The notes beneath the pieces were generated by a model that saw only the letters and a program-made list of their open reading frames with translations, ran no database searches and was not told the DNA's origin. A DNA stretch of 64,000 nucleotides, from NCBI RefSeq assembly GCF_036365525.1, contig NC_090375.1, positions 199,383,864-199,447,863 of the forward strand, given 5' to 3'. Every line of letters starts with the position of its first letter. Within the stretch, counting starts at the first letter, position 1. The position numbers were made by a program, and so were the translations under genes. This document shows positions 1 to 64,000 of this stretch, piece by piece. This DNA comes from Heterodontus francisci (taxonomy: Eukaryota).

Positions 1-2555
1 CGATGGAAAATGAACATCCAGGGGTAGTCAATATTTAGGAAGGACAGACAAAGAGTAAAAGGTGGTGGAATTGCATTGCTGGTTAAAGAGGAAATTAATA
101 CAATAGTGAGGAAGGATATTAGCTCGGACGATGTGGAATATGTATGAGTAGAGCTGAGAAACACTAAGGGGAAAATCCGTTCGTGGGGGTTATATATAGA
201 CCCCCAAACTGTAGTGGTGATGTTGGGAATGGCACTAAACAGGAAATTAGAGATGTATGCGATAAAGGAACATCTGTAATTATGAGTGACTTTAAACTGC
301 ATATAGATTGGGCAAATCAAAATAGACACAATACTATAGAGGAGGAATTCATGGAGTGTATACGGGATGGCTTTCTGGACCAATACGTTGAGGAACCAAC
401 GAGTGAACAGGCCATCCTAGACTGGGTATTGTGTAATGAGAGAGGAATAATTGACAATCTAGTTGTGCGAGGCCCCTTGGGGATGAGCGACCATAATATG
501 ATAGAATTCTTCATCAAGATGGAGAGTGACGTAGTTGATTCTGAGACTAGGGTCCTGAATCTTAATAAAGGAAACTACAAAGGTATGAGGCATGAGTTCG
601 CTATGATGGATTGGGAAACCTTACTTAAAGGGATGATGGTGGATAGGCAATGTCAAACATTCAAAGAGTGCATGGATGAACAATTGTTTATTCCTGTCTG
701 GCACAAAAGTAAAATGGGAAAGGTAGCCAAACCATGGCTGACAAGGGAAATTAGAGATAACATTAGACCCAAGGAAGAGGCATATAATTCGCCAGAAAAA
801 ACAACAGACCTGAGGATTGGGAGCACTTTAGAATTCAGCAAAGGAGGACCAGGGGATTGATTAAGAAGGGGAAACTAGAGTACGAGAGCAAGCTTGCGGG
901 GAACATAAAAACTGGCTGTAAAAGTCTGTGTAGGTATGCGAAGAGAAAAAGATTGGTGAAGACAAATGTAGGTCCCTTCCAGTCAATAGCAGGAGAATTT
1001 ATTATGGGGAACAAAGAAATGGCTAACCAACTAAATGCATACTTTGCTTCTGTCTTCACAAAGGAGGACAGGAATATCAGACCAGAAATGTTGGGGAACA
1101 CAGGGTTTAGTGGGAGGGAGGAACTGAAGGAAATCAGTATTAGTAGAGAAATAGTGTTGGGGAAATTGATGGGATTGAAGGCTGGTAAATCCCCAGGGCC
1201 TGATAATCTACATCTCAGAGTACTTAAGGAAATGGCCCTAGAAATAGTGGATGCATTGGTGGTCATCTTCCAAGATTCTACAGACTCTGGAACAGTTCCT
1301 ACAGATTGGAGGGTAGCTAATTTATCCCAACTATTTAAAAAGGGAGGTAGAGAGAAAGTAGGGAATTATAGACCAGTCAGCCCGATGTCGGTAGTGGGGA
1401 AAATTCTAGAGTCCATTATAAAAGATTTTACAGCAGAGCACTTGGAGAACAGCGCTAGAATTGAACAGAGTCAGCATGGATTTACGAAAGGGAGATCATG
1501 CTTGACAAATCTACTAGAATTCTTCGAGGATGTAACTAGTAGAGTTGATGAGGGGGAGCCAGTAGATGTGGTTTATTTGGACTTTCAGAAGGCTTTCGAC
1601 AAAGTCCCACATAAGTAATCAGTGTGTAAAATTAAAGCACATGGGATTGGAGGTAGTGTCTTGCGATGGATAGAAAATTGGTTGGCAGACAGGAAACAAA
1701 GAGTAGGAATAAACGGGTCTTTTTCCAAATGACAGGCAGTGACTAGTGGGGTATCGCAGGGATTGGTGCTAGGACCCCAGCTATTCACAATATATATCTG
1801 AATGGCTATAAACTGAGAGAGGGGAATATGCAACGATACCTGGGTGTTCTCGTACACCAGTTGCTGAAAGTAAGCATACAGGTGCAGCAGGCAGTAAAAA
1901 AGGCAAATGGTATGTTGGCCTTCATAGCGAGAAGATTCGAGTACAGGAGCAGAGATGTCTTGCTGGAATTATACAGGGCCTTGGTGAGGCCACACCTGGA
2001 ATATTGTGTGCAGTTCTGGTCTCCTTATTTGAGGAGGGGTGTTCTTGCTATAGAGGGAGTGCAGCGAAGGTTTACCAGACTGATTCCTGGGATGGCAGGA
2101 CTGACGTATGAGGAGAGATTGAGTCGGTTAGGGTTATGTTCACTGGAGTTCAGAATAGTGAGGGGGACTCTCATAGAAACCTATAAAATTCTAACAGGAC
2201 TTGACAGGGTAGATGCAGGAAAGATATTCCCGATGGTGGGGGAGTCCAGAACCAGGGGTCATAGTCTAAGGATACGGGGTAAACCTTTCAGGACTGAGAT
2301 GAGGAGAAATTTCTTCACCCAGAGAGTGGTGAGCCTGTGGAATTCGCTACCACAGAAAGCAGTTGAGGCCAAAACATTGTATGTTTTCAAGAAGGAGGCA
2401 GATACAGCTCTTGGGGTGAAAGGGATCAAAGGATATGGGGGGAAAGCAGTAACAGGTTACTGAGTTGGATGATCAGCCATGATCATAATGAATGGCGGAC
2501 CAGGCGAAGGGCCAAATGGCCTACCCCTGCTCCTATTTTCTATGTTTCTATGTTT
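1..2555 (+). mobile_element. CR1 LINE, degenerate ORF2 (APE endonuclease + RT), runs off the window's 5' edge
   Basis: ORFs 183-860 (GVIYRPP, SDHN), 857-1618 (KSPGPD, NYRPVS, YLDFQKAFDKVPH) and 1828-2463 (RPHLEYCVQFWSP); (TTTCTATG)n tail at ~2536-2555; internal deletion near 1797. Confidence 0.95.
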
Positions 2556-3194
2556 GAAATCAGTGGCTTCCGAGCTGCTAGAATGGCGCCAATGGTTATA
2601 CCAAGAAAGGGACGGCTGATCAGTGAACAATACAGGATATAAGGCTGGGCAGGTCTTCTGAAGTTTTGTTTAATTTAACTTTGGACAGCAGAGTGAAACT
2701 TAGTAGAACATTTCCTCAGCACGGGACAGACTTGATCGAGCAGATTACAGAGCATGTTTTATATAGTTTTTGGAAGGATTGGGCTTCGTGGACCAGGCGG
2801 CTTTATACTTCTTCCATGTGAGGCTGATTCATTTATGACTTTGAAGCGTATCTGTTCCGCTTTAACTGTGGATCTGGATAGTCTGGCTCGCTAGGGCATA
2901 TTAAAGGATAGAAAGAAGAAATAACTTACATTTATTTAGCATCTTTCAGGAACTCGAGACTTCCCAAAGTTTTCACTGTTATTCAACTGTTACAATGCAT
3001 GGGTATGCAACAGCCAATTTGCACACAGCAAGATCCCTCATACAGCAATAAGCTAAATATCAAAAATAACCTGCTTTCGTGAAGTTGGTTGAGGGTAAAT
3101 GTTGGTCCAGATACCGGAGAACTTCGTTGCTTTTTTTGTGCAGTGCCGTGGATTGATTGACATTCACCTCAGAGGGCACAGAGGCTCTCAGTTG

Positions 3195-3580
3195 AAAAGA
3201 AAGAGAGAAAGAAAGGAGAGAAAAGAAATAGCGAGAGAGAGTGAAAGACAGAAAGTGAGAGAGAAAGCTAGAGAAAGATAGAAATACAGACAGAAAAATA
3301 AATTGTGAAAGAGAGAAAAAGGAGAGAGCAAAATAGGGAGAGAATGAGAAATAGAGAGAATAAGACAGAGAAGAGAGAAAGAGAGGTTAGGAGAGAGGAA
3401 GAGGGAGAAGGAAGGCAGGAGAGAAAGAAAGAGGATAGAGGAAAGAGAAAGGGAGAAAAATAGAGAATACAAAAACGGTAAAGGGTAGAAAGAGAGAAAG
3501 GGAGAAACAGTAAGAATGGAAGAAAGAAGCAGAGATAGAGAGAGAGAGAGACAAAGAAAGATAAATAAAGAAAGAACTAC
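3195..3580. repeat. GA-rich low-complexity tract
   Basis: Purine-only AG runs; paralogous tract at ~46820-47340. Confidence 0.85.
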
Positions 3581-4359
3581 ACATTTGGTAGGAAAAATGG
3601 GCGATGCGTTTATTGCATGAATGGTTTTGAAAAGCCAAGGATGACGTTGAAAGAGACCAAGGAGTCTCAGGAAACTCGATGTTCAACATGTCCAAACAAC
3701 ACAGAGCAGCAATCAACAAAGGCAATAGAATGTTCATCTCCAATAGTCAAATCAGTGACTGCATGTTAGAGGAGGTAATGGGTAAACTATACAGGGCTCT
3801 GGGCAGACCACATTGATTACATTTTCCACCTCTGTCTCCCAGACACACAGGAGACAATGTGCTGGAGACAGTGCAGAGAGGTGTCAAAAGGTTGGTCCTA
3901 TTGTCAGGGGTTTGAGTTATGGACAAAGATTGAAGAGATTTGGACTCTTGGTTCTGGTGAGAAAGTGCCTGAGAGATGTTCTTATAGGTGTGTAAGATTG
4001 CTACAGGAATGGAAGAGGTAGATGTGTAATGTTATTTTCATTTAAACTGTAGGAATAGGACAAGGAAACACAGGGAAACCTAGTAGAAGGAAACTCTAGG
4101 GCGAGATCAGAAAGCTGGTCACCCAGCGAGTGATCAACGCTTGGAATGGACTCCAGGGCAGCGTGGTTGAGATGAAAGCCTGTTTTAATGAAACAGTGAA
4201 TAACAAGATGAAACGTCACAGCCACCAAATGGAAACGCCACCCTTGAGACCACATGGAAATTCAGCAATGGGTGAAACTGATTGACAATTTCCAGTATCT
4301 CAGCGTCCCAGTAACAGGTATTTGTAAACCTGGATCAGTTCTGTGTTGGGTACACAAAC

Positions 4360-4804
4360 ATGAAGGGTCAAGTCATTGTGATTTTACTCATCACCTTCCT
4401 CGGTCAGTATTTTAGGTTCTAACTGATTATTTTTATTAATATTTCGCCTCCGTTATGTGAAATATTCTAATTGATTTCTATGCTTCTCTCTTGCAGGGAA
4501 ATCTGTCGCTCAAACCTTGATACAGTCCCCATTTTCGATGACCAGAGCTCCGACGAAAACTGTACGGTTTTACTGCACGGTTGAAGGGACAAATTTCTAA
4601 GATGCTGTTATCCACTGGTACCGGCAGATCCCGGGTCAGGGGCTGCAACGCATGCTATATTTTAAGAACCCATCCGAGACTAAGCGGGATATGACCGACA
4701 AAGACATTTTTGCTGAAAAAGAATCCACAACTAAATCCTGCACCCTGCTCATGAGGAATATCCAGGAGGATGACGCTGGGACCTATTACTGTGCCTCCTG
4801 ACAC
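4360..4804 (+). pseudogene. TRGV: TCR gamma-like V pseudogene (family A): leader 4360-4402, V exon 4497-4804
   Basis: Leader MKGQVIVILLITFL, donor GTCAGT at 4403, acceptor CAG at 4496. V exon reads ...VRFYCTVEGTNF*DAVIHWYRQIPGQGLQRMLY...IQEDDAGTYYCAS*H, with stops TAA 4598-4600 and TGA 4799-4801. Not in the ORF track. Confidence 0.9.
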
Positions 4805-4837
4805 CACAGTAACTGAAAGCGAAGGGAAATTCATACT
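4805..4837 (+). other. 23-RSS of V-A, nonamer interrupted (remainder AAAACC at 6931-6936)
   Basis: Heptamer CACAGTA 4805-4811, exactly 23-bp spacer 4812-4834, then ACT, the CR1 insertion, and AAAACC. Confidence 0.85.
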
Positions 4838-6930
4838 AGCAGTGAGGCAATATGGGCAGAACTCAGAAATAGGAAGGGTGCGGTAACAATGTTGGGGCTG
4901 TACTACAGGCCTCCCAACAACGAGCGTGAGATAGAGGTACAAATATGTAAAAAGATTATGGAAAGATGTAGGAGCAACAGGGTGGTGGTGATAGGAGATT
5001 TTAATTTTCCCAACATTGACTGGGATTCACTTAGTGTTACAGGTCTAGATGGAGCAGGATTTGTAAGGAGCATCCAGAAGGGTTTTCTAGAGCAGTATGT
5101 AAATAGTCCAACTCGGGAAGGAGCCATACTGGACCTGGTGTTGGGGAATGAGCCCGGCCAGGTGGTTGAAGTTTCAGTAGGGGACTACTTTGGGAATAGT
5201 GATCACAATTCCGTAAGTTTTAGAATACTCATGGACAAAGACGATAGTGGTCCTAAAGGAAGAGTGCTAAATTAGGGGAAGGCCAACTATACCAAAATTC
5301 GGCGGAGGGAGGACGTGTTGGGTATTCTAAAAGGCATTAAGGTGGACAAGTCCCCAGGTCTGGATGGGATCTATCCCAGGTTACTGAGGGAGGCGAGAGA
5401 GGAAATAGCTGGGGCCTTAACAGATATCTTTGCAGCATCCTTAAACACGGGTGAGGTCCCAGAGGACTGGAGAATTGCTAATGTTGTCCCCTTGTTTAAG
5501 AAGGGTAGCAGGGAAAATCCAGGTAATTATAGACCAGTGAGCCTGACGTCAGTGGTAGGGAAGCTGCTGGAGATGACACTGAGGGATAGGATCTATTCCC
5601 ATTTGGAAGAAAATGGGCTTATCAGTGATAGGAAACATGGTTTTGTGCAGGAAGGTCATGTCTTACCAACTTAATAGAATTATTTGAGGAAGTGACAAAG
5701 TTGATTGATGGGGGAAGGGCTGGAGATGTCATATACATGGACTTCAGTAAGGCGTTTGATAAGGTTCCCCATGGTAGGCTGATGGAGAAAGTGAAGTCGC
5801 ATGGGATCCAGGGTGTACTAGCTAGATGGATAAAGAACTGGCTGGGCAACAGGAGACAGAGAGTAGCAGTAGAAGGGAGTTTCTCAAAATGGAGACGTGT
5901 GACCAGTGGTGTTCCACAGGGATCCGTGCTGGGACCACTGTTGTTTGTGATATACATAAATGATTTGGATGAAAGTATAGGTGGTCTGATTAGCAAGCTT
6001 GCAGATGACACTAAGATTGGTGGAGTAGCAGATAGTGAAGGGGACTGTCAGTGAATACAGCAGAATATAGATAGATTGGAGAGTTGGGCAGAGAAATGGC
6101 AGATGGAGTTCAATCAGGGCAAATGCGAGGTGATGCATTTTGGAAGATCCAATTCAAGAGTGAACTATACAGTAAATGGAAAAGTCCTGGGGAAAATTGA
6201 TGTACAGAGAGATTTGGGTGTTCAGGTCCATTGTTCCCTGAAGGTGGCAACGCAGGTCAATAGAGTGGTCAAGAAGGCATACGGCATGCTTTCCTTCATC
6301 GGACGGGGTATTGAGTACAAGAGTTGACAGGTCATGTTACAGTTGTATAGGACTTTGGTTCGGCCACATTTGGAATACTGCGTGCAGTTCTGGTCGCCAC
6401 ATTACCAAAAGGATGTGGATGCTTTGGAGAGGGTGCAGAGGAGGTTCACCAGGATGTTGCCTGGTATGGAGGGCGCTAGCTATGAAGAGAGGTTGAGTAG
6501 ATTAGGATTATTTTCATTAGAAAGGCGGAGGTTGAGGGGGGACCTGATTGAGGTGTACAAAATCATGAGAGGTATAGACAGGGTGGATAGCAAAAAGCTT
6601 TTTCCCAGACTGGGGGATTCAATTACTAGGGGTCACGAGCTCAAAGTGAGAGGGGAAAAGTTTAGGGGGGATATGCGTGGAAAGTTCTTTACGCAGAGGG
6701 TGGTGGGTGCCTGGAACGCGTTGCCAGCGGAGGTGGTAGATGCGAAAAGGATAGCGTCTTTTAAGATGTATCTAGACAGATACATGAATGGGCAGAAAGC
6801 AAAGTGATACAGACCCTTAGAAAATAGGCGACATGTTTAGATAGAGGATCTGGATCGGCGCAGGCTTGGAGGACCGAAGGGCCTGTTCCTGTGCTGTAAT
6901 TTTCTTTGTTCTTCTTTGTTCTTTGTTCTT
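4838..6930 (+). mobile_element. 5'-truncated young CR1 LINE with an internal deletion near 5303, inserted in the RSS nonamer
   Basis: APE/RT ORF fragments 4889-6807; (TTCTTTG)n tail; near-identical to the reverse-strand CR1 at 53034-57987. Confidence 0.95.
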
Positions 6931-7246
6931 AAAACCGAACCTGCACTAACACCATCATGCTCAGTCTGTGCAAGCTGTTCACATACAAACCACAGGTGTA
7001 GCGTTTGGAGATTTCCACGAGCTTATAATTCTACCCTGTGCTGGGTCGATAGCTCGGTATTTTCACGATGTTATTTGCTTAATATCTTTGAGCTGGGATG
7101 AATAAAATTGCTTTGTTAACTCCGTGGGATATAAGTATGACAGATCTGTCTTTATTCTATAACTGGATATAACAATTCACTTCCGGTTTAAACCAAAAGC
7201 CCCATTCCCTTTATCACATTCTCGAAAATCGCTGTCAGTTTCAAAG

Positions 7247-7452
7247 CGGGTTTGGCAGCATCTGTGTAGAGAGAAACCGAGTTAACGTTTCCGGTCTGTG
7301 ATCTTTCATAAAAATGTTGTTCTGATGAAACGTCACAGATGTAAAACGTTAACTCTGTTTCTCTCCACACTGATGCTGCCAGACCTGCTGAGTATTTCCG
7401 GAATTTTCTGTTCGCATTTCAGAGTTCCAGCATCCGCAGTATTTTGTTCTTA
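7247..7452. mobile_element. Head-to-head Penelope pLTR fragments (imperfect inverted repeat, degenerate hammerhead)
   Basis: GAGTTAACGTTTC...AAACGTTAACTC arms; CTGATGA at 7322. Confidence 0.7.
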
Positions 7453-7679
7453 TATAAGTTTCAAATTCTCCAGTGGCCGCACGGTCCTCTATGAACAAGC
7501 TACCTCAACCATCAAACCAACTCTAATTATATTTCCAGTCACTACCCTGTCATTAGAAATTAGGAATTGGAGTCGGTCAGTCAGCTCTCAGAGCCTGTTC
7601 CACTGTTCAGTGAAATCTTGGCTGATCTATGATCGAACTCCATGTACCCAACTCGACCCCATATCCTGTAACCGGAAAG

Positions 7680-9440
7680 GATAGCATGATGTTACTGGAC
7701 TCGTAATCCAGAGGCCTGGCGATTATGGCAGCTGAGGGAATTTAAAGTCAGTTAGACAGATAAGAATAAACAGCCAGTCTCAGTAATGATGACCATGAAA
7801 CTACCGGATTGTCTTCAAACACAATCTGGTTCACTAATATCCTTTTTGGAAGGAAATCTGCAGTTCTTACCCTGGTCTGGCCTATGTGTGACTCCAGACC
7901 CACAATAATGTGATTTTCTCTTAACTGTCCTCTGAAATGGCTGAGCAGTTGTATCAAACCACTATGGAAAATCAAATAAACATAAGAAAGGACGAACCAC
8001 CTGGTATTGACCGAGGCATCAGATATGACAAAGGCACACCCTGCAAAGTCTTATTCACTAACATCTAGGGACTTGTACCAAAATTGGGAGAGCTGTAATA
8101 CAGGCCAACAGCCTGACAGTCATACTTACAGAATCATACCTTTCAGCCAATATTTCAGATTCCACCATCACCATACCTGGGTATGCCCTGACCCAACTCT
8201 GGACCTCAGAGTCGGTCAAACATCGGTAAAGAAACCTCCTGCTCATTACCACCTACTGCCCTCTCTCAGCTGATGAATCAGTGTTCCTCCATGTTGAATG
8301 CCACTTGGAAATTACACTGAAGGTAGCAAGGGCACAGAATGTACTTTGGGTGGGGCACTTCAATGTTCATCACTTAGTGGCTGGTTAGCACCACTACTGA
8401 AAATAGATGGCTGAGTCCTGAAGGGCGTGCATACCAGACTGAGCCTGCGGCAGGAGTGAGCCAATATGAGGGGAAATCTCCTTGACCAGGCACTCATCTA
8501 TCTATCTGTCGCTAATGCAGCCGTCCATGACAGTATTGATAGGACCGACGATTGCACAGTCCTTGTGGAGACGAAGTTCTGTCTTCACACAGAGGACAAC
8601 CTCCATGATGTTGTGTAGCACTCCCGCCATGCTGAATTGGATAGATTCAGATCGGATCTAGCAGCTCTCAAGTATTGATTATGGAGCAGAAAATTGCTCA
8701 CTTTATCACTGCATTCAAGTCAAGGTTCAATGAAGAGTGCAGGAGAGTATGCCAGGAACAACACTAGATTTATCTAAAATGCGGTACCATGCTGATTAAC
8801 GTCAAAACAGGACTACAAACAGTGGAAGAAGATGCTATAATTAGAGTTAAGTGACCCCACAACCATAATATTAGAACAAAGCTCTGCAGTCCTGCCATAT
8901 CCGCTGGTGAACAGTGATGGACGGTTTAAGAGCTAGCGGGAGTTCCCCATAACATCCCCACTAGCATTCCCATAATGAATTGCGGCAGAGGCCGGCCAGC
9001 ACATCAGTGCAAAAGAAAAGACTGAAACATTTGTTACCATCTTCAGCCAGAAGTGCCAAGTGGATGATCCATATCGGCCTCCTCCTGCAGTCCCGAGCAT
9101 CACAGATGCCAGTCTTCAGCCAAATCAATTCACTCCTTCTGATGTCAATAAATGGCTGAGTACACTGGACACAGCAAAGGCCACAGCCCTGACAACATCC
9201 CGGCTGTAGTGCTGAAGAACTAGCCTTGCCCCTAGGCAAGCTGCTCCAGTGCAGCTACAACACTGTAATCGACCCAACAATGTGGAAAATTGCCCACGTA
9301 TGTCCCGTGCACAAAAAAGAGGATAAACACAATGCAGCCAATTACTTCTCCATTCATCTACTCTCAATCATCAGCAAAGTGATGGAAGATGTTGTTAACA
9401 GTGCTGTCATGCAGCACTTACTCAGCAATAACCTGCTCGG
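7680..9440 (+). mobile_element. Old degenerate non-LTR retrotransposon (CR1/L2-group)
   Basis: ORF 9226-9459 (WKIAHVCPVHKK..N..NY..I.LLSIISKVME) is typical of the RT N-terminal region; many stops. Confidence 0.7.
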
Positions 9441-9544
9441 AACTGATGAAAGGTCTTGACCCGAAACATTAATTCTGTTTCTCTCTCCACAGACGCGGCC
9501 TGACCTGCTGAGTATTTTCAGCACTTTAGGTTTTTGTTGCACAG

Positions 9545-9788
9545 TGATAGCTTCCCTGCTCTTCTTCAAAATAGTGTTATGGGATCTTTTATATCCACCT
9601 GTGAGGGCAGATGGGGCCTCTGTTTCACATCTCATCCAAAAGACAGTACCTCTGAGAGTGCAGCACTCCCTCAGTACTTCACGGTGGTGTCAGTCGGGAG
9701 TTTTGTGCCAAAGTCCTGGAGTGAGACTTAAAACCACAACCTTCTGATTCAGAGGCAAAAGTGCTTCCAGCTGAGCCACAGCTGACAC
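9545..9788 (-). mobile_element. tRNA-headed SINE (Deu/SacSINE-like)
   Basis: Minus-strand head GTGGCTCAGCTGG...GGTTTTAAGTCTC with A/B-box-like motifs; related copies at ~13725-14080 (+), ~35090-35350 (-) and ~48845-49087 (-). Confidence 0.65.
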
Positions 9789-10004
9789 AGTCCCTATGAC
9801 TCCAGGGACTTAAGGGCATGGCACAGACTCCAGGAGCATGAGGGATGGCACTGCAGGATCCCAAATATCCCCTGACTCTCTACACTTTAACCGACAACCT
9901 TCAATCCCCAGTTTGACCGACAATTAATCCTATGTTGCAATAAAATATCTGCCCCGTTTTTCTGGAGGATTCTGCTGATTCCTCACCCACCATCCCAGTA
10001 ACTC

Positions 10005-10240
10005 TTCCAGCCCGACAAGCCTCCCTATCTTTGCAACCTCCTCCAGCCCTGCAACTTTCCCTATCTCTGCAACCTCCTCTAGCCCATTAACCCTCCCTAT
10101 CACCATGACCTCCTCGGGCCCTACAACCCTCCCTATCTCTGCAACCTCTTCCCTCCCTACACCACTACCTATCACTGTAATTTTCTCCAGCTCCTACAAC
10201 CATCCCTGTCTCTGCAGCTTCCTCCAGGTTTGAGACCCTC
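10005..10240. repeat. Degenerate ~36-bp minisatellite next to an L2-like 3' end
   Basis: Units like CCAGCCCTGCAAC..TCCCTATCTCTGCAACCTCCT, about 6 copies; gives the repetitive spurious ORF 9930-10175. Confidence 0.75.
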
Positions 10241-11980
10241 CGAGATCTCTGTGCTCCTACATTCCTGGCCTCTTGTGCCTCCTGAATTTAATGGTTTCAC
10301 CATTGGAGGCCGTGCCTTCAGCTGCGTGGGCCTTAAGCTCTGTAATTCCCTCCATAAACCTCTCCACTTCTCTACCTGACTCTTCTCTTTTGACATTCTT
10401 CTTAGAACTTATCTCACTGGCCAATCTTTGGGCCATTTGTCCTAACATCTGGTATTGTGTAAAATTTAGTGTGTTAATGTTCCTGTGAAGTGTCTTGGGA
10501 TGTTTTGCTACGTTAAATGTGCTACTTAATTGCAATTTCTTGAAGCTGTTGTTCAATTTATGTCGTTTGGACCCGATCTAAACTCCTAATATAAATAAAT
10601 AACGACAAGCAGCAGCTTCCAAGATAAAACTCCCTGCAATGTCGTCTGCTCCCTGAAAAGTGTTCCCGGGTATCAATCCAAGAGAACACGGATCAGTGAA
10701 CCCTGGTTTCCATGGTTATTTGATGAGCTGCCTGTTTTCAGCCTGTAAGCTGCTGCCCAACGTAATTCTGATGAAAGGCCATCCACCTGAAACGTTAACT
10801 CTGTTTCTTTCTCCACAGATACTGCCTGGCCTGCTGAGTATTTCCAGCATTTTCTGTTTTTATTTCAGATTTCCAGTAAATTTGGTGCGGGGCCTTCTCA
10901 GCAGCTGGGACTATTTCCCAATTAGAGTGTGCATTAGGAAAGTGCTGTTAATTGAGGTAAATCAACAATAAAAACAATGAATTGATAGAGCGCCTTTAAT
11001 GTAGGACAATGCCTCCAGGCTCTTCGCAGGAGCATATTCTGGCACAAAATGGCCGCTGATCAAAAGAAGATATTAAAGTGTCCACACCTTTGACTTAAAA
11101 AAAATTCTTAGAGGAGGTGGAGAGTGGTGGAGAGGTGGAGGGTTCTGGGAGCTACTTTTAGAGCATTGGACCCAGATGGCTGAAGGCACGGCCCTCAATG
11201 GTGAGGCAAAGGTAGAAGGATCTGAAATATTCAGCCGTGGCTAAAATTGCTGCCTTTATGTACCGCGTGGTTTGACATTTCCAAATTTTCAGAATTGGCG
11301 GTGGTTGATAACAGCGACAATATCAGTCAGTTTTGACAGACAATTTACAGCTAGGAAATTCCTTCCAGCCCTTTTGTGTCACAATTTATTGGTGATCAGG
11401 AGAACAAAGGGAATGTCAGATTGCACTGGGATGGAGCTCCTGACCCATCAATATTTCAGCCGACAAGCCCAACCTCAGCTACCCGGGAATCTGGATGACA
11501 GAGATTATTAGCTTTCTTGAATTGTTGCTGTGTGTGGTGAAGGTACCCCCAATGTGCTGTCACGCAGCGAATTTTAGGATTTTGACGCATTGATGATGAA
11601 GAAATGGCCAAATCAGATGGAGATGCTGTTCCAATGCGTTTGCTGCCCCTGCCCTTCAAGGGGGAAGTCGCTGGTTTGGGATTTCCTGTATCACAATGTT
11701 AAAGGTGCGAGGGCAAGAACGAACCGAATTTTGCTTTTGTAATGCTGCTAAAAAGTGTTTGTAATTCAATGGAGGTTTAACTGTACATAATAAATAATGA
11801 ATACATGTAACATTAGATGTCTGACTGAACGACGTGACTTGTGTCAGATGCTACATATATACCAGTAGAGAGCAGTATGAACAGGAAGTCGAGTCACACG
11901 TGGAATGTTGTGTTAGAGTCATTGCCCTATATATTTGATATAGATGTTAATACAAGTGTCTCACACCTCAGACAGACAAC

Positions 11981-12407
11981 ATGTTGCTGTGTTGGGTTGT
12001 TTTCGTGACATTTGTTCCACGTAAATAGATTTATTCTTTAAGTACGTTTTATCTGTTTTCTTCAGACTGTAAAACTATTTGTAATTTGGTGTTTCTTTCC
12101 GCACAGATGGATGTTTTGCTCAGGATTTGAAACAGAAACAACTGTCAATCACCGTGGGTACGGGGAGAAGTGCTACAGTTACGTGTGAGCTGGGTGAATC
12201 AGTCAGTGCTTCCGTTATCCATTGGTACAAACAGGCAGCGGGACAGCAGCCCGTTCGGATTCTCTACTACGATGGGAACGTTCGTCGAGATGACGGATTC
12301 GATAAAAAGTTTTCAGCATGGAAGATTGGAGAGAAACAACACTTCCTACGTATTAGCTATGTAAAGGCAGAGAATGCCGCCACCTATTACTGTGCCTATT
12401 GGAAACA
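11981..12407 (+). CDS. TRGV: TCR gamma-like V segment (family B), open: leader 11981-12020, V exon 12107-12407
   Basis: Leader MLLCWVVFVTFVP, phase-1 GT..AG intron; HGCFAQDLKQ...TCELGESVSASVIHWYKQ...RILYY...AENAATYYCAYWK with Ig-V Cys/Trp/Cys; IHWY and YYCAxW are typical of TRGV. Confidence 0.92.
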
Positions 12408-12446
12408 CACAGAGCTAAACAACAATTCAATCCGCTTACAAAAACC
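12408..12446 (+). other. 23-RSS
   Basis: CACAGAG + 23 bp + ACAAAAACC. Confidence 0.95.
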
Positions 12447-13149
12447 CTCAACACTGCAATTCAAACATCAGCAAAACCACATCCGATTCAACTGAAAACT
12501 GCCGAAAACTTCCTCGTTCAGTTAAAGGTTTACTCTCTCACATATCACAAAAATTACACAAAGTAAAGAGCTACCCTCACCGAGTCGTGCATTCTTTACT
12601 TTTAGATCCGACATGGAACATCACAGGAGAAGAGGACACAGACAGTGCAATCGGGTGAAATGTCCTGTTAATTCTCTCCACAGACGGTAGCCAGGCGGTG
12701 CCCAGCACGACACTGACCCTGTCTGAGTCTTGCTCACCCGTCACCCCATTGTTTTCCAGCCGCATTTGGTTCTCTGGCCCCAAACAATCCAACTGGAAAT
12801 CTTGATCTTCATTTCCAAATCCTCCTCTACCCTACCTCTGCAACCTTCCCCACTTTATATCCCGAGCCATGTCATTTGGTCCTCCCACTCTGGCCTCTTG
12901 ACCCTCTCTGCTCCATCATCAGTCAGCCTCGAAAGTAGAAACGTTGGGATTCTTTTGCTGAACTCTCCCTTCCTACTTTTCTCTCCCCCTTTTTGGAGGT
13001 CTCCCCTGCAACGATCTTCTTGACTGTTCACGAATGAAGCATAAATTGCTTACTTTTCAGCGGTCTCTGTTCACTCTTGCATTCCTGTTTAACTGTCATG
13101 TCGCACTTATTAGCTCCTTGGTGTTTTTCTTTAAATTAAAGGTAAGTGA

Positions 13150-16100
13150 ACATGAACAGTGGAACATGAGGAGACCATTCAGCCCATGGGTTTACTCCAC
13201 CATTAAATTAGATCCTGGCTGATCTATATTTCAGCTCCATTTATCTGGCCTTGCTCCATATTCCTTGATGTGCTTACCCAGTAAAACTCTCTCAACCGTG
13301 ACGTTGAACATTTCCAATTACTTCCGGCATATGGGGGGAGAGAGTTCCAGATTTCCACTACCCTTTGTATGAAGAAGTGCTTCCTGACATCATCCCTGAA
13401 CAGCCTATTTCTAATTTTAAATTACGCTCTTGTTCAGGACTCCCCCACCAAAGCAAATAGTGTCTCTATATCTACTCTATTGAATCCTAACATCATTTAA
13501 AAATATTGATTAGATCACATCATCTATACTCAAGAGAATATATGCCAAGTTTATACATAATTTAACCCACCATTCTCCTGAATGTGCTCTCCAACCTCCC
13601 AATTCTAGCTATCCATCCTGAAGTACAGTGTCCAAAACTGAATGCAGTACTCCAGAAGGGGTCTGATCAAGGCTCTGTACAACTGAAGCATAACTGCCTC
13701 ACTTTCGTATTTCATTTCTTTGACAGCTCAGTGGCAACATTATCACCTGTGAGTTGGAAGGTTATGAGTTCAAGTCCCACTCTAGAGACTTGAGAAAAAA
13801 ATTATGTAAGCTGACATTCTGGTGTAATATTGAGGGAGTGCTGCAATATTGAGGTAGCATCTTCCAGATGAGACGTGAAACTAAGGCTGTATCAGGAGAA
13901 TATAAAATGCTCAATGGCACTATTTTGAAGAAGAGCAGGGGAGTTCTCTCTGGTATCCTTGCCAACATTTATACCTGAACCAAAATCATTATCTGGATTG
14001 CCTCATTGCTGTTTGTGGGGCCTTGTGCACAAATTGGTGTCTGCCTTTTTAATTTACCACAGTGGCTACACTTCAAAAGTCTTTCTTTCTTCACTACAAA
14101 GGTCAATATTTGAATATCCTTCTTGATTACACTTTGTTCTTACTCCCTAGCTGTTACTCACATGAACACCAAGATTCTATTAGGCTTCCACAGTTCCTAG
14201 ACTCACACCATGAAGAAAATATTCCAATTTTTCTTTCTCAGATCGATAGTGAATGACCTCACACTTTCGCACCTTGAACTCCATTTTGCCACAGTTTTGC
14301 CCACTCACTTTATCTGTCTATGCCCATCAGTAATTTGCTGCTCCCATCTGCACAACTTATTGTGTCATCATCAAACTTGGATATACAGCTCCATATTCCT
14401 TTATCCACTAATATAGATGGTTAAAAAAATCTGAGGCCCCAGTGCAGATCCCTAGATAAACAAGTGCTGTCAATTCCCGTCAATTAGAGTACAATCTGGA
14501 TTGCCTCAATCGACTTCCTGTCGAGGCAAACTTGTCCCCATTCTCAGTCTCCTATCTCCCAACATATTACTAACTCAAACAAAAACAAGAAATGCTGGAT
14601 TCACTCAGCAGGTCTGGCAGCATCTGTGGAAAGAGAAGCAGAGTTAACGTTTCGGGTCAGTGACCCTTCTTCTTCACCTGCTGAGTGAAACGTTAACTCT
14701 GCTTCTCTTTCCACAGATGCTGCCAGACCTGCTGAGTGAATCCAGCATTTCTTGTTTTTGTTTCAGATTTCCAGCATCCGCAGTATTTTGCTTTTATATT
14801 ACTAACTCATGTTACCTTGAACTTTGATTTTTAGTAATGATCTCGTGCAAAACCTTTTCAAATACCTTCTGGAAGTCCATCTAGACAGCATACATAGGCA
14901 CTTCCCTGTCCACCATGTTCGTGATCGCCTCAAAAAGTCAACTAGAACCCCTCACAAATCCAGGCTGACTCTCTGAGCAGCCTAGTCACTCTGTCCCTGA
15001 TGACAGACTCCAGTCACCTTTCCACAATCCCTGACTCTAGGGAGCTTTGCGGAGTTATGACCAACACTCCTGTAATTTCCTCACCCACTTCTGGTAACAC
15101 CCTGGGTGAAAACCACTAGGTCCTGGAGATTTATTTATCTAAGTCCCATTATTTCCATGATTACAATTTTTTACCCAGCTCCTCTCCTCGCCTCATTTTT
15201 GGGTTACCTGATACCCATTGATTCATTTGTCTATTTTCTGCCTTTCCACTGTGAAAATGGATACAAACAAGTCTGTCTGTTCGTTATTATCCGTTATAGT
15301 CTCACTTGCATCTGCGCTTGAATGGGTCCACAATTCCGAGCTGGCATCTCGCCGTCTTCCTATTGTCTCCACGAGGGGGACTGAAAAAAGACAGATTAAA
15401 AATGTTTGATAAAATCTTACATTACTCCTCCATCTGGTGCCGGATATGTACAGACAGCCACCACGAGTGGTTCCAGCAAGAGGCAGAGCGTCCAGTTCAC
15501 ATTGCAAGTTGGCATTCACAGTTCTACTTCTTCAGGTGGGGGCAGGAATGTGGTCGAGCACAAGCTTCCATCCTGTTGAAACCATCCAACACGATTGAAC
15601 CCTTCCAGTTTGCTTAGCTCAGCAACTTGCCCAATTTCCTAATCACTCACTGCACCACCAGGGTCCGATTTCTGCCAAAATGTCTCACCTCACATTTCTA
15701 TGAATTAAATTCCATCTGCCTCATAGCTGCCCATTCTGCTAGCCTACCTATGTCCTGTTGCAGGCGGTTCATATCATTCTACCATGTATTCCAAGATCCA
15801 AGTCATCTATATATACCAACAAAAGCAATCCTAGCACTGACCCTTGGGGAACACCACTGTCTAGCAACCTCCAGTTTGAAAAACAACCATTTACCATGAC
15901 TCCCTGTTTTCAGTCCTTAAGCCAATTTTATCCTAACTGACCTTCCCATTCCATGAGCCTCAGTTTTGTTAACAAGACTTTTATGTGTCACTTTATCAAA
16001 TGCTTTCTCAAAATCCACATAGACAACATCCACTGCATTCCCTTAACCAACCTGCTCTGTTACTTCAACAAAAAGTTATTAGATTAGTCAAGCATGATCT

Positions 16101-16630
16101 GCCTTTTACAAATCTGTGATTGCTATCCTTAATTAACTCAAGCCTTTCCAATTGCCTGTTGATTTGTTCCCTGATTATTGTTTCTAAAACCTGACCCCCA
16201 CCCCCCCCACCCCGCCCCTCCGACCCCCCGCTGAGGTGAAAGTAACCGGTCTGAGTTGTTGCTAGGACTGTCCTTACACCCTTTCTTGAATAAGGATGTC
16301 ACTTTTGCCACTCTCCAATTCTCAGATACCTCCACCTTATCTAGGGAAGATTGGAAAATTATGTCAAGGCCTTCGTTATTTCCACCCCCACTTCCTTTAG
16401 CAAACTGGGATGCAAGCCATCTGGACCGGATGACTTATCTACCTCAGCATAGCCTACCTTTTTAGCAACCCCCCCCCCCCCTCCCCCCACCCCGCGCCTC
16501 AATGTTTACCCTATGCTTTGCCTCTACTCTCTCCACTTCTCCAGTACTTTTTCAGATTCCGCAACCCTAGTAAACACCGAAACAAAGTACTCATTAAGTA
16601 TTCTAGTCTTGCCTTTTGCCTCCAAGCACC
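13150..16630 (-). mobile_element. Cluster of old, fragmented CR1 pieces with nested SINE and Penelope insertions (boundaries approximate)
   Basis: e.g. ORF 16138-16335 WRVAKVTSLFKKG; reverse CR1 3'-UTR at ~13150. Confidence 0.7.
14577..14795. mobile_element. Penelope pLTR-derived foldback insertion with a perfect 77-bp inverted repeat and target-site duplication
   Basis: Arms 14577-14653 and 14687-14763 are exact reverse complements; ATATTACTAACTCA repeated at 14564-14577 and 14796-14809. Confidence 0.85.
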
Positions 16631-17045
16631 GTTACTGACATTAGCTTTTTAGTCCAGATTTATTAATTAATGGAATTTAAATTCCCCAGCTGCCGTGGTG
16701 GGATTTGAACTCATATTTCCAGATCATGCATCCAGGCCTCTGCATTGCTATAACAAAAGCAAAATACTGTGGATGCTGGAAATCTGAAATAAAAACAGAA
16801 AGTGTTGGAGATACTGAGCAGGTCTGACAGCATCTGTGGAGACAGACACAGAGTTAACGTTTGAGATCTGTGACCTTTCATCAGAACTGGCAGAAGTTAG
16901 AAATGTAATAAGCGTTGAGCAAGTGAAAGGGGGAATTGGAAAGAAGAACCAAAGGGATGGTGTATGATAGGGCAGAGGGCAGTAGAAATTAACGACAGAG
17001 ATGTCACAGAATAAAAGAAAAGGGAGTGCTAATAGCTAGAGTAAA

Positions 17046-18730
17046 CACACGAACATACGAATTAGGAGCAGGAATAAGTTAGTTGGCCCCTCGAGCCTGC
17101 TCTGCCGTTCAACAAGATCATGGCTGATCTGATTGTAACCTCGACTCCACATTCCTGCCTACCCCCAATAACCTTTCACACCTTGCTTATCAAGAATCTA
17201 TCTACCTCTGCCTTAAAAATATTTAAAAACTCTGCTTCTACTACCTTTTGAGGAAGAGAGTTCCAAAGACTTACAACCCTCTGAGAGAAAAACAATCTCC
17301 TCATCTCTGTCTTAAATGGGCGATCCCTAATTTTTAAATAGTGACCCCTAGTTCTAGATTCTTCCACAAGGGAAAGCATCCTTTCCACAACCACCCAGTC
17401 AAGACCCCTCAGGATCTTATATGTTTCAATCAAGTCATCTCTTGATTGACTTCTAATCAAGTCAGTTCTAAACACCAGCGGATACAAGCCTAGCCTGTCC
17501 AATCTTTCCTCATAAAACAACCCACCCATTCCAGGTATTAGTCGGGTAAACCTTCTCTGAACTGCTTCCAACGCAGTTACATCCTTCCTTAAGGAGCCCA
17601 ATACTGTGCACAGTACTCCAGATGTGGTATCACCAATGCCCTGTATGATTGAAGCATAACCTCCCTACATCTGTATTCAATTCCTCTTGCAATAAACGAT
17701 AATATTGTATTAGCTTTCTTAATTACTTGCTCATCCTGCATACTAACCTTTTGCGATTCATGCACTAGGACACCCAGATCCCTCTGCATCTCAGAGCTCT
17801 GCAATCTCACGCCATTTAGATAATTTGCTTCTTTTTTATCTTCCTGCCAAAACATTTTCCTACATTGTACTCCATTTGGCAGATCGTTGCCCACTCACTT
17901 TACCTATATATATATATGTATGTATATATCCCTTTGTAGCCTCCTTATGTCCTCGTCACAACTTACTTTCCTACCTATCTTTGTGTCATCAGCAAATTTA
18001 GCAACCATTGTAAAAGGTTAAGGCCCCAGCACTGATTCCTGTGGCACACCATTCATTACATCTTGCCAACTAGAAAATGACCCATTTATGCCTACTCTCT
18101 GTTTTCTGTTAGCCAATCGTCTATCCATGCCAATATGTTACCCCCTACACCATGAGCTTTTATTTTCTGGAATGACCTATGTGGTACCTTATCAAGTGCC
18201 TTCTGGAAATCTGAGTACAGTACGTCCATCTGTTCGCCTTTATCCACAGCACATGTTACTTCTTCAAAGATCTCCAATAAATTGGTTAAACATGATTTTC
18301 CTTTCACAAACCCATGTTGACTCTACCTGATTACCTTGATTTTTCTAAGTGCCCTGCCATAACGTTTTTAATAATAGTTTCTAACATTTTCCCTAAGACA
18401 AATGTTAAGCTAACTGACCTATAGTTTCCTGCTTTCTGTCCCCTTCCCTTTTTGAATAAAGGAGTTGCATTCACTATTTTCCAATCTAATGGAACCTTCC
18501 CCGATTCTAGGGAATTTTGGAAAATTAAAACTAACGCACCAATTATTTCACTAGCCACTTCTTTCAGAACCCTGGGATGAAGTCCATGAGGACCCGGGGA
18601 CTTGTCAACCCGCAGATCCAACAATTTTCTCAGTACCAATTACTTAGTGAATGTAATTTTATTGAGTCCCTCGCTCCCTTCCATTTCCTGATTTTCAGCT
18701 ATTTCTGGAGTGCTACTGCATCCTCTATAA
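17046..18730 (-). mobile_element. CR1 LINE, 3' half
   Basis: Minus-strand ORFs 18331-18639, 18092-18307, 17589-17894, 17176-17601 with RT and C-terminal motifs. Confidence 0.93.
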
Positions 18731-18879
18731 TGAAGCCAAATCATTACTCCTGAAAGTGTGTTCATGGCAGAACAAGGAACAGCTCTGCCTGAAAGCAAAA
18801 CATGAAGGATGGGTTTAAGACTGGCACATGGTGAACAAACAAAGAAACAAACAAATAAATAAATAAAATTTAAATGGCA

Positions 18880-20930
18880 GTCATGCTCTGAAATTGTTAA
18901 ACTCAATGTTGAGTCCAGAAGTCTGTCGAGTGTCTAATCGGAAGATGAGGAGCTGTTTCTTAGGCTTATGTTGAGCTTAATTGGAACACTGTAGCATGCC
19001 AAGGACAGGAATGTTGGCAAGAGAGCAAGGTGGTGAATTAAAATGGTAAGCAACCAGAAGCTTGGGGTCATGCTTCTGGGCTGAGGGGAGGTGTTCTGCA
19101 AAGTGATCGCCCAATCTGTGTTTGGTCTCTCCAATGTAGAGGCGACCACATTGTGAGCAGCTAATACAGTATACTAAATTGAACGAAGTACAAGTAAATC
19201 GCTGCTTCAACTGGAAGGAGAATTTGTGGCCTTTGATGGTGAGGGGAGAGGATGTAAAAGGGTTGGTGTTACACCTCCTGTGATTGCATGGGAAGATGCC
19301 GTGGGAAAGGGACGAGGTATCGGGATGATAGAGGAATGGACCAGGGTGCCATGGAGGGAACGGTACCTTTGGAATGCTGACAGGGGAGAGGAGAGGAAGA
19401 TGTATTTGGCGATGGCATCATGCTGGAGGAGGAGGAAATAACGGAGGATGATCCTTTGGATGTGGAGGCTGGTGGGGTGTAAAGTGAGTACAAGCAGAAC
19501 CCTGTTGCGGTTCTGGGAGGGCAACATTGCAGGAAATAGCTCGGACACGGTTGAAGGCCCTGTCAACCACAGTGGTGGGGGGGGCGGGGTGGGGGGGAAC
19601 CCCTGTTGAGGAAAAATGAAGACATATCAGAAGCGCTGCTGTGAAAGGTTGCATCACCAGAACAGATGCGTCAGAGATGGAGAAACTGGGAGAAAGGAAT
19701 GGACTTCTTACAAGAGGGACGGTGTGAGGAAGTGCAACTGAGATAGCTGTGGGAGTTGGTGGGTTTATAATGAATATTAGTGGACAGCCTATCCCCAGAG
19801 ATGGAAACAGAGAAGTCGAGGAAGGGAAGGGAAGTGTCGGAGATGGACCATGTGACAGTGAAAGAAGGGTGAAAATTGGAACCAAAGTTGATGAAGTTTT
19901 CCAGTTTGTGGCAAAACTAGGAAATGGGACTGATACAGTCATCAATGTACCGGAAAAAGAGTTGAAGGAGGGGGCCTAAGTAGGACTGAAGCAAGGATTT
20001 TTTGACATACCCCACAAAAAGACAGGCATAACTAGGACACATGTGGGTACCAATAACAACACCTTTCTTTTGGAAGAAGGGAGTGGAATTGAAGGAGAAG
20101 GTGTTCTATGTGAGAACAAATTCAGCCAGACAGAGGAGGGTGGTGGCGGATGAGGATTGGTTGGGCCTCTGTTCAAGGAAGAAGCAGAGAGCTCTCAGAC
20201 TGTCCTGTTTGGGAATGGAGGTAGAAAGAGATTGGGTTGCTTTGGCCAGGAAACAGGACATTTTCAAAAAGACATAAGGCATCTGAAGAGACGCAGATGT
20301 AAGTGGAAAGAGACTGAATCATGAATGAAAAAATAGTGTCAAGATGGGAAGAAATAGGTTCAGTGGGGCAGAAACCAACTGAAATTATGGGTATACCAGG
20401 ACAGTCCTGTTTGTGGATTTGGGAAGTAGGTAGAAGCGGGTTGTTCTAGGTTGCAGAATTATGTGGTGGAAGCTGTAGAGGGAAGATCCCCAGAGCAGAT
20501 GAGGTTAGTGACAGTCCTGGAGAGAGTGGCTTGATGTTCAGTGGTGGGTTCATGGTCCAGGGGGATGTAGGAAAAAGTATCTAAGAGTTGGCACTCAGCG
20601 TCTGCAAGGTAGAGGTTAGTGCGCTAGACAACAACAGCACCACCCTGTCAGCAGGTCTGATCACAATGTCGGGGTTAGACCAGAGACAACGATTTGCTGC
20701 AAGTTCAAAGGGAAACAGTTAGAGTGAGGAAAGCAGAGAAATTAAGACGGCGATGTCACACCGACAGTTCTCAATGCAAAGATCAAGAGTGGGCATGAAG
20801 CCCAAGGGAGAGGTTCAGTTGGAGGGAGAATACTAGAGGCAGCTGAATGACTCCGCTGGTCACGGGGATGACTCGTGGCCAAAGAAGTGAGTCCAGAGGC
20901 GAAGGAGACCGAAGAAGAGGTCAGCAATCC
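18880..20930 (-). mobile_element. Penelope-like element (degenerate RT + GIY-YIG endonuclease)
   Basis: ORF 18977-19210 FTCTSFNLVYCISCSQCGRLYIGETKHRLGDHFAEH matches GIY-YIG; upstream RT/thumb fragments (RVLLVLTLHP). Confidence 0.9.
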
Positions 20931-21162
20931 TAGACTGAATTTTGAATTAATAATTTGCGCGAGTGTAAACCCAACGGAAACAAGAGGAGGTGACCTATCA
21001 CACAGAGAGTGACAGGTCTCACATTTTATAAATGTAAATTGAGCTGGTTTTATGCCGACAGGAAATTCGCGCCATTGGACTGATTACAGGAGGAGGGGGC
21101 GGGGTAGAAGGGACCCCGGTCTTTTACATTTATAACCGTGAGAACAACCAGGTACCGAGCGG

Positions 21163-21605
21163 ATGGGTCACTGCACGATGTTCTGGGTGATTGTGACGCT
21201 ATTTTTACCCAGTGTGTGCTTATATTTATTTATTTATATGTTATGTCTGTCCAGCATTCTTTAGCAAGTGTTCATCATTTTCAAATCAGTTAATTTTGCG
21301 CATTTTTTTCTAGGTGGGTGTTTTGCCCTGTCTGTAACACAGACTGCAATATCAATAACAAGAAACCCCGGTAAAAGTGTCAGATTTCAGTGTACGGTAA
21401 GCGGAGGGAGCACCGTGATCCATTGGTACCAGCAGAGACCCGGTCAGGCGCTCGCCAGAATCCTCTATTATGACAAGAGCCTCACTCGGGATCCGGAATT
21501 CAGCTCCAGGTTCAAAGCAGACAAGAATAACAATGTGTGCACTTTAATAATCAATAACATCGCGGAGGAAGACTCCGCCACTTATTACTGTGCCTATTGG
21601 GACAG
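21163..21605 (+). CDS. TRGV: TCR gamma-like V segment (family C), open: leader 21163-21211, V exon 21314-21605
   Basis: Leader MGHCTMFWVIVTLFLP; SGCFALSVTQ...FQCTVSGGSTVIHWYQQRPGQ...EEDSATYYCAYWD. Confidence 0.93.
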
Positions 21606-21644
21606 CACAGTGCTGAACAGAGACAGAAACCCTTTACAAAAACC
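21606..21644 (+). other. 23-RSS (perfect consensus)
   Basis: CACAGTG + 23 bp + ACAAAAACC. Confidence 0.97.
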
Positions 21645-21719
21645 CCGGCGCTTTAGCTGACTCCCCCGTCAGCTACCACACAAACAACAATTTACATTTA
21701 TATACGTTCTTTAACGCAA

Positions 21720-22790
21720 TTTAAACTTTCAAGAAAGATAGATTTTTGTTAGGAGTATGAAAGAATATGGAGCAAAGGCGAGAAAATGGAATTAAGGGAC
21801 AAACCAGCCATGATGGGACTGTGATGTATATTAACGATTTGGTCTAAAAGTAGGGGGCATGATCAAGACGTTTGCAGACAACACTAAGGTTGGCTGTGTG
21901 GTAGATCGCGAGGAGGATAGCTGTAGGCTGCAGGAAGATATTGATGGCCTGGTCAGATGGGCAGAAAAGTGGCAAATGGAATTCAACCTGGAGAAGTGTG
22001 AGGTGATGCATTTGGGGAGGTCAAACAAGGCAAAGGAATACACGATAAATGGGAAAATACTGAGAAGTGTAGAGGAAGTAAGGGATCTTGAAGTGAATGT
22101 CCACAAATCCCTGAAAGTAGCAGGACAGCTCGATAAGGTGGTTAAGAAGGCATATGGAATCCTTTCCTTTATTAGCAGAGGTATAGAATATAAGAGCAGG
22201 GAGGTTATGCTGGAACTGTATAAGTCATTGATTAGGCCAAAACTTTAGTACTGTGTGTAGTTCTGGTCACCTCATTACAGAGAGGATGTAATTGCACTAG
22301 AGAGGGTACAGAGGAGTTTATGAGGATGTTGCCAGGATTGGGAAATGCAGCTGTGAGGTAAGATTGGATAGGCTGAGGTTGTTCTCCTTGGAACAGAGGA
22401 GGCTGAGGAGAGATCTGAGTGAGATGTACAAAATTGTGAGGGGCCTGGATAGAGTGGAGGTGAGGGCCTTTTCACCTTAACAGAGAGGGCAATGACTAAG
22501 GGCATAGGTTTAAAGTAATTGGTAGAAAAATTAGAGGGGAGATGAGGAAAATCCTTTTCACCGAGAGGATAGCGGGGGTCTGGAACTCACTACCTGAAAG
22601 GGTAGTTGAGGCAGAGACCTTCAACCCATTCAAAAGGCATCTGGATGTGCATCTCAAGTGACGTAATCGGCAGGGCTATGGACCAAATGCTGGAAGGTGG
22701 GATTAGAACAGGTGGACTGTTTTTCAGCCGGCACAGACACGATGGGCCAAGTGGCCTCAGTCTGTGCCTTAAACCATCTATGATTCTATG
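21720..22790 (+). mobile_element. CR1 3' fragments
   Basis: ORF 21859-22248 FADNTK...WAEKWQMEFN; 3'-UTR and (TTCTATGA)-type tail. Confidence 0.9.
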
Positions 22791-23029
22791 ACTGAGTAGC
22801 AAACAGGCCTGAAGGGCTGAATGGCCTCCTTCCTTTCTGTGATCCACAAGAAACGAACTTGGTTAATCTCATCCCTTCACCTTCCCCACTGGAATAAAAG
22901 CTGGACTTCAAAAAGAAATAAGAACCTCTGTTTCTGACAAAAGCACAGGCCTTCAATTCCCCTGATAAAACGGTGCCCAAAAGAATATTACAAATAATCG
23001 ATTTTTCAATGATCCACATTACAGCCTTT

Positions 23030-23380
23030 TGGTCTTTAAACTGAGTTCATCAATTTCAAACCTCTGCCCCCATTTCCATCTCCTCTAGACCCAACTGTTG
23101 TTTCTCTGCTCATCCCATTACCATCTCCTTTTGCCTCACATCATCATCCATTTTCTCATTTAATCTCTTATACCTTCCATCATATCACAGAATTCCCTTT
23201 TGTTCTTTCACCCAGTCACCCCGCCCCTTTCCCTGCCTCTGTTCTTGCTTAAAACCTGTCACATTTGTAACCTTTGCCAGTTCTGACGAAAGGTCATCGA
23301 CCTGAAACGTTATCTCTTTTTCTCTCTCCACAAATGCTGCCAGATGTGCTGAGTGTTTTCAGTAGTTTCTGTTTTTATTG
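23030..23380 (+). mobile_element. Penelope 3' end / pLTR
   Basis: Start resembles the Penelope ORF terminus at ~18890 (rev. comp.); contains a hammerhead core at 23283. Confidence 0.75.
23279..23314 (+). ncRNA. Minimal type-I hammerhead ribozyme motif (Penelope-associated)
   Basis: AGTT-CTGACGA-A-AGGTC(ATC)GACCT-GAAA-CGTT: intact core, 5-bp stem II, palindromic stem III; stem I is imperfect in this copy. Confidence 0.7.
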
Positions 23381-23533
23381 CAAATAATCGATCCGGGCAT
23401 CTGGAAAGAGGCGAACGAGAAGACAGGGCGGGTTCAACAAAATCTCACTGATTGGGTTGTGGGAAGTAAATCGTTTCCTTTTAGTTTGTAACCAACTGGT
23501 TGAGTGAACAGTCCCTGATCCAGCAGAGTGAAC

Positions 23534-23973
23534 ATGTCACTGCATTACTGGTTCATTGTGGTGATCGTTTTTCCCTGTATGTGTTTCTGATGCTATTATT
23601 CAAATGCTGTTATTCAGTCTGCTCTGTCACGCTGTTTATTTGTAACCGTGTCTATTCTTTTCTCAGGCGGATGTTTCGCTCAAACCTTGAAACAGATTAT
23701 CCCATCCGTTAGCAAAGCTGCTGGTAAAACCGCTAGATTCCAATGCGAAATACAAGGTGGCTCGGTCAGCAGCAATGATCCCCTTCACTGGTACCAACAC
23801 AAACCCGGCCAGGCACCCACCAGAATACTCTATTATGGGGGAAGTATATCGCGGGATCCGGGATTTGGTGAATTGTTTAAAGCTGGGAAGAGTAAAGACA
23901 ACGAATTCTACCTCACAATTGACAAAATAAAGGCAGAGGACGCGGCCACTTATTACTGCGCGTACTGGGTGTA
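23534..23973 (+). CDS. TRGV: TCR gamma-like V segment (family D), open: leader 23534-23576, V exon 23667-23973
   Basis: Leader MSLHYWFIVVIVFP; CGCFAQTLKQ...FQCEIQGGSVSSNDPLHWYQHKPGQ...AEDAATYYCAYWV. Confidence 0.93.
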
Positions 23974-24012
23974 CACAGTGTGAAACAGAAAGACAAACTC
24001 TGTACAAAAACC
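23974..24012 (+). other. 23-RSS (perfect consensus)
   Basis: CACAGTG + 23 bp + ACAAAAACC. Confidence 0.97.
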
Positions 24013-24129
24013 CTGAAGCACGCGAGCTTTAACTGTCAGGCAGCAGCGACACCGCAGCTGGATTTGTCTCTTAACTTTTTCTGCCTAAACCCAAGAATTG
24101 CCAAGTGATGCGATGCGAGCCAAGACTCG

Positions 24130-25105
24130 GTCATTTTGATCTATTTGCTTCTTCTGATAGCCTTCTTCTGATGATCTGATAGCCATTACGGAGACGTGGT
24201 TGCAGGATGACAAGGATTGGGTCCTGAATATTGAGCAGTATATGCCATTCAAGAAGAATAGGAAGCTAGGTAAAGGAGGAGGGGTAGCGCTCTTAATCAA
24301 GGATGGCATTGGTGCAATAGTTAGTTTTCAGGATGTCGAATCGGTTTGGATGGAGATGAGGAATAGTATGGGAACGAAACGACTCGTGGGAGTGGTCTAC
24401 AGGCCCCCTAGCAATAACCACGATGTAGGACGAAGCAGACAAGAAGAAATAATGGGTGTGTGTGATAAAGGGATGGAAATAATCATGGGTGATTTTAATC
24501 TACATTTAAACTGGAAAAATCAGATTGGAAATAGTAGCCAGGATGAGGATTTCATAGAATGCTTTTGAGATAGTTTCTTAGAGTAGCACGTTCTTCAACC
24601 AACCACAGTGCATTTATTTTAGACTTGGAGTTGTGTAATGTGACAGGATTAATTAATGACGTCAGAGTAAAGGTACCTCTGGGTAGCAGCGACCACAATA
24701 TGATTGGATTTTGCATCCAACTTCGAAGAGAGAAGAGTGGGTCTAAGACTAGTATTCTAAACTTTTTAAAAGAAGGACAACTATGTGGGCATGAAAGCTG
24801 AGCTAGCTGAAGTGAACTGGGTTACTAGGCTAGGAGATAAATAATAGAAAAACAGCAGTAAACATTTAAGGGGATGTTTCAGAATACTCAGAATAAGTAT
24901 ATTTCTACCATAAAGAAAAATTCTAAGGGGAGGAACCACCATCCATGGTTAATTAAAGTTAAGGAAAGCATGAAATTTAAGGAAAATGTATATAATTGTG
25001 CAAAGATGAGTGGCTGGTCAGATGATTTGTCAGAATATAAATAAAGGCAGAGAATGATTGAAAGGTTAATCAGGAGAAAGAAAGTGGAGTATGAGAGGAA
25101 ACTAG
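24130..25105 (+). mobile_element. CR1 APE-domain fragment, interrupted by an LTR element
   Basis: ORF 24200-24568 GGGVALLIK..GVVYRPP..IMGDFN. Confidence 0.9.
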
Positions 25106-28100
25106 TATTACAACTGAAGCGGGAGCAATGTACTGTCAATTCAGTCCTATCAATCCGCAGGTCGCAGCATATTATTAAATTTTTCCCACCCAACTGGAAA
25201 ACAGCCAAATTAAACACTCTAGTAACCCCCAGAATAAAACAGACCAAACCAAGTATTTTTAGATAACGCATTAACTATTAATTCAAAGTAAATGTTAAAC
25301 ACAATTAAGATAAACCTTTGTCTAAAGACCTTATAGTTTCTTATTTTAACCTATCTCCCCCATTCACACACATACACTCAAAAATCACGGTTAACCAGTT
25401 TCTTTTTGAAAAAAATATGTTTTTAAAGATTAGCGGTTTCCTAAGAATAAATAAATAACTGGGTTGTTAGTCTTTGTGGGTTACGTTCCTGATTGATGAG
25501 GTATCCAAGTGTAAAAATAATCATATGCCACTCAAAGTCTCCATGCGCATTCGATGAATCAGTCTTTTAGTAGGCTGTAGCAGGCATCACGCAGTTCTTT
25601 CAATGATGAGCACAACAATAGGTCTACTTGAATTGTAAAACCGACAGACTCTCAGTCAAAACTTTACTACGAATTCTAGCAAACACAATCAGTCGAGAGA
25701 GTCAATCTTGGAGCAAAGACTCTTAGATTGGAAGTAAGGATAAGGAATTTTACTACCTCCAGCAATACAACTGGTCTCTTCAAAGGATTTTTTTCCTGCT
25801 GAAGCAATTAACTTGGCCTTGTAGCTCCTTGTAGAATTTCGGCTGAGAAATAGACAACTCTTTTCTTTAGTCGCTGGTGTTTCTCAAAACTGGTTCCAGC
25901 CATGTGCCTCAGAAATCCAAAAGCTTCTCTGTATTAAAGGTTACACTGTTTTTAACAGAATCTTCAAGGCACACTGTTTTAACCCGAGGAGAAAAAAAAA
26001 TACAGTTCCATGACACCTCCACCCTTGGCGAAATGAAACACCATTCTTAAAATGCATTTCATTACAATGCAAGAAAAATATAGAATCTGGAAAAAACACT
26101 GAATTTTTTTCACATTCACGCACCCATCCACTCGACTGATAATTTACAGTATTTTCGTTGTACCATCATTATCCATATAACTTAACATCTGACAAAGCTT
26201 CGGCAATAACATTGTTTTCCCTGAAATATGTAGAATTTTCAAATGATAAGGCTGTAACAACAGGCTCCAACTAAATATTCCAGCGTTTCGGTTTGTAAAT
26301 TTTTCCACAAATGTTAATGGGTTATAGTCAGTGTATATTAATATGTCTTTATAGTCTTGGCGGACATATACCTTGAAATGTTTGCGAGCCAGCAAAAGTC
26401 CTAATGTTTGCTTTTCCACAGTAGAATACTTTTTTGATGACAATTTAATTTTCTTGAAAAGTACCCTACTGGCTTCTCTATGCCCGATTCATCATCTTAC
26501 AATAGGACTGCGCCAATCCCCAGGTCGCTAGCATTAATCCATATTTTAAAGGGTTTAGCAACATTTTGAGCAACCAAAACTAGTTCATTCGTGAAGATTG
26601 CCTTTAGCTTTTCAAAAGCTGTCTGACCATACTGCTTTGTTTTTCTTTCTTTGTAGAAAATCGGTCGCTAGAGCAACCACAGTACTAAAATTCCGTACAA
26701 ATTTCCTGTAAACAACACACATCCCTAAAAACCTCATTATTTCCGATTTAGATTTAGGGATAGGGAACTCTACTTAAGGCTTGTACCTTCAGTGCTTTTG
26801 GCAATACTTGGCGTTGTCCCACTATGTGTCTGAGGTAAGTTACTCTTGCTTTCCAAATTCGTTTTTTCCCATATTTATCACTAAGTCCACTGCTTGTAAC
26901 TTTTTAAACAGAATTTTCAGCTGGTTTAAGTGTTCTTGCCAAGTGTTACTGTATATTAGTACATCATCGAGATACACTACACAGTTGGGAACACTAGCTA
27001 CCATTTGATTCATTAATCTTTGAAAAGTGAATGGGGCATTTTTTTTTGCCTTATTGACATCACCCGGCACTGCTAAAGACCATCAGGTGTTAAAAAAAAC
27101 TGATATCTCTTTGGCTCACTGGGACTTGCCAGAATCCCTTTAACAAGTTGATCTTGGTGAGAAACCTAGCACTGCCCACTCTGTCGATACAGTCTTCTAA
27201 ATGCGGAATTGAGTAAGAGTCTACCTTCATTACCGCATTGACTTTTCTGTCGTCTACACAAAATCGGGTTGACCCATCAGGTTTAGGTACTAGAACTATT
27301 GGTGAACTCCAGCTGCTTTGACTAGGTTCAATCAAGTTGTTTTCCAGCGTGCATTGGATCTCTGCTTTTAATTGGGCCTGTCTGTCTGGACCTAAGTGGC
27401 AAGGATGTTGTGTTAAAGGAATGGTTTTCCCTATATCCACATCATGTGTGGCTCAGATTGTACATCCTGGTTTATCCCTACAGACTATTTTAAATGTTTT
27501 GAAAAGCCTGGTTAGGTCTTCACATTGTTTCGCGTCTAAGTGTAAAAGCATGTTGGCCAATTTTCCTAGCCATTCTGTATTCGCTAATCTGATAGTTGGA
27601 GGTTCAATCTGAGAATTGTTTAGGCCTTAGTCTGCCTCATCCTCACTATCCTTTTCCTTCTCAACAGTCCTGATTACCGGACATACCTGTACTGGCTTAT
27701 CCTCCTCCCTGTGATAATTTGCTTGAACATACTGATGTGATACAACCGGTTCTTTTTCCAGAAATCAGGGGTGTCAATCAAGTAATCTACCTTACCCACG
27801 CTTTTTATCACTCTATATGGGCCACTGAACAGTGCTTTTAATGGTTCTCCCTGTAATGGTAACAACACCAATACTTTATCCCCTGGTTGAAAATTGCGGG
27901 TCTTTTGAATTCTTGTCTGCCCATTTCTTCCTATTGGCTTGGGATGCTTTAAAGGTGTTCTGGAGCCACGCTGCAAGCTTTTGTGAGCCTTTACCTGAAC
28001 ACAGATACATAGTCCGGTACCGAAGATTCATTATTTTGTTCCAAGAATCTGTCTTTTATGAGTTTTAGAGGACCTCTTACTTCATGTATGTAAACCAGCT

Positions 28101-30808
28101 CAAAAGGACTGAAGCCTGTAGACTCATTTAGTGAGTGTCTGGTGGCAAATAAAAAAAAAGCTGGTCCTTTATCCCAGTCATGCGGCCATTCATGACATTA
28201 TGTTCTAATCATTGTTTTGAGAGTTTGATGGTATCTTTCTAAAGCTCCCTGTGATTGTGAGTGATATGCTGACGATGTTAACTGTCTAATGTCCAAATTG
28301 CCCCTGACATCTTGAAATATCTTAGACATGAAATTAGAACCTTGATCGGATTGAACTTCAAGTGACAACCCATATCTCATAAAGAACTGGGTTAACTTTT
28401 CTACTACTATTTTAGCAGTAATTGTCCTCAAAGGAATGGCCTCTGGAAATTGAGTAGCCATATCCATGATAGTAAGTATATATTGATATACCGCTTTTGT
28501 TTATGGCAAGGGTCCTACAAAGTCTACCATTACCTTATTAAATGGTTCCTCAATCATTGGTATGGGAACTAATGGTGCCAGTTTTATGGTAGGTTGCGAT
28601 TTTCCCACCATTTGGCATATATGGCATGTCTTACAAAATTGTCTCACATCCTTTGTAAGACATGCCCAGTCATAATGTTGGTTTATACGTGATCTGATCT
28701 TCTGAATTCCCCTATGTTCTGCAAAAGGACATGTGCTAACCTTAATAATCCTGATCGATATTTAGGTGGCACCACTATCTGTTCAAGAACTGTCCAGTCT
28801 TCATCCACAGGTCAAGAAGGCAGTCTCCATTTCCTCCTATAAACCATATAGTAGCCTTCTAGAGCTTCTTCCGCCTTAGCATCTGACAGTGCCAACTGTG
28901 TCATTCGGTATAACTCTGGATCTGCTTGCTGTGCTGCAATTATAGAAGATCTGTTAAACAGCTCATTTGGATTATCTAAATCCCCAAATAAGGTTTCAAA
29001 TGCTCGGCTATCTGTTTGTGGTGCCACTTTTATCTCCGACAATGGATGCAGTTTAGCCATTGTTCGGGAAACCACACGCGCATGAAATATTCCAGGAACT
29101 TGTTCCTGTGATTGTTCTGTTTCCCTAACTTCACTTGATTCCTCTTTAATTAGAGGAGAAACTGATACTTTTGATCTGACCAAATCATTTCCTAGGAGTA
29201 GACCAATTCCCTCGACTGGTAAACTGTGGACAGCTCCTACAGTTACGATCCCAGATATTAATTCAGTCTCTAGGCATACTTTATATAAAGGTACAGGTAC
29301 ATACTCCCCGCCAACTCCATTATCTAAAACTTTAGCATTCAAGGCACTCTATGGTGGAAACGTTATATCTTTCCCCAGTAAGAGTGTTTGGGTTGCTCCT
29401 ATAACCCTATGTGTAATGATAGGTGTTCCTGCCTCACTTAAAGGATATGGAGTTACTTTTCCCTTCTACAAGAATTCATTAGAACTTTTGGATATCTTAT
29501 TCTTAACCTCTGCACATGTTTTATTTTTTTTAAACTGATTTTACAGCTGCCGTTAAAGCAATAGCCTGGTCTGCTATACTCTCAGTCAGAGTCTTTTCCC
29601 TGGCATTAGCTTTGTGTACCCCAACAAGTCCTATGGATTTACCTTACAATTTCCACCATTATGAACGAAGATAACCATTTTGTGGCAATGACAACACTTC
29701 GGCTTGCAAACCTCACTTCTACCCCCAACACCTTCTTTTCTGTCCTGAGGAGGTCATCCTGGGGCATTCCTAGCTGTTCCTTCTTGTCCCCGGCTACTTG
29801 CTTTCCTTTCACTCTCCCACTTTCTATCCTTCTCAGGTTTATGGGGGTGACAGACAGAAGGTTTTGGCTTGTTCACAATCTCAAATTCATCAGCAATTTC
29901 CGCTTCTTGCCTAGCATTCAAAACTTTCAGGTTATCTACATGAGTGCTCATTACTGAAGGAATGGAATTTTTCAATTCCTCCAAGAGAATCATACTTGAA
30001 GGTTCTCGTATGTAGTTGCCATCTTTAATGCCCGTATCCAAAGCTCAACATTAATTTGCTTCATCCTCTCAAATTCTAAATATATCTGCCCAGCCAATCT
30101 CGGTAAGTTCCAAAACTTCTGACAGTAAGCTTCAGGAACTAACTCATATGCAGCGAGAATAGTCTTTTTTGCGATCGCATAATCTGCAGAAGCCTCTTCA
30201 GAAAGCATGGCATAAACTTCTTGAGCTCTGGCTATCAACTTGCTTTGCTTAAGCAGTGTCCAACTTTCCTTTGGTCATTTCATCTATTTGGATATTTTTC
30301 AGAAGATATGAGAAATACCTCTACGTCCTTTTCCTCAAACTTAGGAAGAGCTTGTATAAATATAAATAGCTTTTCGCTGGGTCCTGGGCTGAATTCAGAT
30401 TCTTCGTGACCCGAATTTTCCCTGCAGTCAAAAACACCCTTGGTCTTAGTTCCATCTCTTTTAAAATAAATTCCCCCTCTTTCTCCTTTTCCTCGTTTTC
30501 AAGTTCAAGTTTTCTTAACTCTTTTTCAGTCTCAGGTTTTGTTCTTGCTATTTCCTTTTCTTTTCAAGTTCCATTTTTTTCATTTCTAACTGAATCTTAG
30601 CCAATTCCACTGCATTGCTTTCTGACCTACTATCATCTTCTTCCTCTTCTTCTAATTTTAGATGTTGGGCTATGAGATCAATTATAAATGCTTTTGTGGC
30701 ATCTGATTGCAATTCTAACTCCACCTTTACTGCCAATTCTTTTAGTTTAATCTTAGCTAAAGTTGTCATGTCACTGAGGGATACATTCTCATTTCCCAGA
30801 AAGACTTA
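25106..30808 (-). mobile_element. Gmr1-like gypsy LTR retrotransposon (gag-PR-IN-RT-RH), 3' LTR ~25106-26015, 5' LTR lost
   Basis: Minus-strand order: gag 30769-29754, protease region ~29400-28812, integrase core 28467-28198 (FPEAIPL, QSDQGSNF, SQGALER), RT 27440-26840 (WSSPIVLVPKPDG, YLDD), RNase H 26443-26144; purine tract next to TGTCA at 26015. Confidence 0.92.
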
Positions 30809-31150
30809 AAATATTGCGTGCAATTCTGATCACCACACTACCAGAAGGACGTGGAGGCTTTGGAGAGGGTACAGAAGAGGCTTACCAGAATGTTGCCTGG
30901 TCTGGAGGGTATTAGATATGAGGAGAGGTTGGATAAACTCGGATTGTTTTCAATGGAACGACGAAGGTGGAGGGATAACATAATAGAGGTTTACAAAGTT
31001 ATGAGTGGCATGGACAGAGTGGATAGTCAGAAGCTTTTCCCAGGGTGGAAGAGTCAGTTACTAGTGGACATAGGTTTAAGGTGTGAGGGGCAAAGTTTAG
31101 AGGGGATGGCCTGTTCCTGTGCTGTACTGTTCTATGTTCTTTGTTCTTTG
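30809..31150 (+). mobile_element. CR1 3' fragment
   Basis: ORF 30851-31153 ALERVQKRLTRMLPG; (TTCTTTG)-type tail. Confidence 0.88.
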
Positions 31151-31784
31151 TGAAGATAGATAGATTCCTGTTAGGCAAGGCAATCAAAGTTTAATGGTGG
31201 TAGATCGGAATGTGGAATTTGAAACACAAACAGATCAGCCACGAACTTATTAAATGGCAGATCAGGCTCGAAGGCCCTAACTTGTATGTTTATATCTAAG
31301 TGCCCAGACATGGTGTTAAGAACCCCAAAGCTGACTTAGTGTGGAGTTTGCTGCCCTAGGTAAAGATGGACCTTCTCTGTCGGTGTTGCATTGTGGTTCT
31401 CCTGGCGGCGGGGTTCTAGTATAGAGTTGGTCCTTCCACTGGTTGCTGACCGATACAGATAGGGTGAATGAGTGGACAAAAATCTGTCAATTGCCAGATG
31501 TCATAGACCTGCGGGGAGAGGAGGCATGTTTTACACTGGGAGACTTAGCCAGCTGTGGTCCCATTGGAGCAGTAAATTAGGCATCATGGACAAACATCGC
31601 ATGAAGTAGCATAGGGGGTCCTGAGCTTTATAAATAGAGGCATAGAAAAAACAGTGAAGTTATGCTAATCCTTTATAAATCACTGAATATGCTTCTGTTG
31701 GAGTATTGAGTCCAATTCCGGGCATAACACTTTAGGAAGGATGCCAAGGCCTTGGAGAGGATACAGAGGAGATTTACTACAGAC

Positions 31785-34215
31785 GTTATGACACAGAAAG
31801 AGACCATTCAACCCATCGTGACAGTGCCAGCTGAATAAACTAGCCCCCCAATCTAATCACACCTTCCAGCACCTGGTCCGTATCCTTGCAGTTTACAGCA
31901 CTCTGGTACAGGTCCAGGTGCCTTTTAAATGAGTTGAGGGTTTCTGTCTCCACCACTGATCTAGGCAGTGAATTCCGAACACTCACCACCCTCTGGGTGA
32001 AAAGGTTTTTCATCATGTTCCCTCTAATCCTTTTACCAATCATCTTAAATCTGTGCCCCTGGTAATTGATCTCTTGACTACGGGAAACAGATACTTCCTG
32101 TCTACTTCTAGGCCCCTCATAATTTTATACACCTCGATTAAGTCACCCCTCAGCCTCCTCTGTTCCTATGAAAATAACCCTAGCCTATCTAATCTTTTTT
32201 CATAGCTGCAATTTTCAAGACCTGGCAACATTCTTGTAAATCTCCTCTGTACTTTCTCCAGATAAATTTTGTCCTTCCTGTAATGTGGTGACCAGAACTG
32301 TACGCAACACTCCAGATGTGGCCTAACCAGCATTTTATATAGTTCCAACTTTACATACCTGCTTTTGTGTTCTATACCTTGACCAATAAAGGAAAGCATT
32401 CCATATGCCCTCTTCAACACTTTACCTACCTGCCATGCCACCTTCAGCATCCTGTGGATGTGCACTCCAAGGTCTTTCACTTCTTCTATTCCTCTCAATA
32501 TTCTCCCATTTATTGTGTAATCCCTTGCCTTGTTTGCCCTCACACTTCTTCAGATTGAATTCCATTTGTCACTTTTCACAAAAATACCCATTGGCCATTA
32601 CCCTTAGTTGCCTGGTACTGAGCCAATTTTGGATCCAACTTGCCACATTCTCCTGTAACCCATGGGCTTTTATTTTTATAACCAGTCTGCCATGTGGGAC
32701 CTTGTCAAATGCCTTCCTAAAATCCAGGTAGACCACATCCACTGCACTACCCTCATCAATCCTCCTTGTTACTTCCTCAAAAAATCAATTAAGTTCGTAA
32801 GACTCATCATTCTCTTAAAAGATCCGTGCTGACTATCCCCGATGAATCCACGCCTTTCTAATTGGCAGTTTCTGTATTGCTTCTAATAATTTTCCCGCCA
32901 CCGAGGTCAGACTGACTGGCCTATAATTATTTGGGTTATCCCTCGCACCCTTTTTAAACACTGGTACAAGGTTTGCAGACCTCCAACCCTCTGGTACCTC
33001 GCCTGTATCTAGGGAGGATTTCAAGATGATCCTCAGATCATCTGCTATTTCCTCTCTAGCTTCTTTTAACAACCTGGGATAGAATCCATCCGACCCTGGT
33101 GATTTATCCACTTTCAAGGATGTCAGACCCTCTAGTACCTACTCTCTCATTATGCTTAATGCATCTCATATTTCACACTCCTCCTCTTTCTGCATCATCC
33201 CTCTCCTTTGTGAATACAGAGAAAAAGTGCTCATTAAGAACTCTGCCCACACCTTCTGCATCCACGCATAAGTTCTCTTGTACATCTCTGATAGGCCCTA
33301 CCCTTTCCTTAGTTATCCTCTTGCTCTTAATTTGCTGATAAAACAGCTTTGGGATTTCCTCGATTTTACCTTCTGAATTTCATTTTTTGCTTCACCCCTG
33401 CACTTTCTGCATTTCTCTAGGCTTTCAAAATTATTAAGTTTTTTGTGACTGTGATAAGCTTTTTTTTCCTTCTTTTTCTTACCCTGTATGCTCCTAGATA
33501 ACCAGGGGACTCTAGATTTGGCAGTACCACCCTTTTCCTTTTTGGGGACGTGTCTACACTGTGCCCATAGAATGTTGCTTTTGAATGCCTCCCACTGGCT
33601 TGCCACTGATTTTCCTTGAAGTAGCTTTATCCAGTCCACTATCACCAGATCATCTCTCAGCTTCGTAAAATTTGCCTTCCCCCAATTTAGAACTTTTATT
33701 ACTGTTCTATCTTTTTCCTTTTCCATAATAATTCTACAACTATCTCTGTTATGGTCACTATCTCCAAAATGGTCACCCAATGCAGCTTCATCCATTTGCC
33801 CAGCTTCATTTTCTAAGAACAAATCGAGAATTGCACCTCCTCACATTGTACTTGTTACCTGCTGGCTAAAAAAGTTCTCTTGATTGTAGTTCAAGAATTT
33901 TGTGCCCTCTATGCCTTTGACACTGTTTGTATCCTAGTTGATATTTGGGTGGTTGAAATTCCCAACTATTATTGCCCTGCTGTTTTTACACTCAAAGCTT
34001 TGCCTACATATTTGATCTTCTATCTCCCTTTCACTATGCGAGGTCCATAGTACACTCCTAGTCATGTGGCTGCCCCTTTTTTTTATTTCTGAGCTACCCC
34101 CGTATGATCTCACTTGCTGATTCATTTAACATATCATCCCTCCTCACAGCTGTTATTGATTTTTTAACCAGTAATGCTACACCCCTTCTTTTTATCCGCC
34201 TCTCTGTCCTGCCTG
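31785..34215 (-). mobile_element. Degenerate CR1 LINE
   Basis: Minus-strand ORFs 33934-34125, 33313-33822, 32833-33117, 32166-32543, 31840-32043. Confidence 0.92.
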
Positions 34216-36623
34216 GAACTTGCTAGACTAATATCAGGGATGAGGAATTTCAGTTAGGTGGAGAGATTAGAGTAACTGGAGCTGTTCACTTTAGAGCAGA
34301 CAGGTTCAGAGCAGATTTAATGGAGGTGTTCAAGTTATGAAAGGTCTTGATAGAGTAAATAAGGAGAATTAGTTTCCACTGCCAGGAGAGTCACTAACCA
34401 GAGTACACAGATTAAATTGGATAAGAACTAGAGGGGTGATGAGGAGATTTTCTCTTAATTGGAGTGAGATGATGAGATTGGAGACGCGACCTGAGTGGTG
34501 GTGATCCAATATCAACTTTCAAAAGGAAATGGGACAAATATTTGAAAAGGAAACTTGCGGAGTAATGGGGAAAGAGCAGGGCAGTAGGATTAATTGGATA
34601 GCTTTTTCAAAAGAGCCAGCACAGACATGATGGGCCGAATAGTGATTTTATCACCTGTATATGGCATCACCAGTCCCTATACTCCAAAATGTTGTGGGAA
34701 GCTCATTTACAGGCAAGAATTCACATTAAAAAGGCAGGAACCCCCTTAGCTTGTTCTCTAACACCCCCCCCCCCCCCCCCCCCCCTCCCACACACACACA
34801 CACACCGCCAAGCATGAGGTGAAAGTAGCTGGAGACCTAGGCTCACACCACATGATCTTGACCTATGGATTCATTAGGTACATCGACTACCATTCTCAAA
34901 GCTGACAGCAAGAGACTCCCATTTGTTATGTGGATTATGGAGCACAAATGTCAGAGGTTGATAAAGAATTTGCATTTCTATAGCACCGTTCACCGTCTCA
35001 GAACGTCGCAAAGTGCTTTAAAGCTAATGAAGTACTTTTTGAAGTTTAGATGCTGCTGTAATTAGGAAAAGTGGCTGTTAATTTGCTTGCAGCAAGCTCT
35101 TACAAACATCAATAGATAAATAATCTATTTTAGTGATGTTGGTTGAGGGATAAATATTGGCCAGGATACCGGAGAGAATTTCCCTGCTCTCCTTCAAATA
35201 GTGCCATGGGATCTTTGACATCCACCCGAGAGGACAGACAGGGCCTCAGTTTAAGGTCTTATCTGAAAGACGGCACCTCCGACAGTGCAGCACAGTGAGC
35301 GTCAACTTTGATTAAATGTTCAAGTCTCTGATATGGGTCTTGAACCCACGAAATTTCGAAGCTGCCAATGACCAAACTTTCAGAAACTGAAAATAATCGC
35401 CGAGTTTCTCTGTAATGTTAGAGAGCGGGGTTGAAGAAAATATGAAGGACGGAAAGTGAGAAAAAAAGATAAAAACAGAGAAAGTGTGAAAGGGGGGAAA
35501 TGACAAATAAATACAGTCAGCAAGACAGGACAATAAGAACTCCCGTCATATGAGAGAGCGAAACGATTAAAAGCGAATTGTTGGAGCCAATAATGATTAC
35601 AAAACTGGATTAATTGGAGTGAAAAGACAAGAGCGAGGCAGTAATTTAACTACTTCAATTTTGTATAAAAGGTGGACCGTCTGTAGTTTACAATAGGTTT
35701 AAACCACTGCGGCTCTCTCCTCCTGTATATAAATGGAAAAACACTTAACCATTGTGTAAACAGTGGCGAAGCAATGATCCAGATCATGAATAGATCATGA
35801 ACCAGGAAATGGAACCGCTTTACTCCGACTGCATCCGATTTGCGAGTCATTTCCTGTTTAAGAATCTGGTTTAACAGAGCAAGTGCAACCTAATCTTCAT
35901 TGCTGTACCATGTCGTTCCACTGGTTGGTTATTGTGCTGATACTTTCCTCCAGTAAGTGTGCCAGGAATCAGTTACAATCGTAGAATCATAGCATGGTTG
36001 CAGCACAGATGGAGGCCATTCGGCCTGTCGTGTACGTGCTGGCTCTCTGCAAGAGCAAATCAGCTAATTCTTCTCCCTCGCCCTTTCTCCGTTGCCCTGC
36101 CTTTTTTTTCTCTTCAGGTGTTTATCCCATTCCCTTTTGAAAACCACAATTGAATCTGCCTCTGCCATACACTCAGGCAGTGTATTCCAGATCCAAACCA
36201 CACACTGCATGAAAAAAGGCCTTTCCTCAGGTTATGTTTGGTTCTTTTGCCACTCGCCTTAAGTCAGTGTTCTCTGGTTCTCCACCCTTACACCAATGGG
36301 AACCATTTCACTCTATCTACTCTGATTTCTGCCTATCCTCCAAAACTGTATGACTTTTCGTGTGTTTTATTTGCAGGTGAATGTTTAGCCAAGGCATTGA
36401 TACAGTTTCCAATATCGATCACCAAGCCTAAGACTACAATGGTCAAAATACAATGTGTGACACAGGCACGGAAACCATTTACTGGTACCAGCAGCAACCA
36501 AACCAGGTGTCCAGAAGAATAATCCATTATAGGAACAGAGGAGCGGTGTTGGACCCTGGAATCTCAGTCAAATTCTCAGCTGAGAAGAGTGACTCTTCAT
36601 TCTTTCTTGTAATTGATAACATT

Positions 36624-39600
36624 TGTTATGCCCTTTCCTGGTTTGGCCTTAACAGGGTTTGAATTTTCAAATGCAGTGTTTTAGCTTCACTTCACTGAGT
36701 CCTTACTCACTGCTTTCTAATTGTAATTGTAAATAAACCAATCAGACAAGCTTTCTCAGGTTTGAACAAGAAGGGTGTAAATTATCAACCTTAATACTCT
36801 AACTCAGTTAAAGTTACTCAAATTATGTGATGCAACCACACTAGCATGCACATGCAATAAACACACACACAAACAGATACAGAGGAGGAGAAAGAATTAA
36901 GTGGGTGTGGGGGCGGGTGTGGGGGTGGGTGGGGGGGTTGGAGAAGTAAATTGAATTCAGTTACTGTCTGTGGTTTGGATGTAAAGACCTTGATTGGACT
37001 TAAATATTATAGTTCTCGCTGGGGCCCAGTGCACACTTTCAAGTTTGTTTCACTAGTACCAGAAGGCTGAAGAAGTCCTTTTAAGCTGCTTCCGTGGGTC
37101 CCTGGAAGTTTGTTGGAAAGAGAAAGACAGAGAGAGAGGTGCGCTTTCTTCTTGAAGTTCAATTGCAGTCTGCCCCAAACCTTTCTATGAGGCACAATTC
37201 AATCAATTCCCAGGTTGGCCAGCAGGTTAGTCATGTTACCAGCTGTTTGTTTGAAACAGCATTGCCTGCGAGAGTTGTTGATTCTTCAAAGCTTACTAGA
37301 CACTGAATGGGGGTGAGGGGGGAGGGGGGAGTGCTGGCTCTTAGACAATGGCTCTCAATGTCTTTTGATCATCACTATTGACAAAATCCATCTCATTAAT
37401 TGAATCAGGGAGCACTCCCATTGTTTCTCTATGCAACTGTCTCATAGAATGCAAAATGCAGCCATGTTTTCAGCCGTTCAGCTCTGTGGCCTTTTTAAAC
37501 AATTTATGTTCAATGTACAGTAAAAGTTCTAATCGTGTTCCATATGATGAAATGGATATGTTTCTATTTGGCAGGTGTGGTTTCATCACACGTCCACCTC
37601 TCGCCGAATGAAATACGACATTATGGTGGGGGGGTGGGGGCGGCATTTCATTATAAATTATAAGGAAGAGAATGTACAGGAAAACACAAAGATATTTCTC
37701 TCATTCATTCACATTCATTCAGAAGCCTTAAAATTGTTTCAGCCTGTCTTCCCTTGTACTGCTGCTTTGGACGACCCATTTGTCCTTAAGGTGGATCTGA
37801 GATAGTTATGTGTTGCCCAAGGGGTTTAAAGTTTCTTCACTATCAGTGTGCAATATGTTGGGAATGGGCATCCCAATAAACATGTGATTTTTGGGGAGGT
37901 TTGAAGTTTGCACATTTCCTTCATTTTCTAGGGTGTGTTTGTTCCTGTTGGGGTCGGCAGGGAGATGGTTAGATTTAACTAGCCCGGGTTTGGATTTTTG
38001 ATCATGGAAGGCGGCAGTGGGTGGATCCACTCTGATTTCCCTTTCAGTGCTCTGATGAGTCATGCAAGTGCTTTTCTCTTTAGGGTATTTTTGGTTCCCT
38101 TTTCTCCTGGCTGTGGGGAAGGATTCCTTGCTAATCTCCCCTTTGTTCCCTGGGACATTCCTGCTTGCAGGTATTTGTCCAGATTCCACTGCACTCCCCT
38201 GCGGCCCTTCGACTAGGTGAGGCATCACCATCACAGCTTCTCTGCCTTCTTGAGAACTTTATTTGTTCCTGCAGGTTTCTGTAAATGCTATTAGCAACCT
38301 TGGTAGAGTGCTTTTGATGTCTGTATTTACATAGGAGGATGTGGGCCCTAATTTCTTCCATCATTTCAGGATTGGCTGACCGAACAGTAGGGGTTTTCAT
38401 TTGGGAATCCTCCCTGACCTCCTTTCACCTGTCCTCTTGGTCCCTTTTCCCCTTTCCTCTCTAACCTTTAGCCAGTCCTGAACCTGTCTGTCCCCTTTTA
38501 TTCTCGGCAGGGTTCCCTTACAATTCATCAGCCCTCTGCATTGAGAGTCCTCCAAACGCCAGTATAATACTTAGGGGTGTAGATTTCACTGTATGTTAGG
38601 GTTTACCCTTAACCTGGCACATTTGGCAACTCCTACAGTACTCCACCCCATCTTTGTGGAGTTTTGGCCTGTCAAACTGCTGCCTTATGCTGGCTTTGGT
38701 TTTTCGTATACCGACATGTACAGCCACTGTAATCTTCTGGGCCATTCTTACTATTTCAGTCCGATACCACTGCAGCACCACTAACCAGTGAAGCACTGTC
38801 CACTCTTTGTCCTCAGGTCTGTGAGGAGAACTCCACTGCCTCATCAGTACCTCATTCGTTAAATAGTAGCAATTAGGGCCTCATTATGCTTCAATTTCAG
38901 TCTGGCTAACTCTCTCAATACTGGGTTGGCTTGCTGAGCCTAAGCTAGGGAAGATCCATTTAATCCATTCCCTGGGTCCTTTAACTTTCCAAAGAAAGTT
39001 TCAGACAGACAGACCTCATGGTCATATAATAAAAGCAAAATACTGCAGATGCTGGAAATCTGAAAAAAAACCCAAGAAATGCTGGAAATACTCAGCAGGT
39101 CTGGCAGCATCTGTGGAGAGAGAAGCAGAGTTAATGTTTCAGGTCAGTGACCCTTCATCAGAACTGCATCAGTGTTTTTATTTCAGACCTCATGGTCATC
39201 TGTCTACAGTGCCAATTCAGTCTCCTTTGGGGGAGCTAGTTGGGTCATGGTCCAATTCACTACACAGTCAGGGGAACTGCACAGGACAGTCTCTTGTCAT
39301 TGCCCTGTCTCTCTGACCGCCTTCAGTCTCTCTTCAATACTGGGGTTGCTGCCTTCGCCCCTGCCAGATCATTCTCTAGCTGCAGGTCAACCCCATCCAC
39401 AGGCAAACTCGGAATAATCCCTACAGTCACCAGTCCGGAAACTAGGTCCCTCTCCAAGTGCACCGAGTGTAAAGGTTTGGGTGTACACTGCCCTCCAATA
39501 CTGTTCACTAACACTTCGGTGTTTCCTGCACTCTCTGGGGGAAAGGTCAGACCTTTTCCCAGCAAAAAAGGATCTCGTGGCCCCTGTATCCCTGAGAATT

Positions 39601-42098
39601 ACTTTGGGCTTATTTGCCCCACTCACGGGGTATGGGGTTACTCGCCATTTTAACACAAAATCCTGATAACCTTCAGGAATCCTATTAAATTTTCCTGCAC
39701 CGGCAGCAGTATGTTTTCTGAGTCTTACTACTGCTGCAGTCAAAGCCACAGCTTGATTTGCTGCACTTTCCATCAGGGTCCCTTCTCCTTCACTGAGCGG
39801 GTGTGCCCTGATTAACCCTCAGGTTTTCCCCATAATTTCCAGCAGTCAGCTCTTAGATGACCTGCATCATTACAATGGAAACACACAGGCCTTCGGGACT
39901 CACCCCTACTTGGAACCCCACTATCATTTTTGGTTGGAGGAGGGTCCCCTGTGTGTCCAAATTTTCATTTTCACCCAGTACTGTTTTGGCTCCTATCATC
40001 TTCCCACCTTTTGTTCTTTTCGGATTTGTGGGGGTGACTAGGAAAGGTTTTCCCCTGAGGAACTGACCTGTCTGTCACAGCAAACGCATCAGCCAGAACT
40101 GTGGCTTGCCTCGCTCTATGTACTTTTTGTTCCTCCACGTGGGTCTTTATGGAGAGGGGGAGAGAGTTTTTAAATTCCTCGAAGAGAATTACCTCTCTGA
40201 TGTTTTCATAGCTGGGCTGCACTTTAAGAACCCTCAACCACTGGTCAAAAACCAACTGCTTACTTCTCTCAAAGTCCAAGTAAGTTTGATCAGCTTGGCT
40301 CCTGAGGGTCGAAACTTCTGGTGGTAGGCCTCTGGTCCTAGCTCATATGCCCCGAGGATAGTTCATAATTTGATGAACTCTCCTCTGACAATAGGGAATA
40401 AACCTCATGGGCTTTTCCTGTGACCTTACTTTGCAGCAGGAGAGTTCATCTCTCAGCCAGCCATTTTAACTGCCTTGCAAAAGATACAAAAAATGCTTCC
40501 ACATCACCCTCAATAAATGATGGAATCAGTTGAGAAAATTTTTTAAACTCAGTACACAGCCCCGTATTTTCACTGAGGTTACTCTGTCGCCTCCCTAGTT
40601 AATTCAAGCTGCCTTAGCTCTCTTTTCTCCTGCTCCTTCTGGAAATTTCTCTCTCTCACTCTATCCTGTCTTTCTTTCTCTCTCCCTTCTCTCATTTTCT
40701 CTCTCTCCTGTCTCTCCTTTTCTCTCTCTTTCCCTGTCTTCTCATTTTGTTTCAATTGTATCATTGTTAGCAATACCCTGTCGAAGTCTATTTCTAGCCC
40801 TGTCTCTGATACTTCAGATTAGAGGGGAAAATAGTTGGCCACTTGTCTGAGGAGTTCGGACTTCCTAACCTTCCTAATCTTACCAGAGATCCCTCACTGT
40901 TCAGTCATATTCCTCAACCCCTCCATAGACAGTGCCTTTAACTTATCCTAAGTTATTTCACCCTGACTTGGGTAGTTGCTGTCTTCAGTTGTGGACATGT
41001 TAGTATTCTAGCACACATAACCACAAGAAAACATCAATTGAAATATTTTCTCTTTTTGATTGGGATCAATTTGGTTTCCCACTTCCAATTTCTCATTTAT
41101 CTGTGGGTCCAATCTGGACGCCAGCCCTCAAATTTCTGTTCAGACTGGGTGAGGAAGGGGACTCAGGCTGTCCTCTGACCCCTTTCCTTGTTTGACCATA
41201 ACAGGGTTTGACATTTAAAACATAGTGTTTTAGCTTTACCTCAGTGAGTCCTTGCTCACTGCTCTCTAATTGTAATTGTAAATGAACCAATCAGCCAGGC
41301 TTTCTCATGTTTAAACAAGAAAGACGCAAGTTTATTAACCTTAACACTCTAACTCAGTTAAATTTACTAAAATTACGTGACACAACCACACTAGCATGCA
41401 TACACAATAAACATACAAACAGATACAGAGGAGGAGAAAGCATTAGCAGGATGTGCATTTGAAGAAGGAAATGGAATTCAGTTACTGACTCTGGTTTCAA
41501 GGTAAAAATCTTGTTTGGAGTTAAGTATTGCAGTTCTCGCTGCGGCCCAGTGCACACTTTCAAACTTGTTTTGTTGGTACCAGAAGGCTGAAGAAGTCTC
41601 TTAAGCTACTTTCGTGGGTCCCAGGAACTTTGCTGGAGTGAGAGACAGAGAGAGAGAGGTGCTTTCTTCTTGAAGTTCAATTGCAGTCTGCCCCAAGCCT
41701 TTCTGTGAGACACATTTCAATCAATTCCCAGGTTGGTCAGCAGGTTAGTCATGTGACTAGCTCTTTGTTTGAGATAGCATCGTCTGTGAGGGTTGTTGAT
41801 TCTTAAAAGCTTACTAGACACACTCAGTCAGGGTGTGGAGATCTGGCTCTTACACAAACAATGGCTCTCAATGTCTTTTGATCATCACTATTGACAAAAT
41901 TCATCTCGCTAATTGAATCAGGGAGCACTCCCATTGTTTCTCCATTCAATTATCACTCAGGATGCAAATGTGCAGCCATGGTTTCAGCCGTTAGCTCTGC
42001 GGTCTTCTTAAATAGGTTATGTTTAATGTCCAGGAGAAGTTCAAATGGTGTTCCATATGACGAAATTGTTTCCATTTAGCAGGAGCGGTTTCGTCACA
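36624..42098 (-). mobile_element. Internally deleted Gmr1-like gypsy LTR retrotransposon; LTRs 36624-37590 and 41137-42098; TSD CATT
   Basis: TG...CA ends; CATT at 36620-36623 and 42099-42102; tRNA-Pro-like PBS at ~41110-41131 (minus); gag knuckle CFHCNDAGHLRADC (~39840-39885); protease LRDTGA; integrase Zn finger 38596-38844; no integrase core or RT seen. Confidence 0.92.
39026..39183 (-). mobile_element. Short Penelope pLTR/hammerhead insertion with a 16-bp TSD, nested in the LTR element
   Basis: CAGACCTCATGGTCAT at 39010-39025 and 39184-39199; minus strand reads AGTT-CTGATGA-A-GGGTC(ACT)GACCT-GAAA-CATT-AACT. Confidence 0.85.
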
Positions 42099-42146
42099 CA
42101 TTGAACAGTTTGATTCTGCGATGTATTACTGTGCATGCTGGCTCTC

Positions 42147-42185
42147 CACAGTGAGAAACGACGGCAGAACCGCATTACAAAAACC
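42147..42185 (+). other. 23-RSS (perfect consensus) of the split V-E pseudogene
   Basis: CACAGTG + 23 bp + ACAAAAACC. Confidence 0.96.
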
Positions 42186-43479
42186 CCAGGACTCACCGCA
42201 GTCACACAAGTTCATAGGGCAAAGGGGATTCAAAGTCTTATTGTGTGGAATTCCAAATTGCAAAAGCAACACAGGAAACAACTTTTATTTCAACATTTAA
42301 AGCAGAAATAAATGTAATTCTTTTTTTTTTAATCCAGGGATTCGTATGGATAAAGGGAATATGATGTCTCATTGGATGTGGCGTATCTTTAAGAAACAGT
42401 TTATCAGTCGTTTCATTCACTGAAGCGCGACTTTTGTAACACGGTGGGTGAATCTATGCATCTTTGCGACATATATTCCATTTGGTTTCGGTTATAGGCT
42501 TAAATTGGATTTAAAGGCTTTTTAAAAAACTGTTCCTTCTCACTGTGTGACGATGAGGTCGCCAATGCTTTTAAATCCGTTTCTGAGAATGTTTACTTTC
42601 AAAACGAGAAAAAAACATAAGTATCAAAGGATACCAAATATAATCGATGCATCACTGATGAATCAAGAATCAATCATTAATCATTCAATCACTAATCGCA
42701 GGTTCGGTGCTCGCTTTAACATTGGTGACAACTGGACTTCAAGCGCCGGACACAACACAACTTCCACACACCAGGACAATGTCCCTCTGCAATTCCTTAT
42801 TCTCAATTTCCCAATGATCCCTCGTCGTCTCCCTGATAAGTGATGCTCACAATTCACAAATAATCCTTGATGTCTTCTATTTTGGAACAGAAATAAAAAA
42901 TCACTCGTGGGTTTCCACTATTTTTTTCGATTGTGAATGACAGCTAGTTTATTTTCTGCCCCTCTTCAAAAAGTATTTCATTGGCTGTAAAGCGCTTCGA
43001 ATCGTCGGGTGGTCGTGAAAGGGGCTAGAGAAATGCAAGTCTCTTCTTTTAAAATAGTTTATAATGGAATAAACGGACACAGTGAAAGGAATGATATCGT
43101 TCCGAATTTTCAACTTTCTTTGGAAACTCCTGCATTGAAACGAAACCGCGGCCTATAATTGATCAACGGTATCTTTTTATTGAATTCTTACGTGTACATT
43201 TTATGAAGCAGCGCATTACACACATTGTAAAAAGTCCACGTTTATGTTTATATTTCGTGGAAGTTGCATTCTCATGTGCTTTTTGTGAACCCAGAGCACA
43301 TTCGGGTGTATTCACACTGCCAGATTGTTTGGCCTTTGGTTTCTGGAGTATACTCAGACCTGTGGATAGTAGGAGGACTCTCCATTCTAGTGAAGGCTTT
43401 GGTTAGAATCACGCTGTAGATAGGGTTTTCAACTAAATAGGTGGGGTTGGGGGTGGGGGTGGGGGAGGGTTCAGTTCCA

Positions 43480-45162
43480 TGGAAAATTAATCAAATTGGC
43501 AAGGTTAGCCTCAAGGGAGAGTTCATTGAATGTATTAGAGATTGCTTTTGGAGCAATATGTTGTGGAACCAACCAAGGAACAGGCTATTTTTGATTTGAT
43601 ATTGTGTAATGAGGTGGGATTAATTAATGATCCCATAGTTAAGGATCCACTAGGAAAGAGTGATCATAGCATGCTAGAATTTCAAATTCAGTTTGAGGAC
43701 GAGAAACTGGAGTCCCACACTAGCGTTCTGGAGTTAAACAAAGGTAATCACATAGGCATGAGGACAGATTTGGCCCTAGTGTACTGGGCAGGAAGACTAA
43801 AAAGTAGGACAGTTGATGAGCATTGGCAGACGTTTAAGGAGATATTCAATTCCTGCCAACTAAAATATATTCCAGAGAGGAAGAAAGATTGTAAAAGGAA
43901 GAAAAAAAAATCCACGGCTAAGCAAGGAAGTTAAGGATAACAAAAAGACTAAAACTAACTGCGAAGGCCAGTGGCAGGTTGGAAGACTGGAAAAATTTTA
44001 AAGATCAACAAAGGCTAACTAAAAAAGTAATAAAAAGAGTAAAGTTAAATTATGAAAGAAAACTAGTGCAAAATATAAAAATGGAGAGCAAAAGCTTCTA
44101 TAAGTATATAAAAGAGAAGAGAGTGAATGTTGGTCCCTTGGAGGATGAGACTGAGGAGTTAATAATGGGGAACACAGAAATGGCAGAGACACTAAATCAG
44201 CATTTTGCCTCAGTTTTCACGGTGGAGGACACTAGTACCATCCCAATAGTAACAGGTAAAGCAGAAGTTATAGAAAGGGAGGAACGTAGAACAATCATCA
44301 TCAGAGAAAAGGTACTGAGCAAACTATTGGGATTGAAGGCAGACAAGTCCCCAGGGCCCGATGGCCTACATCATAGGGCCGTAAAGGAAGTGGCAGTGGA
44401 GATAGTGGATCCATTGGTTATAATATTCAACAATTCCTTGGATGCAGGAAAGGTTCCAGTGGATTGGAGAGATGCTAATATAACACCCTTATTCAAAAAA
44501 GGAGGGAGGCAGAAAGTAGGAAACTATAGACCGGTTAGTTTAACATTTGTTGTTGGGAAGTTGTTAGAATCCCTTATTAAGGAAGTGACAACAGGACATT
44601 TAGAAAGTCAAAACGCAATCCATCAGAGGCAGCATGGTTTTATGGAGGGATGTAGTTGCATTGGAGGCAGTTCAGAGAAGGTTCACTAGATTGATTCCAG
44701 AGATGAGGGGTTTATCTTATGAAGAGAGATTGAGCAGTTTAGACCTTTACTGTCTCGAGTTTAGAAGAATGAGAGGCGATCTAATTGAGGTATATAAGAT
44801 GATTAAGGGGATTGACAAAGTAGACGTAGAGAGGATGTTTCCTCTGGTGGGGCGATCTAGAACGAGAGGTCATAGTTCTAGGATAAGGGTTAGCAGATAT
44901 AAAACAGAGATGAGGAGAAATTACTTCTCTCAAAGTGTCGTGAGTCTGTGGAATTCACTACCCCAGAGTGTTGTGGATGCCGGGACACTGAGTAAATTTA
45001 AAGAGGAGATAGACAGACTTTTAATTGGTAATGGGTTGAAGGATTATGGAGAATGGGCAGGAAAGTGGAGTTGAGGCCGAGATGAGATCAGTCATGATCG
45101 TATTGAATGGCGGAGCAGGCTCAAGAGGCTGAATTGCCTACTCCTGCTCCTAGATCTTATGT
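43480..45162 (+). mobile_element. CR1 LINE with internal deletion (~44648)
   Basis: ORFs 43542-43934, 43979-44689, 44634-45074; CR1 3'-UTR. Confidence 0.93.
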
Positions 45163-48082
45163 TGTTATTGGCCAAAATGTGTGCCCCCGCCCCTGGAATG
45201 GGCTGGGAAGAGGGGTGCCCACCGCCTACCAACTGGTATTTAACCAGCAGAGGGGAAGTGGCAGGCAGCTGGGCCCACTCTTGGACCATTTGAAGCCCTT
45301 TAAGGCCTCTTCTAGCTGCTGGTATTTTACCAGTGAGGGATGGGCACTTTACCTGGCAGCCTCTTTGCAGGCTGTGGGGACCCTGATGATCGGGAACCCT
45401 GTGCTATATGCAGGGACACCTTTAGCAGCATGGGCTGCCTGCTCCTGCTGGAACAGCTCCTCTCCCCTCGCCAGTGCCTGTCTGATTAACTCCAGCAAGC
45501 ACCGACTGCAGTTACCTGGTCCAAGGCCTGCTACCATCGTGGCTCTTCTCGCTGGATGCTGATTGGCCAACAGCTCTTGTAGGCGGGACCTCCTGTCTCA
45601 GAGGCGGAAAGCCACAACCTCAGGCAATTAATATGCAAAATAACGTCCTGGCTTTCAGGGGTGCTAGAGGCGGGTTCGCTCCCAACTTTCAGCCGGTGGG
45701 CAGGGCCACCGCCACCTCGTGATTCCGGCCATTGTGTGGGTTCCTGGGCGGGAGGGGAAGGGGGTAAGGCCAAGATTCGCTCCAAGATTGGAGCCCAGAC
45801 TCTGACATGTTTCCAGTTCCAGGGGTAGGCCGAACATCACCCATTCTGATTTCCATTTTATTTTACCCAGGCTGTTCACTCCTGTGGGTGGGGGTGGGGT
45901 GAATGACTGATGTGATATTGAGCTTGTTGCATCGGTCACAGTACCACCCCTATCTGGGAAATGGAAGCAGCCTGCAAGTGGTTAGGAAAAAAACGCATCC
46001 ACTTGAGAGGGGCATCGGAGCAATTGCGGGATTTGGACCAGGGATGTAAGAGCCCACTGGTTGTTCTGATGGGAACAAAGAGCAAAGCAGCTGTTACTCT
46101 GCCTGCTATCATTTGGAAATTGTATATATAGTCTTTCAAACATGTTCTTTATTGTCTGATTGATAGTGAATCGGAGCAAAGACTAAAATCTGAAGATGAA
46201 CACAGATGTAGATGAGCACCTGTTGTTTGAAATGGGTGGTTTCCGAGCTGCTAGAATGGCGTCAATGGTTATACTAGAAAAGGCGAGGGCTCATCAGTGA
46301 ACAATGCAAGATATAAAGCTGGGTAGATCTTCAGAAGTTTTGTTTTAAGTTAACTTTGGACAGCAGAGTGAAACTTAGCAGAACAATTCCTCAGCACGGG
46401 ACAGACTTGATCGAGCAGATGACAGAGCAGGTTTTATGTAGTTTTTAGAAGGATTGGGCTTCGTGGGCCAGGCGGCTTTATATTTCTTTTAGCGGATGTG
46501 AGGCTGATTCATTTCTGACTTTGAAGCGTTTGAATGATCTGTTCCGCTTTAATTGCGGATCTGGATAGTGTGGCCAGCTAGGGCAGATTAAAGGATGGAA
46601 AAGAATAACTTACATCTACGTAGCATCTTTCAGGAACCCGAGCGTTCCCAAAGTTTTCACTGTTATTCAAGCGTCACAATCCAGGGATATTCAACAGCCA
46701 ATTTGCATACACAATTCTTCATACAGCAATAATCTAAATAGCAAAAATAATCTGTTTTAGTGCCGTTGGTTGAGGATAAATATTGGTCAGGACACTGGGA
46801 GAACTTCGTTGTGTTCTTTGTACAGGGCTGAGTATTGATTTACATTCACCTCCGAGGATCGATCTGGTCTCACTGTAAAGGAAAGGAAGAAATGTAGAAA
46901 GGAGGAGATAATTAAATACCGAGAGAGGGCGTGAGTGAAAGATGGAAAGTGAGAGTGAAAGCTAGAGAAAGAGAGAAATAAAAATACAGTGATAGAGAGA
47001 ATGAAAGAGAGAAATAGAGAGGAGAGAGCAAAATAGAGAGAGAAGAGAGACTGTGAAAATAAGACAGAGCGGGACAGACAAGAGAGAAAGAGAGGGCAGG
47101 CGCGATGAAGAGGGAGAGAGGGCAGGATAGAAAAAGAGAGAATGGGTGGGAGAGAGAAAAAGAGAGGATGAGAGAGAAAGAGTGGCAGAGGGCAGGATAG
47201 AGAAAGAAAGAGGATAGAGGAAAGAGAAAGATAGAGATTGCAACAACGATAAAGGGTAGAAAGAGGGAGAAAAAGAGCAAGAATGGAAAAAAGAAACAGA
47301 GATAGAGAGAGAGACAAAGAAAGATAAATAAAGAAAGAGCTACACATTTGGTAGGAACAATGGGCCGTGTGTTTATTGCATGACTGGTTTTGAAAAGCCA
47401 AGGATGACGTTAAAATAGACCAAGGAGTCTCAGGAAACTCGATGTTCAACATATCCAAACAACACAGAGCAGCAATCAACAAAGGCAATAGAAAGTTCAT
47501 CTCCAATAGTCAAATCAGTGACTGCAAGTTAGAGGAGGTAATGGGTAAACTATACAGGGCTCTGGGCAGATCACATTGAATAACGCTTCCACCTCTGGTC
47601 ATCTAGACGCACAGGAGGTAACATGCTAGAGGCAGTGCAGAGAGGTGTCAAAAGGTTGGTCCTATTGTCAGGGGTTTGAGTTATGGACAAAGATTGAAGA
47701 GATTTGGGCTCTTGGTTCTGGTGAGAAGGTGTCAGAGAGATGTTTTTAAAGGAATGGAAGAGGTAGATCTGTATTGTTACTTTCATTTAAACTGTAGGAA
47801 TAGGACAAGGAAACACAGGGCAACCTAATAGAAGGAAACTAGGGCGAGATCAGAAAGCTGGTCACCCAGCGAGTGATCAACATTTGGAATGGACTTCCGG
47901 GCAGCGTGGCTGAGATGAAGGCTTGGTTTAATGAGTGAATAACAAGATGAAACATCACAGCCACCAAATGGAAAGGCCACATGGAAATTCAGCAATGGGT
48001 GAAACTGACAATTTCCGGTACCTCAGCGTCCCGGTTACAGGTATTTGTAAACCTGGATCAGTTCTGTGTTGGGTGCACAAAC

Positions 48083-48219
48083 ATGAAGGGTCAAGTCAGT
48101 GTGCTTTTACTCATCACATTCTTCGGTCAGTATTTAAGGTTCTAACTGATTATTTTTATTAATCTCTCACCTCCGTTATGTGAAATAATCTAATTGAATC
48201 CCTTACAAGGAAATCTGTT
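48083..48219 (+). pseudogene. TRGV: Leader-only remnant of the family-A V duplicate
   Basis: Leader MKGQVSVLLLITFF 48083-48125, donor GTCAGT, acceptor mutated (CAG>CAA), ~11 bp of V exon, then sequence jumps to the equivalent of ~8908. Confidence 0.85.
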
Positions 48220-49402
48220 GAGCAGTGATGGACGGTTTAAGAACTAGCGAGAGTTCCACATAACATCCCCACTAACATTCCCATAATGAATAGTGGCAGA
48301 GGCTGGCCAGCACATCAGTGTAAAAGGCAAGTCTGAAGCATTTGTTACCATCTTCAACCAGTAGTGCCAAGTGGATGATCCACCTCGGCCTCCTCCTGCA
48401 GTCCCCAGCATCACAGATGTCAGTCTTCAGCCAAATCGATTCACTCCAGGTGATATTAAGAAATAACTGAGTAAACCTGGCACCGCAAAGGCCACGGTCC
48501 TGACAACATCCAGGTTGTGGTGCTGAAGAGCTAGCCATGCCCCGAGCCAAACTGCTGCAGTGCAGTTGCGACACTGAAATCAACTCAATAATGTGGAAAA
48601 TTCCCCATGTCCCGTGCACAAAAAGCAGGACAAATACAATGCAGCCAATTACTATTGCATCAATCTACTCTCGATCATCAGCAAAGTGATGGAAGGTGCC
48701 GTCAACCGTGCTATCATGCAGCACTTACCCAGCAATAACCTGATTGGAACCGATAAAATGTCATGACCTGAGACGTTTCTCTCTCCACAGATGCTGCCTG
48801 ACCTGCTGTGCATTTCAAGCACTTTCTGTTTTTGTTGCACTGTGATAGCTCCCCTGCTCTTCTTCGAAATAAGACGATGGTATCTTTTATGTACACCTGA
48901 GAGGGAAGACGGGGCCTCGGTTTCACATCTCATCCAAAAGACAGCACCTCTGAGAGTGCAGCACTCCCCCAGTACTGCACTGTGGTGTCAGTCTGGATCT
49001 TTGTGCTTAAGTCCTGGAGTGAGACTCAAAAACATAACCTTCCGATTTAGAGGCAAATGTGCGTCCAGCTGAGCCATGGCTGACACAGTTCCCATGACCC
49101 CAGGGACTTACGGGCAATGGTGCAGGCTCCAGAAACATGAAGGATGGTACTATAGGACTGCCAATATCCTCTGACCACCACCACCGCCACCCGCCCCCCC
49201 CCACCACCCCCCACCCCTGCACATTAGCTGACAACCTTCAATCCCCAGTTTGATCAACATTTAATCCTTTATGTTGCAATAAAATATCTGCCCAGTTTTT
49301 CTGTAGGATGCCATTGATTCCTCACCCTGTAACACCTTCCTGCCCTGCAACCCTCCCTATCTCTGTAGATTCCTCCAGCTTTGAGATCCTCTGAGATCTC
49401 AA

Positions 49403-49801
49403 GGGCGGCACAGTGGCGCAGTGGTTAGCACCGCAGCCTCACAGCTCCAGGGACGGCGCAGTGGTTAGCACCGCAGCCTCACAGCTCCAGGGACCCGGGT
49501 TCGATTCTGGGTACTGCCTGTGCGGAGTTTGCAAGTTCTCCCTGTGACTGCGTGGGTTTCCTCCGGGTGCTCCGGTTTCCTCCCACATGCCAAAGACATG
49601 CAGGTTGATAGGTTAATTGGCCATTATAAATTGCCCCTAGTATAGGTAGGTGGTAGGGAAATATATAGGGACAGGTGGGGATGTGGTAGGAATATGGGAT
49701 TAGTGTAGGATTAGTATAAATGGGTGGCTGATGGTCGGCACAGACTCGGTGGGCCGAAGGGCCTGTTTCAGTGCTGTATCTCTAAAACTAAAACTAAAAC
49801 T
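49403..49801 (+). mobile_element. V-SINE (HE1-like), tRNA head, CR1-like tail
   Basis: Head GGCACAGTGGCGCAGTGGTTAGCAC...GGTTCGATTC; V-domain GGGTTTCCTCCGGGTGCTCCGGTTTCCTCCCAC; (AAAACT)n tail; absent at the paralogous site ~10249. Confidence 0.88.
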
Positions 49802-51551
49802 CTGTGCTCCTCCATTACTGGCCTCTTATGCCTCCTGATTTTAATCACTCCACTGTTGGAGACCGTGCCTTCAGCCACGTGGGTCCGAAGATCTGTCATT
49901 CCCTCCATAATCCTCTTCAATTCTCTACCCCTCTCTCCTCCTTTAAAACTCTCCTTAGAACCTGTCTCAGTGACCAGACTTTGGGCCATAGAGAATCATA
50001 GAATCATAAAACGTTTACGGCACAGAAAGAGGCCACATCGTATCTGTGCCAGCCGAAAAACGTTCTTCCCATTCTAATCCCACCTTCTAGCATTTGGTCC
50101 GTAGATTACAGCACTCTGTCCTGATATCTGGTATTGTCAAATTTAGTCTGTTAATGTTCCTATGAAGTATCTGAGGATGTTTTACTCTATTAAATGTGCT
50201 ATTTCATTGCAATTTATTGAAGTTGTTGTTCAATTTACATTGTATTGACCCGATCTAAACTCCTAATATTAATAAGCAGCTGCAAGCAGCAGCTTCCAAG
50301 ATAAAACTCCATGCAATGTCGTTTGCTCCCTGGAAAGTGCTCCCGGGTATCGATCCAAGAAGAACACGGATCAGTCAACCCTGGTTTCCATGGTTATTTG
50401 ATTAACTGCGCCTGTTTTCAGCCTGTAAGCTGCTGCCCAACGTAATTCTGATGAAAGGCCATCCACCTGAAACGTTAACTCTGTTTCTTTCTCCACAGAT
50501 ACTGCCTGACCTGCTGAGAATTTCCAGCATTTGCTGTTTGTATTTCAGATTTCCAGTAAATTTGGTGCGGGGCTTCTCAGCAGCTGGGACTATTTCCCAG
50601 GTAGAGTGCATTAGGAAAGTGCTGTTAATTGAGATAATCAACAACAAAAACAATGCATTGAGAGGGCGCATTTAATGTAGGAAAATGTATCTAGGCTCTT
50701 CACAGGAGCATATTCTGACAAAAGTGGAATAAAAGAAGATATTAGATAAAGTGCAAAATGTTTGACTGAAAGTTTTCTTAAAGAAGAAGAGTGGTGGAGA
50801 GGTGGAGGGTTCTGGGAGGTAATTTTGGAGCATTGGACCCAGATGGCTGAAGGCACGGCCCTCAATGGTGAGGCAAAGGTACAAGGATCTGAAATATTCA
50901 GCCGTGGCGATAATTACTGCCTTTATGTACCGCGTGGTTTGAAATCAGCGACAATATCAGCCAGTTTTAGCAGACATTTTACAGCCAGGAAATTCCTTCC
51001 AGCGCTTTTCTGTCACAATTTATTGATGAGCAGGAGAACAAAGGGAATGTCAGGATGCACTGGGATGGAGTTCCTGACCCATCAATATCTCAGCCACAGG
51101 CCCAAACTCAGCTACCTGGGAATCTGGATGACACCAGGATCTAGGATTTTGACCCAATGACGTTGAAGGAATGTTCAAGTCCGATGTTGATGCTGTTCCA
51201 ATGCGTTTACTGCCCCAGTCCTTCCAGCTGGAAGTCGCTGGTTTGGGATTTCCTGTCGATTTGACAATGTTAAAAATGCGAGAGCAAGAACGAACCAAAT
51301 TTTGCTTCTTTAATACCTCTTAAAAGTGTTTGTAATTCAATGGAGATTGCATTCTACATAATAAATCATAAATACATGCAACATTAGAAGTCTGACTGAA
51401 AGGTGTGACTTGTGTCAGATGCTACATATATACCAGTAGAGAGCAGTGTGAACAGGAAGTTGAGTCACACGCGGAATGTTGTGTTAGAGTCATTGCCCGA
51501 TATATTTTATATAGATGTTAATACAAATGTCTCACACCTCAGACAGGCAAC

Positions 51552-51978
51552 ATGTTGCTCTGTTGGGTTGTTTTCGTGACATTTTTTCCACGTAAATGGA
51601 TTTATTCTTTAAGTAGGTTTTATTTGTTTTATTCATACTGTAAAACTATTTGTAATTTTGTGTTTCTTTCCCCACAGATGGATGTTTTGCTCAGGATTTG
51701 GAACAGAAACAACGGTCAGTCACCGTGGGTAATGGGAGAAGTGCTACAATTACGTGTGAGCTGGGTGAATCAGTCAGTGCTTCCGTTATCCATTGGTACA
51801 AACAGGCAGCGGGACAGCAGCCCGTTCGGATTCTCTACTACGATGGGAGCGTTCGTCGGGATGACGGATTCGATAAAAGGTTTTCAGCAAGAAAGACTGC
51901 AGACAAGCAATATGTTCTGCGTATTGGCGATGTAAAGGCAGAGGATGCCGCCACCTATTACTGTGCCTATTGGAAACA
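51552..51978 (+). CDS. TRGV: TCR gamma-like V segment (family B'), open: leader 51552-51591, V exon 51678-51978
   Basis: Leader MLLCWVVFVTFFP; HGCFAQDLEQ...TCELGESVSASVIHWYKQ...AEDAATYYCAYWK; paralog of 11981-12407. Confidence 0.93.
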
Positions 51979-52017
51979 CACAGAGTTAAACAGCAATTCA
52001 ATCCGCTTACAAAAACC
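51979..52017 (+). other. 23-RSS
   Basis: CACAGAG + 23 bp + ACAAAAACC. Confidence 0.95.
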
Positions 52018-53033
52018 CTCAACACTGCAATTCAAACATCACCAAAACAACATCCGATTCAACTGAAAACTGCCGAAATCTTCCTCCTTCAGTTAAAGGT
52101 TTACTCTCTCACATATCATAAAAATTACACAAAGTAAGCAGCTACCCTCACCGAGCCGTCCATTCCTTTACCTTTAGATCCGACATGGAACATCATAGGA
52201 GAAGAGGACACAGACAACGTAATCGGGTGAAATATCCTGTTGATTCTCTCCACAGACGGTAACCAGGCAGTGCCCAGCACGGCACTGACCCTGTCTGAGT
52301 CTTGCTCACCCATCACCCCATTGTTTTCCAGCCGCAATTGGTTCTCTGGCCCCAAAGCAATCGAACTGGAAATCTTGATCCTCATTTACAAATCGTCCTC
52401 TACTCCAGCTCTGCAACCTTCCCCACTTTATATCCTCAGAAATAGGGTTGCCCAGGTGATGTGGGAGAATGAAGCAGAGCCGGAATGCCAAGTTATTGGG
52501 CAATGTCTTGGTACAGGAATAAGGACCAGTGGTGATGGGTCTGGTCTCTGGAGACAGGTATATTTCCCATTCGTAACGAAATTAAAGGACATTCTCACGA
52601 ATGAGAATGACAACCAGAACTCACAGCTAAGGAAAGATTAAATTATGACAGTTTAATTAAAGGATGGAGCAGAGCGATTGAAAGACCATGTTAAAGCTAT
52701 AAATAAACTCAACCAGGAGGATAGAAACGTTTCTGATCAGGCTGCCAGAATGGTCTGTGTATTTTGTATGGCTCCTGATTGGTAGAGCAGGCCAGGGAAA
52801 ATCTGAGGCAAATTCACAGAGCGGAGGTGCTGCTTGGGAGACTAATAACCATCAGGACACATTGGATGAGTGACAGAACAACATCACGGTGTGCCAACTC
52901 AGAGGTTTGTTGTGGGCATACCCTGTTCAAACAGATTGTAAAAGGGAAGATTTCAAGATAATGGGTTTGGTGATGTAACTTCTGGTAATGCCACAAGGGG
53001 AAGCACCGCTCCCGGTCTCGAGAATAGCGAACA

Positions 53034-56000
53034 AAGAACAAATAACAAAGAAAATTACAGCACAGGAACAGGCCCAACGGCCCTCCAAGCCTGCGCCGAT
53101 CCAGATCCTCTATCTAAACATGTCGCCTATTTTCTAAGGGTCTGTATCTCTTTACTTCCTGCCCATTCATGTATCTGTCTAGATACATCTTAAAAGACGC
53201 TATCGTGCCCGCGTCTACCACCTCCGCTGGCAACGCATTCCAGGCACCCACCACCCTCTGTGGAAAGAACTTTCCACGCATATCGCCCCCTAAACTTTTC
53301 CCCTTTCACTTTGAACTCGTGACCCCTAGTAATTGAATCCCCCACTCTGGGAAAAAGCTTCTTGCTATCCACCCTGTCTATACCTTTCATGATTTTGTAT
53401 GCCTCAATCAGGTCCCCCCTCAACCTCCGTCTTTCGAATGAAAATAATCCTAATCTACTCAACATAGCTAGCGCCCTCCATACCAGGCAACATCCTGGTG
53501 AACCTCCTCTGCACCCTCTCCAAAGCATCCACATCTTTTTGGTAATGTGGCGACCAGAACTGCACGCAGTATTCCAAATGTGGCCGAACCAAAGTCCTAT
53601 ACAACTGTAACATGACCTGCCAACTCTTGTACTCAATACCCCATCCGATGAAGGAAAGCATGCCGTATGCCTTCTTGACCACTCTATTGACCTGCATTGC
53701 CACCTTCAGGGAACAATGGACCTGAACATCCAAATCTCTCTGGACATCAATTTTCCCCAGGACTTTTCCATTTACTGTATAGTTCACTCTTGAATTGGAT
53801 CTTCCAAAAAGCATCACCTCGCATTTGCCCTGATTGAACTCCATCTGCCATTTCTCTGCCCAACTTTCCAATCTATCTATATTCTGCTGTATTCTCTGAC
53901 AGTCCCCTTCACTATCTGCTACTCCACCAATCTTAGTGTCGTCTGCAAACTTGCTAATCAGACCACCTATACTTTCCTCCAAATCATTTATGTATATCAC
54001 AAACAACAGTGGCCCCAGCACGGATCCCTGTGGAACACCACTGGTCACATGTCTCCATTTTGAGAAACTCCCTTCCACTGCTACTCTCTGTCTCCTGTTG
54101 CCCAGCCAGTTCTTTATCCATCTAGCTAGTACACCTTGGACCCCATGCGACTTCACTTTTTCCATCAGCCTACCATGGGGAACCTTTTCAAATGCCTTAC
54201 TGAAGTCCATGTATATGACATCTACAGCCCTTCCCTCATCAATCAACTTTGTCACTTCCTCAAAGAATTCTATTAAGTTGGTAAGACATGACCTTCCCTG
54301 CACAAAACCATGTTGCCTATCACTGATAAGCCCATTTTCTTCCAAATGGGAATAGATCCTATCCCTCAGTATCTTCTCCAGCAGCTTCCCTACCACTGAT
54401 GTCAGGCTCACCAGTCTATAAGTACCTGGATTATCCCTGCTACCCTTCTTAAACAAGGGGACAACATTAGCAATTCTCCAGTCCTCCGGGACCTCACCCA
54501 TGTTTAAGGATGCTGCAAAGATATCTGTTAAGGCCCCAGCTATTTCCTCTCTCGCTTCCCACAGTAACCTGGGATAGATCCCATCGGGACCTGGGGACTT
54601 GTCCACCTTAATGCCTTTTAGAATACCCAACACTTCCTCCCTCCTTATGCCGACTTGACCTCGAGTAATCAAACATCTGTTCCTAACCTCAACATCCGTC
54701 ATGTCCCTCTCCTCGGTGAATACCGATGCAAAGTACTCATTTAGAATCTCACCCATTTTCTCTGACTCCACGCATAACTTTCCTCCTTTGTCCTTGAGTG
54801 GGCCAATCCTTTCTCTATTTACCCTCTTGCTCCTTATATATGAATAAAAGGCTTTGGGATTTTCCTTAACCCTGTTTGCTCAAGATATTTCATGACCCCT
54901 TTTAGCCCTCTTAATTCCTCATTTCAGATTGGTCCTACATTCCCAATATTCTTTCAAAGCTTCGTCTTTCTTCAGCCGCCTGGACCTTATGTATGCTTCC
55001 TTTTTCCTCTTAGCTAGTCTCACAATTTCACCTGTCATCCATGGTTCCCTAATCTTGCCATTTCTATCCCTCATTTTCACAGGAACATGTCTCTCCTGCA
55101 CGCTAATCAACCTCTCTTTAAAAGCCTCCCACATATCAGATGTGGATTTACCTTCAAACAGCTGCTCGCAATCTACATTCCCCAGCTCCTGCCGAATTTT
55201 GGTATAGTTGGCCTTCCCCCAATTTAGCACTCTTCCTTTAGGACCACTCTCGTCTTTGTCCATGAGTATTTTAAAGCTTACGGAATTGTGATCACTATTC
55301 CCAAAGTAGTCCCCTACTGAAGCTTCAACCACCTGGCCGGGCTCATTCCCCAACACCAGGTCCAGTATGGCCCCTTCCCGAGTTGGACTATTTACATACT
55401 GCTCTAGAAAACCCTCCTGGATGCTCCTTACAAATTCTGCTCCACCTAGACCTCTAACACTAAGTGAATCCCAGTCAATGTTGGGAAGATTAAAATCTCC
55501 TATCACCACCACCCTGTTGCTCCTACATCTTTCCTTAATCTGTTTACATATTTGCACCTCTATCTCACGCTCGCTGTTGGGAGGCCTGTAGTACAGCCCC
55601 AACATTGTCACCGCACCCTTCCTATTTCTGAGTTCTGCCCATATTGCCTCACTGCTCTCGAGTCCTCCATAGTGCCCTCCTTCAGCACAGCTGTGATATC
55701 CTCTTTGACCAGTAATGCAACTCCTCCACCCCTTTTATCTCCCTCTCTATCCCGCCTGAAGCATCGATATCCTGGGATATTTAGTTGCCAATCATGCCCT
55801 TCCCTCAACCAAGTCTCAGTAATAGCAATAACATCATATTCCCAGATACTAATCCAAGCCCTAAGTTCATCTGCCCTACCTACTACACTTCGTGCATTAA
55901 AACAAATGCACCTCAGACCACCAGTCCCTTTGCGTTCATCATCTGCTCCCTGCCTACTCTTCCCCTTTGTCACGCTGACTTTATTATTTAGTTCCTTACA

Positions 56001-57987
56001 GGCTTTAGTTACTACCTCCTTACTGTCCACTGACCTCCTCATTTGGTTCCCATCCCCCTGCCACATTAGTTTAAACCCTCCCCAACAGCGTTAGCAAAAG
56101 CACCCCCAAGGACATTGGTTCCAGTCCGGCCCAGGTGTAGACCGTCCAATTTGTAATAGTCCCACCTCCCCCAGAACCGGTCCCAATGTCCCAAAAATCT
56201 GAACCCCTCCTTCCTGCACCATCTCTCAAACCACGCATTTATCCTGACTATTCTTTCATTTCTACACTGACTATCACGTGGCACTGGTAGCAATCCTGAG
56301 ATTACCACCTCTGAGGTCCTACTTTTTAACTTGGCTCCTAACTCCCTAAATTCTGCTTGTAGGACCTCATCCCGTTTTTTACCTGTATCATTGGTGCCTA
56401 TGTGCACAACGACAACTGGCTGTTCACCCTCCCCATTCAGAATGTTCTGCAGCCGATCTGAGACATCCCTGACCCGTACACCTGGGAGGCAACATACCAT
56501 TCGGGAGTCTAGTTTTCGACCACCTATCTACTTCTCTTACAATCCAATCCCCTGTGATTATAGCCCTTCCACTCTTTTTCCCGCCCTTCCAAACAGCAGA
56601 GCCAGCCACGGTGCCACGAACCTGGTTACTGCTGCCTTCCCCTGGTGAGCCATCTCCCTCAACAGTATCCAAAACGGTATACTTGTTTTGGAGGGAGATG
56701 ACCACAGGGGACTTCTGCGCTGCCTTCCTGCTCTTTCTCTGCCTTTTGGTCACCCATTCCCTTTCTCCCTCAGCAATCCTAATCTGCGGTGTGACCAATT
56801 CGCTAAACTTGCTATCCACGACCTCCTCAGCATTGCGGATGCTCCAAAGTGAGTCCACCCGCAGCTCCAGAGCCATCATGTGGTCGAACAAGAGCTGCAG
56901 CTGGACACACTTCCTGCACGTGAAGGAGTCAGGGACATCAGCCGTGTCCCTGAGCTCCCACATTGAGCAAGAGGAGCATGACACGGGTCTGAGATCTCCT
57001 GCCATTTTTAATCTTAAGCTTAACTTAGTTAAATGAAAAAGGAATGAAAAGTTTTTACCAATCACACGATGAAAAAAAAGAGAAATTGAAAAGGCCTTAC
57101 CTTATCTACACACCACCAAGTCCTTTTTTTTGGTTAGAGGAGGAGGGCGGGTGGGAGACACTACAGGTGTAGTGTCTCGGGTTCAGAAACAGCCCAAATA
57201 TATAGGGTTTTACTTACCCAGCAGCCCCCTGGTCTCCGCCAAAAACAAAAGGAAATTAAGTTTACTTTGAAACTGACCTTCCCAGCTGCTCACTCGCTCG
57301 CACTCTCTACTCCTGAATAAGCTGCTGCAATGAAAGGCAAGTTATTTTAAACAGATCAAATATATAGGGTTTTACTTACCCAGCAGCCCCCTGGTCTCCA
57401 CCGAAAACAAAAGGAAATTATGTTTACTTTGAAACTGACCTTCCCAGCTGCTCACTCGCTCGCACTCTCTGCTCCCGAATAAGCTGCTGCAATGAAAGGT
57501 AAGTTATTTTAAACAGCCCAAATATATAGGGTTTTACTTACCCAGCAGCCCCCTGCTCTCTGCCGCAAAGAAAAGGAAATTAAGTTTACTTTGAAACTGA
57601 CCTTCCCAGCTGCTCACTCGCTCGCACTCTCTGCTCCCGAATAAGCTGCTGCAATGAAAGGTAAGTTATTTTAAACAGCCCAAATATATAGGGTTTTACT
57701 TACCCAGCAGCCCCCTGCTCTCCACCGAAAACAAAAGGAAATTAAGTTTACTTTGAAACTGACCTTCCCAGCTGCTCACTCACTCACGCTCTCTGCTCCC
57801 GAATAAGCTGCTGCAATGAAAGGTAAGTTATTTTAAACAGCCCAAATATATAGGGTTTTACTTACCCAGCAGCCCCCTGGTCTCCGCCGAAAACAAAAGG
57901 AAATTAAGTTTACTTTGAAACTGACCTTCCCAGCTGCTCACTCGCTTGCACTCTCTGTTCCCGAATAAGCTGCTGCAATGAAAAAAA
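53034..57987 (-). mobile_element. Full-length young CR1 LINE (5' monomers, ORF1 Zn finger + SGNH esterase, ORF2 APE-RT), TSD GAACA
   Basis: ORF1 ~57003-56066 (CSSCSMWE..CRKC, VHIGTND, DGLHL); ORF2 pieces 56066-55608, 55611-54919, 54771-53455 (FADD); GAACA at 53029-53033 and 57988-57992. Confidence 0.96.
57187..57983 (-). repeat. 162-bp tandem monomers (~4.9 copies) forming the CR1 5' end
   Basis: Units start at 57187, 57349, 57511, 57673 and 57835, highly similar. Confidence 0.95.
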
Positions 57988-58828
57988 GAACATATCAGTC
58001 ATCAAGGTGGATAATCATATTGACGGGAACTAGGTTAGAAGGGTGCACTGACAGAAGAGGTAATGTGATATGCCCCTATTGGTTGGAAAAGCATCCCAGT
58101 CAACATGTGGATTCAACCTTACTGAGCTAAACTGTGCCATGGAGGCTGCAAGGGTGGCTCTGAAATCTAAGCAGGCAGCCTATGTTGGGGAAGGGAATAC
58201 TGTGTAACCACTAAGGGAAAGGGGTACAAGCATGGAAGGAATTTATGGTGCCTGATATCCCAACCTACCTTCTGTTGTACGCCTGAAGAGCCTGTAGGAA
58301 CAGGTAATAGGGAGATTGTAAATATTTGGAGCCCTAACAGTACTGAGTTTAACGTGAGGGAGGATTTAAAGGGAACTTTGAGACAGTATTTGGAGAAGTT
58401 TAGGTATGACACACCCCTGTTACTTAAGCATTTGACTAAATTGCGGGGGGAGATTGATAAGTCATGAAAGTTTATTATCAAATCCAATGAATGAGCCACC
58501 AGATTTTGCAAGAGATTAATGACATCCCAGAAACATCTTGGTGGGATGGGATATGGAATTGGAGAGGTATTATTGAGATACACCCCTGGATAAGAATTAT
58601 CTCCCATTACACTCGCTGTTGTACATTTGCTTATTGTTGTGTATCTGTTGTATGAACAATGTCATTCGTGCAAACATAGTAGAGCGGAACAGTGAGTGAA
58701 AATATTACTGGAGAGACGGAATAACGTGAATGGATTAGATTTGAAAGTGTAGTCCTATTCACAGACGAAATTATACACTTAAGGGTGGATGCTGTAATGC
58801 ATTTGGATACCTCTTGTATTTTTGTTAT

Positions 58829-59360
58829 TGTTACGACAAGGTGAGAAGGGGTTTAGGGGTTCTCTCTCAACCTTTACCTGGCTTAAGCGTAACAGGGTTT
58901 AATTTTAGAAATGCTATGTTTTTAGTTCCCCCTCAGTGAATCCTTGTTCACTGCTCCAATTGCAAGGTAAATAATTCAGACAGGTTTCCTTAGATTTAAC
59001 AAGAAATGTGAACGTTTATTAATCTTAAACTCTTTTCCAGTTAACGACTATGAATGTGTGACACAACCATGTGAGCATGCATGCGCAATAAATGAACATG
59101 CAGATAGAGACAGAAAAAGTAGAAAAGAAGAAAGAGGAAATGTTTGAGGCAATATCAAGATTATAATTACAGTTCTTTGAGTTCAATGTGGAGTCTTTGG
59201 TTGCCGGTAAGACCTGCTGTTCATTGGGGCCCAGTTTAGGCTTCAACTTGTTTCGATGTCAGAGTCTTTTCTCTCTTGAGGTTTACATGTCTTCTGTGGG
59301 TCTGGTGATTTGGAAAAAGTAAGACAGAGACAGCCTGGAGAGCAGCTTTCTTGATCCAGT
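58829..59360. mobile_element. Partial solo LTR related to the Gmr1-like LTRs at 36624 and 41137
   Basis: Starts TGTTACG; shares TAACAGGGTTT..TTTTAG..CCTCAGTGA.TCCTTG.TCACTGCT with those LTRs. Confidence 0.75.
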
Positions 59361-59995
59361 GTAGCCGGATGGCTAACAGCTAAGCATCTGCAAAGCATGA
59401 AGGGAAAAATAGCCATCTTTACACAAGGACAAGGACTGTGAAACAGCTGCAGTTGCAGTTTAACGAACCCAGCCTGATGAATAGGCACTGTGTGATAAGA
59501 TGTGCTCCGAATGAGACTATGAGACTGCTGCGGTTGCAAAGGTTGCTAATCAAGGATAGATAAGAAGAACAAGGCCAATAGATGTATTTTGTCTTGCAAC
59601 TAGTAGCTAAGCAAATGGATGAATCCAAGACATGGGGGTACGTGACTAAGTACATTTTCGATGCTGGGAGCAACTGGACAAAAAGGGGAGGCTAGGAGCC
59701 TCCACAGCGAAGACCTGCAGGAACAAACATCGTGGAAGGGAATCCTGTGTCCGAGACTCAGTGAAGAGAACCCATCGGGGGGGGGAGACTGATCATCTTA
59801 CCTCGCAACGGGTAGTATTTAAGTCCAAGCCATGAGTCTTGTGATTGTTGTAACAAGTAACAAGTAGTTTAACAAGTGAAATAACGAGTAGCTTAATAAG
59901 TGATTTAAGTCTCAATAAAAGTGTTTATATGAAGTATCCCATGTAGGTATCCTTTGTCCACCACATCAGTTGACACCCTAGTTTGAGGGTCAACA
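59360..59995 (+). mobile_element. LTR (R/U5 end) of an env-bearing element; 5' boundary uncertain
   Basis: AATAAA at ~59915; terminal hairpin GTTGACACCCT..AGGGTCAAC; ends CA at 59995 just before the PBS. Confidence 0.7.
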
Positions 59996-59998
59996 TTT

Positions 59999-60016
59999 TG
60001 GCATCCCTGGGTGGGC
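59999..60016 (+). other. Primer binding site complementary to tRNA-Asn
   Basis: TGGCATCCCTGGGTGGGC, one mismatch to TGGCGTCCCTGGGTGGGC (reverse complement of the vertebrate tRNA-Asn 3' end, from memory). Confidence 0.8.
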
Positions 60017-62229
60017 ACAGTTAAGTGATCTCCTTAAAGTCACACCGTGTCTGACCCATAGATGTGCAAGACAAACAGTAGAACTGATGGATGCCTGCCC
60101 AGATAGCTAGTTGTACGAGGGAATTGTGTGAAAAGGAAATGGAAATTGTTAGGTTAAAAGAGGAACTCGAGTTTGCGCAGAGAGGGGAGGTGAAAGGATT
60201 ATGTCTCTTCACCTCTTCACACTTCGTCCAAAAACATAGGAAACAAGTTTCTGTGCCTTTTGATTCGGATGTGTGAATGTTGGAAGCTTCCACCAATGAA
60301 ATGAATGTCCTTGGGATGTGCAGCTTGTGTTCTGTAGAACTGAAAGCCCTTAATTCTTTGTTGTCTGGCTTTAATGTTGAAAGCATGAGTTACTTGTTCT
60401 ATTTTTACACGTGTATATTTTGTGGGAACCTTGAGTCATGTTTTGGTTGCGAACTAGTTGAACCAGTGTGTGTTCTTTGGCATCGGGACAGGGAATTTGC
60501 CTCAGATTTTGGTACATTGAATTCATAACCCATTACAGGAATCAATTTTCTAAGTTGTTTGGAATTGATTGAGTGTGAAAAATGATTGTTGAGTGTGTTC
60601 ATTTCAATTTAAGATTGTGCAACCAGAAATGGGATATAAAATTGAATTATATTTTAAGTTAAAGTTTTATTGTTATTTTAAAAGTTGGTTTTGCAGCTGT
60701 GAAAAGGCAATGAACAATTTTCTAAAAGATAAGCTTCAGCCTTGAAGGTCTGAAGATGTCTGTCAGAAATCCAATTTGAAGTTTAAAACATTGGTTTAAT
60801 TGGTGTTCCAGTTTAAAATCTGTTCTTTTTTTTGCAGTTTAAATTAAAGACATGTTTTACTGACTGTTTTAAGTAACAAATGTGAGGAATTGGATATTAG
60901 TTTAAGGGAGAGAAGGATAAATAAAGGAAATATGGCAAAGATTCTGTCTGTTTAAAGTTTGTTTAAGAAGCTGGTGTCAAATTTTTTGTTATAAGAATGT
61001 TAAATAACTGTTTCTTTAATTTTTGGTTTTATTAGTCATTTAAAAAGGCGCCTGAAGAAAGAACAAGAAAAATGATATAATTTACCTATCTTTAAAAAAA
61101 GTACATGCTATTCTGTTCTGTGTGTGGTTAGTAAGTATTATAAGTTAATAAGTCTGAGTTAAGTTTATACTATTAAGATTAACTGACCTGCAAAGTTGAG
61201 AAAACTGGAAATTTCATTTGTGGCCACAATAAACTTTCAAATTTATTATGTAAATTTTTGGGGGAGTCTTTAATTCCGGACATAAGACCCGCTCGTATAA
61301 CATCGGCTGTTTTGATTTTTAAATATTTATTGCCGTGAATTGTAATTTGGAATCATCTTGGTTGTATAAACAAAATCCTTGGATTAGAAACCTCTTACAA
61401 AAGATGCTAAAAGTTTGGAAGCAATTGGAGTTTAATCTAAAATGCTGTCTTCCTTTGAAGTTGATGCTGTTACTAATGATTTTGTTGCTTTCAAACCCTA
61501 AGAATGCCAAAAGAATTGAACAAAAAACAGTTTAAAATGGAGTTTAGTTCTTTTCAATCAAAAAAAAGGTTACTCAAAGTGACCATGTGAGAAGGTTTTG
61601 CTCCGCCCTCTTGGAGACAAGCAAAAATAAATTAACCCCGCTGCTGCTATTGTTTTTCCATTTAATTCGCCACACAATTTTTGCATTGCTGAGAGTAAAA
61701 TTTATATATATTGGACATTATTTAATCTTAAATTTCTAAATTGACAGATATAATTGGACAAATTAACCCATTGTGCGCAGGGGCAGAGCCACAATGGATT
61801 CTTTCTGGGGTTTTTTAAAGCAGGTGATGGTAGGTTCCAAGCCCACATGAGAACTGAGGCCACAGCAAGAGATCCAGCAGCTTTGAGAATTTAAGAACTT
61901 AATTGCGGACATCAAATATCACAGCATCTTTATCAATGAGACAAAGTACTGGAGAAGGAGAAATAGTTGCAAGCACTTCTGTCTTTAATGAAAAAAATTG
62001 CAATATCATCAAGTCTGGGCATAAGAAGTTGGAATCGATAGACACAATTTAACTGATATGAGTGGTTATTTAAAGCACTCAAAGGGAAATTTATCTGACA
62101 TTTAAGAGGACAATCAAAGTTTTAGAAAAAAAGCCAGTCTAAGTGGTTTACTGTGTTGGACCTTAGCAATAGGAACTGTCTTTTTTATATATATGATCTC
62201 CTAAAAAAAAAAAGAACTATTATGTACCT

Positions 62230-64000
62230 GATGGACAATTTAATCTACCAGGACGAATCCCATGAGTGTCAGGTTTTGACAGCAAAGGCCCTCAAGGGAC
62301 GTGTTGTGTCAAAATCATTGGGGGGTGTACAAGGGAAGGAGCCAGCAATGTATGGTCGTGTGATGATGAAGAATGTAGAAACCGATCAATATGTGTGAAA
62401 CCACACAACGATAGGGACTGTTGGCTCTATTGTGTTGGGAAAAATAAAAAAGGACAGTTCCTATTCCAGGTTGTGAGATTAAACGGGCAAGAAGCACCAA
62501 CTCCCGTGGTTACCCCCACATCCAAATTACCAACGGGTAGGTTTACGACCCAGCAGCCATAAGTGACTGATCTCTCTTGCCCTGCCTTAACTGCAGGACC
62601 AGAAAATGGACTTGCAATAATAAAAACTAGTAACATTTTATATGATAATCTACAGCATGAGGTAATATTGAATATCTCAGATATCCAGCTACCTGACTGG
62701 TTCCCTGAGAAGCCCCGAGAGTTGAGTTTAGTTTAATTTAGTTTAGAGATACAGCACTGAAATAGGCCCTTCGGCCCACCGAGTCTGTGCCGACCATCAA
62801 CCACCCATTTATACTAATGCTACACGAATCCCATATTCCTACCACATCCCCACCTGTCCCTATATTTCCCTACCACCTACCTATACTATGGCAATTTATA
62901 ATGGCCAATTAACCTATCAAGGTTAAACTATTAAAGTTGAACAAGGTATTACTGCAACAATTACTGAGACAAGAGTTCGGTGATGAGGGAATAATGAAGG
63001 GAAAAAGACGTAAACGTTGTTTAGTGAATGATGCAGCTACGATCTTTAATACAGGAACTTCAATTGTCAATACTATAGACTTGGAAAATGTGGACCAGAA
63101 GTTTAGAACTCTCAGCCAGCTAGTAAAGGATATTTTTAAAAAGGAGCAAAAAGGCCAGAATTGATGTAGTTGGCAGGATCCTGACGAGAAGCTTATTTTG
63201 AGCTCGCAGGATCTGAACTAGACACCAAAATACAAAAGGGGAAGTTAACAATTCAGGAAGTCCTCTAGTATAGGTTAGTTAAGGATTCAGGGAATCCTCA
63301 TGGGCCAGGGGTCCATTTTGGAATTGAGAGGGTACTTAGAGGATAAGTGGCCCTCATGGAGTTTGCAGTTAAGCAGTGCACGGGTCAGGGATCCATAGCA
63401 GTGCAGCATGGGGAGACTGCTCGTACTCACCGGGCTAAGAGAGCCCCTAAACTTTTCCTTGTCATATGTTTGTATTCCGGTGCCTGGGAGTTTGACATCA
63501 TTGGAAAAGGGGTCAATCTTCCCATCCTGAGTTAAATTAGGCACAACAGAATTGACATAGGTGGCAGGATTAATGTCACGGAAGAAATGGATAAAAAGGG
63601 GAGTACTGTACTACCACCTCATTAAAGGAATATCAATATGGCATCTGGGCTTATTTGATTACCACCCTTTGCTTTAACCCCCAAATACCAGCCAGAATAG
63701 GCCAAGTCGAGCTGGTTGATATACATAAGAGGGAAGAAACTGTGCTTAATGTCACGGAAGAAATTAAACAGAGTTTGGGAAGGTATTTTGAAAAATACGA
63801 AACTAACATTAGACTTGTACCGAGGACTTGCAATGGATCAAGAACCAGTTAGCTAAAACCCGCCAGGCATTTGTCAAAGTCATTCAGAAAGCTGAGGGAA
63901 CCGGGTGAAAGATTGAAATGATTAGAGTAACCAATTGGTGGGATGATATTTTTAATGGGATACCAACATACAGATACATCCCTGGATAAGAATTGTTTCA
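62230..64000 (+). pseudogene. Second degenerate env-like glycoprotein gene, runs off the window
   Basis: Cys-rich ORF 62266-62562; furin site RRKR 63006-63017 followed by a fusion-peptide/heptad-like segment; ORF 63655-63852 and the WWDDIF/IHPWIRIVS end are homologous to 58260-58605. Confidence 0.72.
62725..62920 (-). mobile_element. V-SINE 3' half inserted in the env-like gene
   Basis: Reverse complement of ~49604-49800. Confidence 0.85.

Follow-up and report, generated by a model that had tools for sequence, protein, structure and literature searches.

Two decayed, homologous env genes, A and B, lie on the + strand of the 64-kb stretch of Heterodontus francisci DNA analysed here (the window), as the original prediction had held. 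They belong to separate insertions, and the locus comprises the following features.

52436-58695, + strand: env A overall, one gene cut in two by a CR1-like LINE
52436-53028, + strand: env A 5' piece, starting abruptly near the predicted cleavage/heptad region
53029-57985 (3' limit about 57985), - strand: CR1-like LINE of ~5 kb within env A
57986-58695, + strand: env A 3' piece, with Cys-rich core, heptad, Trp-rich membrane-proximal stretch, predicted TM and short tail
58780-58828, + strand: purine-rich tract and putative start of an element A 3' LTR, from direct sequence reading
58829-59360, + strand: third, unrelated LTR-like repeat fragment between the end of A and the B LTR, recognized by repeat identity
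59361-59994, + strand: element B 5' LTR, with TG..CA ends, TATTTAA at 59816 and AATAAA at 59914; single copy in the window
59999-60016, + strand: element B primer-binding site (PBS), a PBS-like 18-mer directly after the LTR-shaped unit
60088-60580, + strand: decayed Cys-rich ORF directly 3' of the PBS, with ATG at 60091 and a short predicted coiled coil
about 62140 to beyond 64000, + strand: env B overall, SINE-interrupted, part of the core missing
62141-62201, + strand: ambiguous stretch, with an RT motif-A-like 10-residue string and, in the next frame, a signal-peptide-like hydrophobic run
62197-62736, + strand: env B N-terminal subunit, with 8-Cys head (62302-62433), Pro/Thr linker (62494-62559) and GPxxG-aliphatic motif (62596)
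62737-62920, - strand: SINE in env B, 95% identical to 49605-49792
62921-64000, + strand: env B remainder, with RRKR, fusion-peptide-like segment, heptad, shortened core, heptad and Trp-rich stretch

Structure and decay of the two elements

The 5' piece of env A lacks an LTR, gag, pol and the env N-terminus, and homology to a paralogous V-segment block (11575-12862) stops at 52435, just before it. This piece is identified as env because 52779-52975 matches residues 1-65 of a homologous protein, P0006 (22/63 identical, score 60; 15 shuffles gave 27 +/- 3, maximum 31), with reading breaks near 52831 and 52873. The LINE, of repeat family D1, is 95-96% identical to a copy at 4838-6928; it contains an esterase-type ORF1, an endonuclease-RT ORF2 and five 162-bp tandem units at its 5' end (Pfam matches: RVT_1, E=1.5e-35; Exo_endo_phos_2, E=1.6e-11; Lipase_GDSL_2, E=7.8e-12). 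Beyond it, 58020-58644 aligns with residues 17-225 of a second homolog, P0011 (76/208 identical, score 327; maximum of 10 shuffles, 47), through frameshifts near 58081, 58197, 58484 and 58617 and stops near 58467 and 58490. The purine tract of element A carries the string AAGGGTG, and the possible 3' LTR has no second copy in the 64-kb window. The repeat at 58829-59360 is 69-70% identical to 41137-41429 and 36632-36883; its summed contig depth in sequencing run X1, which does not equal copy number, is 57,000-133,000 vs 160-650 on env A.

Both genes had been placed around one LTR and tRNA-Asn PBS; an LTR and a PBS with a 17/18 match do exist, but they belong to element B only. The 18-mer is unique in the 64 kb, a match at <=3 mismatches arising in 3/100 shuffles, and we take it to be a tRNA-Asn site. 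One contig of run X6 (organism B) spans 59652 through the PBS to 60083 and resumes at 60244. The Cys-rich ORF that follows is broken by 2 stops over its 164 codons, where the remaining + frames contain 11 and 13; it has no Pfam match below E=0.2 and no PDB match. Neither gag nor the linked pol that had been expected was detected in A or B; A shows env and a purine tract only, and B shows LTR, PBS and env, with no detectable gag or pol between, and runs past the window edge. At 62141-62201, the string KWFTVLDLS is unique in the 64 kb and occurs in 0/200 shuffles, for a pattern set post hoc, after the string had been seen. No RVT_1 or PDB RT match was obtained for this stretch, nor any RT similarity in its flanks, and the string overlaps an equally plausible signal peptide (at 62145, best 15-residue hydropathy 2.09).

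The N-terminal subunit of env B keeps a largely open frame (2 stops across the 145 codons of 62302-62736; other frames, 11 and 15) and has no Pfam or PDB match. About 210 aa precede RRKR, where a short N-terminal part had been described. Contigs without the SINE that interrupts the gene are present in runs X1, X3, X5 and X6. The predicted furin site RRKR is present at 63006-63017, and the segment after it is weakly hydrophobic (11-residue means at most 1.0). Read from 62922, the frame meets 5 stops over 193 codons (20 and 12 in the alternatives), and 63595-64000 matches residues 75-212 of P0011 (73/136 identical, score 382; maximum of 10 shuffles, 34), with breaks near 63821, 63908 and 63958. 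The middle (63150-63600) matches no homolog above shuffles, and the gene leaves the window before the TM. B lacks the C-x8-CP..CG core, so the full layout of the combined architecture first proposed can be assembled only by joining parts of A, B and homologs from elsewhere.

Element A would have landed beside the V segment, lost its 5' part and then been split by the LINE, which came later than A because it lies inside it. Another repeat, and then element B, may have inserted at the 3' end of A, and B would have lost gag-pol and part of env and gained its SINE. Both A and B are dead fossils, and nothing at the locus points to a host function.

Shark relatives and type of fusogen

A, B and a set of shark proteins are homologous. 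Aligned over 66 aa, the A and B frames are 32% identical (E=5e-10); over 72 shared columns identity is 38%, and blastn gives one 61-nt match (75%). PTFCCTPEEP, starting at 58264, and TTLCFNPQIP, at 63661, fall in the two genes as predicted, and WW..IHPW motifs occur in both, the B halves being in different frames. In contrast to these, the pairing of TKLKDILT with QLVKDIFKK turned out to be at chance level (E=0.34; score 30 vs 28.2 +/- 3.8 for shuffles). Ten phmmer matches were obtained at E<=0.001; eight are env family members, and two repeat-driven matches to phage tail proteins were dropped. Hosts are named for four of the eight, all sharks (Heterodontus twice, Heptranchias and Rhincodon). 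The Rhincodon homolog, P0008, matches over about 65 residues only and comes from a gene model that looks chimeric, and no intact full-length env copy was found among the homologs. A, B, P0006 and P0007 are 30-46% identical to one another, which indicates deep subfamilies. We consider it probable that A and B are two separately inserted, broken envs of a family also present in other sharks, likely derived from an LTR retrovirus and likely encoding a Loki-related F-type class I fusogen.

A gamma-type SU/TM Env was ruled out, in agreement with the original prediction: CX6CC is absent in 4/4 homologs checked and at both env loci, TLV_coat gave no match in HMM scans, and the ectodomain after RRKR is about 390 aa long. 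Neither outcome named beforehand as contrary, a best match to TLV_coat or a lack of fusion-protein similarity, occurred. The family is likely an F-type class I fusogen with a real resemblance to lokiretrovirus Env, since three Loki-Env-like motifs are found in order together with a Baculo_F match and Atlas structure rows. With patterns written after both sides had been seen, and Cys spacing widened to cover Loki C-x9-CP and shark C-x8-CP, the fusion-peptide-tail pattern (fitting 6/7 Loki Envs with a visible N-terminus, counted by eye) occurs once in the 64 kb, 9 residues after RRKR, a pair seen in 0/200 shuffles; GPxxG (6/7 Loki Envs) occurs once, upstream of RRKR and in order (19/200 shuffles); and C..CP..CG..C occurs in 4/6 tested homologs (0/200 shuffles). 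Baculo_F matches the env part of P0004 (E=0.0011) and P0012 (E=0.0012), under the curated cut-off. In the Atlas, the P0006 model is nearest to two 874-aa chordate clusters (TM 0.50 and 0.47), followed by two Baculo_F-bearing clusters (0.42 and 0.41), all under the Atlas naming bar. The proposed F-like resemblance is supported by these three lines but not by PF00523, which matched in no HMM scan, the pieces scanned being fragments that lack most of the fusion-peptide/heptad region or broken frames. A PDB profile search returned no F protein, only a spike chain at E=6, and two low-confidence AlphaFold models (pLDDT 37.9 and 41.4) gave no Foldseek match at E<=0.001.

In the best of 7 registers, hydrophobic residues occupy 67-83% of the heptad a/d positions and 14-27% of the others, and TM hydropathy in the homologs is 2.0-2.8. 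The F-type class I layout is present, with furin site, fusion peptide and heptad in series and a second heptad before the TM; the Loki-type layout (RXKR, fusion peptide, coiled coil, TM) is found in the composite of A, B and homologs, with the signal peptide ambiguous. A hydrophobic signal at the N-terminus would direct such a precursor into the secretory pathway, where furin would cleave it at RRKR and trimers would assemble. Attachment to the target cell would fall to the Cys-rich head, held out on its Pro/Thr linker. Once released, the fusion peptide would enter the membrane of that cell, and the two heptads, one following the fusion peptide and the other preceding the Trp-rich stretch, would pack together as a six-helix bundle about the Cys-rich core. 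A tRNA-Asn would presumably prime reverse transcription.

Candidate carriers of the envelope

For the backbone we tentatively favour a class III (snakehead- or foamy-related) pol rather than that of a true lokiretrovirus. A Loki RT screen was positive in 0/6 chondrichthyan genomes, including that of Rhincodon, which carries the family member P0008. In cartilaginous fish, most RT loci belong to clade III (2843 vs 2018), and tRNA-Asn PBSs are reported in galago, newt, guppy and molly foamy-like elements. The RT-like string at 62141 is nearer to SnRV (LDISNGFW) than to Loki (LDCAQGYW), over 10 residues only. The label "loki-like or env-captured gypsy" was apt for the Loki Env resemblance but left out class III retroviruses, which we judge the likelier carrier.

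True lokiretroviruses (lokiorterviruses) in cartilaginous fish, whose Env would have acquired a head at its N-terminus and a Trp-rich stretch next to the membrane, are a rather unlikely source. The three ordered motifs, the RXKR, fusion peptide, coiled coil and TM of the Loki model, a similar predicted post-cleavage length and the frequent host jumps of Loki all fit; the negative RT screen does not, the sole RT-like string is not Loki-like, IHPW occurs 0 times in the first 300 of the 318 Loki supplement pages, and PF00523 has no match here, whereas it matches Loki-Str Env at E=2.2e-7. Ty3/gypsy (errantivirus-like) retrotransposons with an F-type env, which would be the first such in a vertebrate, are improbable. 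Baculo_F is the only Pfam fusogen match, arthropod Baculo_F clusters are among the Atlas neighbours, and F-type env is widespread among invertebrate gypsy elements, including those of tunicates; however, intact vertebrate elements with homology to the errantiviruses of invertebrates were absent from a published survey, the motifs agree well with Loki Env, and the RT-like string, if real, fits an SnRV-like RT.

A class III fusogen of the gB, chuvirus or rhabdovirus G kind is a highly improbable reading of the protein. Such fusogens top the Atlas feature search for P0011 (Monjiviricetes_fusion 0.92, gB 0.91, rhabdovirus G 0.90), 21/30 matches carrying Monjiviricetes_fusion, but the recognition score of 1867 is under the bar where feature scores count, which makes this ranking weak. 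P0006 has one rhabdovirus G row (0.87), and gB-type env is common in gypsy elements; yet the P0006 structure search has Baculo_F rows and no class III row, and the furin site, fusion-peptide-like segment and heptad in series, with the Baculo_F HMM match, are class I features. Non-retroviral insertions (a LINE-copied mononegavirus F mRNA) or co-opted host genes, with LTR and PBS as incidental neighbours, are scarcely credible: no gag or pol was detected, a LINE sits in A and paramyxovirus-like insertions exist in sharks, but both genes are heavily broken, the LINE is later than A, a purine tract lies 3' of env A and an LTR-PBS 5' of env B, and sequencing runs hold related env copies in 13-25 contigs per site, SINE-free forms included.

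Within the preferred retroviral reading, it is possible, if doubtful, that the family marks an old, diverse, undescribed shark retrovirus lineage in which a snakehead-related, class III polymerase was joined to an envelope of the Loki/paramyxovirus F type, with exchange of N-terminal receptor-binding heads such as the 8-Cys head of B. In that case F-type Env would be common to Loki, foamy and snakehead-like retroviruses, which would favour it as the ancestral retroviral envelope over independent capture. Of the four possible origins that Wang and Han listed for retroviral env, they preferred independent capture by Loki and canonical retroviruses; foamy Env has since been shown to be F-like. 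RT placement of the shark env family would be a direct test between Loki in cartilaginous fish and an F-type Env on a third retroviral backbone. No description of this family was found in a literature search, perhaps because RT-based and gamma/beta-Env-based screens would miss or mislabel such an env.

Comparison with known systems

A close likeness is to lokiretrovirus Env (Wang and Han 2020, PMC7947760, and 2022, PMC9040795), which shares, in a comparison made partly by eye, RXKR, the fusion-peptide-tail pattern, the C..CP..CG..C spacing, GPxxG near the start of the fusogen core, heptads, a C-terminal TM and a long post-cleavage ectodomain. Unlike it, B carries about 130 additional aa, made up of the 8-Cys head and the Pro/Thr linker, and the shark Env has a post-RRKR segment 6 residues shorter, a fusion peptide of lower hydrophobicity, a greater number of Cys beyond the core, a WW..W.WG...IHPW membrane-proximal stretch, no PF00523 match and a host class negative in the Loki screen. 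With baculovirus F and errantivirus F-type Env (PF12259; PMC13524379), the HMM similarity is weak and confined to the 125 aa nearest the membrane (E about 0.001, below the curated cut-off); there are as well sub-threshold structural neighbours and the same furin site and fusion peptide layout, but that system is described from invertebrates only, and its reported PBS types are mainly Ser, Lys and Leu (PMC13524379).

Foamy and foamy-like Envs (PF03408; PMC11468914, PMC5512871, PMC5210030) also have an F-like core, some foamy-like elements use tRNA-Asn, and AAGGGTG at the A purine tract resembles the reported GGGTG junction. Unlike foamy Env, the shark Env has no PF03408 HMM match (only an Atlas feature row, 0.84), and its N-subunit of about 210 aa contains no large receptor-binding insert upstream of the furin site. 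The missing match does not exclude a foamy-like pol, because fish foamy-like Envs also lack foamy similarity; the shark foamy-like elements of PMC5512871 were known from pol only. Snakehead-related class III ERVs (CmiERV lineage I, PMC4422223; clade Huo, PMC6001957) are abundant in cartilaginous fish and have an RT motif-A string like that at 62141, but in the scaffold-2 CmiERV the PBS is not the same, and its DNA, read by eye, shows an env of gamma type, complete with ISD and CX6CC. Finally, the family differs from paramyxovirus and pneumovirus F (PF00523) in its LTR context, its longer N-subunit with its own Cys-rich head and its lack of detectable profile similarity, but the predicted order is the same: N-subunit, furin site, fusion peptide, heptad, Cys-rich core, heptad and TM.

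Two disrupted envelope genes

The env feature at this locus is real, and both of its copies in the window, A (52436-58695) and B (~62140 to beyond the window end), are broken. The features on which this description rests are listed below.

Features of env A, element B and their surroundings (window coordinates)
52436-53028, + strand: 5' piece of env A, containing a match to the homologous Heterodontus protein P0006
53029 to ~57985: LINE inside env A, splitting the gene in two
58829-59360: third LTR-like repeat, 3' of env A, ~70% like two other window copies
59361-59994: LTR of B, a TG..CA unit
59999: PBS-like 18-mer, directly after the LTR of B
60088-60580: Cys-rich, nearly open 164-codon frame, immediately 3' of the PBS
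Env B, N-terminal part: 8-Cys head, then Pro/Thr linker, then GPxxG motif at 62596
62737-62920: SINE in env B
63006: RRKR furin site of env B
Env B, 3' of RRKR: fusion-peptide-like segment, heptad, shortened core, second heptad, Trp-rich stretch

Upstream of the LINE, 52779-52975 scores 60 against the first 65 residues of P0006 (maximum of 15 shuffles, 31), and downstream of it, 58020-58644 aligns with later parts of P0006 and of the homologs P0007 and P0011. Because P0006 matches both sides, gene A is a single env cut by the LINE. At its 5' end (57187-57983), this CR1-like LINE carries a tandem array of five 162-bp units that are 95% alike. Env A ends at ~58695, upstream of a purine tract at ~58780. 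No convincing target-site duplication was found for the LINE, the SINE or the third repeat.

The peptides quoted in the original prediction lie where it placed them, and the homology that it proposed between A and B holds for frames 58222-58464 and 63598-63849, whose alignment shows 32% identity across 66 aa (E=5e-10); a wider one covers 72 columns at 38%. Its third pairing, of 52582 with 63130, does no better than chance. It also placed both genes around one LTR/PBS. These are present, but SINE-skipping contigs, found in all four sequencing runs compared, and a second-organism contig joining LTR B, PBS and internal region indicate that they belong to B only and that A is a separate insertion. 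The PBS, which we take to be complementary to tRNA-Asn, was given no label by Rfam or ARAGORN. The 164-codon frame had no match in family searches and is possibly an accessory gene or gag leader; the ~1.5 kb of AT-rich DNA between it and env B is without Pfam match. In DNA runs, 60200-62600 and 63015-63215 have a summed contig depth many times higher than LTR B and the env 3' end; depth is not copy number, and the excess only hints at abundant deleted, non-autonomous derivatives.

Env B leaves the window upstream of its TM. Its 8-Cys head gave no Ig match in Pfam. By register, it appears to lack roughly 70-90 codons, including a C-x8-CP..CG motif that is kept in env A. An exact 18-bp direct repeat (63571-63588 and 63747-63764) adjoins the shortened core. 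The middle of env B gave no homolog match above shuffles, and a by-eye pairing of 63240-63490 with P0006, whose score was reached by 220-805 of 1000 shuffles, was set aside as a guess.

The surrounding window is likely a shark immune-receptor locus. Every named homolog of the env genes is from a shark, and the window contains five V gene segments (at 12408, 21606, 23974, 42147 and 51979) whose recombination signals have 23-bp spacers, with a V-set match for 51680-51970 (E=5.5e-16), as well as CR1-like LINEs and SINEs. The YYCAYW ending of the segments presumably suggests a T-cell receptor gamma locus. A block at 10438-12862 is duplicated ~39.6 kb away at 50117-52435 (86-91% identical), and the second block stops exactly at the abrupt start of env A. 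Homology with the paralogous V block goes no further than this boundary at 52436.

A family of partial shark relatives

A phmmer search against 1.84 billion representatives returned 10 matches at E<=0.001, two of which, repetitive phage tail proteins, were dropped. Half of the eight retained are named (Heterodontus francisci, two; Heptranchias perlo and Rhincodon typus, one each), and all are partial; likewise, profile searches at 556-2000 aa (one protein) and 78-555 aa (five proteins) gave full-length env in none. P0011 is closest to B (61%). A, P0006 and P0007 share 30-46% with one another and with B, identities that indicate old, deep subfamilies. Two predicted FBXO15 isoforms of Heterodontus francisci, P0004 and P0012, end in ~200 aa of the family, including the TM; this tail may reflect exonisation or an artefact of the gene models.

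Searches elsewhere were negative: a word-indexed homolog search with a window fragment (nine candidates, none at E<=0.01), viral contigs (12 pattern matches, none confirmed), metagenome contigs (81, none confirmed), phage records (zero matches), PDB sequences (no relevant match) and Pfam over 12 window frames (no viral family). The PDB protein A match (E=0.005) was rejected as two short chance stretches.

Fusogen type and proposed working

The shark envelope is very probably an F-type class I fusogen. As originally predicted, it is not gamma-type: CX6CC and a TLV_coat match are absent, and the post-cleavage ectodomain is probably ~390 aa. The env part of both P0004 and P0012 has a Baculo_F match, below cut-off (E ~0.001). 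For the P0006 Atlas model (pLDDT 0.54), the nearest clusters are two of chordate proteins (TM 0.50 and 0.47), followed by two bearing Baculo_F (0.42 and 0.41), all under the naming bar. The chordate clusters consist of unnamed 874-aa proteins, with 60 and 57 members.

Three ordered patterns are common to the family and to lokiretrovirus (Loki) Env in the portion of the PMC7947760 supplement compared (8 of 23 places; first 300 of 318 pages). The fusion-peptide-tail and GPxxG patterns, judged by eye, are each found in 6/7 Loki Env with a visible N-terminus. In the 64 kb, both are present a single time, in env B and in the right order. Fusion-peptide tail plus furin site arose in 0/200 shuffles and GPxxG in 19/200; the Cys pattern, its spacing widened to suit both the Loki and shark sets, occurs in 4/6 homologs tested and 0/200 shuffles. 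Because the patterns were written after both sides had been seen, they are support and not proof.

Against the F-type reading, class III fusogens ranked ahead in an Atlas feature search of P0011, though its recognition was low, and AlphaFold of P0006 and P0011 (6-8 sequences) gave no usable fold; Foldseek with the second of these models returned no match at E<=0.001. Also counted against it are the short, weakly hydrophobic segment after RRKR and the silence of PF00523, the fusion-glycoprotein family suggested by the original prediction, which never scored in Pfam scans of window frames and homologs.

By analogy with class I F proteins, an intact F-type Env precursor would be secreted by its signal, cleaved by furin and then form a trimer. 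The Cys-rich head on its linker would be the likely receptor contact; the fusion peptide would insert into the membrane, and collapse to a six-helix bundle might be helped by the Trp-rich membrane-proximal stretch. A and B cannot now make Env, because both are interrupted by an inserted element and by several stops or frameshifts.

Lineage and known systems

RT, RH and IN were not detectable in the window by Pfam and PDB searches, and indirect evidence leans away from Loki. A class III pol backbone (snakehead/foamy-related, distinct from class III fusogens) is tentatively favoured: in the portions of the literature compared, most cartilaginous-fish RT loci are of clade III and tRNA-Asn priming is reported for foamy-like elements. 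A 10-residue string at 62141 resembles RT motif A of snakehead-type SnRV and of the cartilaginous-fish class III CmiERV (PMC4422223), not that of Loki, but nothing RT-like flanks it in its support and a plausible signal peptide shares part of its sequence. A Loki backbone, despite the Env patterns, is rather unlikely: the Loki RT screen is negative in 6/6 chondrichthyan genomes, among them Rhincodon, which carries the shark env family. Being F-like is not in itself a sign of Loki, because foamy Env and errantivirus Env (PMC13524379) are F-like too. A gypsy backbone is improbable, and any other would be more surprising still.

No Loki-like or F-type shark Env is described in the literature covered. 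That coverage leaves out subscription journals, Repbase/Dfam entries and PMC9972966, on cartilaginous-fish endogenous foamy viruses, which may describe related elements. The sources compared, each in part, were PMC7947760, PMC9040795, PMC5512871, PMC5210030, PMC11468914, PMC4422223 and PMC6001957 for Loki, foamy and class III elements, and further PMC13524379, PMC11089739, PMC10699275, PMC12193657, PMC12583693, PMC11521997, 10.1101/2021.11.23.469661 and 10.1101/2024.03.17.585361. Set beside these systems, the shark LTR-element family, with its Loki-like F-type envelope and added N-terminal head, is likely an undescribed variant.
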